Shown: piece by piece, positions 1 through 64,000 of the stretch | Numbering within the stretch: the stretch's first letter is position 1 | Layout of the letters: the number at the start of each line of letters is the position of its first letter | Assembly: GCA_965230975.1 (NCBI GenBank) | Contig: OZ246402.1 | Span: 800,859 to 864,858, forward strand | Source of the DNA: an uncultured Candidatus Saccharibacteria bacterium | Lineage (GTDB): Bacteria; Patescibacteriota; Dojkabacteria; J137 | Length of the DNA stretch: 64,000 bases | Direction: 5' to 3' | The notes under the pieces: model-generated | Databases searched by the model: none | Seen by the model: the letters and a program-made list of their open reading frames with translations, nothing else | What the model was told of the DNA's origin: nothing | Translations under genes and position numbers: made by a program

Positions 1-13
1 ATCAAAAATTAAT

Positions 14-895
14 ATGCTAACTCAGATTTATATTGACACTGGAAGTATGACATCTGATGCTCTTTTTGAAACGGGAAAATGGAAAAGATCTTATTTAAAC
101 GGAAATGATTTAATTTTAAACAACCAGCAACTTCCAGAAAAAGCTAAAACAAAGTCTGAAATTTTGAACTATATTTCAAACCTATCATTACAAATCAATA
201 ACATTTCAAGGCTTTTAGATGGTGGAGAATTGATATACTCACTTAGCAGCATAAATAGTTATACTTTAAAGCTTTTAGCAGAAGATGATTCTAGCGTAAA
301 AGGGTTTTACGATGAAAGATTTATAAATAATGAAGAAGCATTATTAATTGAAATATCCGCAATTAAGAAATCTAGAAACGAGGCAAGACAAAAAAATATA
401 TCTTTAAACCTTTCAGGTATTAGAAATTATTCTAATCTAATGAAAATAAAGAGAATAATATCTTCGGAAGGGTTAAGAAGATCGCCAAGCTTTAAAATGT
501 TTGCAGAGTTAAGCATAACATCCTTTGCATTTGATATAGATCAAATTGATTCAGATGATGTTGATGGCATAATAATAGATTTAGATGGATTTATAAAAAA
601 CTCTACCTTGAAAACAACTCTATTAGAAAAAGACTATTTATCTACAATAGAGCAACTAAAGAAAGTTAAACAAATAGCAAAAGAAAAAAAACTTACTTTA
701 GGTGTAAGACTAGAATCAGAATTACCCAACAATGTATTTAAAGAAGTTATTTTATTACAACCAACAATCTTAATAGCTTCATTTAAGTTAAATGATAATC
801 ATATTCAGCTTATTAAAGATACTGAAAAGGAGTTTTTTGAAAACATGCTTGTTCCACTGAATAAAAGAGGGAGAAAAATCAAAAAGCTATTTTAA
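14..895 (+). CDS. hypothetical protein
   Basis: 293-aa ORF from the six-frame track. No recognisable motif. Codon usage is consistent with its neighbours. Confidence 0.45.
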   Translation: MLTQIYIDTGSMTSDALFETGKWKRSYLNGNDLILNNQQLPEKAKTKSEILNYISNLSLQINNISRLLDGGELIYSLSSINSYTLKLLAEDDSSVKGFYDERFINNEEALLIEISAIKKSRNEARQKNISLNLSGIRNYSNLMKIKRIISSEGLRRSPSFKMFAELSITSFAFDIDQIDSDDVDGIIIDLDGFIKNSTLKTTLLEKDYLSTIEQLKKVKQIAKEKKLTLGVRLESELPNNVFKEVILLQPTILIASFKLNDNHIQLIKDTEKEFFENMLVPLNKRGRKIKKLF

Positions 896-934
896 GCATT
901 AAATGTTTAGTAAACAGTACTAAAGTTTTATAAG

Positions 935-2176
935 CTATTCATATCTAAGGGCATCTATTGGGTTTAACCTAGCAGCCTTTAAAGCAGGGTACAAACCAAA
1001 CACAATTCCAATAAAACTAGATACTCCAACAGCTAGTAAAATTGAATCTATAGTAATAACACCTTCAAAGCCTAGTGCCTGACTTGCTAAGCTACTTATT
1101 AAAAACCCTATTACTATTCCAAAAACTCCACCAATCACTGTTAATAATAAAGCCTCTGTTAAAAATTGAACTAGAATATCAAAAGTTTTTGCCCCAACTG
1201 CTTTTCTTAAACCAATTTCCCTGGTTCTTTCAGTTACAGATACAAGCATAATGTTCATTATGCCAATTCCACCAACCAACAAAGATATTGCCGCTATACC
1301 AGATAAAAGAGCTGTTAAAACTCCTGTAATTTGACCGGCAACTGAAAGTAAATCTTGTGGAGTAATAATACTAAAGTCTGCAGATTCTGAACTTTCAATT
1401 TGGTGATTCTTTAATAGAATGTCTGTTATTTGCGTTTTAGCTTGTTCAATTTTATCTTCTGAAACAGCTGTTAAAATAAATGAATTGTAGTATTTTGTAT
1501 CAATTAAATCTAGTGCTACATAATCTGGAATAAACACGCTGTAGTTAGGGGTATTTGCAGAGAAATTACTTTCGGGTTCCTCTTCTAAAACTCCAACAAC
1601 GTTAAATTCCGTGCCTCTTATATTTACAGTTTGATTAAGAGGATCTTCTTCTATAAAAAGTTCTTTTGCAACTTTTGACCCTAAAATTGCACTGTAAGAT
1701 TCACGGGTATTATATACGCTACCACTAATAATATTTAAATTTGAAATTAAAAAATATTTTGGAGAAACACCCACCACAGTAGATAAAAGCTCTTTATCGT
1801 TGTATTTAATATTGGCATTAGTAGTTAGCGAACCCGCTACTTCAGATACAAATTCTTTATCAAAAGTAAGAGATTCTAAAGAAGTTAAATCATCTTTTGT
1901 TAAAGATTGAGTTTGGCCAAATTGCCTGGGTGCATTAGATTGCCCACTAGCAAAATTGCTTGCTCTAGAAAATCCACTGCCAGAAACAACGTTTAATCTA
2001 GAAGAACCTAAAGAACTTATTTCACCTTTAATTTCTTGCTGAACACCATTACCTAAAGCAACTAAACCAATCACAGAACCAATACCTATTATTATTCCTA
2101 AAGTTGTTAAAAAACTTCTGGCTTTATTTGCAAAAATAGATATTAAGGATTGTTTTATTAATTTAAAAAATTTCAT
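935..2176 (-). CDS. ABC transporter permease, FtsX/MacB family
   Basis: 413 aa. N-terminal TM helix (LTTLGIIIGIGSVIGLVALG), a large extracytoplasmic domain and three C-terminal TMs ending ...LKAARLNPIDALRYE, the typical FtsX/MacB C-terminus. It overlaps the upstream ATPase gene by 4 bp. Confidence 0.8.
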   Translation of the reverse strand: MKFFKLIKQSLISIFANKARSFLTTLGIIIGIGSVIGLVALGNGVQQEIKGEISSLGSSRLNVVSGSGFSRASNFASGQSNAPRQFGQTQSLTKDDLTSLESLTFDKEFVSEVAGSLTTNANIKYNDKELLSTVVGVSPKYFLISNLNIISGSVYNTRESYSAILGSKVAKELFIEEDPLNQTVNIRGTEFNVVGVLEEEPESNFSANTPNYSVFIPDYVALDLIDTKYYNSFILTAVSEDKIEQAKTQITDILLKNHQIESSESADFSIITPQDLLSVAGQITGVLTALLSGIAAISLLVGGIGIMNIMLVSVTERTREIGLRKAVGAKTFDILVQFLTEALLLTVIGGVFGIVIGFLISSLASQALGFEGVITIDSILLAVGVSSFIGIVFGLYPALKAARLNPIDALRYE

Positions 2177-2856
2177 AATTTTGTTTCATCACTAATAATT
2201 ACTCCGTCTTTAAGTATAATTTTTCTATTTGCATATTGTGCAATCTCATCTTCATGGGTAATCAATATCACCGTGCGCCCTTCTTCATTAATTTCTATAA
2301 ATAAATCCATAATCTCCTTACTTCTTTTAGAGTCTAAATTGCCGGTAGGCTCATCTGCCAAAACGATAGAAGGGTTCATAATTAACGCCCTAGCAATTGC
2401 TACTCTTTGAATTTGACCACCAGAGAGTTGATTGCTTTTATTTCTTGTTTTCTCTTTTAAACCGACTTTTTCTATAAGCTTTTTAGCTTCTGTAACTGTA
2501 TTCTTTTTAGTACCGTAAATAGTTGGTAATAATACATTATCTATAACAGAAGTTCTTGCAAGCAAATTAAATTGTTGAAAAACAAATCCAATTTCTTGAT
2601 TTCGAATTTTTGCTTGATCAGATCCTTTCAATCGACTGACGTTTTTGCCATTTAGTTTGTAAGTACCTGAAGTAGGTTTATCAAGTAAGCCCAATATGTG
2701 CATTAAGGTGGATTTACCAGATCCAGACGGCCCCATAATGGCTACAAACTCACCTTCGTTGATTTGCAAGTTTAAATCTTTAATAGCAAATGTTGTTTCA
2801 CCACCATTTTTATAAGATTTTGACAAATTATTTATTTCTATTAACGGATTTGGCAT
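2173..2856 (-). CDS. ABC transporter ATP-binding protein (MacB/LolD-like)
   Basis: Walker A GPSGSGKST, ABC signature LSGGQIQRVAIARAL, Walker B VLADEPTGNLD and H-loop ITHE. Translationally coupled to the FtsX permease. Confidence 0.9.
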   Translation of the reverse strand: MPNPLIEINNLSKSYKNGGETTFAIKDLNLQINEGEFVAIMGPSGSGKSTLMHILGLLDKPTSGTYKLNGKNVSRLKGSDQAKIRNQEIGFVFQQFNLLARTSVIDNVLLPTIYGTKKNTVTEAKKLIEKVGLKEKTRNKSNQLSGGQIQRVAIARALIMNPSIVLADEPTGNLDSKRSKEIMDLFIEINEEGRTVILITHEDEIAQYANRKIILKDGVIISDETKL

Positions 2857-2998
2857 TAAGTATGATTTTCAAATTTAGACAATTAAATATAATATCATAG
2901 TTTTGTTTAATAAATTTAGCTAATGGACTTAATTTGCAAATTAGGCACTATATATCATTTATAGATTAAAACACCCTTAAAATGTTATAATATAAGGT

Positions 2999-3871
2999 AT
3001 GAATCTAACAAAAGAGCAACAAAATACCTTTATAATGATTACTACTATCTTAATAGTAAGTTTAATTACATTTATTGCAATTTTTAACATTATCTGGGGT
3101 ATTGTGGCACAACCTTTAAACGATGCATTGGGTTCTGTATCCTATTTTCTAAGAACTCAAAATGTAGATTATAACTTTGAAGTTCCAGCAAGTAATAATA
3201 CTCAAGTACAAATAATACAAGAAGATACAAAAGTTTCAGATCAAAATAATACTGCGACTACGGTGCAACAACAATCAGAAAACTATCAAAATGTTACACC
3301 AATTTCAGATGAAGAGGTTAAATCAGAACAACCAAACATAGAAGTTAACTATAACTTTGCTGTGCCAGCTGTTAATACAAACAATGCCGCAATAAACTTT
3401 GAAAGCTATCCAGATGCAATTCTTACAGACGCCATGTTAGCGGGTTATGGATCCGGGTCTGGAACACCTCAAGTAAATTTACAGATTATTATTCCAAAGA
3501 TAGGAGTAAACAGTCCTGTTCTTCAAGGGTTAGGTGCAGATGATTTACTAGAAAGAGGTTTTTGGACGTATCCAGGATCTTATACTTTGGGTGAGGGTGA
3601 AGTTGTAATGTTGTGTCACAGAAGATATTTTGGACCATACGACCCAAGAAGTTGTTGGTTTTTAGATAAAGTTGCAAAAGGTGACGAGATTATAATGAAG
3701 TACGCAGATGTATCTTTAAAATATGAGATTGTAGGGGTTAATGTATTTGATGCAAATGATCCACTAATCTATTCAATTTCTGATACCGATGATTACATTA
3801 AAATAGTAACTTGCACACCTCTATATTCAAATACTCAAAGATTAGTAGTTTTAGCAAAAAGAGCGAATTAA
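2999..3871 (+). CDS. sortase-family transpeptidase-like protein
   Basis: N-terminal TM anchor followed by a long Q/N/T-rich linker. The C-terminal domain has a conserved His (VMLCHRRYFG), the TLxTC-type catalytic Cys motif (IKIVTCTP) and a downstream Arg (TQRLVVLAKR). Confidence 0.55.
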   Translation: MNLTKEQQNTFIMITTILIVSLITFIAIFNIIWGIVAQPLNDALGSVSYFLRTQNVDYNFEVPASNNTQVQIIQEDTKVSDQNNTATTVQQQSENYQNVTPISDEEVKSEQPNIEVNYNFAVPAVNTNNAAINFESYPDAILTDAMLAGYGSGSGTPQVNLQIIIPKIGVNSPVLQGLGADDLLERGFWTYPGSYTLGEGEVVMLCHRRYFGPYDPRSCWFLDKVAKGDEIIMKYADVSLKYEIVGVNVFDANDPLIYSISDTDDYIKIVTCTPLYSNTQRLVVLAKRAN

Positions 3872-3912
3872 ATTGCCTTTACCCAAGTAGATATTCCTTG
3901 TATTATAATAAA

Positions 3913-4584
3913 GTGAATATTTTTCGACTTAGCAACTTAAACATAAAGCTAATTGCCATTTTAATGGCTTCTTTTGTATTGGGCACATCAATTTTAACTC
4001 TATTCACATCCAACTATTACTTACATGCAGACCAGTTAGAAATACTAAATGGACTTTCATTAAGTAGCAATGTTAAAAGCGATCTTCAATTGCAAACGAT
4101 CAAAGTTTTAAATATAGAATCTACAATTCAAGCAAAAGACAATAGAGGATTTGTTTTAGACCAATATTTTCAAAAATACAACTCTCCTTTATTTGGCTAT
4201 GGCAATGTTTTTGTAAAAGCATGTGACCAGTATCAAGCCCCAGAAGACTGCATAACTGTTGCTGCAATTGCTAAACACGAAACCAATTTGTGTACTTACC
4301 CTCACTCAGCAGATATGTTTAACTGTTGGGGTTTTGGAGGTGGCGGAACAAATAGAATAAAATTCTCATCATTTGAAGAATCTATTTTTAGGGTAACAAA
4401 AGTTTTGGCACAACAATATGGAAGGAAATATATGATTGACCCGGAGTTAATGGAAAAAACCTTTTGTGGAACAGAAGACCCCCTATGTGCTGGCTGGGGT
4501 GACAGAGTAAAAATAATTATGAAAGAAATTAACGATTTCTCAATTAGTTTGAATATGGGAGATTTATTTAGTTTAAGAAGATAA
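3913..4584 (+). CDS. secreted/membrane-anchored hypothetical protein, possibly lysozyme-like
   Basis: The ORF-track frame starts at 3811 and would overlap the sortase gene by 61 nt. In-frame GTG at 3913 or ATG at 3964 gives a signal-anchor N-terminus (LIAILMASFVLGTSILTLF). The Cys-rich region VAAIAKHETN...NCWGFGGGG is weakly reminiscent of a lytic transglycosylase/lysozyme-like fold. Confidence 0.4.
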   Translation: MNIFRLSNLNIKLIAILMASFVLGTSILTLFTSNYYLHADQLEILNGLSLSSNVKSDLQLQTIKVLNIESTIQAKDNRGFVLDQYFQKYNSPLFGYGNVFVKACDQYQAPEDCITVAAIAKHETNLCTYPHSADMFNCWGFGGGGTNRIKFSSFEESIFRVTKVLAQQYGRKYMIDPELMEKTFCGTEDPLCAGWGDRVKIIMKEINDFSISLNMGDLFSLRR

Positions 4585-4588
4585 TTTT

Positions 4589-6322
4589 ATGGATGGGTCA
4601 CTACTTTCATTAAGAGATGTTTCAATTATACTAATAACTGGCTCAATTGCCGGCTATATAAGTTTAAGATTAAAGCTCCCAACTATAATAGGCTACATTT
4701 TGGCTGGTGTTTTGCTTTCAATAATACTGCCTTTATTAAACATTACTGGTGGTTTAAATTCTAATTTTGTAGGGCAAATTGCCAGTTTTGGGGTAGCCTT
4801 ACTATTGTTTGCTGCTGGTATAGAATTTTCGGTAAATAATATTAAGAGTATTAAAAACCTGGTTATATTTGGAGTATTGGCTCAAACATTGCTAACTATA
4901 GTATTTGGAATTATATTTATGCCGCTTTTTGGGTTAAGCTCTTACGAAAGTTTATTTGTTGGAGTAGTTGCCGCAACCAGTTCAACAGCATTCGTTTTAA
5001 AAATGCTAGAACAAAACGAAGAGATATCATCTACTGCAAGCAATATAATGATTGGATGGTTAATTGTGCAAGATATTCTTGGAATTGCTTTGTTTTTAAT
5101 ATTAAAAAGTTTTGCTCCAGGTAATACTATAAATATTGTTACACTTGCAGACCCAATTATAAAAAGTCTTTTACTTATAGTTTTAACGTTTACTATTGGT
5201 AAAGTAATAGTACCACCAATTTTCAGAGAAATTTCAAAAACAAGATCCCAAGAATTGTTATTAGTTTCTGTAATTGCTTTAAGTATTGGATTTGCTTTAC
5301 TATCAGAGGTTTTAGGGGTAAGTTATACTCTTGGAGCATTCCTTACTGGTTTAGCATTATCGGGTACTTTTTTAAAGCACGAAATTTTTACAGAAATAAA
5401 ACCCTTAAGAGATTTATTTTCAATGGTGTTTTTTGTTTCAATTGGATCATTATTAAATGTAAGCAGCATATTCAATAATATCCCTATTATTCTTGCGATA
5501 GTAGTTATTGTACTTGGCTTTAAAGTAGTAACTATATTCTTAGTAAATATATTCTTTAAAACCCACCCTAAAAACTCTGCAAAAGTAGCACTTGGGATTT
5601 CGCAAATTGGGGAGTTTGCATTCTTAGCAATTACAATTGCACAGCATAACAATTGGATCAATATAAATTTTTACTCTGTAATTTTGGTTTCCACAGTTAT
5701 TAGCATGACCCTAACTCCTATTTTATATAGCAATTACAGCACTTTGTTTAAGATTTCAGAAAAGATATTTAGCTCTTACTTTCCAGGTTTATATAGAAAA
5801 TACTATCTATCTAAGTTAAAGAGCTCTCAAAAAAGTGAGCTTTCAAATCATGTAATAATTGTTGGTTATGGAAAAGTTGGGAAATATGTTGCCGAGGCTT
5901 TGAATATTTCTAAAGAGGATTATGTTGTAATTGAATTAGATGCAAATTTAATAGAAAAGGCTATTAGCGATAATCACAAGGTCATATTAGGAGATGCTAC
6001 AAACATAGATACTTTAAAAGAGGCAAAAATAGAATTTGCAAAAGCTTTGGTATTGGCATTACCTGAAAGTAATCATGAATTGTTACAAAAACTTATTTTA
6101 GATGTTAAAGATTTAAATAAAGAGATAGAAATAATAGTAAGATCTAGTAAAGTTGTAAATGATACAGATAACATATCTAGCGTTATAGAACCCGAATTTG
6201 AAGCAGCAGTTAGAATCATTTCTAAGATGGAGGGTATTATTAGCGAAAATAAATATAGTTTAGTAAGAAAAATAAGAGCAATAAGGCGAAAAGAGATTAA
6301 AGAAATACTTGAGAATAATTGA
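4589..6322 (+). CDS. monovalent cation:proton antiporter (CPA2/Kef-type) with C-terminal TrkA-N/RCK domain
   Basis: About 12 TM helices over the first ~400 aa, then a Rossmann motif IIVGYGKVGKYVAEAL characteristic of the RCK/TrkA-N domain of KefB/KefC-like exchangers. Confidence 0.75.
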   Translation: MDGSLLSLRDVSIILITGSIAGYISLRLKLPTIIGYILAGVLLSIILPLLNITGGLNSNFVGQIASFGVALLLFAAGIEFSVNNIKSIKNLVIFGVLAQTLLTIVFGIIFMPLFGLSSYESLFVGVVAATSSTAFVLKMLEQNEEISSTASNIMIGWLIVQDILGIALFLILKSFAPGNTINIVTLADPIIKSLLLIVLTFTIGKVIVPPIFREISKTRSQELLLVSVIALSIGFALLSEVLGVSYTLGAFLTGLALSGTFLKHEIFTEIKPLRDLFSMVFFVSIGSLLNVSSIFNNIPIILAIVVIVLGFKVVTIFLVNIFFKTHPKNSAKVALGISQIGEFAFLAITIAQHNNWININFYSVILVSTVISMTLTPILYSNYSTLFKISEKIFSSYFPGLYRKYYLSKLKSSQKSELSNHVIIVGYGKVGKYVAEALNISKEDYVVIELDANLIEKAISDNHKVILGDATNIDTLKEAKIEFAKALVLALPESNHELLQKLILDVKDLNKEIEIIVRSSKVVNDTDNISSVIEPEFEAAVRIISKMEGIISENKYSLVRKIRAIRRKEIKEILENN

Positions 6323-6406
6323 TTTTCATCAAAGAAAGTCATATAATTCACCTGCTCTTAAAAATATCCAGATCTCTTTACTAATAACGTATTGAGTCAA
6401 AGTTAC

Positions 6407-6929
6407 GAGTTGGTAGCTCAGTGGTAGAGCAGTCCCGTTTTACGGGATTGGTCGGGTAAGTTGTAAAATGTTTCTGGGTGTACAAAATCATAGATTGTGT
6501 ACTAACCAAAAGCAAATTACTTTTTGCTTTCGGGGGTTGGTAGCTCAGTGGTAGAGCAGTCCCGTTTACGGGATTGGTCGGTCAAGTTCATTTATAAAGT
6601 TATGGGTTGGTAGCTCAGTGGTAGAGCAGTCCCGTTTTACGGGATTGGTCGGGTAAGTTGTAAAATGTTTCTGGGTGTACAAAATCATAGATTGTGTACT
6701 AACCAAAAGCAAATTACTTTTTGCTTTCGGGGGTTGGTAGCTCAGTGGTAGAGCAGTCCCGTTTTACGGGATTGGTCGGGTAAGTTGTAAAATGTTTCTG
6801 GGTGTACAAAATCATAGATTGTGTACTAACCAAAAGCAAATTACTTTTTGCTTTCGGGGGTTGGTAGCTCAGTGGTAGAGCAGTGGCCTTTTAAGCCATT
6901 GGTCGGGGGTTCGAATCCCCCCCAACTCA
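6407..6929 (+). repeat. 127-bp tandem array seeded by the 5' half of tRNA-Lys(UUU), 4.5 units, ending in an intact tRNA
   Basis: Each unit is a 50-nt tRNA 5' half (acceptor 5' strand, D arm, anticodon arm GTCCC-GTTTTAC-GGGAT, variable loop, first GGG of the T stem) plus a 77-nt spacer (TAAGTTGTAAAATGTTTCTGGGTGTACAAAATCATAGATTGTGTACTAACCAAAAGCAAATTACTTTTTGCTTTCGGG). 5'-half copies lie at 6407-6456, 6534-6582 (degenerate, one T lost, spacer shortened to 21 nt), 6604-6653 and 6731-6780. The unit-5 start at 6858 is the intact tRNA. Unit starts are spaced by exactly 127 bp. Confidence 0.85.
6858..6929 (+). tRNA. tRNA-Lys (anticodon UUU), intact
   Basis: Full cloverleaf: acceptor GGGTTGG/CCAACTC with a G2-U71 wobble, D arm GCTC-AGTGGTA-GAGC, anticodon arm GTGGC-CTTTTAA-GCCAT (UUU), variable loop TGGTC, T arm GGGGG-TTCGAAT-CCCCC and discriminator A. 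CCA is not encoded. Its anticodon-arm sequence differs from the upstream half-copies. Confidence 0.9.
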
Positions 6930-6951
6930 CTTTTCTTCATTTCAAAATCTC

Positions 6952-7206
6952 ATGTATTACGTTTATATTCTTTATTCTAAGTCTATAGATAAATATTATA
7001 TAGGTTATACCTCAAACCTTGAACTTAGAATAGCTCAACATAATTCTGGATTTCATAAATCAAAGTTTACAAGAAAAAACTCATCTGACTGGGATTTAGT
7101 TTATCAAGAAAAATTTAATTCTAAATCTAAAGCCATCATTAGGGAAAAGGAGATCAAATCTTTTAAAAGTAGGTCTTACATTCAATCACTAATAAAGAAT
7201 CTGTAG
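6952..7206 (+). CDS. GIY-YIG nuclease family protein (UPF0213/YazA-YhbQ-like)
   Basis: 84 aa. It has VYILYS...YYIGYT (GIY...YIG) and the downstream LRIAQHNSG...KFTRK...LVYQEKFNSKSKAIIREKEIKSFK pattern of short stand-alone GIY-YIG proteins. The stop codon overlaps the start of the downstream tRNA fragment. Confidence 0.8.
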   Translation: MYYVYILYSKSIDKYYIGYTSNLELRIAQHNSGFHKSKFTRKNSSDWDLVYQEKFNSKSKAIIREKEIKSFKSRSYIQSLIKNL

Positions 7207-7257
7207 AGAAGTCCCGTTTTACGGGATTGGTCGGGGGTTCGAATCCCCCCCAACTCA
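7203..7257 (+). pseudogene. displaced 3' fragment of tRNA-Lys(UUU): D-stem 3' side through discriminator
   Basis: GTAGAGAAGTCCCGTTTTACGGGATTGGTCGGGGGTTCGAATCCCCCCCAACTCA. Its anticodon arm is the GTCCC/GGGAT type seen in the upstream half-copies, and its T arm and acceptor 3' strand are identical to the intact gene. It lacks the acceptor 5' strand and D-stem 5' side. Confidence 0.85.
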
Positions 7258-7358
7258 CTTATAGTCAATTCTCCTTTAGTAATTTAAAAACAGCTTAGTG
7301 TAACTTCAAATCTACAAAAATAAAGTTTAGAATAGATCTATAACTTTTAGATCTCGTT

Positions 7359-8126
7359 ATGAACGAATATGCTTTAATTACCGGAGCGTCAAGTGGAATT
7401 GGATTAGCGTTAGCTTATGAATTTGCAAGTAAAGGTCATAATTTAGTCCTTGTTGCAAGGACTGAAGATACACTCAAAGAAGTTGCAAAAGCATTAGAAT
7501 CGCAATATGCAATTAAAACAGTAATTATCCCCAAAGATTTAAGTAAACCCGAATCGGCAATCCAATTATTTAAAGATATTGAAAAGCAGAATATATACAT
7601 TAAATACTTAGTTAACAATGCAGGAATTGGAGTTGGAGGCAAATATTTAGAATCTAGTATGGAAGATAATGTAAACTTAGTAAATCTCAATATAATTAAC
7701 TTAATAGAACTTACTCACTTATTTGCCAAGAAAATGCTTGCTACGAATGGCGGGAAAGTATTGAATGTTGCATCAATCGCTGCATTTTTTCCTGGGCCAT
7801 ATTTATCTACATACTATGCATCTAAAGCATTTGTATTAAGCTTTACAGAAGGATTAGCTGCAGAATATTCAAACTCTAACGTTACATTTACTGCACTATG
7901 CCCAGGTTTAACAGAATCTAACTTTGGGAAAAGAGCAGGGGTTGAGAAATCAAGCTTTTGGACACAAAAGAAAATGAGTGCCGAAGAAGTAGCAAAAATT
8001 GGGTACAGCGCTATGCAAGCTGGGAAAACTATAATAATTCCAGGTCTAAGTAATAGAATATTTGTAAGCATTGCTAAAAGAATTCCTAGAGCTTTATTAG
8101 CTCAATTTATTAAAAAACTTTTTTAA
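7359..8126 (+). CDS. SDR-family short-chain dehydrogenase/reductase
   Basis: N-terminal TGASSGIGLALA NAD(P)-binding motif, NNAG, and the catalytic YASKAF (YxxxK) motif. Confidence 0.85.
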   Translation: MNEYALITGASSGIGLALAYEFASKGHNLVLVARTEDTLKEVAKALESQYAIKTVIIPKDLSKPESAIQLFKDIEKQNIYIKYLVNNAGIGVGGKYLESSMEDNVNLVNLNIINLIELTHLFAKKMLATNGGKVLNVASIAAFFPGPYLSTYYASKAFVLSFTEGLAAEYSNSNVTFTALCPGLTESNFGKRAGVEKSSFWTQKKMSAEEVAKIGYSAMQAGKTIIIPGLSNRIFVSIAKRIPRALLAQFIKKLF

Positions 8127-8127
8127 T

Positions 8128-9051
8128 ATGAAAAAACTGCTATTAATATCACTTGCAGTAATCTTATTGATAATATTAAGCTTTATTCTAAAGCCTAGTT
8201 CTTCTACCAAAACTCTATTTGGAATTGTTGGATACACACCTGTTGGGTTCCCAAATGCAGGTGTAGAAGAAATGAGCCAATACTTTAAAGATATTAATCA
8301 GTATTCAAACGTTTATGGAATTAATTCAGAGTTAACAGAGGCAGAACAGCTTGCTGCGCTTTTTACCAGAAATATTAGCAAACCACTTATTTTGGTTTTA
8401 GGATACAAAGACGTGAGTTCTACAGAAAAGATAATTAATATATTAAAAGAGAATCCCAATGTTAAGTATTTAGGATTGGGGAATGAAGTTAATTTAATAT
8501 TTAAAGAAGATGAAACTTTGTTTGATTCGTATTTAGCAAATTACCTCAGCTCTTACGACAAGATTAAAGCCATAAACAATCATGTGAAGATATTTCCTGT
8601 ATTTCAATATGAAGCTCTTATTGGCAAAGGAAAGATAATGGGTGGTGAGAATCAAAGTAACATTGAACTTATTAATAGATTTGCTAAAAAGATTGATCTT
8701 ATTGGGCTAACACTTTACCCACATTTTGATTATGCAACTCCACAAGATATTCCAACAAACTACTTTGAAGATATACTCAGGTTTAACTTACCAATTGGTG
8801 TTACAGAAACAAGTTGGCCATCTAGTGTAAATGCATTTTCAGGTGATTTAGCTTATTTAAATACAACAACACAAGAGCAAAAAGATTATGTTGGCTGGAT
8901 AAATATGCAAGATAAAAATAAATTTGAATTTATTAACTGGTTGTTTTTAAACGATATAGATCAAAACAATCAAGCATTTAAAGGTAGTGCATTAAGGGAT
9001 AAAAATGGTATTTCAAAACCATCATTTGACGAGTGGATTAAGTTAAAATAA
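8128..9051 (+). CDS. secreted TIM-barrel glycoside-hydrolase-like protein (clan GH-A-like)
   Basis: Signal anchor. GLGNEVN and IGVTETSWPS resemble the acid/base (NE) and nucleophile (TE) strands of retaining GH-A hydrolases. The family assignment is uncertain. Confidence 0.35.
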   Translation: MKKLLLISLAVILLIILSFILKPSSSTKTLFGIVGYTPVGFPNAGVEEMSQYFKDINQYSNVYGINSELTEAEQLAALFTRNISKPLILVLGYKDVSSTEKIINILKENPNVKYLGLGNEVNLIFKEDETLFDSYLANYLSSYDKIKAINNHVKIFPVFQYEALIGKGKIMGGENQSNIELINRFAKKIDLIGLTLYPHFDYATPQDIPTNYFEDILRFNLPIGVTETSWPSSVNAFSGDLAYLNTTTQEQKDYVGWINMQDKNKFEFINWLFLNDIDQNNQAFKGSALRDKNGISKPSFDEWIKLK

Positions 9052-9119
9052 ACTATACAAAATATTGAGAAATACCTTCTATAGGCTTATTTTAAGTGAT
9101 ATAATTCGTGGCATGTTTG

Positions 9120-9194
9120 GGGTTTGTAGCTCAGTGGTAGAGCAGTCGCCTCTTAAGCGATTGGTCGAGGGTTCGAATCCCTCCAAGCCCACCA
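9120..9194 (+). tRNA. tRNA-Lys (anticodon CUU), CCA encoded
   Basis: Acceptor GGGTTTG/CAAGCCC, D arm GCTC-AGTGGTA-GAGC, anticodon arm GTCGC-CTCTTAA-GCGAT (CUU), T arm GAGGG-TTCGAAT-CCCTC, discriminator A, then CCA. Confidence 0.85.
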
Positions 9195-9275
9195 TAATGT
9201 TCTTTAAAGAGTTTTAAGTTATAAGTTTTGATGGTAAAATCAAAGCGTTCTAAAATCTTAGAACATACACTACAT

Positions 9276-9348
9276 GTGCCCGTAGCTCAGTGGATAGAGC
9301 AACTGCCTTCTAAGCAGTAGGTCATACGTTCGAATCGTATCGGGCATA
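9276..9348 (+). tRNA. tRNA-Arg (anticodon UCU)
   Basis: Acceptor GTGCCCG/CGGGCAT, D arm GCTC-AGTGGATA-GAGC, anticodon arm ACTGC-CTTCTAA-GCAGT (UCU), T arm ATACG-TTCGAAT-CGTAT, discriminator A. No CCA encoded. Confidence 0.8.
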
Positions 9349-9658
9349 TATATACAAACACTACCCAGATATAAACATAGAAGTAAACATTGAGAATAGC
9401 AAAACACAAAAATTTATGACTCAACTTGCTTGGGATTCTGGACTATTACCTACAAATTGGAATCAGTTCATAGAAGAAGCTGATAGACTAATCAGAGAAG
9501 AAAATGAGGTTGATTTTAAATAAATAATCAAAGAATGCTATATTTCAATTCATTAATCCAATTAAATACAAATTATTAGCAAAGTCTAGTTATTTAGTAA
9601 ATTTACAACTAAAAGTATTAAGTGCTATGATCTTTGAATAAATTATTAAACCACTAAT

Positions 9659-10009
9659 ATGGATTTTTTAAGACTTAGAAATTTTCCACAAGAGGAACAA
9701 TTAGAGTTACTAAGAAAACTTAGAATGTTACTAAGAAATTTAGAAAAAGGAACCTCTGATACCAGATTATCTAAAACACAAATTCAGTTTCTACATGGAT
9801 TCACTGGAGATGTAAGAAATTATATACGCTATCAAGGAAATCTTGGATCATTCGCTTTTATTTCATTTAACCGGTTAAATAGTAAGGGTCTTTACACAGA
9901 TCCTGATGGGAACACTAAAATGGAAGAACAAACTGCTGCAGAGATTGTACCAGAAATTTACGAAATAGGCATTCTGTTAGGTCTTTACGATATAGTCACC
10001 GAAGGTTAA
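9659..10009 (+). CDS. hypothetical protein
   Basis: 116-aa ORF with no recognisable motif. Confidence 0.4.
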   Translation: MDFLRLRNFPQEEQLELLRKLRMLLRNLEKGTSDTRLSKTQIQFLHGFTGDVRNYIRYQGNLGSFAFISFNRLNSKGLYTDPDGNTKMEEQTAAEIVPEIYEIGILLGLYDIVTEG

Positions 10010-10142
10010 ACCTTCTTATAATAACAAACATTGACTAACTAAAATTCAAAGAGTAATCATTTAGTGAGATTTACTAGAATTTTTATGACTTTCTTTTGAA
10101 TGAGGCATATTTTCTTTAAGTTTGAAAAAGAAGTTATAAAAC

Positions 10143-11267
10143 TTAGTTACAAACATTTGTAATAATAGGGTTGCCTCCTTCACATGCATACGGACTCTTA
10201 CTTACTAAAAACCTGGTTTGAGATTTGTTCACACAAGACCCCCAATTTGAATATGAAAAACCAGAGCAAATACGTTTATAAATCTTGTGATTTGTAAGTG
10301 CTATTTGCCCTAAATAGTAATGTTTGTCTTTTAAAGTTTTACTATAATTTGCATTATTTACATCAAATAAGTCCCTAATGTTCATTCCTAAACCTGAGTC
10401 AGTTGTTTTATAAATAAAAGTCAACATCCCAACAACCCTATCATTAGATTTAGCTAAATCTGCATATAGGTCAAAATTTCTAACTAATGAGTTTACAGTT
10501 CCACTATTGTAAGCAAAACCATCTGGAATCAACCAAATCTTCATTCTTTGTGGCAATTTTGCAACCATCTTATTAAAATATTCCATATACTTTGCAAAAG
10601 TTGCTTGAGGATATTGAGTAAAATAGTAATCAAAACCATAGTCTGTTATGTAATCTAAGATCCCAGCATAACTTGTTAATGCTTTTTCTAAAACATCATA
10701 ACCTTCAACAACCATTAGGTTTGTTTTTGGCAAATCAAATCTAATTTTAAGCAAAACCTTTAATAACTGATCTTTGCTAACTCCATTATAAAAAGGTTCG
10801 TCAAAATATATTGCATATATAGAATCCTCATAACCTTTTACACCTTCAAGAAAATCATTCCATCTTTTTTCCCAGTTAGATGCAAGTACTGCACCTTGAC
10901 CATTACCACCAGCTTTCAAGTCTGCAAAAAACACCCACTGAACACCTATTATCGCTTTCTGATAAGTATTGGTAAACGCTTGCATTTTTGCAGTCAAATC
11001 AGGTTTGTTTACCTCATAAATATTACCTTGTGCAGTTTTTATAATCACAGGAGCTGAAAAGTGCCCAATATTATTAGACCTAAGTTTATAACTTTCTTGA
11101 ATATATTCAACACTATCTAAACCCATATAACCAAAATATTTTAAATTTTGATTTGTTGAATATGCAGATGAGCTGTCTGGCGAGAGGTTGCTATTAACAA
11201 AAACTACTGAAAGCACTATTGAGCCTATAGTTAAGAAAACTATTAAAATTAGTAAAGATTTTCGCAT
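10143..11267 (-). CDS. secreted hypothetical protein, possible glycosidase-like, Cys-rich C-terminus
   Basis: N-terminal signal anchor (LLILIVFLTIGSIVLSVVFV). Many aromatic residues and a DEPFYNGVS motif. The C-terminus has four Cys. No confident family call. Confidence 0.45.
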   Translation of the reverse strand: MRKSLLILIVFLTIGSIVLSVVFVNSNLSPDSSSAYSTNQNLKYFGYMGLDSVEYIQESYKLRSNNIGHFSAPVIIKTAQGNIYEVNKPDLTAKMQAFTNTYQKAIIGVQWVFFADLKAGGNGQGAVLASNWEKRWNDFLEGVKGYEDSIYAIYFDEPFYNGVSKDQLLKVLLKIRFDLPKTNLMVVEGYDVLEKALTSYAGILDYITDYGFDYYFTQYPQATFAKYMEYFNKMVAKLPQRMKIWLIPDGFAYNSGTVNSLVRNFDLYADLAKSNDRVVGMLTFIYKTTDSGLGMNIRDLFDVNNANYSKTLKDKHYYLGQIALTNHKIYKRICSGFSYSNWGSCVNKSQTRFLVSKSPYACEGGNPIITNVCN

Positions 11268-11463
11268 AATTAAAAATGATATTTATCTATTGATTCTATT
11301 TAATATTTATTTAAATTACAACAAAAAATAGATATTAAATTTCAATTTAATATTCGCAACTGTACAAATAAATCGAATGCACCTTTCTGTTAATAGTATC
11401 AATTGACGAACTGATACTATAGGCGTAATATCAATATAACGTATTTTTAATATTTATATTTTT

Positions 11464-12432
11464 ATGGATAAAAACATCCATTCAATAATAGAAAGAATCA
11501 CTGGGGCGGTGTTTCTAATATTCTTAGGTTGCATACTTTTACTAAACTCAACAGGTGCATTGCCATGGAGTATTTGGGGTAATCTGTTTATGACTTTTTT
11601 TAGAATATGGCCAATATTCTTAATATTTGCAGGGTTTCAAATAATATTTTCTAGCAATAAAATTGCCAAAAGCGTTTTTGATATTGCATGGACAATATTA
11701 ATTATTGGAATATTCTCACTATCTATACTTGCATCTATTGGCAAAATAACATTGCCTGAGTGGACAAATAGTATTGGATGGAATTTAAGCTTTACCAATG
11801 CAAATTCTGTAACTCAAACCCAAGAATTAAAGTTTGAAGATTATCAAGACGTTTCAACTTTAGCTTATGAAATAAACGTACAGGCTGGAGAATTCAATTT
11901 AAGCTCAACTGATAGTTCGAATGCATACCTTACAACTAAGGCAGAATACAAAGAAAATATTGGAACTCCCAAAAGTGTCGTAGAACAAACTGGCTCTGAC
12001 ATGCTTATTAAGTTTTATCAAGAATTTGAAGGGATTGCATTTGGTGCTAGCAATTTCAAATACGATTTAACATTAGATTCTAACGATAAACCTACCAAAA
12101 TAGATGCTCAAGTAACAGCTGGTGATTTAAAAGCAGACTTAAGTCTACTAAAATTAACAGACTTAAAATTTTTAATGACGGCAGGTGATGCAAGAATTAA
12201 AGTAGGAGAAGAGGTTAAAGATATCAATGTTAAAGTAACAGCTGGAAAATTAACTTTATTAGTTCCAGAAATTTATAGACTTGAAATTGATGCAAATTCT
12301 ACAGCAGGCGATATTGATGTAGATGGGAAAGAGATAAATAGCGGTTCTACTGTTATAAACTCAACTGGAGAAAAAACATTAAAACTTGATTTAACTCAAA
12401 CTGCAGGTTCTATTGAAATAGAAAGAATTTAA
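11464..12432 (+). CDS. LiaF-like membrane protein with C-terminal DUF4097/adhesin-like beta-repeat domain
   Basis: N-terminal multi-TM region, then repeated VTAGDLKADLS / VTAGKLTLLVP / STAGDIDVDG beta-strand repeats typical of LiaF-C/DUF4097 domains. Confidence 0.5.
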   Translation: MDKNIHSIIERITGAVFLIFLGCILLLNSTGALPWSIWGNLFMTFFRIWPIFLIFAGFQIIFSSNKIAKSVFDIAWTILIIGIFSLSILASIGKITLPEWTNSIGWNLSFTNANSVTQTQELKFEDYQDVSTLAYEINVQAGEFNLSSTDSSNAYLTTKAEYKENIGTPKSVVEQTGSDMLIKFYQEFEGIAFGASNFKYDLTLDSNDKPTKIDAQVTAGDLKADLSLLKLTDLKFLMTAGDARIKVGEEVKDINVKVTAGKLTLLVPEIYRLEIDANSTAGDIDVDGKEINSGSTVINSTGEKTLKLDLTQTAGSIEIERI

Positions 12433-12452
12433 TTATTTATTAATATTATATT

Positions 12453-13133
12453 ATGAAGTCAGATACTTTAACTAAGCTAATAATTGGAGGTTTTTTAATC
12501 TTCTTAGGATTAGGGTTTTTAGGTGACCAAATACCTGGTGTAAATTTTGGCAGAATCTTTGCAATCTTTTGGCCGGTAGTGGTTATGTTAATTGGCTTAT
12601 ACATTATTTTAAAGACAAGAAGTCAGTTTTTTATTGGATCTATTGTAATGTTGTTGGGAGGGCTTTGGTTAGTAGATCAATTTATTGACTTACCATTTTC
12701 TATTTGGAATTTATGGCCTTTAGTTTTAATAGTTATAGGTTTAAGAATAATTTTCCCTGGTAAGGGTGGTAAATTTAACTATATTAACTCAAGTACTGTA
12801 ACAGACGATACTTTTGAATCTACAGCGGTTTTTTGGGGAGATAGTAGAAAAATAAAAAGCGAAAATTTAAAGATGGGTAAGATTACAGCAATTTTTGGAG
12901 GGAGTGAAATTGACTTAAGAGATGCAAATATTGCAAAAGATGGTGCAAATGTCGAGATTGTGGCAATGTTTGGTGGTGTTAGTGTTAAGGTTAACGAAAA
13001 TACTTTGGTAAAAAGTGATGGGTTAGGTGTATTTGGTGGATTTGAAGATAAATCTGCAAAACCAGCTAAGCCAAATGGGACAATAGTTATTAAAGGTTCT
13101 GCAATTTTTGGTGGAGTAGAGGTGAAGAATTAA
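12453..13133 (+). CDS. cell-wall-active antibiotic response protein LiaF-like (DUF2154)
   Basis: N-terminal TM helices. C-terminal ...ITAIFGGSEIDLRDANI...VEIVAMFGGVSVKV...GSAIFGGVEVKN repeat pattern characteristic of the LiaF C-terminal domain. Confidence 0.6.
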   Translation: MKSDTLTKLIIGGFLIFLGLGFLGDQIPGVNFGRIFAIFWPVVVMLIGLYIILKTRSQFFIGSIVMLLGGLWLVDQFIDLPFSIWNLWPLVLIVIGLRIIFPGKGGKFNYINSSTVTDDTFESTAVFWGDSRKIKSENLKMGKITAIFGGSEIDLRDANIAKDGANVEIVAMFGGVSVKVNENTLVKSDGLGVFGGFEDKSAKPAKPNGTIVIKGSAIFGGVEVKN

Positions 13134-13171
13134 TAGATTTATTTGATTCTAGGATTTCTTTAGAAATTTAT

Positions 13172-13204
13172 ACCGTCTCGATTTATCGAGACGGTATTTT
13201 TTTG
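13172..13204. terminator. rho-independent terminator, bidirectional between convergent genes
   Basis: ACCGTCTCGA-TTTA-TCGAGACGGT, a perfect 10-bp stem, followed by TATTTTTTTG. Confidence 0.8.
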
Positions 13205-13221
13205 AAGAATATGCGAAAAAA

Positions 13222-13509
13222 TTAGGACTCTTTACTATTTGGAATAATAACTAGACCTAATTCTGTTGATCCATCAAATTTAACATCAAAGTCCTCTTGT
13301 GACACAGGTGTGCCTAATAGGTTTGGAGATTGGGCCATTTCTGTTTGTATACCCATTGCGGTTCTCCATCTTAAAAGAAATAAAGTTCTAATAAATTGTA
13401 TTCTTTTCTCATCAGGTAAATTCAATATATCCTGTTTATCTTGAGCACTTAAGCGTGCAAACATTCGCATTGCACTCTCGTCATTAAAAAATGAGGGGAA
13501 ATCTTCCAT
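13222..13509 (-). CDS. hypothetical protein
   Basis: 95-aa ORF with no motif. Confidence 0.4.
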   Translation of the reverse strand: MEDFPSFFNDESAMRMFARLSAQDKQDILNLPDEKRIQFIRTLFLLRWRTAMGIQTEMAQSPNLLGTPVSQEDFDVKFDGSTELGLVIIPNSKES

Positions 13510-13594
13510 AATTCTAAATTAAATATTATATATAATATAGCATATCAGATTTAACCCATATAACTTAAATTATTAGTAATTAGTTCTTAACACT

Positions 13595-13672
13595 ACATAA
13601 ACAGTGTCAAAACAGTGCTAAATCTGGTTGATTTTAGGTCGGATTTAGCACTACTTCAGCACTGTTTATGTA
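13595..13672 (+). repeat. ~78-bp nested palindromic intergenic element, copy A
   Basis: Outer inverted repeat ACATAAACAGTG...CACTGTTTATGT. Inner inverted repeat CAGTGCTAAAT...ATTTAGCACT. Homologous to copy B at 15656-15732 in the same orientation. Confidence 0.7.
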
Positions 13673-13740
13673 TCCATCTAATTGTAATATTTCAAATAAG
13701 TTCATTTAACAAAATAGCTATAAATTAAATCTTTACTATC

Positions 13741-14475
13741 ATGTATAATTACTATATGGGTAAACTCTCAATAAAAATTGCATTCACAGAGGATGAATAT
13801 CTAGAATTCTACAACATTTATACAGATGCATTTAAAAATGAACCTGACGAAATTTTTAGCAAAGAAGAAGTACTCAAGTGGATAGATGAAACGGAAGACT
13901 ATGCAAATACCAAAATCTTTTTACTTTTAAAAGACAATATAACAGTTGGATTTGCAATATTGATGCATAAAGATGGAATAGGAAACATACCTTGGGCTGG
14001 AATAAAGTCCCAATATCAGGGCCATGGATTATATTCTCAATTTATTAACCTAATGATAGATACTATTTTTAATGAGTTAAACATTAATATTCTTACAAGA
14101 GAGTGTGATAACCCAGAAGTATTAGAAGGCAATGTAAAAAAGTTTGCTATAAAAAGATTGTCTATGTTTAGAGAAAAACTAAATAGTAAATTTTATAATA
14201 ACAACGAGTTTGTATATTTTAGAGAAGACCCTAAATCACCAAACGAAAGAACTTATAAGTACTTGTTTGGATTCACACTATTAAAACCTAATTCAAACTG
14301 GGAAATTACTAATAATAAAGTTAGTAAAAAAGATTTTAAGAAATTAGTTCAATATAGAATTTTCTTTGAAAGAGGTATTTTTGAAATTGAAAAACAATTA
14401 CAAAGTAACCCGGTTGTTAAAGATTTATACCAAGAGATTGATAACTTGAAAGAGGAGTATTTAACTATAGAATAA
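13741..14475 (+). CDS. GNAT-family N-acetyltransferase-like protein
   Basis: VGFAIL...GIKSQYQGHGLYSQFINLMID resembles GNAT motif A (Q/R-x-x-G-x-G/A) and its beta4-alpha3 region. This is a weak call. Confidence 0.4.
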   Translation: MYNYYMGKLSIKIAFTEDEYLEFYNIYTDAFKNEPDEIFSKEEVLKWIDETEDYANTKIFLLLKDNITVGFAILMHKDGIGNIPWAGIKSQYQGHGLYSQFINLMIDTIFNELNINILTRECDNPEVLEGNVKKFAIKRLSMFREKLNSKFYNNNEFVYFREDPKSPNERTYKYLFGFTLLKPNSNWEITNNKVSKKDFKKLVQYRIFFERGIFEIEKQLQSNPVVKDLYQEIDNLKEEYLTIE

Positions 14476-14476
14476 A

Positions 14477-15439
14477 TCAAAAGCTTGCTACCTTATTCTT
14501 AATTAATTCTTTTATAGATTCTAATGAATCTATATCATAAACAGAGCAAGTTAATACATCTTTATTAACCATTTTTAATTCTTTTAATTTTTGAGCAACT
14601 ACATCTGGTTTTACTAAATCTGTTTTAGTTAACAACACAACTTCTGGCTTGTTATATAAATCCAAGTCAATATTCTTAAGCTCAGCTCTAATTTTTTTGT
14701 ATTCTTCAACAACGTTTTCGTTTTCACAACTTACTAAGTGCATAACAAACTTTGCACTTCGGGTATGTTTAACAAAACTTGTACCTAAACCTTTACCTTC
14801 AAAGGTGCCTTCAATTAGTCCCGGCAAGTCCATAATGGTGATTCCGTTAAGTCTACCTAGTTGAGGGTTTAAAGTTGTAAAGGCGTAAGATGCAACTTTG
14901 CTTTGTGCGTTTGTAATCGAATTTAACAGTGAGGACTTGCCGGCGTTGGGAAACCCTATTAAAAGCACATCACTATATAGTTCTAATTCTAAATTGGCAT
15001 CTAAAACTTCACCTTCTTTTCCTTCATCAGATCTATGCAAATTTTCAATTCCTTTTGTTCTGTAAAAATGATTACCTAAACCACCAAGGCCACCCTTTAC
15101 TATTAATTCTCTTTGTCCATCTTTAGATATAGAAAATAATAAATTGCCGTGTTTATCATAAATGTTCGAGGTTAAAGGAACCTTCATTATAATATCTTTA
15201 CCGTTTTTTCCTGTAAGATTTTTGTCACCTCCTGGTTGGCCGTTTTCTGCTTTGATTGTAAAGTCTAAGTATATTGAGTTTAAATCATAAGTAATTGCAG
15301 ATCCTTCTACATAAATGGAACCACCATTGCCCCCAATTCCTCCTTCTGGGTTTCGACCTTTGTAAAAGGCAATGGCTCCGTGGCCACCTTTGCCGGCAAT
15401 AAATTTTAATCCTATTTTGTCTTTAAATTTTTTATCCAT
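14477..15439 (-). CDS. obg: GTPase Obg
   Basis: N-terminal Gly-rich Obg fold (GGKGGHGAIAFYKGRNPEGGIGGNGG), G1 GFPNAGKSSLLN, G3 DLPGLIEG, G4 LTKTD. Confidence 0.9.
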   Translation of the reverse strand: MDKKFKDKIGLKFIAGKGGHGAIAFYKGRNPEGGIGGNGGSIYVEGSAITYDLNSIYLDFTIKAENGQPGGDKNLTGKNGKDIIMKVPLTSNIYDKHGNLLFSISKDGQRELIVKGGLGGLGNHFYRTKGIENLHRSDEGKEGEVLDANLELELYSDVLLIGFPNAGKSSLLNSITNAQSKVASYAFTTLNPQLGRLNGITIMDLPGLIEGTFEGKGLGTSFVKHTRSAKFVMHLVSCENENVVEEYKKIRAELKNIDLDLYNKPEVVLLTKTDLVKPDVVAQKLKELKMVNKDVLTCSVYDIDSLESIKELIKNKVASF

Positions 15440-15655
15440 AATTAATCTTATTGAAAATATTTAGTTACCGATTGTTGTATTTCTATAGGGTGCTACTATA
15501 ACATATTTACTTAATAAGTAGGATAGCAGATTTAAACAAAAATAGTAATTCAGTTTACAGTAAACTATAAACTGTTTTAAATTAAATAAAATTATCCTTA
15601 AATTGTGTAAGTGTTAATTTTCCTAGATAATAAGTCTGTTTTTTAAACGGTCATT

Positions 15656-15732
15656 ACAGAAACGGTGCTAATACAGTGCTAAAACAAAGCTAAAAACGGT
15701 CAAATTTAGCACTGTTATGACACTGTTTATGT
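15656..15732 (+). repeat. ~77-bp nested palindromic intergenic element, copy B
   Basis: ACAGAAACGGTG...CAGTGCTAAAA...AATTTAGCACTG...CACTGTTTATGT. Lies in the obg promoter region. Confidence 0.7.
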
Positions 15733-15814
15733 AGTGTTATGAGATACAACATTAGCTAAGTTCTTAGTTTAAGTATCAATATTTGTTTGGAGAGATAAAA
15801 CATCTCAAATATGA

Positions 15815-15845
15815 AGATATAAAACTGCCAGCATTTCGCTGGCAG
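15815..15845 (-). terminator. rho-independent terminator ending the minus-strand heliorhodopsin cluster
   Basis: Minus-strand hairpin CTGCCAGC-GAAAT-GCTGGCAG followed by TTTTATAT, 35 nt downstream of the heliorhodopsin stop. Confidence 0.7.
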
Positions 15846-15879
15846 TAATTTATCTTCAACAACTAGGATTTAGCAAATA

Positions 15880-16656
15880 TTATTGTGGCCTTAAAGTTCC
15901 GCTAAAGATTTGCCAAGCTAGGGCACTTTTAGCAACCAAACTTAAGATTATGTACATTCTTTCTCCAAAAATATAGCTTTTCCATGGTCCAACTTTTTTG
16001 TATTGCAAGAACATGTTTAAAGCAAATATATTAAAGAAAATGAATATAGAAGCCAAGATTGCGTATACAAAGCTTGGAATATTTGTACTTACAGATTGAA
16101 CTGCTCCGTAAAAATACATTCCAACTGCAACCCAAGGCACTATTCCTGCAAAGCAACCGAAAATGTAAGATGTCCAATTTGTTTTTTCTGTAGTTTGATT
16201 ATGAAGTTCCATCATTAAACCAAATAGGTTCATTGTTGCGTTTAAAGCAAATATTAAAATCAAGCTTGGTAAATCAAACATTCCGCACAATATTGCGATT
16301 GCTACAATCATTACGCTAGAACTTAATGCGTATTCGTACCATCTTAAATAGTTGATTTTCTTTTTTAAGTTTTTAACATACCATTCGTTTATTCCAGGCA
16401 ATATTATTAAAAAGTGAAAGAATGCAGATAAGAATAAGAATACTGCTATAAATTGACCTAGATTTAGTTTTAAAGCCTCTTGTGTCACCGGTAAAACTGT
16501 TCTTGCTTGAATATTAAAGTCTAGATATGTTGTTGTTAGTGGTATTTGAAAGTCTTTACTAACAAGCAACATCGCAATTCCTTGCACCAAGTGCAACACA
16601 AACATTACCGCATTGAATATGCGTAAGTTCTTAAATGTACGAGCTTCTTTATCCAT
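15880..16656 (-). CDS. heliorhodopsin (7-TM retinal protein, inverted topology)
   Basis: 258 aa with 7 TM helices. TM3 LRWYEYALSSSVMIV carries the counterion Glu, and TM7 YIILSLVAKSALAWQIFSGTL carries the Schiff-base Lys. Both are signature heliorhodopsin motifs, as is the GIVPW motif in TM5. Confidence 0.85.
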   Translation of the reverse strand: MDKEARTFKNLRIFNAVMFVLHLVQGIAMLLVSKDFQIPLTTTYLDFNIQARTVLPVTQEALKLNLGQFIAVFLFLSAFFHFLIILPGINEWYVKNLKKKINYLRWYEYALSSSVMIVAIAILCGMFDLPSLILIFALNATMNLFGLMMELHNQTTEKTNWTSYIFGCFAGIVPWVAVGMYFYGAVQSVSTNIPSFVYAILASIFIFFNIFALNMFLQYKKVGPWKSYIFGERMYIILSLVAKSALAWQIFSGTLRPQ

Positions 16657-16729
16657 AAATGGAATAAAAATAATAGGTAAGTACTATTATGGTAGATAAA
16701 TGCGGGAGGGAAGTCAAACTTTAAAAGGC

Positions 16730-17305
16730 TTAACCTTCTTTATTTAATTTATATTGTTCGTAAACTAAATCTTCTTCTTTTGCAGAGAGTAGATTCATCG
16801 ATTTTAATCCAGTAATAATTTCTAAAATTCCTTTTTTGCCTATTCCTATTACAGGAAACTCATCTGTACCATGCAATAACTGGTATTTTACATAACCCAC
16901 TAAATGATATTTCTTTCTTTTTAAAACATTATGATAAATTGTAGATAGATTTAATGTGTCAATACTTACAGAAGGGTATTTCTCACTATTATTTTCACCT
17001 ATCAAGCTAATTATAATTGACTCGGTGTTTTGTATATTTACGGTTTTTAAGACTAAACCCGCTTCTAATCTATCTATATACCCTCTGTTAAACAAATTAA
17101 CTATTAGGTCTTGATATGATTCTCTAAACCCACCTGGAATATCTACAAGACCACCATTTCTAAAGTATCTTAGTCGTTTTAGTAAATCAGCAATCGTATA
17201 AATCCCTTTAGATTTTAAATGATCAATAAAATTATCTGGTAGTTCTAAAACTGCAATATCTAAATTTGTATCTTTATTTTGTAAGTAATCTGGTTGTGAA
17301 CTCAT
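16730..17305 (-). CDS. RpoA alpha-CTD-like helix-hairpin-helix protein, paralog 3 (short)
   Basis: ...LIGENNSEKYPSVSIDTLNLSTIYHNVLKRKKYHLVGYVKYQLLHG...GIGKKGILEIITGLKSMNL parallels the RNAP alpha-CTD pattern LELTVRSANCLK..IHYIGDLV...LGKKSLTEIKDVL. An extra N-terminal HhH-like motif (IDHLKSKGIYTIADLL) is present. Confidence 0.55.
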   Translation of the reverse strand: MSSQPDYLQNKDTNLDIAVLELPDNFIDHLKSKGIYTIADLLKRLRYFRNGGLVDIPGGFRESYQDLIVNLFNRGYIDRLEAGLVLKTVNIQNTESIIISLIGENNSEKYPSVSIDTLNLSTIYHNVLKRKKYHLVGYVKYQLLHGTDEFPVIGIGKKGILEIITGLKSMNLLSAKEEDLVYEQYKLNKEG

Positions 17306-17339
17306 TTTATGGATATTAACTTGGTTGCATACTACTTTT

Positions 17340-18287
17340 CTATACTTCTAAAGGAATATCATATTTAGCTAATATTTGGATAAACTGATCTTGAGTAATA
17401 TACCCTTTCTGAATTAATTGGCTTGCTATCTCTTTAATTGATTTTTTTGAAAATTGGTTTAAAAGTAGTGGAGTTGATATTTCAAGCAACATGAATTTAA
17501 TCTCACCAACTGTGTGGTAACCATTTATGAATAAATTAAAGTGTAAACTTGAATCTAAGGATAGCGCACCCAATGGAATTTCCGGATATTCCTCGCTTGT
17601 ATTGGCTCCTAATAACCTAATTAAATCCAATTGTCCTGCACCTCTATTTAAACACTTAATGTATACTTCGGCTTCTATTCTGCTAAATAAGTTCATTTTA
17701 TAAAGTTTAGCAATACAGTCGCTAAAATCGTAAGGTGTAGAACCATTATCTATTCTTATTCCTCGCTTGACTAAAGACTTTAGAAGGTCCATAAGTTGAC
17801 CGACAGTATTAATATTGCTTTGATTGACAAGGCTTTGTAAGTCCTCATTTAAATCTAGCACACTTACATTGAGGGCTGCTGCATCTTCAGGGGATATTGG
17901 TTGACTTAGTAAGTAGTCTTTAAAGTCTGCTACTGTTAAGGTGGCAATATCGGGCAAAGTTTGTTGTATATCTGAAAGTAGTCTTATAACTTGTGCATGC
18001 TTTGTGGTATCTACTTCACCTTCATTTGCCAATACTTGGATTTTTGCTAATGCTAATGCTTTTATTGCTGGGAATTCCGGATTGATATTTGGGTTATTTG
18101 CTACATAGTTAAGGTAGCTAGCTATTGATATATCTGTAAAGCCGGCATCTAGTAATTGTTTTATTTGTAATTCCAAAACTGTATTACTTGTTGGGGGGAT
18201 TACATCCGGATCCTGTAATCGTGTATAAACTGGGAAATGCTGAAATGCCATATCAAGTTGAGTAATATGTATACTCGATATTAACAC
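17340..18287 (-). CDS. RpoA alpha-CTD-like helix-hairpin-helix protein, paralog 2
   Basis: Shares with its neighbours the motif block SRIEAEVYIKCL...LLGANTSEEYPEIPLGALSLDSSLHFNLFINGYHTVGEIKFMLL...SKKSIKEIASQLIQKGY. An internal HhH-like motif is also present (LQSLVNQSNINTVGQLMDLL). Confidence 0.55.
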   Translation of the reverse strand: MLISSIHITQLDMAFQHFPVYTRLQDPDVIPPTSNTVLELQIKQLLDAGFTDISIASYLNYVANNPNINPEFPAIKALALAKIQVLANEGEVDTTKHAQVIRLLSDIQQTLPDIATLTVADFKDYLLSQPISPEDAAALNVSVLDLNEDLQSLVNQSNINTVGQLMDLLKSLVKRGIRIDNGSTPYDFSDCIAKLYKMNLFSRIEAEVYIKCLNRGAGQLDLIRLLGANTSEEYPEIPLGALSLDSSLHFNLFINGYHTVGEIKFMLLEISTPLLLNQFSKKSIKEIASQLIQKGYITQDQFIQILAKYDIPLEV

Positions 18288-18353
18288 CTTGTTACTAATT
18301 TAGACAATCAGTTTTGTCATATCTTTTGCGTAACAAAGGTGGATAATTATTAG

Positions 18354-19286
18354 TTAGGCCTCAATTTCAAATCTGGCATATATTTCTTTTTTGTAATCTT
18401 CCTCCGATTTCTCATCATCTTTAAAATATCCTTTAGATATTAAAGCCTCAGTTATTCCTTTTATTCCACTTACCCCTATATTCTTAACATTGAATTCAGG
18501 GCCTCCAAATAAAAGCTCGTGTTTAACTTCTCCTATAAAAATATAACTACCTCTCATTAAAGCATTATATGTTCTTCTAGGAAGATCTAATTCAGATATA
18601 TCTATAGAAGGGAAACTTTCACTATTATTAGCTCCTATCAAGTTATCTACTTGACTCTCATCAGGAAATCTTGCAATAAATCTTAAATACAAACCTGCTT
18701 CTATTCTAGATATATAATTTAATTCAAATAGTTGAACTACTAAATCTATAAAAACTGGGTTATTCATAATACGACTAGCAAACTGGTAATCTTCTCTGAT
18801 TGTTCTTAAGAGCTGTACTAAATCTGAAATATTTTGAACGTTTCTTGATTCTAAAAGTGCTCTTAATTCTCCACTAGGTCTAATCATTTCGATTGAATCT
18901 TGTAAGTTGCCTGGAATTCCTGATTGCATTGTGGATTGATATATAAAATCCAAAAAACTTTCAACTGTTAGTGCTGATAAGTCTTCTGAGTTATCGTAAG
19001 CATATTGTAAAAGTGCGTTTAATTTTAAATAGTTTGATTCTTCAATATCACCTTTCTGTACTAATTGTTTTATTCTAAGTAAAACTACAGAAGTTATTGC
19101 AGAGTAGGTGGATTTATCTATTGATTCTAAGTTTTGTAAGTATGCAAAATATAAACTTATTTGAATATCTTCAAAATCGTTTGCTAAGATTTGAGATATA
19201 AGAGCTAAAAGATTATCTGCATGAATCTTTACATTTTCTGGTAAATCTTCAGAACTTAAGTAATTGTTTAGAGCTGCAAATACCAT
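18354..19286 (-). CDS. RpoA alpha-CTD-like helix-hairpin-helix protein, paralog 1
   Basis: This C-terminus is the closest match of the three to the alpha-CTD: ELDLPRRTYNALMRGSYIFIGEVKHELLFGGPEFNVKNIGVSGIKGITEALISKGY. A second HhH-like motif lies upstream (LRALLESRNVQNISDLVQLL). Confidence 0.55.
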   Translation of the reverse strand: MVFAALNNYLSSEDLPENVKIHADNLLALISQILANDFEDIQISLYFAYLQNLESIDKSTYSAITSVVLLRIKQLVQKGDIEESNYLKLNALLQYAYDNSEDLSALTVESFLDFIYQSTMQSGIPGNLQDSIEMIRPSGELRALLESRNVQNISDLVQLLRTIREDYQFASRIMNNPVFIDLVVQLFELNYISRIEAGLYLRFIARFPDESQVDNLIGANNSESFPSIDISELDLPRRTYNALMRGSYIFIGEVKHELLFGGPEFNVKNIGVSGIKGITEALISKGYFKDDEKSEEDYKKEIYARFEIEA

Positions 19287-19359
19287 ATTTTTAAAATAAT
19301 ATGCGGAATGTTAGCATTAATGGACAGATTTTATCAATTTGCAATGTTTGGAAGGGCAG

Positions 19360-20187
19360 CTAAAGTTGAACCTCTTTATTTTTGTACCTTAAAAGTGAAA
19401 GCGCAACCAAAATTACAATTGCGACAATCATTACAATTATATTTTCTGGCTTTAAACTACTAGTCTTGGTAATTCCATTTAAATCTAAATAATAGAACGG
19501 TGTTAAATACCGTACAAATTCTGGAAAACCTGGAATTCGCGATAACGTATCTACCATAAAAGAGCCTAGAGTTAATGCTAAACCTGCAAACAAGGCAACA
19601 CCTTCTGACTTAACTAACCCAGCAAACATGGCAATTACACTAAATAGTATTTGAACTATAAAGCCTGCGCTAAAAGCAGCAAAAAAGAATTGAGGATAAA
19701 ATGCGTTTTCACTACCCAAAAACTTAGAAGACAAACTAGAAATTAATAGCACAACTAAATTACTTATTCCAAGCAGTACTACAAAAGCTGCAAATTTAGT
19801 TAAGAATATGTTTTGTCTTTTAATCTTTTTTAAAAACAATATAAATACAGAACCATCATTTAACTCTTTAACAATCATTCTGTTTAAAATATAGCCGCCA
19901 ATAATCGAGTTGATTATTATTAATGTAGATAAAAACTTTGTGTTGTAATAGCCTTTAAATTCAACCAACGTTTTAGCATCAGATCCAAATGCCTCTAGTA
20001 GTTCTGGAGGGAATCCTTTTAAGACTTCTGTTAGTTGAGCTGCCTGCTCTTTGATTGTTCCAAACAATGCTATTAACATTACAGCCATAGAGGCGAATAT
20101 TAATCCCCAAAAGATCATTAACTTTAAATGTCTTTTAAATTCAAACATAAAGACCGTTGTGGATTTGTTTAGTTCTGTTTTATTCAT
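19360..20187 (-). CDS. ABC-2 type transporter permease
   Basis: 275 aa with 6 predicted TMs. Overlaps the upstream ATPase gene by 8 bp. Confidence 0.7.
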   Translation of the reverse strand: MNKTELNKSTTVFMFEFKRHLKLMIFWGLIFASMAVMLIALFGTIKEQAAQLTEVLKGFPPELLEAFGSDAKTLVEFKGYYNTKFLSTLIIINSIIGGYILNRMIVKELNDGSVFILFLKKIKRQNIFLTKFAAFVVLLGISNLVVLLISSLSSKFLGSENAFYPQFFFAAFSAGFIVQILFSVIAMFAGLVKSEGVALFAGLALTLGSFMVDTLSRIPGFPEFVRYLTPFYYLDLNGITKTSSLKPENIIVMIVAIVILVALSLLRYKNKEVQL

Positions 20188-21058
20188 AATATTTCATAAA
20201 AATATCTTCTAGTGTTGGGTGTTCTATATAAAAGTCTGTTATGTCGTTTTCAAATAGAGTAGTTACGTCCTTTTTTACATCGCTTGTTAAGATTATGTAG
20301 TCTCCATTATCGTTTTGGGTTATTCCTTTTTTGAATATGTTTCTTAGTTTTTTAGATTCTTTGCCAAATTCTATTCTTATTTTTTTAGAATCTCCGTTTA
20401 GCACTTTTTTGGTGTCTCCTTCCATTAATATTTTGCCGTCTTTTATTAGTATTATTCTGTCTGTTATTTTTTCTACTTCTGATAGTACATGAGAGCTAAA
20501 GAATATTGTGCTGCCTGTTTTTTTTAGTTCTGTTAGTTCTTTTAGTACTTTGTTTTGCATTATTGGGTCTAGTGAGTTTGTTGGTTCGTCTAGTATTAAT
20601 AGTTTTGGTTTATGTTGTAATGCATTTACTATTGCTACTTTCTTTTTATTACCTAATGATAGTCTTCCAAACTTTTTGTTTAAATCTATTTCAAAGCTTT
20701 GTATTAAATGGTCAAAGTATTGTTTATCAAAGTTTTGGGATAATGATGCTGAGTAGTTTAGTATTTCTTTTACCGTTAAGCTTGTTGGAAATGTTGGTTC
20801 TCCTGGTAAGAATCCTATTTGTTCTATTACTTTTTGTAGATCTTCTAATGTTGTTATTTGCTCTCCAAACAGTTTATAACTCCCACCTGTTAGATTGGCA
20901 AAACCCAATATTGTTCTTATTGTGGTTGTTTTGCCGGCGCCGTTTGGGCCTAAGAATCCTACAATTTCGCCTTTGTTTAGCGTTATGTTTATGTTAAAGG
21001 CTCCTTTGTTGTTTGTGTATGTTTTGGTTAGGTTTGTGGTTTGTAGTATTGGGTCCAT
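20180..21058 (-). CDS. ABC transporter ATP-binding protein (ABC-2/DrrA-like)
   Basis: Walker A GPNGAGKTT, signature LSLGNKKKVAIVNAL, Walker B LLILDEPTNSLD, H-loop SSHV, plus a ~70-aa C-terminal extension. Confidence 0.85.
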   Translation of the reverse strand: MDPILQTTNLTKTYTNNKGAFNINITLNKGEIVGFLGPNGAGKTTTIRTILGFANLTGGSYKLFGEQITTLEDLQKVIEQIGFLPGEPTFPTSLTVKEILNYSASLSQNFDKQYFDHLIQSFEIDLNKKFGRLSLGNKKKVAIVNALQHKPKLLILDEPTNSLDPIMQNKVLKELTELKKTGSTIFFSSHVLSEVEKITDRIILIKDGKILMEGDTKKVLNGDSKKIRIEFGKESKKLRNIFKKGITQNDNGDYIILTSDVKKDVTTLFENDITDFYIEHPTLEDIFMKYYE

Positions 21059-21129
21059 TTATTTAGTATATTCCTAGTTACTTCTCTTGGCAATTTTTGT
21101 TTTTACGTTTTTAGTTAAGGGTAAATAGA

Positions 21130-21138
21130 TGATATAAT
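21130..21138 (+). promoter_or_regulatory. extended -10 element (TGATATAAT) upstream of tRNA-His
   Basis: TGnTATAAT ends 21 nt upstream of the tRNA-His 5' end. In an AT-rich genome this is suggestive only. Confidence 0.3.
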
Positions 21139-21159
21139 ACATCGATCTTTTAGCAATAT

Positions 21160-21232
21160 GGTGGTTGTAGCTCAATGGTAGAGCACTCGCCTGTGGAGCG
21201 AGGTGTTGTGGGTTCGAGCCCCACCAACTACC
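21160..21232 (+). tRNA. tRNA-His (anticodon GUG) with encoded G-1
   Basis: G-1 at 21160 pairs with discriminator C73. Acceptor GTGGTTG/CAACTAC, D arm GCTC-AATGGTA-GAGC, anticodon arm CTCGC-CTGTGGA-GCGAG (GUG), T arm GTGGG-TTCGAGC-CCCAC. Confidence 0.85.
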
Positions 21233-24152
21233 CCAAATTTGATTCTTCCCATTCTTTTTTATACTCGTAGTAATTAGGTGATCTATTCTCAATAAAAGTG
21301 TTCAGAATTTCCTCAATTTTATCGGCTGGCTCTTTAAATTCAATTAACTTTTTAACGGCCTGATCCATATGGTCTGAAGGATTTAGACCCTTTGGATAGT
21401 TAGCTAAATAATCCATCCATTTTATGAATTCTTCTTTACCTGCTTTATTTAATATTTTCAGTAGGATGTCTCCATTCTTGTAAAATGGCCACCAATTCAA
21501 CTGTGATAAATCATTTTGACCTTTAAAGAACTTTCTCTCATTAATAATACACTTAGTCCAAAGTGAGAAGCATTCTGTGAATTTCTCATCAATATTCTCT
21601 TCTATGAAATAATAGATTCTTTCATAGATTTCGTGATTATAAACTTTTGTGAATTTCTCTAAATATTTAATAGCAATTTTAAAATTTTCATTATGATGCG
21701 ACTTATCTGATCCTAGTCTCCAGAAATTCCATGCGATATTTACTTTAATACTCTCAGAGGAATTTTCCATCAAATCAAACAATATGCTTTTGAATGGCTT
21801 ATCATTAAAGGTGTTGACTTTGTACCAATAGTCCTTACCCAAAACTGCTTCAAAAGCTTTGGATTTATAAGCTTTTGCTCTAAATTCCGCATAGAAGATT
21901 ATCAATGGAAGGAAGTGGTCTATAACTACCTCATAAGGTGATTTACTTGATCTGTTATTGTATACATTTGTCAAAGGTAAATTCAATATTATATTTACAA
22001 ATTTCATTGCTTTATCCTCTTCTATACTCCTCATAAAGCCAAAAACGTTAACTATAGACTTCATTAATTCCATAACAGATTGATTATTTTTATCTACTAG
22101 CATATCAAAAGCGATTGATTCTATTTCTTGTGCTAGTTCGAATGAAATAAATCTTTCAACAGGCATAATATTTGGCATTTTTGTATGCCTGTTTTTCGCG
22201 AGTTCAGTTAAAGGTACGCATGCTTGCATTCTTACATAGTAACTTGAATCTTGAGATAAAATCCTTACAAGTTTCGTAACTTCAGCTAAATAAGCCCGCC
22301 CACTTAAATTACAAAAATATAACAATGCCCAAGCACAATAACCCCTAACTGTTGTAATTATTGAAACTTCATTTTCATTTTTAAGCAAATCTAATTCAAC
22401 ACTATCCTCATGAATTGGATCTTTATCTTGAATAAATATTCTTATTAACTTTAAAGACTCATCAAAAAACTTATTTCTTGCCAATTTCTCAGCAAGTTTA
22501 ACTATGTTTTGTCTTGCTAAATTTTCGCTAAAGAATTGTTCAATTTGAGCAATATTATTATCATATTTAGTCAGTATTGGATCTAATACCCTATAAACCT
22601 GTATAAATAAATCCGAATCATCAGGTATGTAATCAATAATACTAGTAATTGAATTTTGTTGATTTGGAGTTAGTGTTACTTCGTTTAATATATTACTTAT
22701 AAGTGTAGTACCCTTATTTATATCTTTTTGAAGTATGGTAACTAACAATCTCGAAAATTTAAATACCTCAAAATGTTCTGTTTCGATCTTAAATTTATCA
22801 GTATTAACATAGTTGGTTAGGGCATCGATGCCTTCGTCAAAACTTATATCCGAACTGATTAATTTACTTATTATCTCAAACGGATTGAAGCCCCAATGAC
22901 CATGTCGTTTCAAATAAGTAGAGTTATTTAACCAGACTTTTAATATCTCATTTGCTTCAGTATTACCTTCAGCAGCAAGGTCTGACACGATTTGCTCAAC
23001 AAACACATTTGCCGGTGCTCCGTTATATCCCTTTATCTTTAACTGTTCTTTAACATAGTCTAATTTTACTGTGCCAGAAAGTTTCTTTGAGTTTCTAAGT
23101 GCCTGAAAAATCAATTCTGTTTTATAAGGGATTCCACTTCTCATCAGAATAAACTTCTTAAGAATATATTTAGTTTCTTTGACATACTTATCTTCTTCTA
23201 GATTCTGAATTAGTAAAGGAATAACAGCTCTATTAAGAAAATCTGGCCTTTTTGTGTTAATCTTTTTCTCATCAACCTCTATCAAATTTTCTTTTATATA
23301 ATTCCAGGTTTCATCATCGAACTTATAAAATTCTTCAAGAGCTGGAGTTAGTGCATACATCACAAAGTGCCTATCAAATAGAGAATGTTCATCATTCAAA
23401 CTTGATATTCCAGCACCCATATGTTCCCATCCTTTAAATCCATCTTTTATACCTATTCTCTTATAGTCTTGTTTATACTGCTTGACTATAATCTTTTTAA
23501 TTTTTAAGAAATTACTTTCAAAATCGAGATTAATATAATTCCTGAGAATAGTGAATACTGTTTTAGGAGTATATAAATCATATTCTCCATCACCAGCTAC
23601 TAAGTTAAAATATTTATCAAGTAAGAAAACAATCTCTGCTAATTCTTCAATCTGATTAATCATTTTAGATGAAGCATTTCCCAATAATTCTGCAACTTGT
23701 ATTTTTTCGTGCTCTAATTTATTTCTATGATCTAAGGATTTATAGCTATGTCCTCTATGTGTTAGTACTATTTTAACTATAGTAATTAAGTCATTATATT
23801 GTAGTAAATTATTATTAAACATCGTATTTAATGTATGAAGAAGACTATTTGATTCAAATTCAAGAAAGCCATCTATATTATTGACGAGAAGTTCAAGGAA
23901 AAACGACTTGCCTATTTGTGGATAATTATCCTCGAGTGTTTTTAAGACCAAAAAATATTCTCGATTTTTAATCAAGAAGTCTATTAAACTGATAAAAATT
24001 TCGTTATTAAAGTTATTCGTAAGTTCTTTTAGGTAGTATCTTAGCATCATAGGATCATGTACGATCTCGTTAAGAGATGCAATATCTTTCTCACTTAGGT
24101 GCTGTTTGTCTAAAGTTTCTTTTATTTTTGATATTTTATAGAGCTGGTTCAT
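21228..24152 (-). CDS. large hypothetical alpha-helical protein (974 aa)
   Basis: Long ORF with no recognisable catalytic motif. Overlaps the upstream 207-aa gene by 17 bp, suggesting translational coupling. Confidence 0.5.
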   Translation of the reverse strand: MNQLYKISKIKETLDKQHLSEKDIASLNEIVHDPMMLRYYLKELTNNFNNEIFISLIDFLIKNREYFLVLKTLEDNYPQIGKSFFLELLVNNIDGFLEFESNSLLHTLNTMFNNNLLQYNDLITIVKIVLTHRGHSYKSLDHRNKLEHEKIQVAELLGNASSKMINQIEELAEIVFLLDKYFNLVAGDGEYDLYTPKTVFTILRNYINLDFESNFLKIKKIIVKQYKQDYKRIGIKDGFKGWEHMGAGISSLNDEHSLFDRHFVMYALTPALEEFYKFDDETWNYIKENLIEVDEKKINTKRPDFLNRAVIPLLIQNLEEDKYVKETKYILKKFILMRSGIPYKTELIFQALRNSKKLSGTVKLDYVKEQLKIKGYNGAPANVFVEQIVSDLAAEGNTEANEILKVWLNNSTYLKRHGHWGFNPFEIISKLISSDISFDEGIDALTNYVNTDKFKIETEHFEVFKFSRLLVTILQKDINKGTTLISNILNEVTLTPNQQNSITSIIDYIPDDSDLFIQVYRVLDPILTKYDNNIAQIEQFFSENLARQNIVKLAEKLARNKFFDESLKLIRIFIQDKDPIHEDSVELDLLKNENEVSIITTVRGYCAWALLYFCNLSGRAYLAEVTKLVRILSQDSSYYVRMQACVPLTELAKNRHTKMPNIMPVERFISFELAQEIESIAFDMLVDKNNQSVMELMKSIVNVFGFMRSIEEDKAMKFVNIILNLPLTNVYNNRSSKSPYEVVIDHFLPLIIFYAEFRAKAYKSKAFEAVLGKDYWYKVNTFNDKPFKSILFDLMENSSESIKVNIAWNFWRLGSDKSHHNENFKIAIKYLEKFTKVYNHEIYERIYYFIEENIDEKFTECFSLWTKCIINERKFFKGQNDLSQLNWWPFYKNGDILLKILNKAGKEEFIKWMDYLANYPKGLNPSDHMDQAVKKLIEFKEPADKIEEILNTFIENRSPNYYEYKKEWEESNLG

Positions 24153-24759
24153 TTATATTTTCTATATTAGTATTGATTGGATTTTCTATATACTTTTTTA
24201 TTTGAGGATCATTAGCATTACTTGGAAATCTGTCATCTCTTAAAATATTACAAATTCTTCTAAAATCATCAACATTGAATTTATAGTTTTGTGAATATTT
24301 TTCGTTGTAACAATGAATTGTTGACTGAATTTTTCTTGCTATGTCTCGACCATTTGCAAAACGAAAGAAAAGATACCCTCCATTAATACGACTAAGGATA
24401 TGTAACTTGGCTGCATGGTTAAAATCACCCGAAGTAACAATATACAATTCTCCAAGTTTACCAGCATCATGCAACATTGTGAATTCATTGTTAAGCGCCT
24501 CACTTGCCTGATTACAAACTGTCCGAATATCCTTATCCGTATTTCCACTTTTTACAATATCTTCAGCTTTTAATAAAACACCTCCTATTAAACGATCAGA
24601 AGAGTAGAAATCACAAAAAGTATAAAGAATATCAACTCCATTTTCGGAGTTACCGTGATTATCTTCAACAAAATGATAGTTGACTTCATACAATGGGATT
24701 ATAACCTTTAACCTCAGAGTATTTTCGTCTAAATGTTTTATCTCATCTTCAATTGACAT
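24136..24759 (-). CDS. hypothetical protein (207 aa), first gene of the two-gene cassette
   Basis: ORF coupled to the 974-aa gene. No confident motif. Confidence 0.45.
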   Translation of the reverse strand: MSIEDEIKHLDENTLRLKVIIPLYEVNYHFVEDNHGNSENGVDILYTFCDFYSSDRLIGGVLLKAEDIVKSGNTDKDIRTVCNQASEALNNEFTMLHDAGKLGELYIVTSGDFNHAAKLHILSRINGGYLFFRFANGRDIARKIQSTIHCYNEKYSQNYKFNVDDFRRICNILRDDRFPSNANDPQIKKYIENPINTNIENINEPAL

Positions 24760-24844
24760 TTTCTGGATATTAGAATTTTATAAAGATGTTATCACCTTTA
24801 ATACCAATTGTCTTTAGTTTAAATAAATATATACTCAGTATAAA

Positions 24845-25801
24845 TCATACCCTCACCACCACGCTTCCTCTTTTTCTTCCTGTTTCTACATACTCATGTG
24901 CTTTTGCAATATCTTCAAACTCAAATACCCTATCAATATTCGGCTTTAACTTATTACCTTCAATCAAATCTATCACAGCTTGTAAATCCTCCTTCTTTTC
25001 CGGAGCAGTACCAGTCAAGAATTTCTTACCATCTTCACGATTTTTCTTAGCAAACAACTCTGGAAAAGTAGCAACCGCCTGTAAAAACACACCATTAGAA
25101 TTCAACAAATGCTTATAATCCTTAAACCTCAAATTACCAACAACATCTAAAATAACATCAAACTTTAAAGACAAATCCCTCAAATTAATATTCTTATAAT
25201 CAATAACATCTTTAGCACCTAAAGACTTAACAAAACTTGCATTACTACCGCTACAAACACCAACAACACTAGCACCGTTAGACGCTGCAATTTGAACAGC
25301 ATTAGAACCAACAGCACCAGAAGCACCATTAATCAAAACACTCTGACCAGCCTTAAGATTACCCAAATTCAAAAAAAACAAAGCAGTACATGCACCAAAA
25401 GGAACACCAGCAGCCTCTTCAAAACTTAAATTTGATGGCTTAAGCAAAATAGCACTACTAACATCAATAACAACATACTCGGCATAAATATTAAAAACCC
25501 TAAAACCAATAACTTCATCTCCAACTTTAAAATCTGTAACACTAGACCCAACCTCTTCAACAACACCAGAAAACTCAGAACCTAAAATCTTTTTTCTTGG
25601 TGCAAAAATCCCCAAAGCTAACCTTGCTGGAATACTAAAACCCTTAGGGAATTTTGCACTCCTAATTCTTACATCCCCTGAAGTTACACCAAAAGCTTTA
25701 ACTTTAACTAATACCTGTGTAGGGTTTGGAGTTGTTTTATCAACCTCAGTAATTTTAACAACTTGTGGGCCACCATATTTTGTTACAATCGCTGCTTTCA
25801 T
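24845..25801 (-). CDS. NADPH:quinone oxidoreductase / MDR-family zinc-independent alcohol dehydrogenase-like
   Basis: MKAAIVTKYGGPQVVKITEV...VKVKAFGV N-terminus and Rossmann motif LINGASGAVGSNAVQIAASNGASVVGV, typical of Qor-type medium-chain reductases. Confidence 0.8.
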   Translation of the reverse strand: MKAAIVTKYGGPQVVKITEVDKTTPNPTQVLVKVKAFGVTSGDVRIRSAKFPKGFSIPARLALGIFAPRKKILGSEFSGVVEEVGSSVTDFKVGDEVIGFRVFNIYAEYVVIDVSSAILLKPSNLSFEEAAGVPFGACTALFFLNLGNLKAGQSVLINGASGAVGSNAVQIAASNGASVVGVCSGSNASFVKSLGAKDVIDYKNINLRDLSLKFDVILDVVGNLRFKDYKHLLNSNGVFLQAVATFPELFAKKNREDGKKFLTGTAPEKKEDLQAVIDLIEGNKLKPNIDRVFEFEDIAKAHEYVETGRKRGSVVVRV

Positions 25802-26160
25802 AAATTAATCGAATAATAAATCACACCTACATTAAAAAACAAACTAATTACTAGTAAAAACTTATCGTAATAACCTTTATAAGTAGGTATTCCAAACAAA
25901 TTAAACACAAAGAAAAATCCAGAAACAACAATATTTACAACCTTATTAAAATCTATTGGTAAAACTAAATTTAAAAACACCATCAAAATAGGAACAACCA
26001 TCAAACAAGCTATAAACATCATCATAGACTGAGTAAGCTTCTTACCTTCAACCTCACCCATAACAAAATCCCCCTTAAAAATCCTTAAAACATCTCCAAG
26101 CAAGTAAACAAGTGCAGTGCAAATCCAAAGCGCGCTAATTAAGATTATATTATTGTCCAT
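25798..26160 (-). CDS. small integral membrane protein (DoxX-like)
   Basis: 120 aa with 4 TM helices. Its stop overlaps the start of the oxidoreductase gene by 4 bp. Confidence 0.4.
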   Translation of the reverse strand: MDNNIILISALWICTALVYLLGDVLRIFKGDFVMGEVEGKKLTQSMMMFIACLMVVPILMVFLNLVLPIDFNKVVNIVVSGFFFVFNLFGIPTYKGYYDKFLLVISLFFNVGVIYYSINL

Positions 26161-26329
26161 AATTTATTATTTAACAGATAAGGAAAATTCTACCAGTAAA
26201 ATTGATAAATTGCATAATTATATTTCAAAGTAGTTATTACAACATCACTTTTCTAGACTATTACTCACAGCTCTATATTTAATGTATACAAGGGTATTCA
26301 TTTACCCCAAATAATATTATAATCTACTT

Positions 26330-26737
26330 ATGAAATTTGTAGCCTGCTTTATAATATTTGAAAACAAAATACTAACTGTCAAAAGATCTTCCAATGAAGT
26401 TGAAGGTGGTAAGAATGGCTTAATTGGAGGTGGAATTGAAGATGGAGAGCTAGCTATTGATTCTATGACAAGAGAAATTCGCGAAGAGATAAACTTACAG
26501 GTAAATGGTAACGACTTAATAGATCTTGGAAATCACAAATTGCCATTTAATGGGGTAGAAGTAGAGTTTAATTGCTATAAATTGAACCTAAAAGAGTCAT
26601 TTAATCCTAAACTTGATCCAAACGAAGCAGAAGGTTTTGAATGGGTTACAATTGATGAACTACTATCTAAACCAAATCTTGTAAGTGGATTAGGAGAGCT
26701 AATTGAAATTCTAGGGAAAGATCGAATAGTAAGCTAA
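26330..26737 (+). CDS. NUDIX hydrolase
   Basis: Nudix box GGGIEDGELAIDSMTREIREEINL (GX5EX7REUXEEXGU). Confidence 0.8.
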   Translation: MKFVACFIIFENKILTVKRSSNEVEGGKNGLIGGGIEDGELAIDSMTREIREEINLQVNGNDLIDLGNHKLPFNGVEVEFNCYKLNLKESFNPKLDPNEAEGFEWVTIDELLSKPNLVSGLGELIEILGKDRIVS

Positions 26738-26853
26738 ACCTCTATAAGATAAATTAATTGACTTGTATTTTCTCCCTCAGATACAAAAGTCATCTTCAGA
26801 AAAGTTTATCCATATCTGCTATTATTAAGTCGTTAACTTATTAAAATTAACCT

Positions 26854-27237
26854 ATGCTAAAAATAAACCCATGGATCAACTTTAACGGCAATGCAGAAGA
26901 AGCATTTGATTTTTATCAATCAATATTTGGAGGCGAAATTCAAAAAGAACTAGATGAAAACAACAACTTAATGTTTATAAGATTACCAATAGGTGCACAA
27001 AATACATTAATTTCAAACAACGTACCCGAAGAATTAGGAAAAGTAAACGAACGGGAAAATAGAAGCAAAATAGATGTAAGCACAGACAACAAAGAAGAAG
27101 CAGAAAGAATATTTAACGGACTATCACAAGGAGGAGAAGTAGAAGTACCAATGAGCGAAGGCATGGGAATGTTCTTTGGAATGCTAAGAGACAAGTATGG
27201 AATAGAGTGGATAGTTGAATATAATTCAAATAACTAG
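26854..27237 (+). CDS. VOC-family protein (PhnB/YjdN-like glyoxalase fold)
   Basis: N-terminal INPWINFNGNAEEAFDFYQSIFGGEI and C-terminal YGIEWIV are typical of the PhnB-like family. Confidence 0.65.
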   Translation: MLKINPWINFNGNAEEAFDFYQSIFGGEIQKELDENNNLMFIRLPIGAQNTLISNNVPEELGKVNERENRSKIDVSTDNKEEAERIFNGLSQGGEVEVPMSEGMGMFFGMLRDKYGIEWIVEYNSNN

Positions 27238-27265
27238 AAAAACCCAATCGTATTTAACCTTACAA

Positions 27266-27853
27266 CTACAATTGTTCCCACTCTTCATAATCAATTACAT
27301 GAGCTGTAATACTTCCATTAGAATCAACTTGATATAATAATTGTCCAGCATCAAAATCTAAAAGTATTAATCCTCTTGTATGTGCGAATTGCCTAATAGT
27401 TTTTATATGATTAATAACAATACTTTGCTGATCTTCGGTTAAATCATTATAAGAAATACCATTTTCTATAAAAGGTGCATAAGAAACAAGTAGCTGTTGC
27501 CCTGCATTACGTTCACTAATAAGCCATGGGAGAAATGATGAGGCAGTTTCGGGAGATAAGGCAATTGCATAATTAATCGGCTGTAATTGCAAACTAAAAG
27601 TATCATCTGCAAATTGGGCATTGAAAGCGGTTACAAAATTTTCCATAGGATCTTGCAGCATCATCTCTTGATTTTCTGCATCGGTATCATGAAAACCTGC
27701 TTTTACCATATATTTGCCTGTGCTTGTAGAAAGTACTGTTTTTAAACGCGACTCATCTTCTCTTGCTTGTAATTCCTGTAGATGCTCAAATCCGACTCTT
27801 CTAAAAAAATCCTCGCAATTTATTTGTTGGTCACAATTAAATACTATGTCCAT
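27266..27853 (-). CDS. hypothetical protein
   Basis: 195-aa ORF with no motif. Confidence 0.4.
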   Translation of the reverse strand: MDIVFNCDQQINCEDFFRRVGFEHLQELQAREDESRLKTVLSTSTGKYMVKAGFHDTDAENQEMMLQDPMENFVTAFNAQFADDTFSLQLQPINYAIALSPETASSFLPWLISERNAGQQLLVSYAPFIENGISYNDLTEDQQSIVINHIKTIRQFAHTRGLILLDFDAGQLLYQVDSNGSITAHVIDYEEWEQL

Positions 27854-27957
27854 TAAAGGTTTTTAAACACTTAATTATATCATCAATCCATATCTTTTGA
27901 TATTATCAGTTCCGCAAAGTAAAACAATTTGGAAACAGATCTAAATGAATATATTAT

Positions 27958-28581
27958 TTACATTAACTCCCATCTTTCTCTCATCACTTCGCTATACATT
28001 CCCGCTATCTCTCTAGCACTAGGCAATTCTAAAGTCTTTGTCTTATCAAACTTTCTTTGTAACTCTAACTTTCCATTCCCTTCTGCTAAGCTCTCAGCCC
28101 AAGCGTAAAATGCTGTTTGCAATACCTCATCTGTAACAAAAGCAATCTTATCTGCCTCTTTAACAATCTTTTGCTCTATACAAGAATTAATAGTCTCTGG
28201 ATTTTCAAAAAGAATATTCCTCAACTTATGTAATTGATCTGGGCTTAAATCTAAACTTTCAAAGAACTCATTTGCAATATCCCAATTAAATTGTGCATGT
28301 CTTTGTTGAAGAACTTGTGGAGTTTCATCAGCAGTCTTACCAATATCATGAAAAAGAGCACCCAGCAAAATAACTTTTAAATCTGCATCTGTATAATCCT
28401 TAGCAACTTCAACAGCAATGTTCATAACATCTATACTATGATTAATCATAATATCTGCGTTATTAAAACTATATCTTGGGTTTGCATTAAACCTATCTCT
28501 TACAAAAGCTTGAGCACTTTGCTTTACTTGAGCTAAACCTTTACTATCTAAGTAAGCTTGAAGTGATGGATCTGTAAACAT
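27958..28581 (-). CDS. HD-domain phosphohydrolase
   Basis: H...HD motif: NHSIDVMNIAV...ILLGALFHDIGK. Confidence 0.7.
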   Translation of the reverse strand: MFTDPSLQAYLDSKGLAQVKQSAQAFVRDRFNANPRYSFNNADIMINHSIDVMNIAVEVAKDYTDADLKVILLGALFHDIGKTADETPQVLQQRHAQFNWDIANEFFESLDLSPDQLHKLRNILFENPETINSCIEQKIVKEADKIAFVTDEVLQTAFYAWAESLAEGNGKLELQRKFDKTKTLELPSAREIAGMYSEVMRERWELM

Positions 28582-28648
28582 AAAGCTTAGTGTATTAAAG
28601 TATATAAATATTAGTTAAAATAATAACACAATCTTTACTTGAATAATT

Positions 28649-30640
28649 ATGAGAAATACGGGAATAGAAGGCGCGATAGATTCTGACCCAAGCACAGAAC
28701 TAATTACAAATTTCGAACAACTAGTTAAAGTAGCCCAACTTTACAGATTAGATTACCTAGACTTAAGACACCCTTATATAAAAAGAAGTATAAGTACGTA
28801 TCAGGGTTACCCTAGATATACAGAAACTATACAAGATGAAGATGAGCAGGGTAATGACGTTCAGACAGAAGTTAAAATTAATACTGAGTGGCATACTTCA
28901 ATAGAAGGAATAACAAGTGGTAAACCAAGGCTAATATTAGAAGTGAGATGCGCAACTTTCGGTAGTACTGAAAAAACTAAAACGAATGTTCAAAAATTAG
29001 TTGCTGATAACGCCGCATACAAGCTTAATCCCAAATACCTACTTTTAGAAGTAAGTATTGAGAATATTGATAGGATATTTGAAGAAATTTATAAATTGGT
29101 TTTAGCATTAGAAAAAGCTTTCGACGAACCTTCAATTTCACAGTCTGAACGAATAGACAATGTAAACATTATCATTAAAACAATAGCACAGGGATTAAAT
29201 CAGGTAAGTCAATATCTTAATAACTTTGAAAACAACAAAGAAAGGCAGACATTATTAGCACAAACCATAAACCCTAATATAATTACCGTTTTTAATATTT
29301 ATTATGATGAAAAGGAGAAGGATTATCCTATTATAAAACCAGAATCTATTGCCAAATACTATTTTTTAACAAGAGCTTGTTTAAGCCAGGGTTATACCGA
29401 TATAAGTTATGAACAACAGATTTATCTTAGAGATCAAATATTGACAATAGCCAAAGAAATGTTTTCTGCACTTTTTTACTTAAATCTAGGCGGAGATTAT
29501 AGATCAAAATGGGACCCTAACGGTGAATTTGCTAGTAGAGTTGAAGAAGCTTCAACCTTTGAAGAGATAAAAGAGATATATCAAGAATTTATACCAAAGA
29601 TAGAAGAAGTTATAAAACCTTACATAACAGGTAAGCGAAAAGAAGTAAGTGGATGGGAAGAGGTTGCACTTATTTTGTTTATGCTAGGTGAAGAATTAAC
29701 AATAAAAACACCCAGACTAAGGCTAATTATATCTCTTTTAGAAAAATTTATTCATTTTACACATTCTGGAAATGAGGAGTCTACAATATCTCAAAGATTA
29801 GTAAGATTTAACATGAATGCATTACTACCTTTTCTAATTGCAAGTGAGGGACATTCTGACCCAAAGGAGATTTCATGTCTCTTTCAAACACTAAGCCCTC
29901 TCGAACAAGAAGAAGTATTGCGAATGTTTCCACAAATAGATATAGAAGATTACACTGATTTAGATGTATTAAACATGATTTTGGAATCAGAAGCAGATGA
30001 TTTAAAAGGGGCATTTTGGCGTAATTTAATAAATCCAGATTTAAGAATGAGAGGTGGTACAAACTCTAGTAATATGACCTTTGAGATAGCGAATGTGGGG
30101 GATGGAGAAAATACTTCTTGGAAAATACTTTGCGATTTATATACTAAGTTTTACAGATTTTCTAGATACGACCCAAACAAATCATATAGAGCTTTGAATT
30201 TTAGATACGAAGATTTTAAATACGCTAGCCCTATAATGTGCGAGTTCTTAGAATGGTATCCAAAAGTAAATAAAAAGCTATTTGAAAAACTTTTAGAAAA
30301 ATTAAAAGTTGAAAACGAAGAACCAGATTTTAATGCTAAAAAAGTATTATCATTTTTACAAGATAATGTATTTTCACAAACTTTGATTAATCTAGGTAAA
30401 GATAGATACGAGTTAGTAAAAGTACCTGAAAGTAACTTACAAATATTACTAATAGACCAACCACCAATAAATATTCAAATAGCTGCAGAATTTACAAATC
30501 TAAATGGTGAAGTTAAGTCAAAAGATTCTTTTGTTCCAATTGTTTTTATAAATGGAGTTGAAGTTACAAGTCTTGAATCAATTCTCTCACATTTAGGTAT
30601 TGTTCAAGCAATAAAATACAAATTTCAGCAAGGAGATTAA
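28649..30640 (+). CDS. hypothetical protein (663 aa)
   Basis: Long ORF, mostly alpha-helical by composition. No motif recognised. Confidence 0.45.
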   Translation: MRNTGIEGAIDSDPSTELITNFEQLVKVAQLYRLDYLDLRHPYIKRSISTYQGYPRYTETIQDEDEQGNDVQTEVKINTEWHTSIEGITSGKPRLILEVRCATFGSTEKTKTNVQKLVADNAAYKLNPKYLLLEVSIENIDRIFEEIYKLVLALEKAFDEPSISQSERIDNVNIIIKTIAQGLNQVSQYLNNFENNKERQTLLAQTINPNIITVFNIYYDEKEKDYPIIKPESIAKYYFLTRACLSQGYTDISYEQQIYLRDQILTIAKEMFSALFYLNLGGDYRSKWDPNGEFASRVEEASTFEEIKEIYQEFIPKIEEVIKPYITGKRKEVSGWEEVALILFMLGEELTIKTPRLRLIISLLEKFIHFTHSGNEESTISQRLVRFNMNALLPFLIASEGHSDPKEISCLFQTLSPLEQEEVLRMFPQIDIEDYTDLDVLNMILESEADDLKGAFWRNLINPDLRMRGGTNSSNMTFEIANVGDGENTSWKILCDLYTKFYRFSRYDPNKSYRALNFRYEDFKYASPIMCEFLEWYPKVNKKLFEKLLEKLKVENEEPDFNAKKVLSFLQDNVFSQTLINLGKDRYELVKVPESNLQILLIDQPPINIQIAAEFTNLNGEVKSKDSFVPIVFINGVEVTSLESILSHLGIVQAIKYKFQQGD

Positions 30641-30724
30641 ATTAGCTAATTGCATTTCCACCCACACCTTACTATACTAGTATTAACTCCTGGGTTTACT
30701 ATACTATTTGTTAAGCTAAACTAA

Positions 30725-31696
30725 ATGAGCAAGCCAACCGTACTTATAATAGGTGGAACAGGATATATAGGCTACCACGTTTGCAAAGAGCTTGTTGCAC
30801 AAGACTATAGCGTAACGGCAATATCAATAGACGATGTACCTCAAAATTTTTTACCAGAACAAGTAAAAATAGTTAAAGCAAATATAGAAAAGCTAACAGA
30901 TGAACAACTATCAGAACTATTTAAAGACATTGACTACTTTATATTTGCAGCAGGCGCAGACGATAGACTAACACCAAAAGCACCATCTTACCCATTCTTT
31001 TACAAAGCAAACGTAGAATCTGTAGAAAGATTGTTAACAATCGGCAAATCAGCAGGAGTAAAGAAATGCGTAGTACTAAACTCTTACTTTGCATACTTTA
31101 ATAGAACCTGGCCACAAATGCAGCTCGCAAAAAAGCACCCATATATAAGATCTAGAGTAGCGCAACAGGAGATGGCATTCAAAATTGGAGGTGACACAAT
31201 GCCAGTAGCAGTTTTAGAACTACCTTACATAGTAGGAGTAACACCAACCAAAGGATCTTTATGGAAAGGTCTTGTAAAATATGTAAACTCTAAGGGCAAT
31301 ACAAAATACTATACAAAAGGAGGAACAGCAGTAACATCTGTAAGAAATGTAGGGTTAGCAATTGCAAACGCATTAAAATTCACAACACAAAACACACAAT
31401 ATCAGGTTGTAGATATTAATATGACTTGGGAGGAGTGGTTAAAAGCTTTAAGAGTAGATAAAACAAGAGAGATTAAAGTTGTAAGCATACCAACATTTTT
31501 AGTAAAAATCGCATCTGTATTCATGCTAATTAGGTACAAACTAAAAGGTGAAGAACCTGGTTTAAATATTGTAGATTTTATTGACCTGCAAACTAAAAAT
31601 ACCTTCTTACCAATAAAAGAAAGCCAACAAGCTTTGCAGTATAATAAATACGATATAAATCAAGATTTTGAAGATACAGTAAAGCTTTGCGCGTAG
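30725..31696 (+). CDS. NAD-dependent epimerase/dehydratase family protein (extended SDR)
   Basis: N-terminal VLIIGGTGYIGYHVCKEL Rossmann motif (GxxGxxG). Confidence 0.7.
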   Translation: MSKPTVLIIGGTGYIGYHVCKELVAQDYSVTAISIDDVPQNFLPEQVKIVKANIEKLTDEQLSELFKDIDYFIFAAGADDRLTPKAPSYPFFYKANVESVERLLTIGKSAGVKKCVVLNSYFAYFNRTWPQMQLAKKHPYIRSRVAQQEMAFKIGGDTMPVAVLELPYIVGVTPTKGSLWKGLVKYVNSKGNTKYYTKGGTAVTSVRNVGLAIANALKFTTQNTQYQVVDINMTWEEWLKALRVDKTREIKVVSIPTFLVKIASVFMLIRYKLKGEEPGLNIVDFIDLQTKNTFLPIKESQQALQYNKYDINQDFEDTVKLCA

Positions 31697-31749
31697 TTTA
31701 TATAAAAGCAAAATGCCCACCAAAGGTGGGCATTTCTTAATTCAATTAC

Positions 31750-33447
31750 TTATCTTAAATTTACTTCATTTGAAATAGCTTCTCCAACGCCACACCATCC
31801 TCCATATACATTTTGATCTTTTGCACAAACCCTAATGTAGGTGTAATCCTTAAATGGAGTAAGATCATATTCTCTTACGCTAGGTGCTACATCAGAATGA
31901 GTATAAGATGCATAAGGGATGCCGTTTGTAGGAATAGGGCTATATGAACCGATAATCTTAAACCCAGATAAATTAGTACCAACTACATTCCAAACTAGTT
32001 TATTTGCTGTGGTATCAACACTTAAGTTAATACTTTTTACAAATGGCTCAGAAGTTTTAGTTAAGTCTACCTGCTCTGAAATAGCTCCGCATTTAGCAAT
32101 ATAACCTCTTTCGTAAGAAATAGCGCAAATTCTTGCCTTACTAATACTAATATTAGAATTTTGTAGAGTGTAGTTTCTTTTAACTGGATCTGAAATAGTT
32201 ACTTGAGAATATGTAGCTGCAGGGAATCCACTATCTGGAATATCTGCATCTGAGAATGTAATTAAAAAACCGTCTTCCGCATATCCATTAGTTACCCAAG
32301 AAAGTTCATTAGATTCTTTATTAAACTTTAAATCAATATCTGAAACCAATGTACCTACATCTTCTAAGTAAAATGTAATTAGATTAGAAAAGGTATAACA
32401 ACTATCTGGAATATCTTTATTTACAAGACATGCAATTGCATTGTATGTACCAGGTCCATCAACTCTTGTAATTTTTCCATATTTATATGCTGTAGCAGTA
32501 GTAAATTCCCCATGAGATACAGTTGGATTATATCTTAAAATATCTGGTGACTTTGACCATATAATTTTTGTTGTATCATAACCAGTTGCATCTCCACTTA
32601 CAGTCCATGTTAAAACCCTATCTGATTCGTATTTCAAAGTAATTATTGGAGTGTTTCCATTAAATTTATTTGGATCACTTTTAATCCATTTAACGGTACT
32701 TACCATTGCATCACAAATAGATACATCTCCAGTACACTTCATTGATAAACCGAAAGAATAACCTCTATTTGAGCCATCTTGTAGTGGAACAAATACAGAA
32801 GGTTTTCCACAAGGTGCAGATATACTTACTCCTTGAAATTCGCAGGTAGTATTTAATAGATTTGCAAAATAATAATAAGTTCCATTTGATTCACCTCTAG
32901 TAAATTTTTGTCCTAGTTCTGTAGTAATACTTACTAAGCTATTATTTGTAACTGCTACCGGAGCTATAGGAACTCCAACACTATCCCACAGTATACTTAA
33001 TATATAGTCTTGGTTTTCGAACTCTACTGTATCATTTTGAGTTGATCCATTTACATATTTTTTGCTAGTATTTTCTGGGGTTTTTAGTTCAAAAGTAGCT
33101 GTATATAAATCAAAATTAGCCTTTGGCCAAGTTTGAATTGGTAATGCAATTATTTCGTTTGCATTATCTATAGAAGTTGGTCCAGAAACTACACCCTGAT
33201 TACTATAATCTACACTTTTAACAGTAATAACACTTGGAGTAGGCACTAAATCTTCAATAGACTTATCTAAGTCATTTGCAAGATTTGAATTATTGTTATT
33301 TAAAAGTTGATACGCAATGAATGCTCCAGCGGCAACTAATAATAATGCAACAACCGACATTATTAATGTTTTCTTATTAAGAAAGCGCATAAAATAATAA
33401 TAAAAATGTAATATACCAATATTAGTATTTTGTAGTGTACATTGCAA
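31750..33447 (-). CDS. membrane-anchored secreted hypothetical protein (565 aa)
   Basis: N-terminal TM (IMSVVALLLVAAGAFIAY). Ser/Thr/Asn-rich and Cys-containing extracellular region. Confidence 0.45.
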   Translation of the reverse strand: MQCTLQNTNIGILHFYYYFMRFLNKKTLIMSVVALLLVAAGAFIAYQLLNNNNSNLANDLDKSIEDLVPTPSVITVKSVDYSNQGVVSGPTSIDNANEIIALPIQTWPKANFDLYTATFELKTPENTSKKYVNGSTQNDTVEFENQDYILSILWDSVGVPIAPVAVTNNSLVSITTELGQKFTRGESNGTYYYFANLLNTTCEFQGVSISAPCGKPSVFVPLQDGSNRGYSFGLSMKCTGDVSICDAMVSTVKWIKSDPNKFNGNTPIITLKYESDRVLTWTVSGDATGYDTTKIIWSKSPDILRYNPTVSHGEFTTATAYKYGKITRVDGPGTYNAIACLVNKDIPDSCYTFSNLITFYLEDVGTLVSDIDLKFNKESNELSWVTNGYAEDGFLITFSDADIPDSGFPAATYSQVTISDPVKRNYTLQNSNISISKARICAISYERGYIAKCGAISEQVDLTKTSEPFVKSINLSVDTTANKLVWNVVGTNLSGFKIIGSYSPIPTNGIPYASYTHSDVAPSVREYDLTPFKDYTYIRVCAKDQNVYGGWCGVGEAISNEVNLR

Positions 33448-33534
33448 TTTAGGTATAAAAGTTTGGGAATATTTTCTTCTTATGATTAGTTGGCTATAGT
33501 ATAATATTCAAATCTTACTTAACTAAAATCTATT

Positions 33535-34050
33535 ATGCTTCAAAGTAAAATATCTGACGACAATGCACGTAAATTTAACAAGTATTCTAAAGCACCCGAA
33601 ATAATGCCAAGAGATGAAATTATTAACAAAAAATCAGTCTTAAAAACAGACAAAGGCGTAATAGAAATTAAACTATTTGGAGACGAAGCACCTTTAGCTG
33701 TAAGTAACCACATCTTTTTAGTAAAAGATAAATTCTATAACAATATAATCTTTCACAGAAGAGAAGAGGGATTTGTAATTCAAGGTGGAGACCCACTAGG
33801 AAAAGGATACGGAGGACCTGGTTACCAATTTGAAGATGAACCTGTTATGAGAGATTACACACGAGGGATTGTTGCAATGGCAAATGCCGGCCCAGACACA
33901 AACGGAAGTCAATTCTTTATAATGCTAGACAATGTACCATTGCCCCCTCTATACACAATATTTGGCGAGGTAATATCTGGATTAGATGTAGTAGATCAGA
34001 TTCAAATAGGAGACACCATTCTTGAAGCTAAAATTGAAGATTTAGATTAA
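33535..34050 (+). CDS. peptidyl-prolyl cis-trans isomerase, cyclophilin type
   Basis: FHRREEGFVIQGGDP...GIVAMANAGPDTNGSQFFI cyclophilin signature. Confidence 0.9.
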   Translation: MLQSKISDDNARKFNKYSKAPEIMPRDEIINKKSVLKTDKGVIEIKLFGDEAPLAVSNHIFLVKDKFYNNIIFHRREEGFVIQGGDPLGKGYGGPGYQFEDEPVMRDYTRGIVAMANAGPDTNGSQFFIMLDNVPLPPLYTIFGEVISGLDVVDQIQIGDTILEAKIEDLD

Positions 34051-34061
34051 ACAATAATTCT

Positions 34062-34529
34062 ATGCTAATTTTTCAAAAAGATGATTGGAACAAATTACAC
34101 ATAGCTAAAATAAATGGATGGACTTTAACCTTAATGGGGGATCAAAACCTATTAGGATGGGTTATGTTATTTCCTTCTAGAAAATTAAAAGGACCTATAA
34201 CTTTATTAACAAATGATGAATTAATTGAATTTAAAAAAGTGGCTTTGTTAACTGAAGAACTATTAAACGATTTGTTTCAACCTGATTGGTTTAATTATTC
34301 TCAGCTCGGAAACCATGATGGAACATTGCATATTCATTTAGTTCCTAGATACAAAAGTAATAGGGTTTTCGATGGATTTACTTTTACTGATGAGAATTGG
34401 GGTAATAGAATAAAATACCTGCCAATTGAAAAATTAGCCCGCAAAGAAACCGTCTTGAAAATAGTTCAAGCTTTTAAAGATAAATTAAAAGAAAGAAATA
34501 TTCAAGATTTGAAAATAGAAATACTTTGA
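34062..34529 (+). CDS. HIT-like domain protein
   Basis: GTLHIHLVPRY resembles the histidine-triad motif but has only two His. This is a weak call. Confidence 0.35.
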   Translation: MLIFQKDDWNKLHIAKINGWTLTLMGDQNLLGWVMLFPSRKLKGPITLLTNDELIEFKKVALLTEELLNDLFQPDWFNYSQLGNHDGTLHIHLVPRYKSNRVFDGFTFTDENWGNRIKYLPIEKLARKETVLKIVQAFKDKLKERNIQDLKIEIL

Positions 34530-34561
34530 TTCTATTAAATAACGCTAATTAAGCGTACAAA

Positions 34562-34975
34562 TTAGTTCTCTTCAACATAACTTTTAAAATTATCAAGAAT
34601 TGCTTGCCATCCTTCTCTTTGAAGCTCAATTGAATTTTCTGTTTCTGCATCAAAGGTTACTTCTATATTTGTTTGGTCGCCTGATTGGTTTAATAAAGCA
34701 GTCACATTTCTACCATCTTCCATCGAATACTTTATGGATTTATTATCTATAACCTCTGTGTAAACACCTTCAAAATCAAAACCATTTTTACCATCTACTG
34801 ATTCCATTCTGTAACTAAATTTACCTCCAACTCTTAAATCGTTTTTAGCACTTGGAGTATGCCAATCAATAGACGCATTATTCCAATTAACAATATGCTT
34901 TGGGTTTGTATAGTATTCCCAAACTTTTGTAACCGGCGCATTAATTTTGGTTTGAACTGTAATTTTTTGAAACAT
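34562..34975 (-). CDS. SRPBCC-family protein (AHSA1/Aha1-like)
   Basis: MFQKITVQTKINAPVTKVWEYYTNPKHIVNW is the typical N-terminus of Aha1-like SRPBCC proteins. Confidence 0.65.
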   Translation of the reverse strand: MFQKITVQTKINAPVTKVWEYYTNPKHIVNWNNASIDWHTPSAKNDLRVGGKFSYRMESVDGKNGFDFEGVYTEVIDNKSIKYSMEDGRNVTALLNQSGDQTNIEVTFDAETENSIELQREGWQAILDNFKSYVEEN

Positions 34976-35267
34976 AATTTAAATATTAAAGTTATTAGAT
35001 TATTTTTACTTAAAACATGCTATTTAGGCAAGTAAATAATTTGTAAGTAGTTGTTAAATCACCCTATATAAATTTTCTATTATTTATAACTTATATAGGC
35101 ACGGAAATTCTTAATAGAAGCACCAAATCTGTAAATTAATTGTAAATTTTTAATTGAAAACTTGTTCAAAAATCCCTATTATAGAAAGAGTGAAAACTAT
35201 ATCTGTATTTATTTATATTATATTTCAGATATATAAAATACCTAGTTAATTTCAATTCAATTAATAG

Positions 35268-38200
35268 TTGAGAGTAACATTTAAATTAAAACAACTCTTA
35301 AATAGTGAAAAAATGCTATCAGTTAAGCATTCTTTTCTAACTTCATATAAAAATAATAAAAATAGATTCCACGTTATTATTGGTTTGGTTTTAGTTTTAA
35401 GCATTGCAGGATTAGTTTACGCAGCTACATCTACTAATAATATTGCTACCTCTTCTACAAATACAGCTACCACTGTTTCTACATTAAGAAGGGTAGTAAG
35501 AACAAGCGATGGAACATTACATGCATTTGTACAACTAGGTACAGAGACAATGACCTGTGGTGGAACACCAACAAATGGATTACTCTGGACTTATTCAACA
35601 GATAACGGGACAAATTGGACATGTGGTGGTCAGGTTTCTAACAATGTTAGTATTCTATTTCACGCTTCTGCCGTAGTAGATTCCTCAGATAATATTTATA
35701 TAGTATATTCACCTACAAATAGCGGAGCAAACAGCACTTACGATGCATATTATAGAAAACTAACAAAAGGGTCTGGGTCTACATGGACTTTAGAAAACGC
35801 ACAAACAGTATTAGATGCATCTGCATCTACTGGATTTAACTACGCAACCATAGAAATTGAAGGGACCGATAGACTCTGGGTTGCAGCAAGAAGGTTTGAT
35901 GGCACCAACTATCAAATATCAACTTACTATTCAGACGGGCTCACTACAAACCCTACCTGGGAAACATCTGAAAATGTATTAAGTGTAGCCGGTAATAGCG
36001 CCTCTTACCACATACCTGCAATGTTTAGATTCGGAAATAAAATAGGTATTGTTTATAACTCGCAACTGCCTACTGCAGTTATGAGATGGAGGTTTAGAGA
36101 AGATGGAGAATCTTTAACAAAATGGGCTTCTGAGACAATTATTAACACATTAACAGCTACTGGGCCAACATTTTCTGTAATTTCTGATAGTAATGCAAAT
36201 GCATATTTTGCTTTAAGTAGTACTACTAATGTTTTCTTTAACTATTGGAATGGTAGCGTTTGGTCTCAAAACGCAATAGTTAGTACGACTGCGCTTTCAA
36301 ACAGCTATGTATCTTTAACTACAAACGGTTCTAGCGTCAAAGTAATATATGGTGAATCTACAAATTTAGCTGCTGGTATTACAGGTCTAGGTATTTATAA
36401 ACTATCTTACAAAAATGGATATTTACCATTCTCCTCATCTGAATTTGATGTTACTGCTAGCCCTGTGGTTAGCTACCAAACCACATTTGATAAATATTGG
36501 AGTTACAATGGCACAACTTATACAAACGATACAACAGATGTTGCAAACGCAACTAGTGCAGATACACAAATGACATCTGGGATTGGGAGTATCGCATACT
36601 TTGGAAAACTTGAAAAATTTGACTCTATAGCTTGGGATATTTCTACAAGTGGAGTAACTGGTACTATAGTTTGGGAGTACTGGAACGGGAGTTCATGGAC
36701 AGCCTTAACTTTAAGAAACTCTTCTAGTCCTAACTTTACAGCAGATGGTTGGATAAACTTTGTAGACCCTGCAAACTGGGCAACAACTCAAGTTAATGCA
36801 GAAGGCACACCTTATTATTATGTTAGAGCTAGAACTAGTGTTGCATTTACAACTCAACCTGTAGGTGTTCAAATACTACCAATAACAGGCGTTTTTGGTG
36901 CTAACTTTATACAAAACAGTGTTAGTGGTAGTAGCTATGGTATTTGGACAGAAAACACTGCAAGCAGATTTGTTATTAAACAAGGATCTCTTAGCTATCC
37001 AGCAGTTACTGTAAATAATGCAACAAACACAAATGCAGTAAATAACTTGATAGGATACTCAACACTTGCTACAGCTACTCACCCAAGTACAATGAAAAAT
37101 ATATTACAAACATCTGACGGTACATTTCATGCCTTTATACAAGCTGGGAATAATGTTGCCTGTAATGACACGACTTATAATGGAGGGCTAGTATGGACAT
37201 ATTCTACAGATGAAGGAGTAAATTGGGATTGTGGTGCAGAACTTATGAGCGAAATTGTTAATGTATCTTATGCTTCTGCAGTAAAAGATAGTTCTGATAA
37301 TATTTATGTAGTTTATTCTACTTTAAATAATGCAGGTGGAGTTACAAATGACACCTACTATACAAAGCTAACAAAAGGAGTTGGATCAACCTGGAGCGTA
37401 GGCACTCCAGACTTAGTTTTAGATGCAAGTGGAACAACAGCATATACATACTCAACAGTTGAGATAGAAAATAATACAAGATTATGGCTTGCCACAAGGT
37501 ACTTTGACGGGGTTTATTATCAAATCAATACTTATTATTCATCAGACCTTTCGGGTGCTCCAAACTGGAGTGTTTCGAAAGCCCCATTAACAGCTCTTAC
37601 CGCAACTAGCACATATCTGTACCCTGCAATCGTTAGGTTTGGAAGTAATATTGGTGTAGCTTATAATGCTCAAACTAATAATCAAAGGTGGCGAGTTAGA
37701 TCTGATTCTGACCCGTTGAGCTCTTGGGGTACTGAAAACATTGTAAGCACAGAAGCAGTAGCTAGCCCAAGATTCTCAATTATATCTGATGGAAGTGATA
37801 ATGTTTACTATGGGTCCTTGGTAACATGTTCAATTTATACAACCTTTTGGAACGGTAGAACATGGGCTCCAACAACTACAGTAATAAACAACAACTGTAC
37901 TCAGGTAGCATCTGGCACTTACTTTAGCTTGTCTACTGATGGTACAAATTTAAGGTTATTTTATGGAGAGCCATTAAGTACTAGTACTGGAATTCCCCAA
38001 CATAGACTAGTTTATAGAACAGGTGTACCTCCATATAGTGCAAACAGCTTTGATTTAACTGCAACACAGGTAAATACAATGCATTCAACATTTACTAAGT
38101 ATTGGAGTTATGTTTCAAGTGTTTACCTAAACGACACTACAGATGCCGCAAGTGTGACAAGCGCAGATACTCAAATGCTAACAAACGCAGGAGATATTGC

Positions 38201-41200
38201 ATTTTTTGGATCCAGTTCAAAATTTGATACTGTTGCATGGGATGTTTCAACATTAGGAACTGTTGGATCCGTAATTTGGGAATATTGGAATGGCAGTGCT
38301 TGGGTAGAACTAACAGATTTTACATCAGTATCTAACCCATCTTTTTACAATGATGGATATATTAACTTTGTTACGCCAGTAAATTGGGCTACAACACAAG
38401 TTAATGCAGAAGGCACACCTTACTATTATGTTAGGGCTAGAGTAACAAGGTCATTTAGTGTAGCACCAGTAGGCATTCAGTTTACAACAATGCCATTAGT
38501 TTCTTGGGCAACTGCACTCCCGAATACAAATGCTAATAAAGTTGGTGCTATGTGGACTGAAAACTCAGTTTCATCTATGCCTATAAAATTTCAAAATATT
38601 AGCTTGGGTAGCAATTACACTAATTATAACGCTACGCAAACAGATGTTATTCCAACTTTAGGTTATTCAGCTAATGTCACTTCGCTGGGGCCAACAACTA
38701 TGGAAAGCTATGTTAAAACTTCAGATGGAACATACCACTCATTTGTGCAAGCTGGAAACAAGCAATTTTGTAACGATGCATCATCTACAGTAAACAATGT
38801 TGGTTTAATGTGGGTTTATTCTACCAATGGGTCGGATTGGAATTGTGGAGGTCAATTATCCGGTGATGTTACTAATTTTATGTATGCTTCCGCTACAACC
38901 GACTCTGCAGGAAACATTTATGTAGTTTATTCAGTAACCGCAAATGGAGCAAACATCGCATATAGCACTTATTATAGAAAACTAACAAAAGGGGTTGGTG
39001 CAACATGGACAATAGGAAATGCAAGTCAGGTTCTAAATGCTTCTGCAGGTGGTATTGCTTATTCATACTCTGTTATTAAAGCAGAATCAGATTCAAGATT
39101 GTGGTTAGCAACGCGTTACTTTGATGGTACAAACTATCAAATATCTGCTTACTATACTGATACTTTAGTTGATGATCCTACATGGAACCTTTCAACAATG
39201 AGTCTAAGTGTTGCGACTCCAAGCACAACCGATTTCTTTCCATCAATTGTAAAGTTTGGAAACAATATTGGAATAATTTATGCATCCCAATTCCCTGCAT
39301 CTTATCAAATGTGGAGATACAGAAGTAATTCTCAAGACCCTACTGTTTGGTCATCTCAAATGGTAGTTAATACAGAAAACTTATCTGTACCTGCTTATTC
39401 CACAGTGTCTGATAATGCAGGAAATGTTTATACAGTTTCAGTTAATGGTGCTAATGTTGTATTTAACTATTGGAATGGTAACGTTTGGTCACCCTCTGTA
39501 AACTTATCAACAACCGCCTCTACTGCTTATGCAGGTATTATTACAGATGGTTACAACGTTTGGGTTAACTATTTAGATACAACTGGGCTTATCTCATCTG
39601 GACTTGGATTAAGAAAATTTAGCTACAGAAAAGGAATACCTCCTTACACAGCTACAGAGTGGGAGGCTGCTACAAATTTGGTGACTAATCATGGATTTTT
39701 TGATAAATACTGGAGTTACTTTAGCTCTGTTTACTTAAATGACACAACCGATGTTACTTCTGTTGCAACAGCAGATACTCAAATGCTAAGAAATATAGGA
39801 GATATTGCATATTTTGGGAAATTAGAAAAATTTGATGCAGTATCTTGGGTTTTAAGCACAGCAGGTGTTGGGGGGAATGTTGTTTGGGAATACTATAATG
39901 GGAGTGTTTGGGCACCAATAGAGGATTTTGAGCATAACTTGAATCCTAATTTTATTGGTGCAACAACTGGAATTATATCTTTCAGTCCTGCAAGTGATTG
40001 GCAAACGACCACGGTTAACAGCGAACCCACACCTTATTACTATGTTAGAGCAAGGGTAATTGCAAATTACTCAACAACCCCTGTTGCATCACAAATTGTT
40101 ACAATTCCAAACTTAAATAGCTCTGCATTGCTACCTACTTTAGATGGAAACAATATGTCAGGGCTTTGGACAGAAAACTCGGTAGCTCCTATTCGAATAA
40201 GAAAATACGATATTACATTATCTACAGAAACACCTAACACAGCATCTGCATCTGATTTAATGCCTACCTTAAACTCGGCAACTTGGTATTCTTCAACAAA
40301 CCTAACTAATCAATCATCTACTCAAAGAAGTATTGTAAAAACATCTGATGGCACTATCCATTCATTTGTTTACACTGCTAACTCGCCAGCTTGTGGTGGC
40401 AACTCAACAAGCCAGGCAAATTCAGGTGGGTTAGTTTGGATGACCTCAAGTGATGAAGGTGTAACTTGGGATTGTAAATCTACTTTGTGGTCTGACCCGA
40501 CAATGGGGTACTACGCATCTGCAACAGTAGACAGCAACGACAATATTTATGTTGTTTATTCTCAAGCTGCAAATGGTGGGAGTGTTAATTACGATATTTA
40601 TTATAGAATGATTACAAAAACTGGACCTGGGACTTGGAGCATGGAACCTCAACAAATACTACTTGATTCAATTACTGCTAATACTGGGTACACTTATGCA
40701 ACAATAGAGGTAGAAGGTTCTAATAGACTTTGGGTAGCATTTAGAAATTATAATAATCCAAACTATCAAGTCTCTGTATATTATTCTAGCGCACTAACTT
40801 CTGAACCAGTTTGGACACTTTCAAGCTTAGCATTAGAAAGTGCAGGCACATCTACAAGTTACCATTATCCAACCATTGTACGTTATGGAAGTAATATAGG
40901 AGTTATTTATAGCAATGAAATTGGAGGTGTTTCTACCAGATGGAGATCTAGAGCCGACACAGATGGTTTAACAACATGGGGAACAGAAGCAACAATTATG
41001 GCATCTGCTTCAACAGGGCCATTATTTTCTGCAGTTGGTAGTGATGCTGGTGAAATCTATTTAAGTGTTGGCTCTGCTGCAACTGTTTACTTTACATCAT
41101 GGAATGGAAGTTCTTGGTCAAGTAGAGCAACATTATCTTCAACTGCTATTACAAATGGATTTACAAATGTAAGTATGGTTGGAACAACTGCATATGTTTA

Positions 41201-44200
41201 CTATACCAATGCAAGTGGTTTGAGTGCCGGATTACCAGGTAATAGAAAATTAGTATATAAAAGAGGTGTTGCCCCATACTTAGATGCAAACTTTGATGTA
41301 TCAGAAACAAGTATTGTTTCTTACCACTCACTATTTGATAAAGTTTGGAGTTATGTATCTTCAGTTTACGCAAACGAAACTACAGATGCTTCAAATACAA
41401 CAAGTGCAGATACTCAAATGGTAAGCCAAATAGGGGATATTATATATTTAGGTAAAACTTCTAAATTTGATAATATCTCTTGGGACTTATCTACATTGGG
41501 TACAAATGGAATAATAAGATGGGAGTATTATAATGGTGCTTCTTGGAAAGCAATAAATAAATATTTAGGTGTATTAACTCCATCATTCACAGGAGATGGT
41601 GCAATTTCATTTGTTCCGGCTCAAGACTGGGCACAAACAACAATTAACGGAGAGGGAACATCTTATTATTACGTAAGAGGGGTAGTAACAAGAGCATTTA
41701 GCGTTGTACCAATTGGAGTTCAGTTTGCAAGTATTCCATTACTGTCTCAATTTACAAGCATTGCTAAAGCTAACAACATTTACTACTCATGGACAGAAAA
41801 CTCTGCATCTAACTACAGAGTTAGATTTTCAGCATACATATTTAATGTTGCTCCAAACACACCAACCTCATTGGGCGCTAGTGCAGTAGTAGATGGATCT
41901 CCAACAAAAAACAATCAACCCGAATTTATATTTACAACAAGTGATCTTAACTTAGGAGATACTTCAACATATACTATTCAAATTGATAACGATAGCGATT
42001 TTTCATCTCCAGTAGTAGATTACACTTCTGCATTTACATTAAATGGAGTTAGAGGCTTTGCAGTAGGGCAAGCAGTTGGTAGTGGAATTTACACTACAGG
42101 TTCGCAAGGGCAAACATTGACAGACGGAGATTATTACTGGAGAGTTAAAGCAAGTGACTTAGCAGGTTTAGAATCCGGGTTTGCAGTAGCAAACAGCGGA
42201 AGTGTTGCGTTTAAAATAGATACTGCAAACCCGGCAACAAATGCAAGCAGTATTTTAATGTTAAAAACCGCTGGTGGACCTGGAGTTAACTCTAATGGTT
42301 GGACAAATAACGCATCTCCTTATTTTTCTTGGACACCTGGTGTAGATAACGTAGGTGGTTCTGGAATTTTTGGTTATTGTGTTTATTTAGGAACAGATTC
42401 TAATGGTAATCCAGAAACTAGCAAAGGCTTGTTAGGAACATCACCTGCAACTTTGGTAGATTCAACTTGTCAATTTATAACTACAACTACATCAATTGAT
42501 TTTACCAACGCTAACTTAAAAGGTGGAACATGGCTTACAACATCTTCTAGCCCATATTATATAAACATTAAAGCTATAGATATTGTTGGTAATATATATA
42601 CAACTTCAAGTGCGCAATTTCAGTTTAGGTTTGATAACGTTGCACCAACTAACGTAGCTTTCATAAGCACCGCTGGTGGAACATTTAATAATGTAGCAGA
42701 TATGAGCTTTTCGTGGCCAACAGCAGGTTTAAACACATCATCAGATGCAACATCTGGAGTATTGGGTTGGCAATATGCAATTAATATAACAAGTGGTAGT
42801 TGGCAAGGCACAACAGATAGTACAGAACTAGACGAGAGATATATACCAACAAGTGATAGCAATTACAGCTTAACAAATGTTCAAGATGCAGGTTCTATTG
42901 TGACTGGTAGCAATACAATTTACTTTAGAACAATTGACCAGGCGGGGAATTATTCATCTGAGGGCACAGTTAGAACAGGTGTATTGCAGTTTGGTGGAGC
43001 TGCACCAATGTTCCCACCACTTTCTCAAGTAACAGTAACACCATCCGTGGGAGTATCAAATAATTACGAATTATCTTGGCCAGAAGCAATGTCTGGATCT
43101 GGTGGAGATATTTCAAATTATTACTATATGATAAATATAACGCCACCAACGGTTTTAAGTACTATAACAACAAACCCTGCAACATTTATAAACAACAACT
43201 TAAGTTTAGGAGTTACTGCAAGATCTTTACCAAACGTAAATAGAGGAACGAATACCGTATATGTTGTAGCAGTAGACGAAGATGGACATTATTCACCATC
43301 TAATTATATTACCGGAACATTTGAATTGAATTCAACAGAGCCGGACAATCCAACACAACTTACAGCATCAGATGCATCTATAAAATCTGAAAACAGATGG
43401 ATGGTTACATTAACATGGATTAAACCAGCATACGAAGGTGCAGGAAACTTAACATACTTGGTACATAGATCTTTAGATGGAGTAAGCTTTAGCTTGGTAG
43501 GTACAACTACAAGTTTGTCTTATGTAGATAACCCAGATGAAAGTAGACTATATTATTACAAAGTTTATGCAAAAGATGGAGCTAACCAAACATCGTCCGG
43601 TACAAATGCTGTTTCTGAAACGCCAACAGGTCGGTGGACAGTACCTCCTACACTAGACAATGAGCCAGAAGTTACAAATATTACTACTAAGAAAGCAAAA
43701 ATATCTTGGACAACATCAAGAAAAGCAGATTCTAAAGTAGCTTATGGTACAGAAAGTGGAGTTTACTTCCCGGTTGAACCTAGTACATCTGATTTAACCC
43801 CGGCACACGAAATAAATTTAAATGGTTTACAACCAAGTACTCAATACTATTATATTGCAAGATGGACAGACGAAGATGGTAATACAGGTTCGTCAACAGA
43901 ATATAGCTTTGTAACACAACCTGCCCCAAGTGTTAAAGATGTAGTTGCAAGTAACGTTGGTTTAACATCTGCTATATTAAGATACACAACCTTAGGTGCA
44001 AGCAAAGTAAGGATATTTTATGGAACAACAACATCTTTTGGAGGTTTGAAAGAGGTTTCTACTTCTACTAGCGAAACAGTTCAAACTACAGAAATAACAG
44101 GATTGTTAGATGGTACAAAATACTATTATAGAATAGATACTTTAGATGAAGAATCAGCTCAATACGAAGGAACAATTTTAGACTTTACAACACTACCTAG

Positions 44201-44876
44201 ACCAAAAATTAATAATGTTAGAGTACAGCAAGTTAGAAATACCGCACAGTCAACTGTTTTAATAAGCTGGCAAACAAATACGGAAGTATCTTCTATAGTT
44301 ACATACTATCCGGAAAATCAACCAGGACTTTCTACAGATGAAGTAAATGTCACCTTAACAAAAGGGGATCACAGTATGATAATTAGAGGTTTGCTACCTC
44401 AAACAAATTACAATATTATAGTTAAGGGAAGAGACAGAATGGGAAACGAAGCAGTATCTGATGTTCAAAGATTAACAACTGCAACAGATACTAGACCGCC
44501 GGTATTAAGCAACATTAAAATTGAAGGCGCAATTTCAAAGTTATCAAGTAGTTCTGATAATACTCAAGTTGCTCAAATAGTGGTTAGTTGGAATACCGAT
44601 GAGCCAGCTACATCTCAAGTTGAGTTTGGAGAAGGCACAGGTACAACTTATTCTCAAAGAACACAAGAAGATACTAATTTAACAGTAAATCATTTGGTGG
44701 TAATAACAGGTCTTACACCTTCAAAGGTTTACCACTTAAGAATACTAGCTAAAGATAAAGCAGAGAATTTAGGTAGATCTGTAGATACAGTTACAATTAC
44801 GCCAAAAGGAACGGATAATGCATTGGATTTGGTTTTATCTAGTTTGCAACAAACCTTTGGATTTTTAAATAATTAA
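35268..44876 (+). CDS. giant secreted surface protein (3202 aa): signal anchor, 4 tandem ~540-aa BNR/Asp-box beta-propeller-like modules, then 4 fibronectin-III-like domains
   Basis: N-terminal TM/signal (HVIIGLVLVLSIAGLVYA). Each module begins TSDGT(L/F/Y/I)H(A/S)F(V/I)Q and contains one Asp-box: YSTDNGTNWTCGG, YSTDEGVNWDCGA, YSTNGSDWNCGG, SSDEGVTWDCKS. C-terminal purple-acid-phosphatase-N-type Fn3 domains (KISWTTSRKADSKVAYGTESG..., SKVRIFYGTTTSFG...). Uninterrupted 9.6-kb ORF. Confidence 0.8.
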   Translation: MRVTFKLKQLLNSEKMLSVKHSFLTSYKNNKNRFHVIIGLVLVLSIAGLVYAATSTNNIATSSTNTATTVSTLRRVVRTSDGTLHAFVQLGTETMTCGGTPTNGLLWTYSTDNGTNWTCGGQVSNNVSILFHASAVVDSSDNIYIVYSPTNSGANSTYDAYYRKLTKGSGSTWTLENAQTVLDASASTGFNYATIEIEGTDRLWVAARRFDGTNYQISTYYSDGLTTNPTWETSENVLSVAGNSASYHIPAMFRFGNKIGIVYNSQLPTAVMRWRFREDGESLTKWASETIINTLTATGPTFSVISDSNANAYFALSSTTNVFFNYWNGSVWSQNAIVSTTALSNSYVSLTTNGSSVKVIYGESTNLAAGITGLGIYKLSYKNGYLPFSSSEFDVTASPVVSYQTTFDKYWSYNGTTYTNDTTDVANATSADTQMTSGIGSIAYFGKLEKFDSIAWDISTSGVTGTIVWEYWNGSSWTALTLRNSSSPNFTADGWINFVDPANWATTQVNAEGTPYYYVRARTSVAFTTQPVGVQILPITGVFGANFIQNSVSGSSYGIWTENTASRFVIKQGSLSYPAVTVNNATNTNAVNNLIGYSTLATATHPSTMKNILQTSDGTFHAFIQAGNNVACNDTTYNGGLVWTYSTDEGVNWDCGAELMSEIVNVSYASAVKDSSDNIYVVYSTLNNAGGVTNDTYYTKLTKGVGSTWSVGTPDLVLDASGTTAYTYSTVEIENNTRLWLATRYFDGVYYQINTYYSSDLSGAPNWSVSKAPLTALTATSTYLYPAIVRFGSNIGVAYNAQTNNQRWRVRSDSDPLSSWGTENIVSTEAVASPRFSIISDGSDNVYYGSLVTCSIYTTFWNGRTWAPTTTVINNNCTQVASGTYFSLSTDGTNLRLFYGEPLSTSTGIPQHRLVYRTGVPPYSANSFDLTATQVNTMHSTFTKYWSYVSSVYLNDTTDAASVTSADTQMLTNAGDIAFFGSSSKFDTVAWDVSTLGTVGSVIWEYWNGSAWVELTDFTSVSNPSFYNDGYINFVTPVNWATTQVNAEGTPYYYVRARVTRSFSVAPVGIQFTTMPLVSWATALPNTNANKVGAMWTENSVSSMPIKFQNISLGSNYTNYNATQTDVIPTLGYSANVTSLGPTTMESYVKTSDGTYHSFVQAGNKQFCNDASSTVNNVGLMWVYSTNGSDWNCGGQLSGDVTNFMYASATTDSAGNIYVVYSVTANGANIAYSTYYRKLTKGVGATWTIGNASQVLNASAGGIAYSYSVIKAESDSRLWLATRYFDGTNYQISAYYTDTLVDDPTWNLSTMSLSVATPSTTDFFPSIVKFGNNIGIIYASQFPASYQMWRYRSNSQDPTVWSSQMVVNTENLSVPAYSTVSDNAGNVYTVSVNGANVVFNYWNGNVWSPSVNLSTTASTAYAGIITDGYNVWVNYLDTTGLISSGLGLRKFSYRKGIPPYTATEWEAATNLVTNHGFFDKYWSYFSSVYLNDTTDVTSVATADTQMLRNIGDIAYFGKLEKFDAVSWVLSTAGVGGNVVWEYYNGSVWAPIEDFEHNLNPNFIGATTGIISFSPASDWQTTTVNSEPTPYYYVRARVIANYSTTPVASQIVTIPNLNSSALLPTLDGNNMSGLWTENSVAPIRIRKYDITLSTETPNTASASDLMPTLNSATWYSSTNLTNQSSTQRSIVKTSDGTIHSFVYTANSPACGGNSTSQANSGGLVWMTSSDEGVTWDCKSTLWSDPTMGYYASATVDSNDNIYVVYSQAANGGSVNYDIYYRMITKTGPGTWSMEPQQILLDSITANTGYTYATIEVEGSNRLWVAFRNYNNPNYQVSVYYSSALTSEPVWTLSSLALESAGTSTSYHYPTIVRYGSNIGVIYSNEIGGVSTRWRSRADTDGLTTWGTEATIMASASTGPLFSAVGSDAGEIYLSVGSAATVYFTSWNGSSWSSRATLSSTAITNGFTNVSMVGTTAYVYYTNASGLSAGLPGNRKLVYKRGVAPYLDANFDVSETSIVSYHSLFDKVWSYVSSVYANETTDASNTTSADTQMVSQIGDIIYLGKTSKFDNISWDLSTLGTNGIIRWEYYNGASWKAINKYLGVLTPSFTGDGAISFVPAQDWAQTTINGEGTSYYYVRGVVTRAFSVVPIGVQFASIPLLSQFTSIAKANNIYYSWTENSASNYRVRFSAYIFNVAPNTPTSLGASAVVDGSPTKNNQPEFIFTTSDLNLGDTSTYTIQIDNDSDFSSPVVDYTSAFTLNGVRGFAVGQAVGSGIYTTGSQGQTLTDGDYYWRVKASDLAGLESGFAVANSGSVAFKIDTANPATNASSILMLKTAGGPGVNSNGWTNNASPYFSWTPGVDNVGGSGIFGYCVYLGTDSNGNPETSKGLLGTSPATLVDSTCQFITTTTSIDFTNANLKGGTWLTTSSSPYYINIKAIDIVGNIYTTSSAQFQFRFDNVAPTNVAFISTAGGTFNNVADMSFSWPTAGLNTSSDATSGVLGWQYAINITSGSWQGTTDSTELDERYIPTSDSNYSLTNVQDAGSIVTGSNTIYFRTIDQAGNYSSEGTVRTGVLQFGGAAPMFPPLSQVTVTPSVGVSNNYELSWPEAMSGSGGDISNYYYMINITPPTVLSTITTNPATFINNNLSLGVTARSLPNVNRGTNTVYVVAVDEDGHYSPSNYITGTFELNSTEPDNPTQLTASDASIKSENRWMVTLTWIKPAYEGAGNLTYLVHRSLDGVSFSLVGTTTSLSYVDNPDESRLYYYKVYAKDGANQTSSGTNAVSETPTGRWTVPPTLDNEPEVTNITTKKAKISWTTSRKADSKVAYGTESGVYFPVEPSTSDLTPAHEINLNGLQPSTQYYYIARWTDEDGNTGSSTEYSFVTQPAPSVKDVVASNVGLTSAILRYTTLGASKVRIFYGTTTSFGGLKEVSTSTSETVQTTEITGLLDGTKYYYRIDTLDEESAQYEGTILDFTTLPRPKINNVRVQQVRNTAQSTVLISWQTNTEVSSIVTYYPENQPGLSTDEVNVTLTKGDHSMIIRGLLPQTNYNIIVKGRDRMGNEAVSDVQRLTTATDTRPPVLSNIKIEGAISKLSSSSDNTQVAQIVVSWNTDEPATSQVEFGEGTGTTYSQRTQEDTNLTVNHLVVITGLTPSKVYHLRILAKDKAENLGRSVDTVTITPKGTDNALDLVLSSLQQTFGFLNN
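35490..41960 (+). repeat. intragenic tandem repeat, 4 x ~1.6 kb (modules of the giant protein)
   Basis: Modules start near nt 35490, 37104, 38718 and 40338. Recurrent blocks include NDTTD(V/A)..(A/V)TSADTQM...(I/V)WEYWNGS.W and TTQVNAEGTPYYYVRAR. The copies are diverged, so this is ancient duplication. Confidence 0.75.
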
Positions 44877-44877
44877 A

Positions 44878-47838
44878 ATGGGTGACCCAATAATAAAAAT
44901 ACAAAACATTAATAAAGTATTCACAGTTGGTGATCAAGATTTGCATATTTTAAAAGATATATCTGTAGATATTGAGAGAGACGATTTCGCAATCATTTTG
45001 GGGCCATCAGGATGCGGAAAATCCACTTTATTACATACAATTATTGGATTAGAAGAGCCTACATCTGGTAGTTTAATATTTAGTGGGGTAGATATTTACA
45101 AAGGTAAAACTGATGATGATAGAAGTGTTTTTAGAAAAACACATATTGGAATGATTTACCAACAACCAAACTGGGTTAAAGCCCTACATGTTTTAGATAA
45201 TGTAGCGTTACCTTTAGAAATGCTTGGAGAAGATAAAGAATCTGCCAGAAAAAAAGCATTGTCTGCATTAGGATCTGTATCTATGGATGAGTGGGCATAT
45301 CACTTACCAACATCTCTATCTTCTGGTCAACAACAAAGAATTGCACTTGCCCGGGCTTTAATTACAGACCCAGAAGTAATAATTGCAGATGAGCCAACAG
45401 GAAACCTTGACTACGAAGCTGGACAAGCATTAATGAATCTTTTAAAGATTTACAACACTCACTTTAAGAAAACAGTATTAATGGTAACTCACGACTTGGA
45501 ATACCTATCTTTTGCCAAAACTGCCATTAAACTTTTTGATGGTAAATTAGTTGGTGTTTATCAAGATGGAGATAAAGATGAACTGCAACATAATACTAAG
45601 ACTAAAAAACTACCTGAAATGGCACTACCAGATATTGCAGTAAATACTGCAGCTATTGCTAAGGCTCAAGATGAAAAATCACAAGCAAATGGTGTTGGGA
45701 AACTTAACTCAAGTAAAGTTGGACAGGATGACAAGCAAGATTTAGCAGACTTTAATAAAGGTTTCTTTCAAAAGCAATCTTTAGAAAAAGTTGCTACAAG
45801 TGGACCTAAAATTAAGCCAAAAACTCCTTTAGCACAAAAGATTATAAGGATTATAAAAAACATACCTTCTAATATAAAAGGTGCCTTAATACTTAGTAAA
45901 CAGATCTTTGTAATAGTATTACTTTTAACTATTTACTTAATAAAGCTAATCATAGCTACAGTAGTAAAAAGATTAATTCCAGGTTTCATTATAAATGTTA
46001 TTGGAAAGCCATTAATGCAAATAGATCTATTAGTAACAAAATGGATTGATCCAAGCTTTTCAAAAACAATTCCGAAAATTGAATTAATAAGTATTGCAGT
46101 TAAGAACATGCTTGCAAAAAAAACTCGAACTGCAGTTACAATTGGTGGTATGGCTGTAGGTATTGCTGCAATTGTATTTTTGGTTTCACTGGGTTATGGA
46201 TTACAAGATGTAGTAATTAGTAGAGTAGCCCGGTTAGACGAGATGAAACAAGCAGACATATCTCCTCAAACAGGAGGTAATGTAAGTTTAAATGACGAAA
46301 CAATTGCTAACTTTTCTAGAATACCTAACGTATCAATGTTAATGCCGTTAATTTCCGTGGTAGGAAAAATCTCTTACCAAAACTCTGTTACAGATGTTGC
46401 AACATATGGTGTTACATCTGATTATTTAAAACAGTCTGCTGTAAAACCATCTTTCGGAACAATCTTTGAAAGCAATGAAACAGTTGTAAGTGTTAATAAA
46501 AGTGATTTAGTTGATCAAGGCAAGGTTGCAGGACTAAGTACAGAAAATGCAATTGTAAAAGTTGGTGAAAAAATTTCAGATGTTACGTTTAACATAACAA
46601 CTAATGTTTGGGCAACAGTACGCTCTGGCCCTGACTTAAAATCAGAGATTTTAGGTTTTACTAAAAGAGTAGAGGGTAATTTAACAGGCGAAGAGGTTTG
46701 GGGAGTAGAAGACAATTGGGTTAGAACAAAATATTCATTATGGAAAGAACAATCATGCTCAACTATTTATAATTTAGACTGCGCAGATGGGAAGTATTTA
46801 AAAATAAAAGACTCTCTTGGAACTCAAATACAGCAAAGTGGATATGTTTATAATGCTGATTTACAAATTTCTAATCGAAAATTAAAACCAGATAATTCAA
46901 CCGCCAATGTGTTGGGGCTATCAACAGATAGCAATGTCAAAGTTAATGGTCAAGTATTAGGTGTTTCAGATGAGCAATGGGTAGAACTACCATCCGAATC
47001 TTCAACTTCATCTTTGGAGCAAGTTACAACCATAGAGCTTTCACCTCTTGCAAAAAAAGAAGCTGTTGTAAATGTAGCAATGCTTAAAGTACTGGGAATT
47101 GAACCAAGCGAAGCAGTTGGGAAATCTTTTGCAGTATCTTATGTAGTAGTTGGTAATTTATTAAATCAAGATAACGAAAAAGTCGAATCTGCAATTTCAG
47201 ATTACAAGATTATTGGTGTTGTTCCAGAAGATAAAACTCCTTACTTTTATGTACCATTTATTGATTTAAGATCTTTAGGTATTGCTAGTTATTCTCAGTT
47301 AAAATTAGTTGTTAATGACTCTGCAAATTTAGCTGGTGTTAGAAACCAAGTAGAGAGCTTAGGTTATAATACTGTCTCTGTTTCCGATACAGTGGCTCAA
47401 ATAGAATCCTTATTTTCAACATTAAGAACGTTACTCGCATTGGTAGGGTCTGTTGCATTAGCTGTTGCATCTTTAGGAATGTTTAATACATTAACGGTAT
47501 CTTTATTAGAAAGAACTAGAGAGGTAGGGTTTTTAAGAGCTATAGGTATGACATCTTCAGAAGTTCAAGAGCTATTCTTAACAGAGTCCTTAACAATGAT
47601 GTTCTTTGGTGGGTTTGGTGGAATTTTTGCAGGGTTAGTATTTGGGAAACTAGCTAGTTTAATAGTTTCTTTGATAGCCGCCAGAGATAATGCTGGATTC
47701 TTAGATATATCAAGACTGCCTTTATCATTCTTATTAATAGTATCTGCCTTAGCATTATTGGTTGGTATTGCAACTGGAATTTACCCAGCAAGAAGAGCAA
47801 AAAAGATATCTGCACTAAATGCCTTAAGATACGAATAA
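44878..47838 (+). CDS. MacB-type ABC transporter, fused ATPase-FtsX permease (986 aa)
   Basis: N-terminal NBD (Walker A GPSGCGKSTLLH, signature LSSGQQQRIALARAL, Walker B IIADEPTGNLD). Then a TM helix, a ~400-aa extracytoplasmic domain and C-terminal FtsX TMs ending ARRAKKISALNALRYE. Starts 2 nt after the giant protein's stop. Confidence 0.85.
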   Translation: MGDPIIKIQNINKVFTVGDQDLHILKDISVDIERDDFAIILGPSGCGKSTLLHTIIGLEEPTSGSLIFSGVDIYKGKTDDDRSVFRKTHIGMIYQQPNWVKALHVLDNVALPLEMLGEDKESARKKALSALGSVSMDEWAYHLPTSLSSGQQQRIALARALITDPEVIIADEPTGNLDYEAGQALMNLLKIYNTHFKKTVLMVTHDLEYLSFAKTAIKLFDGKLVGVYQDGDKDELQHNTKTKKLPEMALPDIAVNTAAIAKAQDEKSQANGVGKLNSSKVGQDDKQDLADFNKGFFQKQSLEKVATSGPKIKPKTPLAQKIIRIIKNIPSNIKGALILSKQIFVIVLLLTIYLIKLIIATVVKRLIPGFIINVIGKPLMQIDLLVTKWIDPSFSKTIPKIELISIAVKNMLAKKTRTAVTIGGMAVGIAAIVFLVSLGYGLQDVVISRVARLDEMKQADISPQTGGNVSLNDETIANFSRIPNVSMLMPLISVVGKISYQNSVTDVATYGVTSDYLKQSAVKPSFGTIFESNETVVSVNKSDLVDQGKVAGLSTENAIVKVGEKISDVTFNITTNVWATVRSGPDLKSEILGFTKRVEGNLTGEEVWGVEDNWVRTKYSLWKEQSCSTIYNLDCADGKYLKIKDSLGTQIQQSGYVYNADLQISNRKLKPDNSTANVLGLSTDSNVKVNGQVLGVSDEQWVELPSESSTSSLEQVTTIELSPLAKKEAVVNVAMLKVLGIEPSEAVGKSFAVSYVVVGNLLNQDNEKVESAISDYKIIGVVPEDKTPYFYVPFIDLRSLGIASYSQLKLVVNDSANLAGVRNQVESLGYNTVSVSDTVAQIESLFSTLRTLLALVGSVALAVASLGMFNTLTVSLLERTREVGFLRAIGMTSSEVQELFLTESLTMMFFGGFGGIFAGLVFGKLASLIVSLIAARDNAGFLDISRLPLSFLLIVSALALLVGIATGIYPARRAKKISALNALRYE

Positions 47839-47843
47839 TATTT

Positions 47844-48578
47844 TTACTTAAATGAATTTTCTATAGCATTAGAAATTAATGTATTTATCTTTTCTATTTG
47901 GCTAACAGCTACTTTTCTATGCATATAAACTCCTTTAAAATCTTTAACTTCATAAGTATCTATTATTGTTTTTACAGTAGAAGAATAATCTGAAAATATT
48001 AAGTTTACCAAATCAACAGAAAAATTTGAGTTTAAAGAGTTATAAAAGCTAGCAAGTTTTGCCGGGAAAGAGGTTATTTTGCTTAATTGTTCTCTAACCT
48101 TATTTGTATCTCCACTTTTTTTAGCATTTGTATAATCAATAAAAGTTTTAATATAGTCATTCCATATATTTGAAAATTGAATTTTTTGTTCTTCTGTATA
48201 GTATTTTGCAAAATATAAAGAAAGCTTTTGCGTATTGGTATTTAATGATTCTTGAATTGCATCTTTTTCTAAAGTATCAAAATATACAGCATTAATATAG
48301 TTAAATAACAAGTTTGTTTGATCTATACCATCAATAATAAAAGTTTTATCTGTAACATTTGCTACACTTAATTCTTGTTGATAACTAGTTAATAACTCAT
48401 TAACATAAAGCTGTTTTTTAACTTCTGAAACTATTAATATTGTTAAAATAGATACAACTATCAGCGAAATAAATATTAAAACTTGTTTCTTTTTTATATT
48501 TTTGAACCATGCTTGCAATGGATTTTTTAAATCTTTTGAAGATCTTTTTATTGTCATAATTAATAATAGTAAATACAA
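47844..48578 (-). CDS. membrane-anchored hypothetical protein
   Basis: 244 aa with one N-terminal TM (VLIFISLIVVSILTILIV). Confidence 0.45.
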   Translation of the reverse strand: MYLLLLIMTIKRSSKDLKNPLQAWFKNIKKKQVLIFISLIVVSILTILIVSEVKKQLYVNELLTSYQQELSVANVTDKTFIIDGIDQTNLLFNYINAVYFDTLEKDAIQESLNTNTQKLSLYFAKYYTEEQKIQFSNIWNDYIKTFIDYTNAKKSGDTNKVREQLSKITSFPAKLASFYNSLNSNFSVDLVNLIFSDYSSTVKTIIDTYEVKDFKGVYMHRKVAVSQIEKINTLISNAIENSFK

Positions 48579-48623
48579 AACTAAGTATATTAGTTTTTAC
48601 TATTTATGACAAATTTGATTTGA

Positions 48624-49133
48624 CTACGACTGATTATAAGCTTGTTCCAATTTTGCAATATCAATTTTATGCATTTCTAGCATAGCATTCATAACTCTAT
48701 GCGCTTTTTGTTGATCCGGGTCTTGCAAAAGTTCACCCAATCTTTTTGGGATAATCTGCCAAGATAAGCCAAACTTGTCTTTGCACCAACCACACTGTTC
48801 TGATTCTGGAACAAAAGATAGTTTTTCCCAAAAATAATCTAGCTCTTCTTGGTTTTCGCATTCAATTTGAAAAGAAACTGCCTCTGAAAGTTTAAAAGTT
48901 GGGCCCCCATCTAAAGCCATAAAACTTTGCCCATTAAGTTCAAAGATTGCTGTTAAGACTTTACCAACCATGTTTTCAATTCCAGGAGTATTCATTCCTT
49001 GTTCATATTTTTGAATGCTAATAATCTTAGATTCTTGTAGCTTTACTGGTGAATTATTAAAAGTTTTAACATAGTGGTTTATAGCCTCTTCACAATTATC
49101 TGAAAACCAAATACATGGCGTTATTTTTTGCAT
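48624..49133 (-). CDS. VOC-family protein (PhnB / 3-demethylubiquinone-9 3-methyltransferase-like domain)
   Basis: MQKITPCIWFSDNCEEAINHY... and ...CGWCKDKFGLSWQIIP are characteristic of the PhnB-like family. Confidence 0.7.
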   Translation of the reverse strand: MQKITPCIWFSDNCEEAINHYVKTFNNSPVKLQESKIISIQKYEQGMNTPGIENMVGKVLTAIFELNGQSFMALDGGPTFKLSEAVSFQIECENQEELDYFWEKLSFVPESEQCGWCKDKFGLSWQIIPKRLGELLQDPDQQKAHRVMNAMLEMHKIDIAKLEQAYNQS

Positions 49134-49240
49134 TTATATATTTTAATAAGTATTTATTTAAATTTAACTTATGTATACCGTAAACTTCAAGTAAAGAAAT
49201 TGTAAATCTGTGATATATTTATAAAAACACAACCAAATTA

Positions 49241-49825
49241 ATGGACCAATTTAAAGGACAACCCAATTTAGAAATTGTAGCAAATAATATCGAAAAAAAG
49301 ATAAACTTACCTGTTCAAGTTATTATCTTGTGTGGGTTGCAAGGGTCCGGTAAAAGCACCGTAGGTAGAATTTTATCTGCAAGAACAAATTTACAATTAC
49401 TACTTTCAGACAAAATTAGAAAAGAAGTATTTCAAAACCCTAGCTACTCATCACTAGAAAGTACTTACGTTTATAGCAGAATGATAGCAATGGCATTAGA
49501 AAATTTAAATAATGGTTTACCTGTAGTGTTAGATGCCACACATACTAACCAACGAAACAGAGAGACAGAAGAGAGAATATTTAAATTAATGGGTTACCTT
49601 GTAAAAGTTGTTTATATTAAGGCTCCAAGTGATACTATAGTTAAGGAAAGAATTGAAAATAGAACAAATGACTTTAGTGATGCGGATTATGAAATCTATT
49701 TAAGAACTAAAACAAGATTTATTGAGCCAACAAACGCCATTGTTATAAATAACAATGGGGCAATTGCCGATTTACAAGAGCAAGTTGAAAATTTGGTACA
49801 AGAATTAGTGTTTGCAGAATGTTAA
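49241..49825 (+). CDS. P-loop NTPase, predicted kinase (AAA_33/zeta-toxin-like)
   Basis: Walker A ILCGLQGSGKST near the N-terminus. Its ~190-aa size is typical of small nucleotide/polynucleotide kinases. Confidence 0.55.
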   Translation: MDQFKGQPNLEIVANNIEKKINLPVQVIILCGLQGSGKSTVGRILSARTNLQLLLSDKIRKEVFQNPSYSSLESTYVYSRMIAMALENLNNGLPVVLDATHTNQRNRETEERIFKLMGYLVKVVYIKAPSDTIVKERIENRTNDFSDADYEIYLRTKTRFIEPTNAIVINNNGAIADLQEQVENLVQELVFAEC

Positions 49826-49849
49826 AATATTTATAGTTATTTAAAAGAT

Positions 49850-50272
49850 ATGAACCCAGAATATAAAATAGGTCAAGAGATAATAGGCGTTGTAGATAGA
49901 TTTTCACCTATGGGAATTAATGTAATTTTAGATGAATGCAATGAGGGATTGTTATATAACAACGAGGTTTTTAGGCATTTACGGAAAGGAGAACGAATTA
50001 AAGTTTATATAACAGATATTAGAGCAGATGGTAAAATAACACTCTCTTTACAGCAGCAAGGTTATAAAAATTTTATAGATAGCGCTACTAACCAAGTTTT
50101 ACATGCCCTACAACAATCAAATGGGTTTTTACCTTTAACCGATAAAAGTTCCCCCGAAGATATTTACTATAATCTTCAAATGAGCAAAAAAAGATTTAAA
50201 GATGCAGTTGGAGCACTATATAAAGCAAGAAAAATAGATATAACATCAGATGGCATAAAGCTAGTTAAATAA
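49850..50272 (+). CDS. S1-like RNA-binding domain protein (CvfB/YitL-like)
   Basis: IGQEIIGVVDRFSPMGINVIL...GERIKVYITDIRADGKITLS resembles S1-fold repeats followed by a winged-helix-like C-terminus. Weak call. Confidence 0.3.
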   Translation: MNPEYKIGQEIIGVVDRFSPMGINVILDECNEGLLYNNEVFRHLRKGERIKVYITDIRADGKITLSLQQQGYKNFIDSATNQVLHALQQSNGFLPLTDKSSPEDIYYNLQMSKKRFKDAVGALYKARKIDITSDGIKLVK

Positions 50273-50336
50273 AGCTGTGGCAATTGAGAAAAAATCACAA
50301 CTTGCTATGTTAAAAAATTCCCTATAATATTATTTT

Positions 50337-51158
50337 ATGACAAATAAAAAAACCATTATTGCTATAGCTTTATTTTCTATAATTACCTTAATTGCTATTA
50401 TACTAATTGTAATAGTTGGTACATTAGCAGATAAAAATAATTATTCTGATAGAAACGATTCGGGATTTAATAACAATGGGTATGGGAATTATCAAAAAAA
50501 TCAGAAATCTAGTTACACAGAGCAAAACCTACCAAAATTCATTAAGGAAAATTATATTGATTTAAATTTAATTGGTTTTGTATCTCAATTTAGGTCAGAT
50601 AACGGACATGACTTTTCCGATGAGACAGCTAAGTGTTCTAGTATGAAGCATTATTTTGAATTTCCACTAGGGAAACGATTAGATGTTAACGGTCCAAATG
50701 GAATTCCTGCAGACCCGACAGCACAAAATGGTGTGCCAATATATGCACCTGTAGATGGCACAATACTGGATATTCAGTCAGAAGTATTCCCATTAGGTAA
50801 ACAGCTTCATATTCAGGTAAAAGATTATACAGATTTTAAGGTAAGATTATTTCATATTTACCCGATTATCACTTTAAAAGTTGGTCAACAAGTTAAAGCA
50901 GGTGATCAAATTGGCTTAATAAATATGGGACAAGGTACAGATATTGCAGTAGAAGCAAATATAAATTCCAATAGAAGATTTTATTCAATTTTTGAGTTAA
51001 TGACCGATCAACTATTTCAAAAATATATACAAAAAGGTGCAAGTTCTAGAGATGAATTTATACTTTCAGAGCAATATCGTAAAGAGAATCCATTAACATG
51101 TAACGGCCAACAATTTACTAATCATTCAGAAACTTGGAAAGAGTGGGTTGCATTTTAA
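50337..51158 (+). CDS. membrane-anchored M23/LytM-like peptidase-domain protein
   Basis: N-terminal TM. Shares PVDG(T/R)I...VKAGD(Q/V)IG blocks with the 59795-60580 gene. The HxH motif is not obvious in this copy. Confidence 0.4.
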   Translation: MTNKKTIIAIALFSIITLIAIILIVIVGTLADKNNYSDRNDSGFNNNGYGNYQKNQKSSYTEQNLPKFIKENYIDLNLIGFVSQFRSDNGHDFSDETAKCSSMKHYFEFPLGKRLDVNGPNGIPADPTAQNGVPIYAPVDGTILDIQSEVFPLGKQLHIQVKDYTDFKVRLFHIYPIITLKVGQQVKAGDQIGLINMGQGTDIAVEANINSNRRFYSIFELMTDQLFQKYIQKGASSRDEFILSEQYRKENPLTCNGQQFTNHSETWKEWVAF

Positions 51159-51235
51159 GAATTTATAATACCAGTAGTTGTAAGTTTAAATAAATTCACC
51201 TGTCTACTATTTAGGTGTAAATATTCATTTTAACC

Positions 51236-51272
51236 AAAAACACCACCCCGAAAGGGGTGGTGTTTAAAATTT
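51236..51272. terminator. bidirectional rho-independent terminator
   Basis: AAAAACACCACCCC-GAAA-GGGGTGGTGTTT, a perfect GC-rich stem with T-tracts on both strands, lying between convergent genes. Confidence 0.85.
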
Positions 51273-51284
51273 ATTTAGTTAGCT

Positions 51285-54200
51285 TTACTTTTGCTTTTTC
51301 TTAAATACTCCCAAGTATATTGCTATTAACAATAAAACTATAAACAAAACAGCACATAGCAATGGAACAAACCAACTATTTGTTTGAGTTTCAGTTGTAG
51401 ATTCTCCTAAAACATTTCCACCCGCATTTTCATTGCTTTGATTTGACTCATCTGTACCATTTTCATTTGATTCTTCTTCTAAAGTGTTGTCAGTTTGGTT
51501 TTGTTCTTCTTGGCTATTGCTACCTTGATTTGAGTTACCTTGCCAACTTGCACCTATACCCAAAACCGCACCATTATTAACAACAATCACAACACCTGCA
51601 GATGCAGTATCTGAATTTGAATCTGTAACATCTAACCTACAATAGTAACTACCTGGAGTTGTTGGGACAGTTGCAGTATTAGTTAAACCTGTTGCAGTTA
51701 AAGTACCACTTCCAGAACAAGCACCAGACCAAACATAGCTAAAGTTTGCATCTCCCGAAAGAACATTACCTTGCAAAGTAACTAATGTTCCTTGAGATAC
51801 GTTTGTTGATGGTGTTGCAAAAATAATTACAGATGGAAGTGTGTTATTTGCACTTACAGTTATACTAGAAGTTGCAGTATCTCCATCAGAATCTGTGACT
51901 AGCACATTACAATTATAAGATGTTGCACTTGGTGTATTTAAAACTACACTTGCTGTGTTACCACTACAAGCACCACTCCATAAATAAGAAACTATTGTAT
52001 TACCAGCCAAAACATTGCCCGAAATATCTGCAATTAAAGTAACTGGTGTACCTACAAGAACAGATGTAGACGGGTTTGCATTAATAGATACAGATGGCAA
52101 AGTGTTATTAATAACTAGTTGCGAATTAGCAGTAGTTGTATTACCTGCTTCATCTGTAATACTACATTCAATATCTAATGTTTTTGTTAGGTTAGGTAAG
52201 TCAACATTTAAATCCCCGGGGCTGAACACAGAAGGGGTACATGTTAATGACAAGTTTTCCGGATTATTTAAAACAAAATCTTCAATAGCTGGTGCAGAAT
52301 CTCCTTCATTTATTGTTAAGGTTTGTAATTCTAAAATTGGGAAAACCTTATCAATATTAGTAACAGTAGCAATTGCACTACCTAAGTTACCTGCCAAATC
52401 TGAAAATGTAAATGTGAATGTTCCATTATCATCGAATGTGAACATGTTAGATGCTCCATTGTTTGTAATTGTAACAGTCTCACTTGTACTTAAAGTTGCT
52501 ACCACACTTGTGTTTGTAGGTGTAGTTATTGAGTAAGAAATACTACCAGTTGGGGCTACTGTATCTAAAGTTACATTCCAAATCTCGCTCCAATTACTTT
52601 CATTTCCCAATTGATCTATTGCTTTTACCTGCCAATACCATGTTCCATCTGGTGCACCAACAGAAAGTATTTGAGGTAAATTTAAAGGATTTTGAGCCGG
52701 GTTAGAACTTGATGTGTTTACCCATACACCAGAATTCAAAACCCCACCAACTTGGCTTGAACTTAAAGATGCTTGAAAAACATATGTAATTGGTCCTGGA
52801 TTATTATCTGTAGAAGAATCCCAATTAAAGTAAAAATTATTGGTATTTAAATACGAGTTATGTGGCAATCCATTTGTAGGTACAGATGGAGCAGTAGTAT
52901 CTAACACAAATTCATATTGAGTTGTATTGCCTGCTACATCAAATACTACAAGAGTATTTGTTCCCTCAATAGCTCCAAAAACTCCGGGTTTTACATTATT
53001 TAAATCACTCCAAGGGTTATTACTTAAATCTTTTACAACTCCATTAATGCTTACCTTATCTATTTTATTTGCATCATAAAGTTTAAAACTAACAATCTTA
53101 AACATATTTCCATTACCAATAGAAAATGGTGTATATGAATTACCCCATGCACTTCCTTTAACATAAAAACTAGGATTAGTTATATCTATAGTAAAGTCAA
53201 AAGTCTTGGTGGTAGATATATTTCCAGCTTTATCTTGAGCATTATATTTAAGTGTGTAGTTGCCTGCTGGTAAAGGTAAATTACCTGCCATAACAGTTGC
53301 TAAATCAATGGTGTGTGTCCCACTTAAACCTGAAATACTTACACTTGTGCTTCTATACAATGTACCATTTTTGTAAATATTACCAACTATCCTATCTAAA
53401 GCCAAATTATCTGTTGAATCAATAACTAAATCCATTGTTTGATTAAATACATTAGAAGAGGGTAGTGGGCTGGTAAGCGTTACTGTTGGCTTTGTATTAT
53501 CTATATAAAACTGTCTTAAAGCTTGGCCCCAAGTAGTATTGGAGTCTAAAAATTGTGCCGAGAATACATATAATCCATCTGGTGTTAATGTTGTATTGTA
53601 CTCACAAGATTCATCTAAAGATGTACCAAGTAAATCTGCACCAGGTGCTTCTTGGCAAACAAAAACTAAGTTACCTGAACTCTCAAACGCATCTTTCCAA
53701 TACCTTAAATAGTAACTACCCATTCCATAATCATCTGTAGCTAAAGCTCTACTTGTTATTGTGCCTTTTACATAAGAATTTTCTAAGGGTGTAGGGCTTA
53801 CAATATTCACAACAGGTGCTTCGTTACCAAACATATTTACATTCATAGCCAAGGTGAAAGGACTCCAATCTGTATCCCGTCTTAAAATACCAACGCCGCT
53901 TGCACCTGAATCTGTATAAAAACCTGCATGTGTTGTATTCCAAAATACTACACCTGGTTCTGTATCTGTACCAGTTGTAGGGCTTAATGTTGCTAAACTA
54001 ACATTTAAAGAATCATATGGACCAGGCATTCCAATTGGCGAGTATCCATGTACACTTGTGTTATATGCCAAAGTTATAATTACGTTATTTGGTAAAGTTA
54101 AATTATCTAAAGAAAAATCATAAGAGATATTAAATGCATATCCATTTGTACATACACCTCTTACTGCATCAAACCATTTACCTCCAAAAGGTACATTTGT

Positions 54201-55190
54201 TGAAGGATCTGTGCAGTTAACAGCGTCATAAGATGGTCTAAAAGGGATATTTGCATTTATAGTCTTGGTTGTAATTAAACTACCTACTTTATTTGTTCCA
54301 CTTGAACTATCTACATTGTAAATGTTTAAAGTAATAGGATGAGTAAAAGAGCTACCAGGTGTAGTTACACAAGCTTCTGTAGAAGTTCTATTAGGAACCC
54401 ATGCAGAGCCACTCCAAGAAAAGTCATTTTCACAAGACCAGTTTGTTAAACTAATTTCTATAGTGCTTAGTTTTCTAAAAGAACCTGCCAAAGTAATTTG
54501 ATCACCAAATTCTTTTGTTGAAGTAGCAGCATAACCCAAGCTTGAAAATGCACCAGGGTAAACTGATGGAATACTATTATAAGTAACTACAAAAACTGTA
54601 AAGTGGTTACCAGCGAAAGTTATTGTATTATTACCAATATTTGCATTAACATCTTTAAAACTAATATTATCTTCTGAATATTTAAGTTCTGCATTATTTC
54701 CAAAAGGATTAGGCAAAGTCATTACATATTCAAATGTGTAATTTTGCATGTTTGTATTAAACTCGTAGCCTTTAGAAAAAATACCTTCTACCATTAATTC
54801 AACTTCTTTAATACTAAAAAAATTATCGCCCTGTGGTAGTTTTGTAAAAGTTATATTTACCTGATTGTTATTATAAAAAGTGTAAAGATAGTTTAATTGA
54901 ATATTACTAAAAGTTTGTGTGCCATTCGAATCAATGGAATATTGAGGCTGAATTGGTTTTGAAGCCTCGTTTAAGCCTTTTCCAGGCTGATCAACTTGTA
55001 CATTTTCTGTACTATCAACCACAGCTGGTTCTTCTTGCTGATTGTATGTTGCTGGGTAAGACGGGATATTCTCATCTGTACCACTATATTCTTCTGCAAA
55101 TAAAGGTGTTACGGGGTAAACTAAAAAGAAGGCTAAATAACTCAGTAAGCAAAAAATCTTGAGCCGGGATTTTTGAGTAATTATTCTCAT
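51285..55190 (-). CDS. giant cell-surface protein (1301 aa) with C-terminal TM anchor
   Basis: N-terminal signal. ~1200-aa extracellular region with Ig/PKD-like composition. Acidic S/N/E/Q-rich linker, then TM WFVPLLCAVLFIVLLLIAIYLGVF and KKKQK stop-transfer. Confidence 0.75.
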   Translation of the reverse strand: MRIITQKSRLKIFCLLSYLAFFLVYPVTPLFAEEYSGTDENIPSYPATYNQQEEPAVVDSTENVQVDQPGKGLNEASKPIQPQYSIDSNGTQTFSNIQLNYLYTFYNNNQVNITFTKLPQGDNFFSIKEVELMVEGIFSKGYEFNTNMQNYTFEYVMTLPNPFGNNAELKYSEDNISFKDVNANIGNNTITFAGNHFTVFVVTYNSIPSVYPGAFSSLGYAATSTKEFGDQITLAGSFRKLSTIEISLTNWSCENDFSWSGSAWVPNRTSTEACVTTPGSSFTHPITLNIYNVDSSSGTNKVGSLITTKTINANIPFRPSYDAVNCTDPSTNVPFGGKWFDAVRGVCTNGYAFNISYDFSLDNLTLPNNVIITLAYNTSVHGYSPIGMPGPYDSLNVSLATLSPTTGTDTEPGVVFWNTTHAGFYTDSGASGVGILRRDTDWSPFTLAMNVNMFGNEAPVVNIVSPTPLENSYVKGTITSRALATDDYGMGSYYLRYWKDAFESSGNLVFVCQEAPGADLLGTSLDESCEYNTTLTPDGLYVFSAQFLDSNTTWGQALRQFYIDNTKPTVTLTSPLPSSNVFNQTMDLVIDSTDNLALDRIVGNIYKNGTLYRSTSVSISGLSGTHTIDLATVMAGNLPLPAGNYTLKYNAQDKAGNISTTKTFDFTIDITNPSFYVKGSAWGNSYTPFSIGNGNMFKIVSFKLYDANKIDKVSINGVVKDLSNNPWSDLNNVKPGVFGAIEGTNTLVVFDVAGNTTQYEFVLDTTAPSVPTNGLPHNSYLNTNNFYFNWDSSTDNNPGPITYVFQASLSSSQVGGVLNSGVWVNTSSSNPAQNPLNLPQILSVGAPDGTWYWQVKAIDQLGNESNWSEIWNVTLDTVAPTGSISYSITTPTNTSVVATLSTSETVTITNNGASNMFTFDDNGTFTFTFSDLAGNLGSAIATVTNIDKVFPILELQTLTINEGDSAPAIEDFVLNNPENLSLTCTPSVFSPGDLNVDLPNLTKTLDIECSITDEAGNTTTANSQLVINNTLPSVSINANPSTSVLVGTPVTLIADISGNVLAGNTIVSYLWSGACSGNTASVVLNTPSATSYNCNVLVTDSDGDTATSSITVSANNTLPSVIIFATPSTNVSQGTLVTLQGNVLSGDANFSYVWSGACSGSGTLTATGLTNTATVPTTPGSYYCRLDVTDSNSDTASAGVVIVVNNGAVLGIGASWQGNSNQGSNSQEEQNQTDNTLEEESNENGTDESNQSNENAGGNVLGESTTETQTNSWFVPLLCAVLFIVLLLIAIYLGVFKKKQK

Positions 55191-55417
55191 AATATAGGAG
55201 ATAAAGAATAAATTTATACAACAGTTTTATATAAAGTATATCACTGTTTTCTTTAAATAAAAGCCCTATAACTCAAATTGTAAAAAAATTTACCAAATAA
55301 GTAATTCCATTTTAATCTGTTTATGGTATCATTCATATAACATAATCCCACAGATGTTTATACAATTTACAAATAATTAAATTTATTTGTTTTTTTATTT
55401 TTATTGACAATTAAATT

Positions 55418-57718
55418 ATGAAACTCTTTAACCGAACTGGAAAGTACAAATTCAATAAAAGACGTGAATTTGGAAGCGAAACCAATATCTCTCCACTACC
55501 TTGGCTTCATGAAAAGCCATCAACTTTTAAGCTAGTATTTAGTAGAGTAGCAATATTCTTAACTGTGTTCTTTTGGGTTTTATACATACTCTCAATTGTC
55601 CTAAGACAAGTTGTAAACTCTGCAGGTAGAGGTTATGACTTTACTTTAGAAGCATTTGCCTATGCAAGTGTGGTAACATTTCTAACATTTTCTGCATTAA
55701 TGTATTTAATATCTAGGCTAGGAGCATTTGAAAGATTCTTAAGCCATGTTAGAGTTCCACACTCAGTACTTGAAAAACATTTTAGTGAAAATAAATCAGA
55801 GATAACAGTATTGGTACCAAGCTATGATGAAGAGCCAAGCGTAATTAGAAAAACATTGCTTTCTGCAGCACTTCAAGAGTACCCCGAAAAGAGAGTAGTA
55901 CTATTACTAGACGACAAGCCTTTTCCAACTGACCCTAAGGTATTAAACAGATTGAATGAAACAAGAGAGATTGCTAAAGATATAAACACATTGTTAAAAG
56001 AACCTTTCAAAAGATTTGAAAAATCTTATTCAGAATTTACTAAAACAATATCTAGTAAAAAAAGTGCTACTAATAAAGATATTCAGTTAATCGAAAAAGA
56101 GTACGAATGGGCTGCACATTTTTTAAATAATTTAGCTGAATCAGAAAAAATTGAAGACCATGTTGATGTATTCTTTAAAGAGCAAGTATTACTTGGATTA
56201 TCTTACGATTTAAGTTTGGTAGCAAAAGCATTAAAAGCATCTAGCAATGATGGAGCAAAAATATCTCTAGAAAGAATTGATCAACTTTATCAAAGACTTT
56301 TATGGATTTTTAAATGTGAAGTTTCATATTTTGAAAGAAAAAAATATGTATCTTTATCACACGAAGCAAATAAAGCTATGAACCTAAACTCTTATATAGG
56401 GTTAATGGGTGGAACATATACAATAGAGGCAACTCCGGATGGGAACATACTTTTACCTTCTTCAGAGAAATCAGAAGGTGAGAAAATTACTATTAAAGAC
56501 TCAGAGTTCTTACTAACCTTGGATGCAGATTCAATATTACTTAGAGACTATTGCTTAAGACTTGTATACTTTTTACAAGAACCAGGCAACGAAAGAGTGG
56601 CAGTAACTCAAACACCCTATTCATCTTTTAGAGGAGCGTTTACGCGAATAGAAAGAATATCTGCTGCAACAACTGACATTCAACATATTTTGCACCAAGG
56701 CATGACTAAATTTAACGCAACCTTTTGGGTTGGTGCAAACGCAGTTATTAGAAAGAAAGCTGTAGAAGATATTGTGGAGAAAGAGTGGATTGGTGGTTTT
56801 GAGATAAAAAGATACATCCAAGATAGAACAGTAATTGAAGATACAGAATCTAGCATTGACTTAGCTAAACATGGTTGGAAGTTAGTTAACTATCCAGAAA
56901 GACTAAGTTACAGTGCTACACCGCCAGATTTTGGGTCACTTGTTATTCAAAGAAGAAGGTGGGCTAATGGCGGATTATTAATATTGCCAAAACTATGGAG
57001 CGTAATAAGTGAAAGAAAAAAAAGAAACGAAAATGTATCTTTAATGGAGATATTAATCAGAATAAACTACATGGCATCTATTGCCTGGTCAAGTTTGGGG
57101 CTACTATTCTTACTTGCATATCCATTTAATGGACAACTTTTAAGTACATTAGTTTTATTAACTGCATTACCGTACTTTATAGCTCAAGCAATAGATTTAA
57201 AATATTGTAGATACAATTATAGAGATATTTTAGGAATTTATGGTTTTAACTTAATATTACTACCCGTTAACTTGGCAGGAGTTTTAAAATCAATAGAACA
57301 AACACTTACCGGAAAGAAAATTCCATTTGCAAGAACACCAAAGATTAAAAACAGAACTGCCACAGGATTACTTTATGTTGCAGCACCATTAGGAATTGTA
57401 TTATTCTCAATTCTTACTTTTTGGAGAAATGTATTTGAACAAAACTGGGGAAACGCTTTATTTGCTGGCTTTAACGCTTTAGCCGCTGTTTGGGCAATTT
57501 CATCTTATATGGGAATTGGAAACTTCTTAACAGACTTTTGGTTAGGTATAACAAATTGGCTTTACGTAGAAGAGAAACCTAAAAAAGCAAAAACGGTTGC
57601 AAAGCCAGAAAAAGAACTAGACTGGAAAGCAGTTTTATACCACGGAGAAAGTGATGGTATTGTGCCATACACTTATTTAAAAAACTTAGTTGTTAATAAT
57701 GTTAAAGAATCAAAATGA
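55418..57718 (+). CDS. processive family-2 glycosyltransferase (chitin/cellulose-synthase-like), membrane-embedded
   Basis: N-terminal TMs. VLVPSYDEEP (UDP-binding D), DxD at LTLDADSIL, QTPYSSF, and the processive-synthase signature QRRRWANG (QxxRW). C-terminal multi-TM channel-like region. Confidence 0.75.
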   Translation: MKLFNRTGKYKFNKRREFGSETNISPLPWLHEKPSTFKLVFSRVAIFLTVFFWVLYILSIVLRQVVNSAGRGYDFTLEAFAYASVVTFLTFSALMYLISRLGAFERFLSHVRVPHSVLEKHFSENKSEITVLVPSYDEEPSVIRKTLLSAALQEYPEKRVVLLLDDKPFPTDPKVLNRLNETREIAKDINTLLKEPFKRFEKSYSEFTKTISSKKSATNKDIQLIEKEYEWAAHFLNNLAESEKIEDHVDVFFKEQVLLGLSYDLSLVAKALKASSNDGAKISLERIDQLYQRLLWIFKCEVSYFERKKYVSLSHEANKAMNLNSYIGLMGGTYTIEATPDGNILLPSSEKSEGEKITIKDSEFLLTLDADSILLRDYCLRLVYFLQEPGNERVAVTQTPYSSFRGAFTRIERISAATTDIQHILHQGMTKFNATFWVGANAVIRKKAVEDIVEKEWIGGFEIKRYIQDRTVIEDTESSIDLAKHGWKLVNYPERLSYSATPPDFGSLVIQRRRWANGGLLILPKLWSVISERKKRNENVSLMEILIRINYMASIAWSSLGLLFLLAYPFNGQLLSTLVLLTALPYFIAQAIDLKYCRYNYRDILGIYGFNLILLPVNLAGVLKSIEQTLTGKKIPFARTPKIKNRTATGLLYVAAPLGIVLFSILTFWRNVFEQNWGNALFAGFNALAAVWAISSYMGIGNFLTDFWLGITNWLYVEEKPKKAKTVAKPEKELDWKAVLYHGESDGIVPYTYLKNLVVNNVKESK

Positions 57719-59319
57719 GAAAATTAAAAAAAGAAAAACTAACACAAACAACCACTCCTCAAAGAAGATTATCTTTATTTAGAGTTTTAATTGCTGTTTT
57801 AATATCAGGAGCTAGCATTTATTATGTTGCAACTAATTGGATCGATCTTAAAGATAAAGTTATAGAGATAGTTATTGCAAGTTCTACCAGCACTCAGTTT
57901 TATGCACCTTATGTAGATGTCACCGCAACTCCAACATTTGAGTTTGAAAAACTTGGAAATACCACTTCTAAAAATGTAGTTTTATCTTTTATTGTCGCAA
58001 GTAAAGAAGATGCTTGCTTACCAACATGGGGCACAGCATATAATTTAGATCAAGCAAGCGTAGGTTTAGACCTAGACAGAAGAATTGCAAGACTTAGGCA
58101 ATTAGGTGGAGATATCTCTATATCTTTTGGCGGACTGTTAAATAATGAGCTAGCAGTTGGTTGCACAGATTTAGATAAATTAAAGCTTGCTTATAAATCT
58201 GTAATCGAGAAATATAATGTATTCACATTAGATTTAGACATAGAAGGAAATGCATTGAATGATACATCATCTAACATAAGAAGAGCAGAGGCTTTGTATG
58301 CTTTACAACAAGAGTACAAACAAGATAATAAAAACCTAGCTATTTGGTTAACATTGCCGGTCACAACTAATGGGTTAACAGAAGCAGGCACAAATTTTGT
58401 TTCCACTATGCTTAATTACAATGTAGATATTGCAGGAGTTAATGCTATGACTATGAACTTTGGAGATAGTAAAGATAGCGATACATCTATGGCACAAGCT
58501 TCTATCAAGTCGCTAAATGAAACTCATAGACAACTTGGAATATTATATAGACAATCCGGAACAAGTCTAAGTAGCACCTCATTGTGGAAAAAAATAGGAG
58601 CTACACCAATGATTGGGCAAAATGATTTCTCTAAAGAGGTATTTCGTTTATCAGATGCGAAAACTCTAAATGAATATATACTTTCTCAAGGTATTATTAG
58701 AACTTCAATGTGGTCTATTAATAGAGATAGACAGTGTGGAGAAAACTATGCAAATGTTAACCAGGTTTCTGATTCTTGTAGTGGTACAGAGCAAAACGCT
58801 TTAGATTATTCAGTTGCATTAGCAAATGGATTGACTGGTAACTTTATTGTAAACCAAAACAATACTACCAAAGAGAGTTCAGATAAGGAGGTATTAATTT
58901 CAGATGATCCAGAAAATAGTCCTTACAGAATTTGGGGACCAACAGATGTTTATATTGCTGGTACAAAAGTTGTATGGAAACGGAATGTTTACCAGGCAAA
59001 ATGGTGGACTCAAGGTGAAAACCCAGATAACCCTGTACTTCAAGCATGGCAAACTCCATGGCAATTAATTGGGCCTGTGTTACCCGGAGAAAAACCAGTT
59101 GAGCAACCAACTTTGCCAGATGGAACTTATCCGGAATGGGATAGTAAAGCTGAGTACCAAGCTGGTGATAGGATATTATTTAACAAAGTTCCTTTCCAAG
59201 CAAAGTGGTGGACACATGCAGATAATCCAAGTGTTTCTATTGCCAACCCCGCTATTTCGCCATGGGTTCAATTAAACATAACTCAAATTGAAGAGATTTT
59301 AAAAAGCCAAAACAAATAG
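57715..59319 (+). CDS. GH18-family (chitinase-like) protein with two C-terminal CBM5/12 chitin-binding modules
   Basis: N-terminal TM. SxGG motif (ISISFGG) and DxDxE catalytic motif (LDLDIEG) of GH18. Two CBM5/12 repeats: AGTKVVWKRNVYQAKWWTQGENPD and AGDRILFNKVPFQAKWWTHADNPS. Its start overlaps the GT2 stop by 4 bp. Confidence 0.7.
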   Translation: MRKLKKEKLTQTTTPQRRLSLFRVLIAVLISGASIYYVATNWIDLKDKVIEIVIASSTSTQFYAPYVDVTATPTFEFEKLGNTTSKNVVLSFIVASKEDACLPTWGTAYNLDQASVGLDLDRRIARLRQLGGDISISFGGLLNNELAVGCTDLDKLKLAYKSVIEKYNVFTLDLDIEGNALNDTSSNIRRAEALYALQQEYKQDNKNLAIWLTLPVTTNGLTEAGTNFVSTMLNYNVDIAGVNAMTMNFGDSKDSDTSMAQASIKSLNETHRQLGILYRQSGTSLSSTSLWKKIGATPMIGQNDFSKEVFRLSDAKTLNEYILSQGIIRTSMWSINRDRQCGENYANVNQVSDSCSGTEQNALDYSVALANGLTGNFIVNQNNTTKESSDKEVLISDDPENSPYRIWGPTDVYIAGTKVVWKRNVYQAKWWTQGENPDNPVLQAWQTPWQLIGPVLPGEKPVEQPTLPDGTYPEWDSKAEYQAGDRILFNKVPFQAKWWTHADNPSVSIANPAISPWVQLNITQIEEILKSQNK

Positions 59320-59338
59320 ATAATAAAAATTGGCTAGC

Positions 59339-59370
59339 AAAACAGCCCCTTTCGGGGCTGTTTTTTTATT
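59339..59370 (+). terminator. rho-independent terminator
   Basis: AAACAGCCCC-TTTC-GGGGCTGTTT followed by TTTTATT. Also usable from the convergent minus-strand gene. Confidence 0.85.
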
Positions 59371-59381
59371 ATAAACGAATT

Positions 59382-59663
59382 TTAAGCTGCTTTTGCAACT
59401 GCAGCTGGCTTTGTAATATGAGCAGAGATTAATTTAGCGATCTCGAACATATTTACAGAATCTCTATCTGCAAAAATCTTTTTTAATTTTGCATCTGTAT
59501 TTACATTTCTTTTGTTAGTTTGGTCTTGTAAACCATTTGCTCTAATGTATTCCCAAAGTTTTTTTACAACTTCTGTTCTAGGCATTGGGCCTTTACCTAC
59601 TACTGCTTCTAAATCTGCAGATAAATTTAATGGTTGCTTTAATCCTTTTGCTGCTTCAGCCAT
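59382..59663 (-). CDS. SWIB/MDM2-domain protein
   Basis: LSADLEAVVGKGPMPRTEVVKKLWEYIRANGLQDQTNKRNVNTDAKLKKIFADRDSVNMFEIAKLISAHI matches the SWIB/MDM2 domain consensus (chlamydial, plant and eukaryotic BAF60b-type). Confidence 0.75.
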   Translation of the reverse strand: MAEAAKGLKQPLNLSADLEAVVGKGPMPRTEVVKKLWEYIRANGLQDQTNKRNVNTDAKLKKIFADRDSVNMFEIAKLISAHITKPAAVAKAA

Positions 59664-59794
59664 ATTTTGTTTTTAAAAATTAACCTTTAAATTTAGCATA
59701 GAACTATTAATTTTGCCAATGGTTATAAGAATATATTAAGGGTACTAAGATTGTATTGGCTAGGATTTGCAAATTGAGATAATTGATTGAATAG

Positions 59795-60580
59795 TTAATT
59801 AACAATATCTTCTCCTATGCCTGGCATATAACATAATGTATTTTGAGTAATTGGGACCCCACCGCATACACCTTGCATATAAATGCTAGACATTTTATTA
59901 ACAATCTCTTTAGAAAAAATATTTGGACATAATAACCCGTTACTTCCATTCATATGCAAATTATAGTGAATATGAGTGCCAGTTTTTGGATCGCTACTAA
60001 ACTTTGGCATTATTGCAATTACATCTCCTGCTTTAACTTCTTGACCCTCTTCTACTTTTATATATTTTTTATAGTAATCTGCATTTGTTTTGCATCTTAA
60101 TCCATCAAAAGGCTCAATACTGTAATCTAAAGATACAGGAACACCGTTTAAACTGGCAAAACTTACAGATACATCAAACTTATCATGTGTTCCCAAGTCA
60201 AAACATGGTTGAACCCTTGTTATTCGTCCATCTACGGGTGTTATTATTTCAACCTCATATGGAGCATTATTATTTGTAAAGTTTATGTGGGCACCAGAGT
60301 GTGGGCAACTTGTGTTTAATCCCATAAACGGTGTTGTGCTTGCAATGTATTTATAATCTGATTCTTTAACTATAAATAAATCTGTTGGTTTATTTACAAA
60401 TGTTTTTATGCTTGGCAAATCACTTCCAAATATAGTGGTGGAAATATCATAGCTAATATTTTTTGATTTTGAGAGTGCTATTAAAAGTATAGAAAGTGGA
60501 ACCAAAACAAATACAGTTATTATTGCAATGAGGATGTATTTTTTTGTGTTAGGTGTTTTCAAATATTTATTAGTAAACAC
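59795..60580 (-). CDS. membrane-anchored M23-family peptidase-like protein
   Basis: N-terminal TM. PVDGRITRV..., VKAGDVIAIM, and a C-terminal GTHIHYNLHMNG (HxH) typical of lysostaphin/LytM-type M23 domains. Confidence 0.5.
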   Translation of the reverse strand: MFTNKYLKTPNTKKYILIAIITVFVLVPLSILLIALSKSKNISYDISTTIFGSDLPSIKTFVNKPTDLFIVKESDYKYIASTTPFMGLNTSCPHSGAHINFTNNNAPYEVEIITPVDGRITRVQPCFDLGTHDKFDVSVSFASLNGVPVSLDYSIEPFDGLRCKTNADYYKKYIKVEEGQEVKAGDVIAIMPKFSSDPKTGTHIHYNLHMNGSNGLLCPNIFSKEIVNKMSSIYMQGVCGGVPITQNTLCYMPGIGEDIVN

Positions 60581-60707
60581 TTAATTATACATATTTTAAT
60601 AATCTTTTATAGCCCATGCATAATTCCAGACCAAGGAAGTTAAGCAGAAATCATAATTATTTAGTTACTAAAAAATTTACTCTTATAAAGTTTCTAAAAA
60701 AGAACTA

Positions 60708-62744
60708 TTAAGCAGATTTACTATACTGTTGGTACATTTGAGTTTCTTTTGGCTCCCTAACAACAACTCTTTGGTAAGGGTTTGTGACCCAGTTTTCAAT
60801 TAACGTTACTGGAACATCATCTAAAATCACAACATGAGAAAGTGTTTTATTGTAATCTAAACCTTTATTGTACATATCTTTTATTACATCTTTGTAAAAC
60901 TCCTGAATATTGAGAATATTTGCTTTGTTAAGATTTACATTAGTTTCACTAGAGATAGTTAATATTTTGCCTAAGCTTATTACCCCCGATGAGTGAATAC
61001 CTTCTTTACTGTCCATTAATAAGTCTTGCCTTGTGTATAAACCAAAATCTTTTGTATTTGTTAAAACATCTATTTCTAAGTCCTGGCTAATCTTATTAGG
61101 TTGATAAGCTATAAACGATTGTGAACCATTAATAATTGGGTAAAGTTCTCCATTAAAAACAAATGATATAGCAAAATCTTTTGGTAATTTGTCTTTATTT
61201 CTTTCTATCCTGTTTAGAAGTCTTTGGTAAATCTCTTCAAAATCAATTGGTTTAGTTTTATCTTTACTTTCAAGTTTTATCTCTGTCATTGATTGAAGAT
61301 ATAAAGATCTTAAGTACTTAACCTCTTCTTGAGTTGCCTCTGGAGATATTCTTATAGAAGAATCAAAATCTTGTACTAATTCCATTAACTCTATTTTATA
61401 TTGATAACTTATCATTTCTAATACTATTATTTCTACATTCAGTTTAAGGTTTGGATTATTTGCATTAAGTGCTACTACAATATTTTCTATGGTGGTTTGC
61501 TGAGGGTTTGTTAAGTAATTTTTAACATCGTTATAAACCTGAGTATTTGGTGTTAAAGTTTTAATTTCTTGAGTAATCTCTGCTGGAATGCTTAAATACC
61601 TTTCTGCATTTGCAACAGATGCTTTTATTGCTAATGATAATTGTTGTGAACTTTGGTTAGTATCTTGTGTATTACTTAATGCGTTGGCAAGTTCTAAAAG
61701 TTGGCCCTTTTGATTAAGTACCCTTTCTGATTTTTCTTGTTGATTATTAAGTATTGTTTCTAAAGATTGATCTTGTGGCAATACTTCTACAGTTGGCAAG
61801 TTAGGGTTTGTAGCACCAATAACATCAAAATTAATAACATCTAAAAATTCTTGAGTAACATTTGTTTTTGTTAAGAGTTCAACTTCTGAACCAGTAAAAG
61901 TTAGAGCATTTAAACTAACCGAACCTTCTATTTGCATTACATTTTGCAATATGTCGTTTACATTGTATAAAGATTGGGTTATTTGAGTGTAATCTACAGG
62001 CTCAGTTAAATCTTCAAATGATTCTGGTTTTGTTTGTAAAGCTGTATCTTGGTCTAGTTGTTGTGTAATAGAATTAACGTCTATTGGTTGTAAAGAATCT
62101 AAGTCTTGTGTTTCTTGGTTCGACACCAATGGTTGAATTGTAGAGTCTAAGTTTGTAAATAGTTGAGGTTGTACTTCGGTTTGTATTTGAGGTTGAGTTT
62201 CTAAGTCCGGTTCAATTGGAGCATCAGATTTAGATTCAATTACTGGCTCAATTTGTATATTGGTATCAATAGGTGTATCTATTACGCTTTCTGGTAGAGT
62301 ATTCTCGATTTCTGTATATGGTTTGTAAGCGCTTACAGAATCTAATGTGCTATTGGTATCTGGTTGTAATTCTAAATCTATACTTTCAGGGCTTTCTTGT
62401 GGGTTTGTAATTTCTGTATTTGCTAAATCTATTTCTGGCATTGTACTATCAGAATAGGCTTGTGTTTGTTGAAATATGTCTTGCAATGGGTTTTGGTCTA
62501 ATGTTTCTGTTTGTGGTATTTCTACATTATTTACAATATCTATTTCTTCTTGTTTGGAATCTAGTGTTACAAAATCTGGTTTAGTAAAGTCCTGAATTGC
62601 ATCATCTTGCATTTCTATTATATTTATATCTGATGGCATCGCGTTTGCAAAGAAGTCAGATGTTTTAGGTGATACAAAGCTGTTTGGTGAGTTTACACCG
62701 GGAGTATAAGCAAAACTTGGAGCCTCTAGTGTATTTGTATTCAT
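60708..62744 (-). CDS. hypothetical protein with N-terminal acidic Q/T/P/E-rich low-complexity half
   Basis: 678-aa ORF. The first ~330 aa are a disordered acidic region. The C-terminal half is globular and has no motif. Confidence 0.45.
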   Translation of the reverse strand: MNTNTLEAPSFAYTPGVNSPNSFVSPKTSDFFANAMPSDINIIEMQDDAIQDFTKPDFVTLDSKQEEIDIVNNVEIPQTETLDQNPLQDIFQQTQAYSDSTMPEIDLANTEITNPQESPESIDLELQPDTNSTLDSVSAYKPYTEIENTLPESVIDTPIDTNIQIEPVIESKSDAPIEPDLETQPQIQTEVQPQLFTNLDSTIQPLVSNQETQDLDSLQPIDVNSITQQLDQDTALQTKPESFEDLTEPVDYTQITQSLYNVNDILQNVMQIEGSVSLNALTFTGSEVELLTKTNVTQEFLDVINFDVIGATNPNLPTVEVLPQDQSLETILNNQQEKSERVLNQKGQLLELANALSNTQDTNQSSQQLSLAIKASVANAERYLSIPAEITQEIKTLTPNTQVYNDVKNYLTNPQQTTIENIVVALNANNPNLKLNVEIIVLEMISYQYKIELMELVQDFDSSIRISPEATQEEVKYLRSLYLQSMTEIKLESKDKTKPIDFEEIYQRLLNRIERNKDKLPKDFAISFVFNGELYPIINGSQSFIAYQPNKISQDLEIDVLTNTKDFGLYTRQDLLMDSKEGIHSSGVISLGKILTISSETNVNLNKANILNIQEFYKDVIKDMYNKGLDYNKTLSHVVILDDVPVTLIENWVTNPYQRVVVREPKETQMYQQYSKSA

Positions 62745-62926
62745 ACATGCTTATTATAACAGTTAAATTGTAATTAGCACTCTTTAACTATTATATATGT
62801 CTTGTACGGTGTACTATACAGATAATTTACCCGCAGAGAAAGCAACGTCAACCATTCCCATTATTTTACATATTCACAATTGTATTATGTATAGTAAAAT
62901 CTTGGCATAATTATTAGATTAAAGAA

Positions 62927-63475
62927 ATGACCGATTTATTAGAACCTAAATTCACTTCTGTACAATTTGGAGAAGAGGAATTACCTTTACTAAGAGTAAT
63001 GGTAGATGAAGCTTCAGATGTTCCATTAACTATTCAAGACCTAGAAACAGCGTATAGTGCTTCATCTGAAATTTTTTACATACTACAATTGTTTCAAGAT
63101 GCTTATCACTTATCAGACGAAGGTTTATGTGAGGACTTTTCTATAACTAACGAAGATGGAACTAGGTCATTCTTTAAATTAGATCAAGAAAATTTAGTTA
63201 ACTACATGCTAGAGAATTCAAATTTGAGGGATAAGGTTTTTGATGTGTTAACAAGAAATATGTCTTATATAGAAAGTTTAATAGAGTTGTTAAGGTTAAT
63301 TGATAGTAATTCATTAAATATTAATTTTGTTATTACAGAAGAGGGTGATAAATTTATTAACAGACTGAAAAGAGAATTACCAATTTTTATACTTGCTCAC
63401 AACAAATTGTCTCAAATTGCTAATCAATTTGCGGAGGCATTAAAATTCAAGTTAAAAATAAGAATCGAGGCTTAA
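62927..63475 (+). CDS. hypothetical protein
   Basis: 182-aa ORF, acidic, no motif. Confidence 0.4.
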   Translation: MTDLLEPKFTSVQFGEEELPLLRVMVDEASDVPLTIQDLETAYSASSEIFYILQLFQDAYHLSDEGLCEDFSITNEDGTRSFFKLDQENLVNYMLENSNLRDKVFDVLTRNMSYIESLIELLRLIDSNSLNINFVITEEGDKFINRLKRELPIFILAHNKLSQIANQFAEALKFKLKIRIEA

Positions 63476-63548
63476 ACTAAAGCCAGATAATGTTTGTAAA
63501 AGCCTACTAATGTAGTAAAATCCGTTAATAAATTTTAGTAAATTTAAT

Positions 63549-64000
63549 ATGCAAGTTGATCAACGTTTAGAATTTGGAGAATTGGCAAACTCACAAGAAG
63601 AATTTATTGATGGTTTGGTTAAAGCAAAAGTAAATTCCCTTGTAGATGGTCCAGATAGCACTTCTGAGGCAATTAATTCTTCTAAATTTTTAATGGCTTT
63701 ACGAAATGTAGTCAGCTTAAATATTTTGAACCCACATTTAGATAATTTCTTAGTTTTGCTTTTTCAAAATATTCAACAAAATGATTTACTTAAAGATATT
63801 AATTTTGTTAATGAGTTACTTGAGTATTATGTAAGACCAGCTTTCGTAATTGAGATGAATAGATGCAAAGCATTAGGAGATAGCGATTTACAAAACAATT
63901 TAAAAGAGCGATTTGCTATGTTAATTTCAGGTTTACCTATAGATGTTCAAGTGAATAATGCTATTGATGATGAAGAAATAGATTGTGACTTTAAAATTAA
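63549..64000 (+). CDS. hypothetical protein, partial (runs off window end)
   Basis: ATG at 63549 opens a frame (MQVDQRLEFGELANSQEEF...) that continues to the end of the window without a stop. Confidence 0.35.
   Translation, partial: MQVDQRLEFGELANSQEEFIDGLVKAKVNSLVDGPDSTSEAINSSKFLMALRNVVSLNILNPHLDNFLVLLFQNIQQNDLLKDINFVNELLEYYVRPAFVIEMNRCKALGDSDLQNNLKERFAMLISGLPIDVQVNNAIDDEEIDCDFKI

Follow-up and report, generated by a model that had tools for sequence, protein, structure and literature searches.

Introduction

The closest precedent for the locus described here is SegB, a phage GIY-YIG protein of ~220 aa that probably carries a C-terminal DNA-binding part. SegB cuts within tRNA genes at a T-loop motif (its preferred motif, RAWTSGAAC, corresponds to the T-loop) and drives the recombination-dependent segmental amplification of tRNA and truncated segB; in addition, C-terminal truncation of SegB abolishes its toxicity (PMC13096335).

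The locus under study is a tRNA-Lys(UUU) gene with an associated cassette, located in a window of 64,000 nucleotides (the whole stretch of DNA that was analysed) from an uncultured Candidatus Saccharibacteria bacterium. The cassette resembles SegB in several respects: (i) its nuclease gene lies beside tRNA genes, as is also the case for the free-standing GIY-YIG homing endonucleases of T4-like phages; (ii) breakpoints are in the T-arm region; (iii) units with tRNA sequence and the nuclease gene are amplified in tandem; and (iv) it is present or absent among relatives. Regarding the properties of a Seg-type system, the cassette gene does adjoin its target and is polymorphic in close relatives, but its protein lacks a DNA-binding domain for the recognition of a long site. 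Furthermore, while SegB is phage-borne and much longer, the cassette protein has 84 aa, consists of the catalytic domain only, is chromosomally encoded and is without phage matches. Unlike segB, the cassette nuclease gene always comes with a partial tRNA copy into which a conserved hairpin is built and, whereas full tRNA genes are amplified by SegB, the cassette amplifies pseudo-copies only.

In terms of sequence, the best relatives with solved structures are UPF0213/YazA-YhbQ and then SLX1 (homologue profile versus PDB: 1zg2, 7e-16; 1ywl, 1.3e-13; SLX1, 3e-6). Unlike the cassette nuclease, these proteins are regarded as having roles in housekeeping or repair. SLX1, a structure-specific endonuclease, requires its partner SLX4 and extra domains and, to our knowledge, the UPF0213 genes of Firmicutes are single-copy and have no known linkage to tRNA genes. 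The domain is the minimal stand-alone GIY-YIG type that Dunin-Horkawicz et al. (2006) assigned to the Slx1 lineage, in which the C-terminal Asn is missing; the text of that paper gave no tie to tRNA genes, to hairpins or to arrays in tandem. Likewise, a literature search, with most subscription journals outside its coverage, yielded no earlier account of pseudo-tRNA hairpins accompanying small GIY-YIG genes.

Three groups of mobile DNA also invite comparison. Islands and prophages bounded by attL/attR sites share with the cassette the combination of an intact tRNA and a directly repeated 3' part of that tRNA but, unlike these integrase-borne elements, the cassette is only 329 bp long and has no recombinase, its tRNA repeat is unfaithful (one arm being the family hairpin), and it shows both mirror-image duplications of the 5' part and leader (loci L056 and L076) and tandem iteration. 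The IS200/IS605 and REP/RAYT elements are similarly very small, use a conserved DNA hairpin as a cis signal, here presumably read by the cassette's own nuclease, and have protein-less, hairpin-bearing derivatives that multiply; nevertheless, they depend on an HUH Y1 transposase and disperse, whereas the only protein of the cassette is a GIY-YIG, its copies remain in tandem at tRNA genes and its spread appears to be homology-dependent. Finally, group I introns with homing endonuclease genes occur in bacterial tRNA genes, including those of Patescibacteria (PMC13011429). They are, like the cassette, selfish DNA aimed at tRNA genes, and the hosts are of a similar kind; but the cassette has no intron core according to Rfam, leaves the functional tRNA uninterrupted and carries its ORF outside the tRNA.

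Organization of the tRNA-Lys(UUU) locus

The features of the locus, next to which genes for a Na+/H+ antiporter and a short-chain dehydrogenase are located, are collected in Table 1. In the window, a single unit with an ORF lies right of the intact tRNA (6952-7280) and four ORF-less units lie on its left, each of the latter consisting of a leader plus a hairpin-bearing tRNA 5' part.

Table 1. Coordinates of the features of the tRNA-Lys(UUU) locus within the window
Feature	Position	Strand	Remarks
Promoter-like site TTGATT-17-TATAAT	6319..6347	+	5' of the entire array; 10/12 consensus matches
5' half 1	6407..6456	+	tRNA-Lys positions 1 to ~52; sub-threshold tRNA match, 23.8 bits; hairpin TCCCGTTTTACGGGA at 6433-6447 replaces the anticodon arm; ends after T-stem GGG
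77-nt spacer, copy 1	6457..6533	+	Identical to 6654-6730 and 6781-6857
5' half 2, shortened	6534..6581	+	Hairpin 6560-6573 with 1-nt loop deletion; ends after GG
22-nt spacer TCAAGTTCATTTATAAAGTTAT, second spacer type	6582..6603	+	Follows half 2
5' half 3	6604..6653	+	Hairpin 6630-6644
77-nt spacer, copy 2	6654..6730	+	Identical to copies 1 and 3
5' half 4	6731..6780	+	Hairpin 6757-6771
77-nt spacer, copy 3	6781..6857	+	Serves as leader of the intact tRNA
Intact tRNA-Lys(UUU)	6858..6929	+	ARAGORN; Rfam 77.2 bits; arm GTGGC/GCCAT
tRNA trailer CTTTTCTTCATTTCAAAATCTC, 22 nt	6930..6951	+	Identical to the trailer at the empty site of L089
84-aa GIY-YIG gene	6952..7206	+	Pfam PF01541, E=1e-15
3' pseudo-tRNA fragment	7203..7257	+	Repeat family D3, start-to-start spacing 328
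Diverged second trailer copy, 23 nt	7258..7280	+	Right end of the inserted unit

The four 5' halves of tRNA-Lys(UUU) that the first-pass annotation had described were all located, half 2 being the shortened copy with a deletion in its loop. The description is borne out save for one point: the 77-nt spacer follows halves 1, 3 and 4 but not half 2, which is followed by the 22-nt one, so that the start-to-start spacings are, in order, 127, 70, 127 and 127 bp. TRF gives periods of 197 bp and 127 bp for the array. In all four halves the anticodon arm has been replaced by GTCCCGTTT(T)ACGGGAT, and the halves end 8-9 nt past this hairpin, 2-3 bases into the T-stem.

The 77-nt spacer is not foreign sequence: it is homologous to the native leader found immediately 5' of the tRNA in a relative (L093) and is a duplicated native tRNA leader. 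The 22-nt spacer type is found between the halves of another relative (L092) as well, and its end resembles the end of the leader in a third one (L094). The AAAGTCATATAATTC box is also present ~17 nt ahead of the uninterrupted tRNA of L094, and the promoter-like site upstream of the array is probably the native tRNA promoter, a putative function for a site of a kind whose number in the region is not above shuffle expectation. Half 1, located behind this putative native promoter, starts with GAG (GAGTTGG), while halves 2-4 and the intact tRNA start with GGG. A crossover in the D-arm region would give precisely a GAG start in half 1 and GGG starts in the later copies and the intact tRNA, and the tandem amplification of the upstream half proposed earlier is supported.

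To the right of the array, the tRNA finders (ARAGORN, Rfam) recovered the intact tRNA-Lys(UUU) with its GTGGC/GCCAT arm. The 84-aa gene annotated directly after it does encode a GIY-YIG protein (Pfam GIY-YIG, 58.2 bits versus a cutoff of 22.6) and is followed by the expected 3' tRNA fragment, running from the 3' side of the D-stem through the half-type hairpin (TCCCGTTTTACGGGA, 7212-7226), the T-arm and the acceptor 3' strand to the discriminator. The TAG stop codon of the ORF (7204-7206) sits within this fragment, and the C-terminal tail of the protein is encoded by tRNA-derived sequence. The hairpin of the 3' fragment folds as DNA.

Occupied and empty sites among relatives

The cassette is polymorphic among close relatives: the site is occupied in the window, L001, L092 and L098, and empty or plain in L089, L094 and L095. 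At the empty site of L089, the tRNA trailer is joined straight to the sequence that follows position 7280 in the window, and ~100 nt beyond this position are almost identical in both. This junction supports the claim of a small insertion that duplicated the 3' portion of the tRNA. The insert (6952-7280) has 329 bp and the nuclease is its sole gene. The second trailer copy is colinear with, and of equal length to, the L089 trailer but matches it in only 12/23 bases. Since the left trailer is exactly that of the empty site and the right one is diverged, an insertion after the trailer fits better than a single crossover inside the tRNA. Concerning the entry point of the unit in general, the trailer comparison and the array ends (L024, L004, L040) point in different directions.

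In L094 and L095, the antiporter gene is followed by a plain tRNA-Lys(UUU). The search of relatives for an uninterrupted gene was thus successful, although the gene found does not carry the GTCCC/GGGAT arm of the halves, which had been regarded as the original one, but the sequence that had been considered a hybrid: the uninterrupted gene of L094 equals the intact gene of the window base for base (GGGTTGG..., GTGGC/GCCAT). Because of this identity, the intact tRNA is native and not a restored hybrid; and because relatives with an uninterrupted gene carry GTGGC/GCCAT, GTCCC/GGGAT is not the original host arm.

Among the occupied sites, an independent MAG (L092) contains at least two halves together with the same tRNA, ORF and 3' fragment. 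In L098 the ORF lies behind the same tRNA with neither hairpin nor fragment, which counts against the interpretation that we propose below.

A family of tRNA-linked cassettes

A genome scan for homologues, based on an alignment of 11 sequences, gave 79 loci with close homologues. At these loci, in 79 other genomes that are mostly from the FCB group, partial copies of tRNAs adjoin the homologous GIY-YIG genes and are marked by the hairpin. Cultured hosts of homologues include Flavobacterium glycines Gm-149 (L070), Sphingobacterium paucimobilis HER1398 (L064, L072, L074) and Pedobacter sp. (L041, L053). One unit has ~330 bp and comprises (i) a stand-alone GIY-YIG gene of 80-90 aa on the tRNA strand; and (ii) a partial tRNA copy, one arm of which is swapped for the hairpin TCCCG-loop-CGGGA. 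The tRNAs concerned are those for Asp, Val, Met, Ala, Lys, Asn and others, covering at least 14 isoacceptors. A nearby tRNA is on the same strand in 64/79 loci and on the opposite strand in one, and in 54 of the 70 informative loci a distance of 7-101 nt (median 45) separates the tRNA from the first ORF downstream. Nearest-neighbour proteins have the tRNA isotype in common in 38/57 cases, versus a chance expectation of 11%, and the isotype switches occasionally.

Head-to-tail arrays of 2-7 copies (seven in L085) occur in 22/79 loci, and decayed ORFs are also present. ORF-less mini-units occur as well, such as the five 132-bp units of L040 or that of L033, in which ~20 nt from the end of the ORF have been retained. 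Arrays of hairpin-bearing 5' halves upstream of the tRNA were observed at ~20 loci (nine halves in L044), whereas L056 and L076 are the mirror-image insertions mentioned above.

As to a vehicle for horizontal transfer, none was found among phage and plasmid collections (tblastn); in IMG/VR, one of 2.9 million viral contigs matched, with the locus at the contig end. Two exact DNA patterns (the half/spacer junction and the hairpin context) had no match in JGI metagenome contigs.

The conserved hairpin

The GTCCC/GGGAT "arm" corresponds to the conserved hairpin TCCCG-loop-CGGGA. The strict hairpin pattern occurs five times in the 64-kb window, always at this locus, versus 0.01 expected from shuffles; hence, the cluster is not due to chance. 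Across the homologous loci there are 175 occurrences (109 distinct) in 357 kb, with a stem of 6-8 bp, a loop of 3-4 nt, often without an anticodon, and a density of 1.43 per kb around the ORFs versus 0.14 per kb elsewhere. Watson-Crick pairing is kept at stem position 6 in 94/108 and at position 7 in 73/81 distinct hairpins, with four pair types, and the stem-base variants TTCCG/CGGAA covary too.

The arm affected depends on the element: in Lys, Val, Met and Ala elements the anticodon arm gives way to the hairpin, which takes the place of the 5' strand and loop of the T-arm in Asp elements and lies within the D-loop in L047 and L076. In all cases it occupies the end of the tRNA-derived homology arm that is nearer to the ORF. 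Wherever it is placed, the upstream halves stop 6-18 nt past it; those of L047 stop after the D-arm. Since the distance from hairpin to breakpoint varies in this way, there is no clean cut-site signature.

The GIY-YIG protein

The protein belongs to the UPF0213/Slx1-like branch of stand-alone GIY-YIG proteins. The PF01541 match spans residues 1-70 of its 84 aa, and with the catalytic domain filling this stretch a separate DNA-binding domain is absent. Among 34 homologues, there is no variation at Y16, G18, T20, R26, H30 and E65, and Y5 is conserved in at least 90%, so that the Tyr of the GIY and YIG motifs and the catalytic Arg, His and Glu are all represented; we take the conserved residues to be the equivalents of I-TevI Y6, Y17, R27 and E75. 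The homologues with invariant catalytic residues are 39-70% identical. On these grounds, the protein is probably a structure-specific nuclease, a candidate whose activity is putative. No model in NCBIfam or PHROGs matched the 84-aa ORF.

Interpretation and proposed mechanism

With moderate confidence, we interpret the locus as a native tRNA-Lys(UUU) gene in which a minimal selfish cassette, one member of a large family, has settled. This interpretation builds on what is observed: a recurrent architecture, a hairpin that is conserved and covaries, empty sites, the identity of the intact tRNA as the native one and the leader-derived spacer. Against it stand the variable distance from hairpin to breakpoint, the terminators between tRNA and ATG in Bacteroidota, the diverged right trailer, the hairpin-less ORF of L098, the UPF0213 genes of Firmicutes with no known tRNA linkage and the negative search for a vehicle of transfer.

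According to the mechanism that we propose, the nuclease, devoid of a DNA-binding domain, would read the hairpin as a structure and nick or cut the DNA a few bases away; for this clade of proteins, cleavage at or near the hairpin is purely what we infer. The break would fall in tRNA-homologous sequence, where it would be mended by homologous recombination, for which the intact gene, the sister chromosome or an incoming allele would serve as partner. Depending on the repair register, (i) the cassette would be copied into an empty tRNA allele through homing or ends-in integration, the latter leaving part of the tRNA directly duplicated; or (ii) tandem arrays would grow or shrink, or the ORF would be lost, leaving mini-units behind. 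Selection on the essential tRNA would exclude the hairpin from the one full-length copy. Expression of the ORF probably rides on the transcription of the tRNA; in most Bacteroidota loci, an intrinsic terminator separates the tRNA from the ATG and, in consequence, simple co-transcription is not assured.

Alternative interpretations

The same selfish cassette could instead have a hairpin that works in RNA, either as a stem-loop that stabilises or processes the end of the ORF mRNA or as part of a tRNA-like handle for RNase P/RNase Z, with arrays arising only from ordinary unequal recombination between tRNA-derived repeats. The position of the hairpin, a few nt from the stop codon in the units to the right of the tRNA and 20-40 nt ahead of the ATG in those to the left, agrees with such a role, as do the strand bias of the units (64 same-strand versus 1 opposite-strand loci) and the good folding of the 127-nt unit as RNA (z = -4.3). 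The hairpin could indeed act in RNA instead of DNA, G·T and A·C mispairs being too rare to distinguish the strands. A generic stabiliser, however, need not retain the 5-bp base TCCCG/CGGGA across phyla; furthermore, the hairpin is kept in ORF-less halves and mini-units, which have no mRNA to protect, and the end points of the halves follow its position. We therefore hold this explanation to be rather unlikely.

It is less plausible, to the point of being improbable, that the cassette is a domesticated system of benefit to the host, be it for tRNA amplification or repair, as half-tRNA decoys or antidotes against tRNA-targeting toxins, or as a ToxI-like array. There is a precedent for benefit, given that SegB-driven tRNA amplification helps phage T6 against the Septu defence (PMC13096335), and the repeat array before a small nuclease gene is superficially like a type III toxin-antitoxin. 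But the amplified copies are partial and non-functional, never the intact gene; the hairpin destroys the anticodon loop or occupies the D-loop or T-arm; there are up to seven tandem nuclease genes, plus decayed copies; the cassette comes and goes among close relatives; and PADLOC returned only negligible matches for the locus (E=0.0026 and 0.0094). The suggestion of decoys for anticodon nucleases, which arose from the tRNA-Lys(UUU) target, does not fit: hairpin-bearing halves also occur at Ala, Val, Met, Asn and Asp tRNAs, and the hairpin may spare the anticodon arm altogether or have no anticodon in its loop.

The model of the first-pass annotation was that an integrating element brought the tRNA 3' portion with GTGGC/GCCAT, restored a hybrid gene and displaced the GTCCC/GGGAT end, the native upstream halves being amplified afterwards. 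The direct duplication of the tRNA 3' part around the ORF and the presence/absence polymorphism are as this model predicts, and its small insert, 3' duplication and amplification of halves stand. Its polarity, nevertheless, is reversed, as the supposed hybrid is the very sequence of the uninterrupted L094 gene; the 77-nt spacer ahead of the intact gene is the native leader; GTCCC/GGGAT is the hairpin of the whole family, which Asp, Val, Met and Ala loci of other phyla also carry; and the insert holds no integrase. As a whole, the model is very improbable.

Least credible is an assembly artefact, in which the half array would be the expansion of a single repeat by the assembler: a short-read contig (L001, coverage 3x) does have only one half plus spacer, which could reflect repeat collapse or real variation relative to the four halves of the window, a copy number that is provisional, but expansion is made unlikely by the heterogeneity of the units (half 2 and the 22-nt spacer differ), the halves in the separate assembly of L092, the break of contigs L090 and L091 within half 1, as expected of a real repeat, and the similar arrays in ~20 unrelated genomes, including cultured Pedobacter (L041, L053) and Sphingobacterium strains (L072, L074, L080).

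Other candidates were rejected. An integrase attL/attR site does not agree with an insert without recombinase, nor with a right-hand tRNA copy that is unfaithful and a trailer that has diverged. For a group I intron, the Rfam scan of 5500-10000 by E-value gave tRNA matches plus negligible ones (HPnc0260, tmRNA and plastid matches, far under thresholds and on tRNA-like sequence), and the tRNA is continuous. A type III toxin-antitoxin (ToxIN-like) was discarded as well: the protein has a GIY-YIG DNA-nuclease fold, PADLOC found no meaningful match, the upstream array is missing from most homologous loci, and many of these have tandem nuclease genes. Neither a split or permuted tRNA nor a CRISPR-like array was retained.

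Significance

If the locus is indeed a tRNA gene colonised by a selfish cassette, the ~330-bp units may, as a more tentative proposal, represent an unrecognised class of autonomous mobile DNA, possibly the smallest: a GIY-YIG reduced to its catalytic domain would read a DNA hairpin set in a mimic of the host tRNA gene, and the unit would spread, switch tRNA targets and amplify by break-induced recombination, yielding half-tRNA arrays and chimeric tRNAs in the FCB group and Patescibacteria. Should the interpretation as a selfish cassette be right, many small genes now only generically labelled "GIY-YIG nuclease family protein" would gain a role (the set of small GIY-YIG proteins comprises 4,436 clusters at 50% identity, E<=1e-10), and partial or odd tRNA calls, as well as contig breaks, beside tRNA genes in Bacteroidota, related phyla and Patescibacteria would be accounted for. 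The conserved hairpin would be the candidate recognition site of a minimal structure-specific nuclease, open to a simple biochemical test. Moreover, the SegB principle, i.e., the amplification of tRNA loci driven by a GIY-YIG nuclease, would reach from phages to bacterial chromosomes, and the cassettes would be one cause of rearranged tRNA genes and chimeric tRNAs in genomes that are very small, perhaps with a single copy per tRNA.

Organization of the tRNA-Lys(UUU) locus

The first-pass annotation had inventoried the tRNA-Lys(UUU) locus of the window correctly, all the pieces being present, except that it placed a 77-nt spacer after every one of the four halves (hairpin-bearing 5' tRNA pieces, counted in one assembly); this spacer is missing after half 2. 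The halves and the 3' fragment have GTCCCGTTTTACGGGAT, versus GTGGCCTTTTAAGCCAT at the same place in the intact gene. Copy 1 starts with GAG, behind a native promoter-like site (6319-6347), and the other copies (2-4), like the intact tRNA, with GGG; a crossover in the D-arm region common to the copies would fit this pattern.

Parts of the tRNA-Lys(UUU) locus (6407-7280), all on the + strand
Feature	Window positions	Strand	Remarks
Half 1	6407-6456	+	Starts GAGTTGG
77-nt spacer after half 1	6457-6533	+	
Half 2	6534-6581	+	Loop 1 nt shorter by deletion; end one base earlier
22-nt spacer after half 2	6582-6603	+	Differs from the 77-nt spacer
Half 3	6604-6653	+	Followed by the 77-nt spacer
Half 4	6731-6780	+	Followed by the third 77-nt spacer
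Intact tRNA-Lys(UUU)	6858-6929	+	ARAGORN; Rfam 77.2 bits
22-nt trailer		+	Directly after the intact tRNA
84-aa ORF	6952-7206	+	GIY-YIG domain (Pfam, 1e-15)
3' tRNA fragment	7203-7257	+	Overlaps the TAG stop codon of the ORF
Diverged 23-nt trailer copy	7258-7280	+	

Three minus-strand ORFs of 41-48 aa with TTG starts (6381-6515, 6566-6712, 6714-6839) cross spacer and half and have their N-terminal 36 residues in common; they are mechanical by-products of the repeat, with no sign of coding. The tRNA-Lys(CUU) and tRNA-Arg(UCU) genes 2 kb downstream (9120-9349) are unoccupied, and no further nuclease gene or hairpin was found elsewhere in the 64-kb window. Many ORFs of this organism have no Pfam family, among them several long ones; these and a 3,202-aa ORF (35268-44876) are typical of Patescibacteria and bear no relation to the tRNA-Lys finding.

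Native and foreign parts

By its 1.19-Mb contig, its many ORFs without a Pfam family and its antiporter, whose nearest named relatives are from Dojkabacteria and Doudnabacteria, the organism appears to belong to the Patescibacteria. In the relative L094 (antiporter 74% identical), the antiporter gene is followed, after 110 nt, by a plain tRNA-Lys(UUU) identical to the intact gene of the window, including GGGTTGG and the GTGGC/GCCAT arm, and both halves and nuclease gene are absent from this locus; a plain tRNA-Lys(UUU) stands at the same place in L095 (57%). In L093 (88%), the leader directly 5' of the tRNA is homologous to the 77-nt spacer. In L089 (same species group), the 22-nt trailer is joined directly to the sequence found after 7280 in the window, so that the insertion measures 329 bp (6952-7280). 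At least two halves with the 22-nt spacer between them are present in L092 (nuclease at least 90% identical); the tRNA, ORF and fragment that follow are the same as in the window, and the downstream context differs. L098 (nuclease 74% identical) has the nuclease after the same tRNA and no fragment. By comparison with these relatives, the hairpin-type arm is foreign, and what is native is the intact tRNA-Lys(UUU) together with the 77-nt spacer. The polarity first proposed, with that arm as the original and the intact gene as a hybrid, is in consequence reversed.

The native leader has a stem-loop at its end, AAAAGCAAA...TTTTGCTTT, present in all three copies of the 77-nt spacer (6500-6533, 6697-6730 and 6824-6857); the stem in L093 (5300-5325) is AAACGCAAA...TTTGCGTTT, with both strands changed and pairing kept. 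A conserved leader structure may lie just 5' of tRNA-Lys(UUU).

L089 (JGI 3300014350 Ga0181814_1089154), whose left neighbour is a DUF5665 gene, unlike that of the window, also carries a chimeric tRNA (2207-2279) with a tRNA-Lys(CUU)-like 5' part up to TTGGTCG and the T-arm, acceptor 3' strand and trailer of tRNA-Lys(UUU), resulting in a T6·C67 mismatch. The half-copies end at this joint too, so tRNA genes may have recombined there. The context of tRNA-Lys and a short-chain dehydrogenase gene varies among very close strains (L086:1-620, L089:1900-2400, L092:480-760): L086 has a different gene and no tRNA ahead of the dehydrogenase, and L092 has small hypothetical genes 3' of the fragment. Judging from these strains, the locus is a hot spot of rearrangement.

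Recurrence at other tRNA genes

Among the closest homologues outside the window species, P0003 (63% identical) lies 45 nt downstream of a tRNA-Asp and P0006 (57% identical) 34 nt downstream of a tRNA-Val. In each case a 3' tRNA fragment and a trailer repeat come next, and the TCCCG...CGGGA hairpin base stands at the ORF end in all three loci (tRNA-Lys of the window, P0003, P0006), at the T-arm and not the anticodon-arm position in the tRNA-Asp locus.

A scan covering one genome of each species yielded 79 loci, mostly from Bacteroidota, Ignavibacteria, Marinimicrobia, Cloacimonadota and Calditrichota, with a few from Saccharibacteria. A same-strand tRNA is nearby in 64 of the 79, an opposite-strand one in only one; in 54 of 70 informative loci the distance from the tRNA to the first ORF 3' of it is 7-101 nt (median 45), and at least 14 isoacceptors are used. 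Head-to-tail arrays of 2-7 copies with periods of ~320-340 bp occur in 22/79 loci. The nuclease profile matches 4,436 clusters (50% identity, E<=1e-10). Its best matches in the representative library (P0164-P0168) are proteins of 125-214 aa with two matched stretches each, probably read-through or fusion of neighbouring tandem units. Saccharibacteria MAGs hold compact tandem units (L025:2440-2754 and L035), in which the next ORF begins 14 nt past the hairpin with no tRNA 3' part between; the halves of L035 bear a variant hairpin, CTCCGAC...GTCGGAG.

The hairpin

The hairpin occurs 175 times (109 distinct forms) in 357 kb of the loci, mostly with stems of 6-8 bp and loops of 3-4 nt. Distinct hairpins show Watson-Crick pairing at stem position 6 in 94/108 cases and at position 7 in 73/81, with four pair types in use at these positions, and the rarer stem-base variants TTCCG/CGGAA covary too. 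Density is 1.43 per kb around the ORFs (just before and just after) versus 0.14 per kb elsewhere; the window has five hairpins, all at the tRNA-Lys locus, versus 0.01 expected. On such comparative grounds, the hairpin is a selected structure.

The part replaced is (i) the anticodon arm, often with its loop partly kept, in Lys, Val, Met and Ala elements; or (ii) the T-arm 5' strand and loop in Asp elements; in L047 and L076, the hairpin lies within the D-loop. It is always at the ORF-facing end of the tRNA-derived segment: in units right of the tRNA, a stretch of 9-24 nt homologous to the tRNA separates ORF and hairpin, and the long 3' part comes after them; in units left of it, the long 5' part precedes the hairpin, and the copy ends 6-18 nt further on. 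The hairpin is absent from the single full-length tRNA-Lys(UUU) of the window, but is found in full-length copies at loci with further copies (L028, L077). The latter tRNA-like genes (L028:1879-2446, L077:2382-2460), called as 86-87-nt 'tRNA-Asp' genes and as a tRNA without assigned type, alternate with nuclease ORFs beside a normal copy.

Arrays of 5' halves and ORF-less units

Upstream arrays of 5' halves are present at ~20/79 loci, with, for instance, nine copies at a tRNA-Lys (L044, period 69 bp), five at a tRNA-Ala (L023, 88 bp), three at another tRNA-Lys (L038, 71 bp) and two at a tRNA-Val (L047, 70 bp). In L056, L058, L076, L017 and L030, the ORF is flanked by a hairpin-bearing 5' half on one side and an intact tRNA, its leader duplicated, on the other, which mirrors the right-of-tRNA layout. 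Downstream ORF-less derivatives also exist (five units of 132 bp in L040); in one unit of L033, all but the final ~20 nt of the ORF is gone, and the short spacer of the L023 mini-units corresponds in sequence to the 5' untranslated region of the ORF in L076. Since arrays of halves are regular and ORF-less forms recur across loci, the window halves are best read as ORF-less units of the same element rather than as host-gene relics.

Exact unit boundaries are ambiguous: the left trailer of the window equals the empty-site trailer, and the right one has diverged along precisely that length; L040 has a native-type terminator after its last unit; and the repeat extends into the next ORF by 13 nt in L024 and 5 nt in L004.

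The nuclease and a proposed mechanism

The 84-aa protein consists of the catalytic GIY-YIG domain only, and Y16, G18, R26, H30 and E65 are invariant in 34 homologues (39-70% identity). Its relatives with solved structures are UPF0213 proteins (1zg2, 1ywl) and then the structure-specific nuclease SLX1; stand-alone GIY-YIG domains of this kind have been assigned to the Slx1 lineage (PMC1564403). As there is no DNA-binding domain, the hairpin is the only conserved cis feature that the protein could read. In 38/57 cases (11% expected), a protein and its nearest neighbour are linked to the same tRNA isotype, hence the protein lineages are target-specific with occasional switches, for which the conserved T-loop would be a source of microhomology. 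The window protein is closest to Asp-linked proteins.

The following steps are proposed: (i) the predicted nuclease would recognise the hairpin and nick or cut beside it; (ii) the break would fall within tRNA-homologous sequence; (iii) recombinational repair would copy the unit into an empty allele, directly duplicating part of the tRNA; (iv) arrays would expand through misaligned repair; and (v) the ORF would be lost through annealing between repeats. Selection on the tRNA would explain why the hairpin is never in the single full-length tRNA of the window. That the hairpin acts in RNA rather than in DNA seems unlikely. At most Bacteroidota loci, the ATG is a few bases past the terminator T-run of the tRNA, so ORF expression may need read-through.

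Relation to known systems

tRNA genes are classic insertion sites. The closest documented mechanism is that of phage SegB, a GIY-YIG enzyme whose cut falls at a T-loop motif inside tRNA genes and which drives UvsX/UvsY-dependent tandem amplification of a tRNA and a truncated segB (PMC13096335). Phages thus far provide the known selfish GIY-YIG genes next to tRNA genes (SegB). No matching family was found in Rfam, NCBIfam, PHROGs or PADLOC, and the literature searched gave no description joining a chromosomal catalytic-domain-only GIY-YIG gene, a conserved hairpin in a partial tRNA copy and tandem units with and without an ORF, although other journals may hold one. Tentatively, and with more doubt than confidence, the cassette might be regarded as a distinct class of minimal mobile element.

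Follow-up and report, generated by a model that had tools for sequence, protein, structure and literature searches.

A giant surface protein with predicted sialidase-like propeller modules is linked to a MacB-type ABC protein gene in one clade of CPR bacteria

Introduction

MacB-type ABC transporters are mechanotransducers that lack a transmembrane substrate channel and whose substrates are extracytoplasmic. Type VII ABC systems are known for lipoprotein extraction, hydrolase activation, and periplasmic efflux. Some systems of the MacB family secrete proteins from the periplasm, as in the cases of Aat and dispersin and of MacAB and enterotoxin STII.

A lifestyle attached to host cells is assumed for CPR bacteria. 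To our knowledge, almost no large CPR surface protein has an assigned fold or partner. The protein described herein resembles giant repeat adhesins (LapA, SiiE, and the Ebh type) and other large CPR surface proteins in its huge size, Ig/Fn3 stalk, predicted distal binding domains, and predicted extracellular location.

Two groups of solved structures are close to the repeated module of this protein. GH33 sialidases with carbohydrate-binding modules (Micromonospora viridifaciens 1EUT/2BZD and the Pseudomonas pseudaminidase 2W38) share the six-bladed propeller. The podophage nozzle (LME-1 orf18, 9EFK chain M; T7 gp12-like) is the sole solved protein with sequence-level homology to the second part of the module. 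Chain M of 9EFK was taken to be the nozzle from its six copies and the description in the paper (PMC12407071). A literature search on links between giant proteins and MacB in CPR found nothing relevant, and a preprint on giant genes of Omnitrophota described a T2SS-like context, not MacB.

We herein describe a giant surface protein gene, a MacB-type ABC protein gene, and a gene for a small membrane protein that lie together in a 64,000-nt stretch of DNA (hereafter the window), and compare them with the systems above.

Results and Discussion

Organization of the locus

The giant reading frame at 35268..44876 (+) is present in the ORF list of the window. The original prediction gave a length of 3202 aa, which holds for an ORF starting at TTG 35268; however, the gene callers and the sequence favor ATG 35313, and the gene (35313..44876, +) then encodes 3187 aa. 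The four repeated modules that had been predicted were recovered by end-to-end alignment, with pairwise identities of 40-47% and 148 invariant columns, far above chance, and their bounds in the protein are aa 45-585, 586-1120, 1121-1660, and 1661-2205. The motifs NDTTD, [ST]ADTQM, WEY[WY]NG, and YYYVR each occur once per module with a period of ~535 aa. Module 1 (35454..36992, +), predicted to be a six-bladed propeller with an inserted jelly-roll, was delimited by N and C HMM matches and the module alignment and carries the Asp-box STDNGTNW. Module 2 (37062..38600, +) is the one that was modelled, and modules 3 (38670..40214, +) and 4 (40293..41840, +) were located by motifs, the module alignment, and HMM matches. 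The claim of one Asp-box per module needs a small correction: the strict S-x-D-x-G-x-x-W form is found in modules 1, 2, and 4, while that of module 3 is degenerate (STN-GSDW).

The modules are followed by approximately four Ig-like beta-sandwich units (41880..43328, +), in which the motif [YF]xxxAxDxxGN is found and which fill aa 2190-2672. These units gave a weak Big_13 match and sub-threshold partial matches to the Fn3 HMM, with no confident Pfam match. Five Fn3 domains lie downstream (43335..44807, +; aa ~2675-2772, 2778-2870, 2871-2962, 2963-3058, and 3062-3165). Four had been predicted; Pfam identified four fn3/Pur_ac_phosph_N stretches and a local HMM added the fifth (aa ~2675-2772). The modules would thereby sit on a stalk of approximately nine Ig/Fn3 domains. 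The protein ends in a conserved tail, ...TDNALDLVLSSLQQTFGFLNN (44808..44873, +), which falls in its best-conserved part: among 4 orthologues, 68% of the columns in the last ~90 aa are invariant versus 27-52% elsewhere. The FGFL tail was found only in orthologues (P0016 and P0025), both of which are linked to ABC genes, whereas TM+KKRR or other tails terminate the proteins of unlinked relatives. The FGFL tail may form an amphipathic helix for docking or anchoring.

The next gene was said to start 2 nt after the giant stop codon. The adjacency was confirmed, but the gap is 1 nt (stop TAA at 44874-44876, ATG at 44878). As predicted, this gene encodes a single-chain MacB-like protein (986 aa), with ABC_tran at aa 25-174, MacB_PCD from aa 418, and FtsX at aa 856-978. 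Its nucleotide-binding domain (NBD; aa 1-240, 44878..45597, +) matched PF00005 (E=4e-31); the best NCBIfam matches were MacB/LolD/FtsE and the best PDB matches were MacB (5gko/5lil/5nik). Next come a linker of low complexity and, as judged by hydropathy, an extra hydrophobic segment at aa 345-375 that may be a helical hairpin and TM1 at aa 420-438 (45598..46191, +); the split permeases of L006, L008, and L009 carry the extra segment at their N-termini. The extracytoplasmic domain, predicted at ~400 aa, spans ~410 aa between TM1 and TM2 (aa 439-850, 46192..47427, +) and comprises a MacB_PCD (PF12704) core in two stretches plus ~250 aa without a family assignment; it is 35-47% identical in orthologues. 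The FtsX-type TM2-TM4 bundle and the stop codon complete the gene (47428..47838, +; PF02687 E=2.7e-15 and hydropathy). An SH3b-like insert considered for the extracytoplasmic domain was rejected for want of Pfam support, the sole match being weak (Glyco_hydro_2_N2, E=0.02).

The ABC protein therefore has the features of the MacB/LolCDE/FtsEX type (type VII), namely, an NBD, a four-TM FtsX bundle, and an extracytoplasmic core between TM1 and TM2, and MacB structures were its best PDB matches, in two matched stretches. It also shares the fusion of NBD and transmembrane domain with Gram-negative MacB. In contrast to these systems, its extracytoplasmic domain is double the size that is usual for them, ~250 aa of it being unassigned, and the extra hydrophobic segment precedes TM1. 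Among the seven linked loci described below, the NBD and permease are fused in the window alone, and orthologues have split genes. The fused form recurs in four cluster members of at least 90% identity from independent sources and is therefore not an assembly artefact. A second MacB-type system is encoded in the window at 938-2868 (-).

The product of the third gene (47844..48557, -) is a bitopic membrane protein of 237 aa, with its TM at aa 27-45 and an ectodomain of ~190 aa that is mostly non-hydrophobic. It belongs to no known family, and neither a hydrolase domain nor a Pfam match was found in it. The ectodomain looks helical when its sequence is judged by eye. In L006, L007, and L008, the loci for which the region upstream of the giant gene was covered, homologues with 23-26% identity are encoded directly before it. 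In a comparison with FtsEX-hydrolase systems of the PcsB/EnvC/CwlO type, we noted an M23 gene 2.5 kb downstream in the window, a homologue of which was not detected in L006-L009. The window ABC gene differs from known type VII systems in being linked to genes for a giant secreted protein and a small, probably helical membrane protein.

Gene linkage among relatives

The coupling of the giant gene to a MacB-type gene, which the original prediction had taken as a sign of partnership, was kept in every close orthologue examined (7/7 loci). The linkage expected in relatives thus holds for the seven close-orthologue loci, but not for distant family members. A MacB-type NBD and permease are encoded downstream of the giant gene in the window, L006, L007, L008, L009, L020, and L023, and these seven loci are those that encode four-module or FGFL-tail orthologues. 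Identities to the window ABC protein were 46-59% for the NBD, 35-47% for the PCD, and 56-66% for FtsX; the L023 PCD was 56% identical over an 85-aa fragment. In L008, L009, and L023, the giant and ABC genes have abutting or overlapping reading frames, compared with the 1-nt gap in the window, and a gene pair for a CHASE4-PAS histidine kinase and a receiver lies between them in L006 and L007. No ABC genes were found near most family members (L002, L003-5, L010, L013, L024, and L025), and L021 encodes a 37-43%-identical permease without an adjoining giant gene or NBD. The linkage is confined to one clade with at least 46% NBD identity. A Gottesmanbacteria locus (L017) considered as an eighth linked case was excluded; its ABC pair is orthologous to the generic pair of the window at 938-2868.

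This distribution allows for the giant protein and the MacB-type system being functionally unrelated, with a generic transporter (envelope, detoxification, or peptide handling) whose adjacency is the inherited gene order of one Daviesbacteria-like clade. Such an explanation fits the restriction of the linkage to close orthologues, the distant members without nearby ABC genes, the unlinked L021 permease, and the kinase and receiver genes interposed in L006 and L007; the transporter may be regulated by this two-component system in some loci. MacB-type systems are also common housekeeping systems, and the window has its second one (938-2868, -). However, outside the giant, ABC, and helical-protein genes, no flanking gene is common to the window and L006-L009, which indicates that general synteny has decayed while the trio has persisted, even with a changed internal order. 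Moreover, four loci have abutting or overlapping reading frames where the giant gene meets the ABC genes, and the FGFL tail and the ABC genes occur together. The kinase is also of the CHASE4-PAS type and has a stand-alone receiver, unlike Bce-type systems, in which an intramembrane sensor is paired with a DNA-binding regulator. We consider inherited adjacency of unrelated genes to be a serious but rather unlikely explanation.

Propeller fold of the repeated module

The original prediction held that the module lies beyond known domains, and searches of Pfam, NCBIfam, and single sequences against the PDB agreed in giving no match; Pfam, NCBIfam, and PHROGs gave none for whole modules even at E<=1. 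A four-module profile also gave no match to PDB sequences, and deeper alignments alone succeeded. The module family comprises ~90 strong cluster representatives, mostly from Microgenomates (Daviesbacteria).

The AF2 model of module 2 (pLDDT 88.5, pTM 0.87) has 24 strands in a 6x4 pattern. In module numbering, the blades span 12-319, the jelly-roll ~336-480, and the returning strands (WTEN) ~491-512. Its best Foldseek matches were bacterial and trypanosomal sialidases, with E down to 6e-11; the TM-scores to sialidases were 0.36-0.43, and lectin and other GH propellers scored similarly. The suspected sialidase-like propeller was thus found in the N-terminal part, which according to the model is a six-bladed propeller of the sialidase superfamily with one Asp-box. 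At the sequence level, a deep module profile matched ~45 PDB chains of sialidase/BNR proteins by way of the Asp-box blade (E~1e-5), and the Pfam BNR and GH33 models and NCBIfam were silent on the modules. Apart from the propeller itself, the likeness to GH33 sialidases includes an Asp-box placed in the loop that joins strands 3 and 4, the blade-1 motif GTL.a..., and a beta-sandwich joined to the propeller. Unlike these enzymes, the module has a single Asp-box per propeller and a beta-sandwich inside the last blade instead of an appended one, occurs in four tandem copies, and has a TM-score of only ~0.4.

The modules could be active exo-sialidases or related glycosidases, in which case the giant protein would be a tandem enzyme array scavenging host glycans. 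The closest structures are indeed GH33 sialidases and a pseudaminidase, the profile matches to sialidases reach the E-value given above, and the combination of a propeller with a beta-sandwich is reminiscent of the Micromonospora sialidase, which carries a galactose-binding module. Conservation above 80% was also seen for several Arg and Asp residues among the 69 modules aligned; however, they appear mainly in the A-B and C-D loops, the presumed structural face, off the active-site face. The catalytic Arg triad that the original prediction had named as a check was not borne out by this alignment, and the likeness is one of fold only: the sialidase D-x-R after GTLLa is Q-x-G in the module family, conservation of the Arg near the FRIP-like position reaches only 67%, and no conserved Tyr/Glu was found in the 69 modules, including the blade-6 Tyr, the position of which was taken from DSSP. 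The silence of the BNR and GH33 models, the limitation of sequence similarity to the Asp-box blade motif, the low TM-scores (0.36-0.43), and the comparable scores of lectin and other GH propellers also speak against catalysis. Since the FRIP and D-x-R motifs and the catalytic residues are not conserved, a binding role appears more likely from the sequences than catalysis, and we regard an enzyme array as improbable.

Signal peptide and export

A Sec-type signal peptide was assigned to the N-terminus of the giant protein (35313..35423, +) from sequence and hydropathy, with a basic n-region, the h-region HVIIGLVLVLSIAGLV, and a putative cleavage site between VYA and AT. The corresponding context, [VI]WA followed by A[TI]S, is kept in orthologues, and we infer that the signal peptide is cleaved. 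The sole hydrophobic segment of the protein is aa 21-39, and it has neither a transmembrane nor a covalent anchor. The product would be a Sec-exported extracellular protein of ~350 kDa. It differs from adhesins of the LapA/RTX type in having a Sec signal instead of a type I C-terminal signal and in the absence of an RTX match, and from giant repeat adhesins in lacking an LPXTG motif or TM anchor and in having modules from an unannotated family. Its partner ABC protein is of the MacB type, not the HlyB type of type I-secreted adhesins.

The original prediction suggested that the MacB-type protein is a dedicated exporter carrying the giant protein across the cytoplasmic membrane. The tight gene coupling and the MacB-family systems that secrete periplasmic proteins (Aat/dispersin and MacAB/STII) are in line with this suggestion. 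However, the giant protein has its own canonical Sec-type signal, and the MacB fold offers no transmembrane substrate pathway. Furthermore, the cassette has no gene for a membrane-fusion or outer-membrane partner, such as the MacA/TolC-type partners of MacAB-TolC: Pfam detected no MacA/HlyD or TolC family in the scanned ORFs (28649-59316 and six others) or in the called genes of L006. The cell that carries the cassette is presumably a monoderm CPR bacterium. Dedicated export is very unlikely as the mechanism, and the MacB-type protein probably acts on the giant protein outside the cell.

Jelly-roll insert and its phage relatives

A jelly-roll of ~140 aa is inserted in the last propeller blade and, modelled alone with AlphaFold, reached pLDDT 92.5. 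The insertion topology is illustrated by P0154, an N-only member in which the W-x-EN strands come straight after blade 6. The model and Foldseek are compatible with the carbohydrate-binding unit that had been proposed, the C-terminal part of the module being a jelly-roll that resembles CBM and galactose-binding-like domains. The novelty claimed for the NDTTD...YYYVRAR block was not upheld; it is a widespread domain common to phage tail and CIS baseplate proteins. The jelly-roll profile matched Legionella phage LME-1 orf18 (9efk_M) at E=1.4e-15, and Foldseek ranked 9efk_M first (TM 0.78, RMSD 2.3 A), followed by the CIS baseplate structures 9gtp and 7b5h and then CBM32/CBM6. The CBM32-like matches had TM-scores of 0.4-0.5 and E~1e-2, and the domain itself gave no Pfam F5_F8_type_C match. 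The whole module also matched the LME-1 nozzle chain (Foldseek E=3e-10), which is consistent with both being propellers bearing a jelly-roll.

The jelly-roll alone was found in 34 viral contigs, scanned with P0007 and A1 as queries, and in hundreds of other proteins. The viral matches essentially cover the insert region only; 3/34 reach slightly upstream and 0/34 span the propeller. PHROGs assigned no informative family to ten viral jelly-roll proteins. Compared with a T7-like nozzle, the module shows domain homology and an analogous insert topology, but the portal/adaptor gene context is absent. The nozzle forms part of the virion as a hexamer and has tip and platform domains, whereas the module is a tandem unit in a secreted cellular protein without a phage context. 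The homology of the jelly-roll to LME-1 orf18 and CIS baseplate proteins and its frequency in viral contigs might suggest that a phage tail or contractile injection system left this locus as a remnant, but there is next to no chance of this, given neighbors that are housekeeping genes rather than portal, capsid, sheath, tube, or baseplate genes, viral matches none of which covers the propeller, the signal peptide and Fn3 stalk of the giant protein, and a module family that is chromosomal in Microgenomates.

Proposed role of the cassette

We propose that the three conserved genes form a functional chromosomal cassette of a Daviesbacteria-like CPR bacterium (Microgenomates), in which a Sec-exported giant binding protein is acted on extracellularly by a MacB-type mechanotransducer and a bitopic protein; we consider the chances of this proposal to be evenly balanced. 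The job of the giant protein is probably multivalent binding to glycans or cell surfaces, for example in attaching to host cells or a substrate. After crossing the membrane through Sec, it would present its four modules as diverged, positionally orthologous binding units at the N-terminal (distal) end. Its conserved C-terminal end would be in physical contact with the extracytoplasmic domain of the ABC protein and/or the helical partner, and would be held, positioned, tensioned, or released by them. ATP hydrolysis in the cytoplasm would be relayed outward, as in LolCDE, FtsEX, or MacAB. Extracytoplasmic anchoring or actuation by the MacB-type protein is the candidate role that we favor.

We also speculate, tentatively and in the knowledge that it is rather unlikely, that the ABC protein and helical partner form an ATP-driven anchor or actuator that holds, tensions, or releases a non-covalently attached giant adhesin through its conserved C-terminal Fn3 domains and FGFL tail, and that the module was exapted from, or gave rise to, the propeller-plus-insert unit of podophage nozzles.

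The present study assigns, with high confidence, the fold of a sialidase-like propeller bearing a phage-type jelly-roll insert to a family of modules that had no annotation, and it provides a sequence-level bridge between a domain of cellular surface proteins and the decoration domains of phage nozzles and CIS baseplates. The compact conserved three-gene cassette also leads to a testable hypothesis, in which a giant adhesin is serviced by a mechanotransducer of the MacB type. Should the coupling not be physical, the giant protein would be a well-characterized but ordinary CPR surface protein encoded beside a transporter. If it is physical, the type VII ABC repertoire would extend to the anchoring or actuation of adhesins. 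An anchor or actuator of this kind would represent a new role for type VII mechanotransducers and may allow CPR bacteria to regulate their attachment to hosts.

The giant surface protein

The 9.6-kb ORF was confirmed. The size of 3202 aa in the original prediction corresponds to the mechanical ORF start at TTG 35268; however, the public gene call starts at ATG 35313, which gives a 3187-aa protein (35313-44876, +) with the N-terminus MLSVKHSFLTSYKNNKNRFHVIIGLVLVLSIAGLVYA followed by ATS.... Motif searches and a four-way alignment resolved four tandem units of ~535 aa with full-length identities of 40-47% and 148 invariant columns. The Asp-box expected once per module was strict in modules 1, 2, and 4, but degenerate in module 3. 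The four Fn3 domains expected after the modules were detected by Pfam, but are preceded by ~4 Ig-like units lacking a confident Pfam match, and a local HMM added a fifth Fn3 domain. Hydropathy revealed one hydrophobic segment, the N-terminal signal. The modules are positionally orthologous across genomes, with the diagonal being highest in 11 of 12 comparisons. The GC content of the giant gene (36001-44000) is 37% vs ~31% in its flanks, which might reflect a biased amino-acid composition.

Fold of the repeated module

As anticipated, the module lies outside recognised domains: the whole module was not recognised by Pfam, NCBIfam, PHROG, or single-profile PDB searches. An exhaustive profile search collected 2169 cluster representatives at E<=1e-3 (92 at E<=1e-30). 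With local HMMs, the module divides into an N part and a C part; ~60 large proteins contain 1-4 copies of both, with N preceding C. The AlphaFold2 model of module 2, built from a 30-sequence alignment, had a pLDDT of 88.5 and a pTM of 0.87. Between residues 12 and 319, the model has 24 strands arranged as 6x4, which makes a six-bladed propeller; the Asp-box is in the loop joining strands 3 and 4 of blade 1. The top Foldseek matches in the PDB were bacterial and trypanosomal sialidases and a pseudaminidase (E 6e-11 to 1e-8), closely followed by seven-bladed Photorhabdus lectins and GH32/43 propellers; TM-scores were modest (0.36-0.43), and chain M of the Legionella phage LME-1 was match no. 3 for the whole module. 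A deeper profile gave sequence-level matches to ~45 sialidase/BNR chains (E from 7e-6), confined to the Asp-box blade. We conclude that the module is, by fold, a member of the sialidase superfamily, as had been proposed.

The proposed sialidase likeness did not extend to the catalytic signature, and alignments suggest that the family does not belong to the catalytic sialidases. The D-x-R that follows GTLLa in sialidases is Q-x-G in the module family. Among 69 modules, an Arg at the FRIP-like position was only 67% conserved, and no conserved Tyr/Glu was found at the expected place of the nucleophile pair. Strong conservation in these modules was instead observed for Trp residues, the Cys32-Cys55 pair, and Asp/Arg residues apparently located in the A-B and C-D loops.

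The inserted jelly-roll domain

The NDTTD...ADTQM...WEYWNG...YYYVRAR block, originally regarded as part of one possibly novel repeat unit, is a separate beta-sandwich of ~140 aa. Hundreds of other proteins contain the C part on its own or repeated, and the domain modelled by itself from 39 diverse sequences reached a pLDDT of 92.5. Its profile matched one solved structure at the sequence level, namely, residues 518-634 of chain M in the LME-1 portal-tail complex (E=1.4e-15). Chain M is 'orf18' (818 aa, six copies) and, since the LME-1 tail is T7-like with a hexameric nozzle (PMC12407071), is most likely the nozzle protein. Foldseek aligned the jelly-roll with this chain at a TM-score of 0.78, an RMSD of 2.3 A, and 23% identity. 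The next matches were baseplate proteins of Streptomyces and Anabaena contractile injection systems, followed more weakly by CBM32/CBM6/GH29-C jelly-rolls. In IMG/VR, the jelly-roll was present in 34 viral contigs, nearly all of which matched the insert region only and a few slightly further upstream; the propeller was absent from all 34. The viral carrier proteins are 700-1100 aa in length and have no PHROG annotation.

In members with the N part only, such as P0154, the 'W-x-EN...[IV]R' strands immediately follow strand 3 of blade 6; hence, the jelly-roll is inserted within the propeller unit and not appended to it. The 516-aa member P0004 has its jelly-roll elsewhere in the propeller, following approximately blade 3, and P0088 (4023 aa) contains at least 17 partial jelly-roll repeats; therefore, the insert domain is evolutionarily mobile.

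The MacB-type system and its linkage to the giant gene

The downstream gene (44878-47838, +) encodes, as predicted, a single-polypeptide MacB-like transporter: a 986-aa chain with ABC_tran, MacB_PCD, and FtsX (Pfam) and ~410 extracytoplasmic residues between TM1 and TM2. Its best NCBIfam match is MacB, and its closest solved structures are MacB 5GKO, 5LIL, and 5NIK. The NBD-permease fusion is genuine, because four nearly identical members of the cluster, which come from different sources and include a 1.19-Mb NCBI contig, contain the same chain. A second, split MacB/FtsX-type pair at 938-2868 (-), a 413-aa permease and a 227-aa NBD, shares only 33-36% identity with the giant-linked system.

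A closely related MacB-type system lies downstream of the giant orthologue in 7/7 loci. In the window, the four-module giant gene stops at 44874-44876 and the fused ABC gene starts 1 nt later, at ATG 44878. Four modules are also encoded at L008, where the giant reading frame abuts that of the ABC system, split into NBD and permease genes, and at L009, where the giant reading frame is interrupted once and nearly abuts the likewise split ABC genes. At L006, the four-module gene is followed by a CHASE4-PAS kinase, a stand-alone receiver, and then the ABC genes; L007, also with four modules, has the same insertion and then the NBD, where the locus sequence ends. L020 covers only the C-terminal end of the giant gene, followed by the NBD and then the permease, and at L023 the NBD overlaps the stop of a giant gene (P0025) bearing the conserved FGFL tail. 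Identities to the window protein are 46-59% for the NBD, 56-66% for FtsX, and 35-47% over most of the ectodomain (56% over an 85-aa fragment in L023). The predicted coupling thus holds among close orthologues, but the single-polypeptide form does not extend to L008 and L009, no ABC genes were within reach of the distant family members at L002, L003-5, L010, L013, L024, and L025, and the L021 permease (37-43% identical) is without giant-gene linkage. Gottesmanbacteria locus L017 was rejected as a linked case; its pair is orthologous (40-53% identity) to the generic MacB-like pair at 938-2868.

The kinase and receiver genes (L006 19599-22140; L007 17775-20309) comprise a histidine kinase and a receiver with no output domain, and are absent from the window. 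At L023, an FtsX-like segment (1792-2148, -; 61% identity) lies on the opposite strand and overlaps the N-terminus of the P0025 gene call, which looks unusual; chimeric assembly or a local inversion may account for this.

A reciprocal all-ORF comparison revealed one further gene common to the window and the linked loci, a 237-aa ORF at 47844-48557 (-). Its product falls into no assigned family and combines an N-terminal TM segment with an ectodomain judged by eye to be helical. Homologues lie directly upstream of the giant gene in L006, L007, and L008. Since only these three genes are shared and the other flanks are unrelated, the trio behaves as a cassette with a changeable internal order. 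The main rival explanation is that giant/ABC adjacency represents clade-level synteny without functional meaning, which we regard as unlikely, although a substantial possibility.

Across four orthologues, invariant columns account for 27-44% of the modules, 42-52% of the Ig/Fn3 stalk, and 68% of the last ~90 residues, which end in ...TDNAL.LV..LQQ.FGFL. This FGFL tail was found only in orthologues, all of which are ABC-linked; relatives without ABC genes have C-terminal TM+KKRR anchors or other short amphipathic helices. The pattern fits fast-evolving distal binding modules and a conserved proximal protein-protein or membrane interface. Many relatives (P0032, P0033, P0042, P0044, P0049, P0050, P0054, P0057, P0059, and P0063) end in a [GS][FW][FW]..I[IV]..[IF]K..F amphipathic helix and others in TM+KKRR; both resemble alternative signals for the C-terminal anchoring or sorting of CPR surface proteins.

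Genomic surroundings and hosts

The window has a GC content of 31% and housekeeping neighbours (cyclophilin, AHSA1, epimerase, M23 peptidase, GT2, a CBM5_12 protein, and tRNAs), and no phage genes were found in it. Region 51288-59316 encodes a 1301-aa Big_3/PKD surface protein (minus strand) and then a 766-aa chitin-synthase-like GT2, whose gene is overlapped by that of a 534-aa protein with two CBM5_12 chitin-binding modules; the latter two may form a pair for the synthesis and binding of a polysaccharide. ORFs 21231-24152(-), 28649-30637(+), 31753-33447(-), and 60711-62744(-) (974, 663, 565, and 678 aa) matched no Pfam family at E<=1e-3.

Propeller matches occur in Candidatus Daviesbacteria and Gottesmanbacteria MAGs and in MAGs with implausible labels, from which we infer that the window derives from the Microgenomates (CPR). 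Contigs L007, L010, L011, L012, L014, L016, and L018 are labelled Pseudomonadales, Gammaproteobacteria, Nanoarchaeia, Dehalococcoidales, or Weeksellaceae; for contigs with a CPR-type gene, these labels probably reflect MAG mis-binning or mislabelling. In three independent metagenomes (L003-L005), the single-module member P0003 lies amid the toxin-antitoxin genes HicAB, HEPN/MNT, AbiEii, and PIN.

Possible function

Both MacB-type systems and large CPR surface proteins on stalks of Ig/Fn3 domains are familiar. Four results appear to be new: the fold assigned to this unannotated family of modules; the sequence-level connection between its insert and domains from a phage nozzle and from contractile injection system baseplates; the topology of a jelly-roll inserted inside a propeller; and the conserved cassette of giant, MacB-type, and helical-protein genes, together with the C-terminal tail specific to linked giants.

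The dedicated export envisaged in the original prediction is unlikely because MacB-fold transporters are known to lack a transmembrane substrate path and the 350-kDa protein carries a Sec signal. The giant protein would be exported by Sec and cleaved between VYA and AT. At fold level, a stalk of ~nine domains displays four propeller/jelly-roll units, which probably function in binding. Based on linkage, the conservation gradient, and knowledge of the transporter family, we propose that the C-terminal end engages the enlarged MacB-type ectodomain and/or the helical partner, and that ATP-driven mechanotransmission anchors, tensions, or releases the giant protein, analogous to lipoprotein extraction by LolCDE and the activation of PcsB/EnvC by FtsEX. 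The MacB-type system would then be an ATP-driven anchor or actuator of an adhesin, a reading that we consider doubtful and offer only tentatively.

What the first reader, a model, noticed from the sequence alone, without database searches (positions are those of the whole stretch)
55418..59319. Coupled processive GT2 synthase (QRRRW) and GH18 protein with CBM5/12 chitin-binding modules
The GT2 has the full D, DxD, QxxRW signature and a membrane channel region typical of chitin, cellulose, PNAG or hyaluronan synthases. Its QRRRW is closest to the chitin-synthase form. It overlaps by 4 bp a GH18 protein with intact SxGG and DxDxE motifs and two CBM5/12 modules. A synthase plus chitinase-like pair suggests production and trimming or remodelling of a chitin-like beta-1,4-GlcNAc polymer or chito-oligosaccharide. 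That is unusual for bacteria and would be notable in a reduced genome.
Basis: partly seen in the sequence, partly recalled or inferred. Interest (0 to 1): 0.65.

Follow-up and report, generated by a model that had tools for sequence, protein, structure and literature searches.

The report
Conserved polysaccharide synthase–chitinase gene pair
Two overlapping genes encode a membrane sugar-polymer synthase and a membrane-anchored chitinase-type enzyme; the pair is inherited as one unit in thousands of ultra-small (CPR) bacteria and in some Gram-positive bacteria, and it probably makes and trims a chitin-like surface polymer that nobody has yet characterised.

Summary
A 766-aa processive GT2 gene (55418-57718) overlaps by ATGA a 534-aa gene (57715-59319). 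That gene encodes an N-terminal membrane anchor, a PF-ChiA-type GH18 domain (SxGG and DxDxE intact) and two CBM5/12 modules. A strong terminator follows.

- **Synthase class.** The GT2 is not a chitin synthase. By sequence and predicted fold it is nearest to BcsA/CesA cellulose synthases, but scores far below every curated family cut-off. It belongs to an uncharacterised family defined by a ~152-aa helical insert and an FxRTPK gating loop.
- **Pairing.** GH18 lies directly downstream in 79 of 80 genomes from CPR phyla, Microbacteriaceae and Ktedonobacteria. It usually overlaps the GT2. The pair also sits on Lactococcus dairy plasmids, and one relative is a natural GT2–GH18–CBM fusion.
- **Product.** Other relatives are fused to PgaB/IcaB-like CE4 deacetylases, LCP ligases or EAL domains. 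This points to an N-acetylglucosamine polymer, most likely β-1,4 (chitin-like). The sugar and linkage are not proven.

I found no publication on this cassette. I rate it a new variant of synthase-plus-hydrolase exopolysaccharide systems.

The parts
55191..55417 (+). AT-rich intergenic region upstream of the operon, divergent from the 1301-aa surface-protein gene. It presumably holds the promoter.
   Evidence: Sequence read. One weak sigma-70-like match at 55337-55366, and such matches are no more frequent here than in shuffles. The promoter is inferred only.
55418..57718 (+). Gene for a 766-aa processive, membrane-embedded family-2 glycosyltransferase (polysaccharide synthase/exporter).
   Evidence: ORF. 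Pfam Glyco_trans_2_3 1.3e-34. BcsA is the only PDB sequence hit. AF2 model plus Foldseek give BcsA/CesA at about 1e-10. More than 5000 homologues.
55523..55744 (+). Two N-terminal transmembrane helices (aa 36-109).
   Evidence: AF2 helices 36-67 and 77-109. Hydropathy segments 36-68 and 79-99.
55760..56977 (+). Cytoplasmic GT-A catalytic domain (aa 115-520) with DD165-166, NKAMNLN318-324, LDAD368-371, QTPYSSF398-404, FWVGANA436-442, IEDTE473-477 and QRRRW511-515.
   Evidence: Motif positions. They are invariant in 115-120 of 120 homologues. Alignment to BcsA DxD/TED/QxxRW.
55934..56311 (+). Family-specific four-helix insertion (aa 173-298) between the DD motif and KAMNLN.
   Evidence: AF2 helices 173-211, 219-241, 248-277 and 284-298 with pLDDT about 85-93. 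No PDB sequence match. The DD-to-KAxNxN spacing has a median of 152 aa across distant relatives.
56975..57550 (+). C-terminal membrane region (aa 520-711): interface helix after QRRRW, TM helices, and the FARTPK gating-loop motif (57326-57343).
   Evidence: AF2 helices 520-535, 542-570, 577-596, 603-631, 651-673 and 677-698, with the low-confidence loop 636-648 carrying FARTPK. FxRTPK is present in 116 of 120 close homologues and in distant relatives. Its equivalence to the BcsA FxVTxK gating loop is from my own knowledge.
57715..57718 (+). ATGA overlap of the GT2 stop and the GH18 start (translational coupling).
   Evidence: Sequence. In 76 related loci the two ORFs overlap in 57 and lie 30 nt or less apart in 72.
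57715..59319 (+). Gene for a 534-aa membrane-anchored GH18 chitinase-type protein with two CBM5/12 modules.
   Evidence: ORF. PDB hits 9buf 2e-49 and 2dsk 7e-24. Foldseek top hits are all chitinases. More than 3000 homologues.
57769..57834 (+). Single N-terminal transmembrane anchor (aa 19-40), preceded by the conserved RRLS..R motif. Predicted topology is N-in, C-out.
   Evidence: Hydropathy 19-40. AF2 helix 21-40. L19, S20 and R23 are at least 90% conserved. Four invariant Cys in the ectodomain fit an extracytoplasmic location; this is inferred.
57892..58824 (+). GH18 TIM-barrel catalytic domain, PF-ChiA subtype (aa 60-370): SFGG137-140, DLDIE173-177 (58231-58245), MTMNF245-249.
   Evidence: Alignments. 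Invariant S137, G139, G140, D173, D175 and E177. DxDxE and SxGG occur in 120 of 120 homologues. TM 0.88 to S. venezuelae chitinase and 0.82 to P. furiosus chitinase.
58921..59055 (+). CBM5/12 module 1 (aa about 403-447; AKWW428-431).
   Evidence: Pfam CBM_5_12 reports two stretches. PDB hits 4txg and 2d49 cover 406-469 and 406-439.
59122..59274 (+). CBM5/12 module 2 (aa about 470-520; AKWW496-499).
   Evidence: Best Pfam CBM_5_12 stretch is 474-517. PDB 6z40 covers 470-521.
59339..59364 (.). Strong intrinsic terminator hairpin (11-bp stem, 6 GC pairs) with T-runs, between the GH18 gene and the convergent SWIB gene. It closes the two-gene transcription unit.
   Evidence: with the sequence.

Best explanation
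This is a self-contained, translationally coupled two-gene operon for synthase-dependent production of an extracellular polysaccharide in a bacterium without an outer membrane.

Protein 1 is a processive GT2 of the cellulose-synthase fold. It takes a UDP-sugar at its cytoplasmic GT-A domain, extends the chain one sugar at a time, and pushes it out through its own transmembrane channel.

Protein 2 sits beside it in the membrane on a single N-terminal helix. It exposes a PF-ChiA-type GH18 catalytic domain and two chitin-binding CBM5/12 modules on the outside. There it binds the emerging chain and cuts, releases or length-controls it. This is the role BcsZ, PgaB or AlgL play in other synthase systems.

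GH18 catalysis needs a 2-acetamido group on the sugar at the cleavage site, and relatives of the synthase are fused to PgaB/IcaB-type N-deacetylases. The product is therefore most likely a poly-N-acetylglucosamine, and the chitinase partner favours β-1,4 (chitin-like).

Shown: gene structure, catalytic motifs, fold class, obligate pairing, co-inheritance and the fusion proteins. Inferred: sugar identity, linkage, physical contact between the two proteins and the biological role (surface matrix or adhesion).
For: - **Synthase anatomy.** Motifs and predicted channel.
- **Chitinase anatomy.** Catalytic Glu aligned to the E-to-A mutant 3a4w. DxDxE and SxGG in 120 of 120 homologues. Fold TM 0.88 to a solved chitinase. 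Two CBM5/12 modules.
- **Pairing.** GH18 is immediately downstream of the GT2 in 79 of 80 species-representative genomes from CPR, Microbacteriaceae and Ktedonobacteria; the 80th locus is cut at the contig end. Starting from GH18 hits, the GT2 is always upstream while the flanks differ. There is no third conserved gene.
- **Coupling.** The ORFs overlap in 57 of 76 loci and lie 30 nt or less apart in 72 of 76. A terminator lies right after the GH18 gene.
- **Co-inheritance.** GT2 and GH18 distance matrices correlate at r=0.94.
- **Fusion.** P0247 (1345 aa) joins a 46%-identical GT2 to a GH18+CBM5/12 region 41% identical to the window GH18, at 3e-119.
- **Sugar clue.** Six relatives are fused to CE4 deacetylases; of the five scanned against NCBIfam, three have PgaB/IcaB as best CE4 match and one has PgdA/NodB. 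Others carry LCP ligase, acyltransferase or EAL domains. All share the family insert, FxRTPK and FWVGANA.
- **Mobility.** The cassette is on Lactococcus plasmids next to an IS6 element and on an Arthrobacter plasmid.
Against: - No experiment and no sequence feature identifies the donor sugar.
- By sequence and fold the GT2 is nearest to glucose-polymerising cellulose synthases.
- It has the BcsA-like QTPx and F..T.K motifs and lacks chitin-synthase motifs.
- CE4 domains can also remove O-acetyl groups.
- The fusion partners belong to 35-46%-identical relatives that may make a different polymer.
- The window GH18 reads MTMNF where the family consensus is MTMDY (2 of 120). Its hydrolytic rate could be altered; the role of these two residues was not established here.
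- The AF2 models are of moderate confidence (pLDDT 73 and 76).
- No UDP-GlcNAc supply genes or other polysaccharide genes accompany the pair.
Confidence: 0.6

Rival explanations
1. The synthase makes cellulose or another β-glucan. The GH18/CBM protein does not act on the product; it locally opens peptidoglycan (lysozyme-like) or guides the chain so it can cross the thick wall of a monoderm cell.
For: The GT2 is closest to BcsA/CesA by sequence and fold. All hosts of the cassette lack an outer membrane. In Streptomyces, deposition of the CslA glycan needs the glucanase CslZ and the LPMO LpmP, which remodel peptidoglycan (PMC9040799). From my own knowledge, some GH18 enzymes such as hevamine and E. 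coli ChiA have reported lysozyme activity, and some CBM5 modules bind cellulose.
Against: CE4 N-deacetylase fusions of the PgaB/IcaB/NodB type in the same GT2 family have no substrate in an unsubstituted glucan. The GT2 scores 86 bits against the 699-bit CelA cut-off. It has no PilZ domain and no BcsB partner. Every structural neighbour of the GH18 domain is a chitinase.
Confidence: 0.2
2. The pair makes short, soluble chito-oligosaccharides in the manner of NodC, not a polymer. The GH18 sets or trims their length, and the products act as signals or are reused.
For: NodC-type enzymes share the GT2 core. There is a weak NodC hit at the N-terminal segment (22 bits). The chitinase partner could generate defined oligomers.
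Against: The full channel architecture with gating-loop motif resembles polymer-exporting BcsA/CesA/HAS. NodC scores 22 bits against a cut-off of 550. Two CBM5/12 modules belong to a module family typically described as binding insoluble chitin. LCP-ligase fusions in relatives imply a wall-attached polymer.
Confidence: 0.08
3. The product is β-1,6-PNAG or a mixed or heteropolymer containing GlcNAc, as made by PgaC, IcaA or MatB, and not β-1,4 chitin.
For: PgaC_IcaA is the second-best NCBIfam hit (54 bits, covering aa 360-638). The CE4 domains fused to relatives match PgaB/IcaB best. Streptomyces MatB is a GT2-CE4 fusion that makes PNAG (PMC5972031).
Against: From my own knowledge, GH18 chitinases cleave β-1,4 GlcNAc linkages, while the known PNAG hydrolases are GH20 and GH153. 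CBM5/12 is typically a chitin-binding module. In the GT2-CE4 relatives CelA outscores PgaC, whereas MatB's top hit is PgaC.
Confidence: 0.1
4. The adjacency is incidental: the GH18 is an ordinary secreted catabolic chitinase for feeding on environmental or fungal chitin, which is how CPR GH18 genes are usually read.
For: Published metagenomic surveys count CPR GH18 genes as chitin degradation (PMC12153355). The domain architecture (GH18 plus CBM5/12) is typical of catabolic chitinases.
Against: The synteny is 79 of 80 across three phyla with unrelated flanks. The ORFs overlap. The distance matrices correlate at r=0.94. A natural fusion exists. The protein has a conserved membrane anchor and not a cleavable signal peptide. 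No chitin uptake or catabolism genes lie nearby.
Confidence: 0.02

Closest known systems
Bacterial cellulose synthase BcsA with its cellulase BcsZ (and plant CesA)
   Same: Same fold class and the best structural and sequence match. It shares D, DxD, (T)ED and QxxRW, a QTPx motif, an F..T.K gating-loop-like motif, and a self-contained channel. A cognate glycoside hydrolase is encoded in the operon. Like CesA, it has two N-terminal TM helices and a helical insertion between the DD and DxD motifs; the CesA P-CR position is from my own knowledge and I did not test it structurally.
   Different: About 15% identity. It scores 86 bits against the 699-bit CelA cut-off. It has no PilZ domain, no BcsB and no outer-membrane parts. 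The partner is a GH18 chitinase and not a GH8 cellulase. The motifs differ: FWVGANA instead of FFCGS and FxRTPK instead of FxVTxK. The product is probably not glucose-based.
PNAG systems: PgaCD/PgaB, IcaAD/IcaB and Streptomyces MatAB
   Same: A GT2 synthase for a GlcNAc polymer is coupled to an extracytoplasmic processing enzyme. Relatives of the window GT2 are fused to PgaB/IcaB-like CE4 domains, the same domain pairing (GT2 plus CE4) as MatB (PMC5972031).
   Different: PgaC_IcaA scores only 54 bits against a cut-off of 422. The window cassette carries a GH18 chitinase and no deacetylase. The family has a 152-aa insert and about 750 aa, against about 410 aa for PgaC/IcaA.
Eukaryotic-type chitin synthases, including the horizontally acquired bacterial CHS of Proteobacteria (PMC5122149), and NodC
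   Same: A literal QRRRW motif, a processive GT2 core, and a probable GlcNAc product.
   Different: It is not a member. Pfam Chitin_synth_2 scores 20 bits against a cut-off of 27, over 45 residues. NodC scores 22 against 550. EDR, QxFEY and S/TWGxR motifs are absent. No chitin synthase appears among the PDB profile hits or the best 50 fold matches. The bacterial CHS described in PMC5122149 are in Proteobacteria with different neighbours.
PF-ChiA-type GH18 chitinases (P. furiosus ChiA AD2, 2dsk; S. venezuelae Chitinase 1, 9buf)
   Same: The catalytic domain is homologous (2e-49 and 7e-24; TM 0.88 and 0.82). SxGG and DxDxE are conserved, and CBM5/12 modules are attached.
   Different: It is membrane-anchored by a conserved N-terminal helix and is an obligate partner of a synthase. 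The window copy reads MNF where the solved enzymes read MDY.
Streptomyces CslA–GlxA–CslZ–LpmP apical glycan system
   Same: A cellulose-synthase-like GT2 in a monoderm bacterium whose product needs co-encoded extracytoplasmic glycan-active enzymes to reach the surface (PMC9040799).
   Different: The partners differ: a GH6 glucanase, an AA10 LPMO and a copper oxidase, against a single GH18/CBM5/12 protein here. No GlxA homologue is present.

Membership tests
Processive membrane-embedded GT2 polysaccharide synthases (BcsA/CesA/HAS/CHS superfamily) | GT-A domain with D, DxD, ED catalytic base and QxxRW | tested here: met
   DD165-166, LDAD368-371, IEDTE473-477 and QRRRW511-515, aligned to the BcsA motifs and invariant in homologues.
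Processive membrane-embedded GT2 polysaccharide synthases (BcsA/CesA/HAS/CHS superfamily) | Transmembrane channel with interface helices built by the same polypeptide | tested here: met
   The AF2 model has 2 N-terminal and 4-5 C-terminal TM/interface helices. Foldseek gives probability 1.00 to BcsA, CesA and HAS over about 700-840 columns. This is a predicted structure, not a solved one.
Processive membrane-embedded GT2 polysaccharide synthases (BcsA/CesA/HAS/CHS superfamily) | Processive synthesis and export of a polymer | not testable with these tools
   Needs biochemical reconstitution.
Bacterial cellulose synthase BcsA (TIGR03030 / NF008558) | Score above the curated family cut-off | tested here: not met
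   85.9 bits against 699.1, and 39.5 against 992.
Bacterial cellulose synthase BcsA (TIGR03030 / NF008558) | C-terminal PilZ c-di-GMP domain and a BcsB partner | tested here: not met
   No PilZ Pfam hit and no RxxxR...DxSxxG motif; the C-terminal tail is only about 55 aa. No BcsB-like neighbour in the window or in related loci.
Chitin synthase (Pfam Chitin_synth_1/2) | Pfam gathering score | tested here: not met
   Chitin_synth_2 scores 20.2 bits against a cut-off of 27, with only aa 120-164 matched.
Chitin synthase (Pfam Chitin_synth_1/2) | Signature motifs QxFEY, EDR, QRRRW and (S/T)WGx(R/K) | tested here: not met
   Only QRRRW is present; the other three are absent. The motif list is from my own knowledge.
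NodC chito-oligosaccharide synthase (TIGR04242) | Score above the curated cut-off | tested here: not met
   21.7 bits against 550.
PNAG synthase PgaC/IcaA (TIGR03937) | Score above the curated cut-off | tested here: not met
   53.9 bits against 422.3.
GH18 glycoside hydrolases, PF-ChiA subtype | (β/α)8 barrel homologous to solved GH18 chitinases | tested here: met
   phmmer gives 2e-49 to 9buf and 7e-24 to 2dsk. Foldseek TM is 0.88 and 0.82. The Pfam PF00704 model itself does not reach threshold for the window protein, though weak precomputed hits exist for many orthologues.
GH18 glycoside hydrolases, PF-ChiA subtype | SxGG and DxDxE with the catalytic Glu | tested here: met
   SFGG137-140 and D173-x-D175-x-E177. 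E177 aligns with the Glu replaced by Ala in mutant 3a4w. Both motifs are invariant in 120 of 120 homologues.
GH18 glycoside hydrolases, PF-ChiA subtype | Hydrolysis of β-1,4-GlcNAc linkages | not testable with these tools
   Needs an enzyme assay. Note the MNF-for-MDY substitution in the window copy.
CBM5/12 carbohydrate-binding modules | Pfam PF02839 above the gathering score | tested here: met
   42.2 bits against 26.2, in two stretches. PDB chitin-binding domain hits 2d49, 6z40 and 4txg.
Synthase-dependent exopolysaccharide systems with a cognate processing enzyme | Synthase and an extracytoplasmic glycan-active enzyme co-encoded and co-inherited | tested here: met
   79 of 80 loci show the synteny. 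Overlaps, r=0.94, and the fusion P0247.
Synthase-dependent exopolysaccharide systems with a cognate processing enzyme | c-di-GMP receptor controlling the synthase | tested here: not met
   None in the window proteins. Four 46-49%-identical relatives carry EAL domains.

The most novel reading that the evidence does not exclude
This cassette is a bacterial route to chitin. It would be a minimal two-protein machine derived from the cellulose-synthase lineage, not from eukaryotic chitin synthases. It would spin a β-1,4-GlcNAc (chitin-like) surface polymer in monoderm bacteria, with a membrane-tethered GH18/CBM5/12 subunit acting as an integral guide and cutter (a combined BcsB/BcsZ analogue). The P-CR-like helical insert could serve for oligomerisation. 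If so, it would be one of the most conserved envelope systems of CPR/Patescibacteria and a candidate for their attachment matrix. It would have moved horizontally to Microbacteriaceae, Ktedonobacteria and Lactococcus plasmids. Much of the 'chitin degradation potential' assigned to CPR from GH18 counts would then be biosynthetic.
Probability: 0.35. Interest if true: 0.8.

Novelty: new variant of a known kind. Interest (0 to 1): 0.6.

Why it matters
- **An uncharacterised, highly conserved CPR system.** CPR bacteria have tiny genomes and few recognisable envelope or adhesion systems. A two-gene module kept at about 60% identity across many CPR phyla is likely central to their surface biology and has no described function.
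- **A possible second origin of chitin synthesis.** If the product is chitin-like, chitin synthesis would have arisen from the cellulose-synthase lineage in bacteria, independently of eukaryotic-type chitin synthases.
- **Ecological reinterpretation.** Metagenomic studies score CPR GH18 genes as chitin degradation (PMC12153355). For this family the enzyme is a partner of a synthase.
- **Testability.** The same cassette sits on plasmids of Lactococcus lactis, a genetically tractable, food-grade organism, and in cultivable Leifsonia. The question can therefore be tested directly without culturing CPR bacteria.

Tried and rejected
- **Helical insert.** Searching aa 165-329 alone against PDB sequences gave no hit at E≤10. 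The resemblance to the CesA P-CR rests on topology only.
- **Third conserved gene.** All-against-all clustering of ORFs from 80 loci, and from the low-GC subset, found only lineage-specific synteny such as Leifsonia housekeeping genes.
- **Phage carriage.** The only hit was an unrelated partial cellulose-synthase-like match in a Synechococcus phage.
- **Literature.** Ten full-text searches found nothing on this pair. The terms covered chitin synthase or cellulose synthase with Saccharibacteria or Patescibacteria, GH18 with CPR, GT2 with GH18 and operon, and 9BUF. The Lactococcus pan-plasmidome paper does not mention chitin or chitinase. The bacterial chitin synthases of PMC5122149 are a different family.
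- **Lectin-like GH18.** I considered that the GH18 is inactive and lectin-like, and rejected it because DxDxE is intact in all 120 homologues. The MNF variant in the window copy remains unexplained.
- **MatB orthology.** I considered that the GT2-CE4 relatives are simply MatB orthologues. This was not supported: CelA outscores PgaC in them, whereas MatB's top hit is PgaC.
- **Reference phylogeny.** I could not build a tree against NodC, PgaC, BcsA, CHS and HasA because no reference sequences were available offline. I used curated HMM scores, a PDB profile search and a fold search in its place.

Full report
**1. What is in the sequence**

- The first is a 766-aa protein at 55418-57718 and the second a 534-aa protein at 57715-59319, both on the + strand.
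- The stop of the first and the start of the second share the tetranucleotide ATGA.
- Upstream lies a 227-nt AT-rich spacer, divergent from a 1301-aa surface-protein gene.
- Twenty bases after the second stop there is a strong hairpin terminator at 59339-59364 (11-bp stem, T-runs), facing a convergent SWIB-domain gene.

The unit is therefore a compact two-gene operon. The window is 30-32% G+C with tRNAs and typical small-genome content. The closest relatives of both proteins come from CPR/Patescibacteria metagenome bins.

**2. The synthase**

Pfam gives Glyco_trans_2_3 at 1.3e-34. The catalytic signature is complete: DD165-166, NKAMNLN318-324, LDAD368-371, IEDTE473-477 and QRRRW511-515. These align with the DxD, TED and QxxRW motifs of Rhodobacter BcsA.

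An AlphaFold2 model built on 32 homologues has pLDDT 73 and pTM 0.76. It shows:
- two N-terminal TM helices;
- a cytoplasmic GT-A domain;
- an interface helix right after QRRRW;
- four to five further membrane helices;
- a disordered loop carrying FARTPK637-642.

From my own knowledge, that loop's position and pattern correspond to the FxVTxK gating loop of cellulose synthases.

Foldseek against the PDB ranks bacterial BcsA and plant CesA first (E about 1e-10, TM 0.4-0.5). Chlorella-virus hyaluronan synthase follows (1e-6), then cyclic-glucan synthase. No chitin synthase appears among the best 50. A family profile searched against all PDB sequences hits only BcsA.

Curated models all fall far below cut-off:

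| Model | Score (bits) | Cut-off (bits) |
|---|---|---|
| CelA | 86 | 699 |
| PgaC/IcaA | 54 | 422 |
| NodC | 22 | 550 |
| Pfam Chitin_synth_2 | 20 | 27 |

The chitin-synthase motifs EDR, QxFEY and S/TWGxR are absent, as is a PilZ motif.

The literal QRRRW is therefore not evidence of chitin-synthase ancestry. The protein is a cellulose-synthase-fold enzyme that belongs to none of the named families.

Its own hallmarks are a confidently predicted four-helix insertion (aa 173-298) between the DD and KAxNxN motifs, with no PDB sequence match, plus FWVGANA and FxRTPK. These are invariant or nearly so in 120 close homologues. They recur in relatives down to 35% identity, where the median insert length is 152 aa. 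From my own knowledge, the insert occupies the same topological site as the plant CesA P-CR. I did not test whether it resembles it in structure.

**3. The GH18 protein**

Pfam finds only two CBM_5_12 modules. The PDB sequence search gives 2e-49 to 9buf, the hydrolase domain of Streptomyces venezuelae Chitinase 1, and 7e-24 to the Pyrococcus furiosus chitinase catalytic domain. The AF2 model (pLDDT 76, barrel about 90) superposes on these at TM 0.88 and 0.82, and every top fold hit is a chitinase.

SFGG137-140 and D173-L-D175-I-E177 are present. E177 aligns with the residue changed to Ala in the inactive mutant 3a4w. In 120 homologues, DxDxE and SxGG occur 120 times each.

An N-terminal hydrophobic helix (aa 19-40) is preceded by a conserved RRLS..R motif. 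I infer an N-in, C-out membrane anchor, with the barrel and both CBMs outside. Four invariant ectodomain cysteines fit that topology.

One peculiarity: where the family and the solved enzymes read MTMDY, the window copy reads MTMNF. The census is DY 79, NY 33, DF 3, NF 2. The Lactococcus copy also reads MNF. I could not establish what these residues do, so I flag this as unexplained and do not treat it as a loss of function.

**4. The pairing is the main finding**

A scan of one genome per GTDB species found at least 545 relatives of the GT2. The best 80 loci come from:
- Saccharibacteria, Dojkabacteria, WWE3, Levy-, Collier-, Woese- and Moranbacteria;
- Microbacteriaceae (Leifsonia, Humibacter, Mycetocola, Cryobacterium, Rhodoglobus);
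- Ktedonobacteria.

Evidence that the two genes form one unit:
- In 79 of 80 loci the GH18/CBM gene lies immediately downstream on the same strand. The exception is cut at the contig end.
- Starting from three GH18 hits chosen independently, the GT2 was always directly upstream while the flanking genes were unrelated.
- No third gene is conserved.
- In 76 loci with both ORFs complete, 57 overlap (mostly -1 or -4) and 72 are 30 nt or less apart.
- Pairwise distances of the two proteins correlate at r=0.94.
- GT2 identity between phyla is 63-67% and GH18 identity 56-60%.

In a neighbour-joining tree, the Microbacteriaceae and the Ktedonobacteria each form one clade nested among Saccharibacteria-type sequences. 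This suggests transfer of the whole cassette.

Mobility is directly visible. The cassette sits on mobilisable or conjugative Lactococcus lactis and L. cremoris dairy plasmids. There the GT2 is 54% identical and the 'chitinase' 47% identical, including both CBMs. In the two plasmids examined it lies beside prtP/prsA, and in one of them next to an IS6 transposase gene. A rearranged form is on an Arthrobacter plasmid.

**5. What relatives say about the product**

An exhaustive HMMER search of 1.84 billion cluster representatives found 498 clusters at E≤1e-30. I scanned 27 of the best 150 representatives (796 aa or longer) against Pfam, and 15 of them carry extra domains:

| Fusion partner | Count | Examples |
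|---|---|---|
| GH18 + CBM5/12 | 1 | P0247: GT2 part 46% identical; GH18 part 41% identical to the window GH18, 3e-119 |
| CE4 polysaccharide deacetylase | 6 | P0268, P0270, P0273, P0285, P0346, P0348 |
| EAL (c-di-GMP) domain | 4 | P0245, P0248, P0252, P0256 |
| LytR-CpsA-Psr glycopolymer-to-peptidoglycan ligase | 2 | P0280, P0315 |
| Acyl_transf_3 | 1 | P0341 |
| Dimethylformamidase-like domain | 1 | P0291 |

I scanned five of the six CE4 fusions against NCBIfam. In three the best CE4 match is the PNAG N-deacetylase PgaB/IcaB, one matches PgdA/NodB, and one gave no CE4 hit. All these proteins carry the family insert and motifs.

P0247 is a Rosetta-stone confirmation that synthase and GH18 work together. 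The other fusions describe a family of monoderm wall or exopolysaccharide synthases whose product carries N-acetyl groups.

From established knowledge of GH18 substrate-assisted catalysis, the sugar at the cleavage site needs a 2-acetamido group. Known PNAG hydrolases belong to other families. Together these favour a GlcNAc polymer, with β-1,4 as the likeliest linkage.

**6. Mechanism proposed, and its limits**

Shown:
- operon structure;
- intact catalytic motifs in both proteins;
- cellulose-synthase fold with a predicted channel;
- membrane anchoring of the GH18;
- obligate co-inheritance and a natural fusion.

Inferred:
- the GT2 polymerises UDP-GlcNAc and extrudes the chain;
- the tethered GH18/CBM protein captures and cleaves it at the outer face, as BcsZ, PgaB or AlgL do in other systems;
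- the two proteins touch in the membrane (conserved juxtamembrane motifs in both);
- the polymer forms a surface matrix.

Against this reading:
- the nearest characterised homologues make glucans;
- CE4 domains can de-O-acetylate;
- nothing identifies the donor sugar directly.

The main rival is a β-glucan synthase whose GH18 partner opens peptidoglycan for passage of the chain. It is modelled on Streptomyces CslA/CslZ/LpmP (PMC9040799). I give it about 0.2. A PNAG or heteropolymer product gets about 0.1, chito-oligosaccharide signalling about 0.08, and an incidental catabolic chitinase about 0.02.

**7. Comparison with what is known, and novelty**

In kind this is a synthase-dependent exopolysaccharide system with a cognate processing enzyme, which is a known logic. 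It is not a member of the BcsA, PgaC/IcaA, NodC or chitin-synthase families by their curated criteria. The synthase-plus-GH18/CBM5/12 pairing appears undescribed: ten full-text searches and the Lactococcus pan-plasmidome paper returned nothing. CPR GH18 genes are currently read as chitin degradation (PMC12153355). The library does not cover all journals, so prior description cannot be excluded.

I rate it a new variant of a known kind, with interest 0.6. The points in its favour are very wide distribution, strikingly high conservation, relevance to CPR surface biology, and direct testability in Lactococcus or Leifsonia. The limitation is that the product is still inferred.

Noticed in passing
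window 35268-44876 and 44878-47838 (+): A 3202-aa ORF with a TTG start has recognisable domains (Fn3 and PhoD_N/purple-acid-phosphatase-N-like) only in its last 400 residues. It sits in a stretch of raised G+C (0.37 against about 0.31). Two bases later comes a 986-aa single-chain ABC ATPase plus MacB/FtsX permease. This may be a giant surface protein with a dedicated exporter.
   Followed up: partly
window 51285-55190 (-): A 1301-aa protein with Big_3_2 and PKD Ig-like domains and hydrophobic stretches near both ends (probable N-terminal signal sequence and C-terminal anchor), transcribed divergently from the GT2 gene. It is not a conserved neighbour of the cassette in other genomes.
   Followed up: partly
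window 50337-51158 (+) and 59795-60580 (-): Two membrane-anchored proteins with weak M23-peptidase (LytM-like) matches flank the region, one on each side. They could be wall-remodelling enzymes, but they are not conserved next to the cassette elsewhere.
   Followed up: partly
window 59382-59663 (-): A 93-aa SWIB/MDM2-domain protein (9.5e-29), a chromatin-associated domain more familiar from eukaryotes and Chlamydiae. It is convergent with the GH18 gene and shares its terminator.
   Followed up: no
window 60708-62744 (-): A 678-aa protein with no Pfam match, whose N-terminal half is low-complexity and rich in Q, T, E, P and D.
   Followed up: no
L086 (NZ_AP024213.1) and L088 (NZ_CP094476.1): In Lactococcus dairy plasmids the cassette lies directly beside the prtP/prsA casein-proteinase genes, and in L088 next to an IS6 transposase gene. 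In L086 the 'chitinase' is annotated from an internal Met, lacks the membrane anchor, and is separated from the GT2 by 183 nt, so some copies may be decaying.
   Followed up: partly
L081 versus L082, GT2 gene at about 3710-6001: Two contigs carry the identical GH18 protein but differ in the called GT2: 717 aa ending 137 nt before the GH18 gene, against 763 aa abutting it. This suggests a frameshift or early stop in one population or assembly.
   Followed up: no
L005, L011, L015, L016, L044, L065, L080, L067: Several MAG or genome records are titled Gammaproteobacteria, Bdellovibrionales or 'Streptomyces sp. L7'. Their cassette sequences are low in G+C and branch among CPR sequences, or, for L067, inside the Leifsonia clade. 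The record taxonomy labels look unreliable.
   Followed up: partly
L087 (Arthrobacter plasmid pNicSoilB8): A rearranged version of the module. The GT2 is flanked by a separate 'carbohydrate-binding protein' upstream and a shorter GH18 gene downstream, both on the opposite strand. A GGDEF-domain gene and transposases lie nearby.
   Followed up: no
window 24001-26000: A sharp local GC-skew minimum (-0.32) relative to the rest of the window.
   Followed up: no
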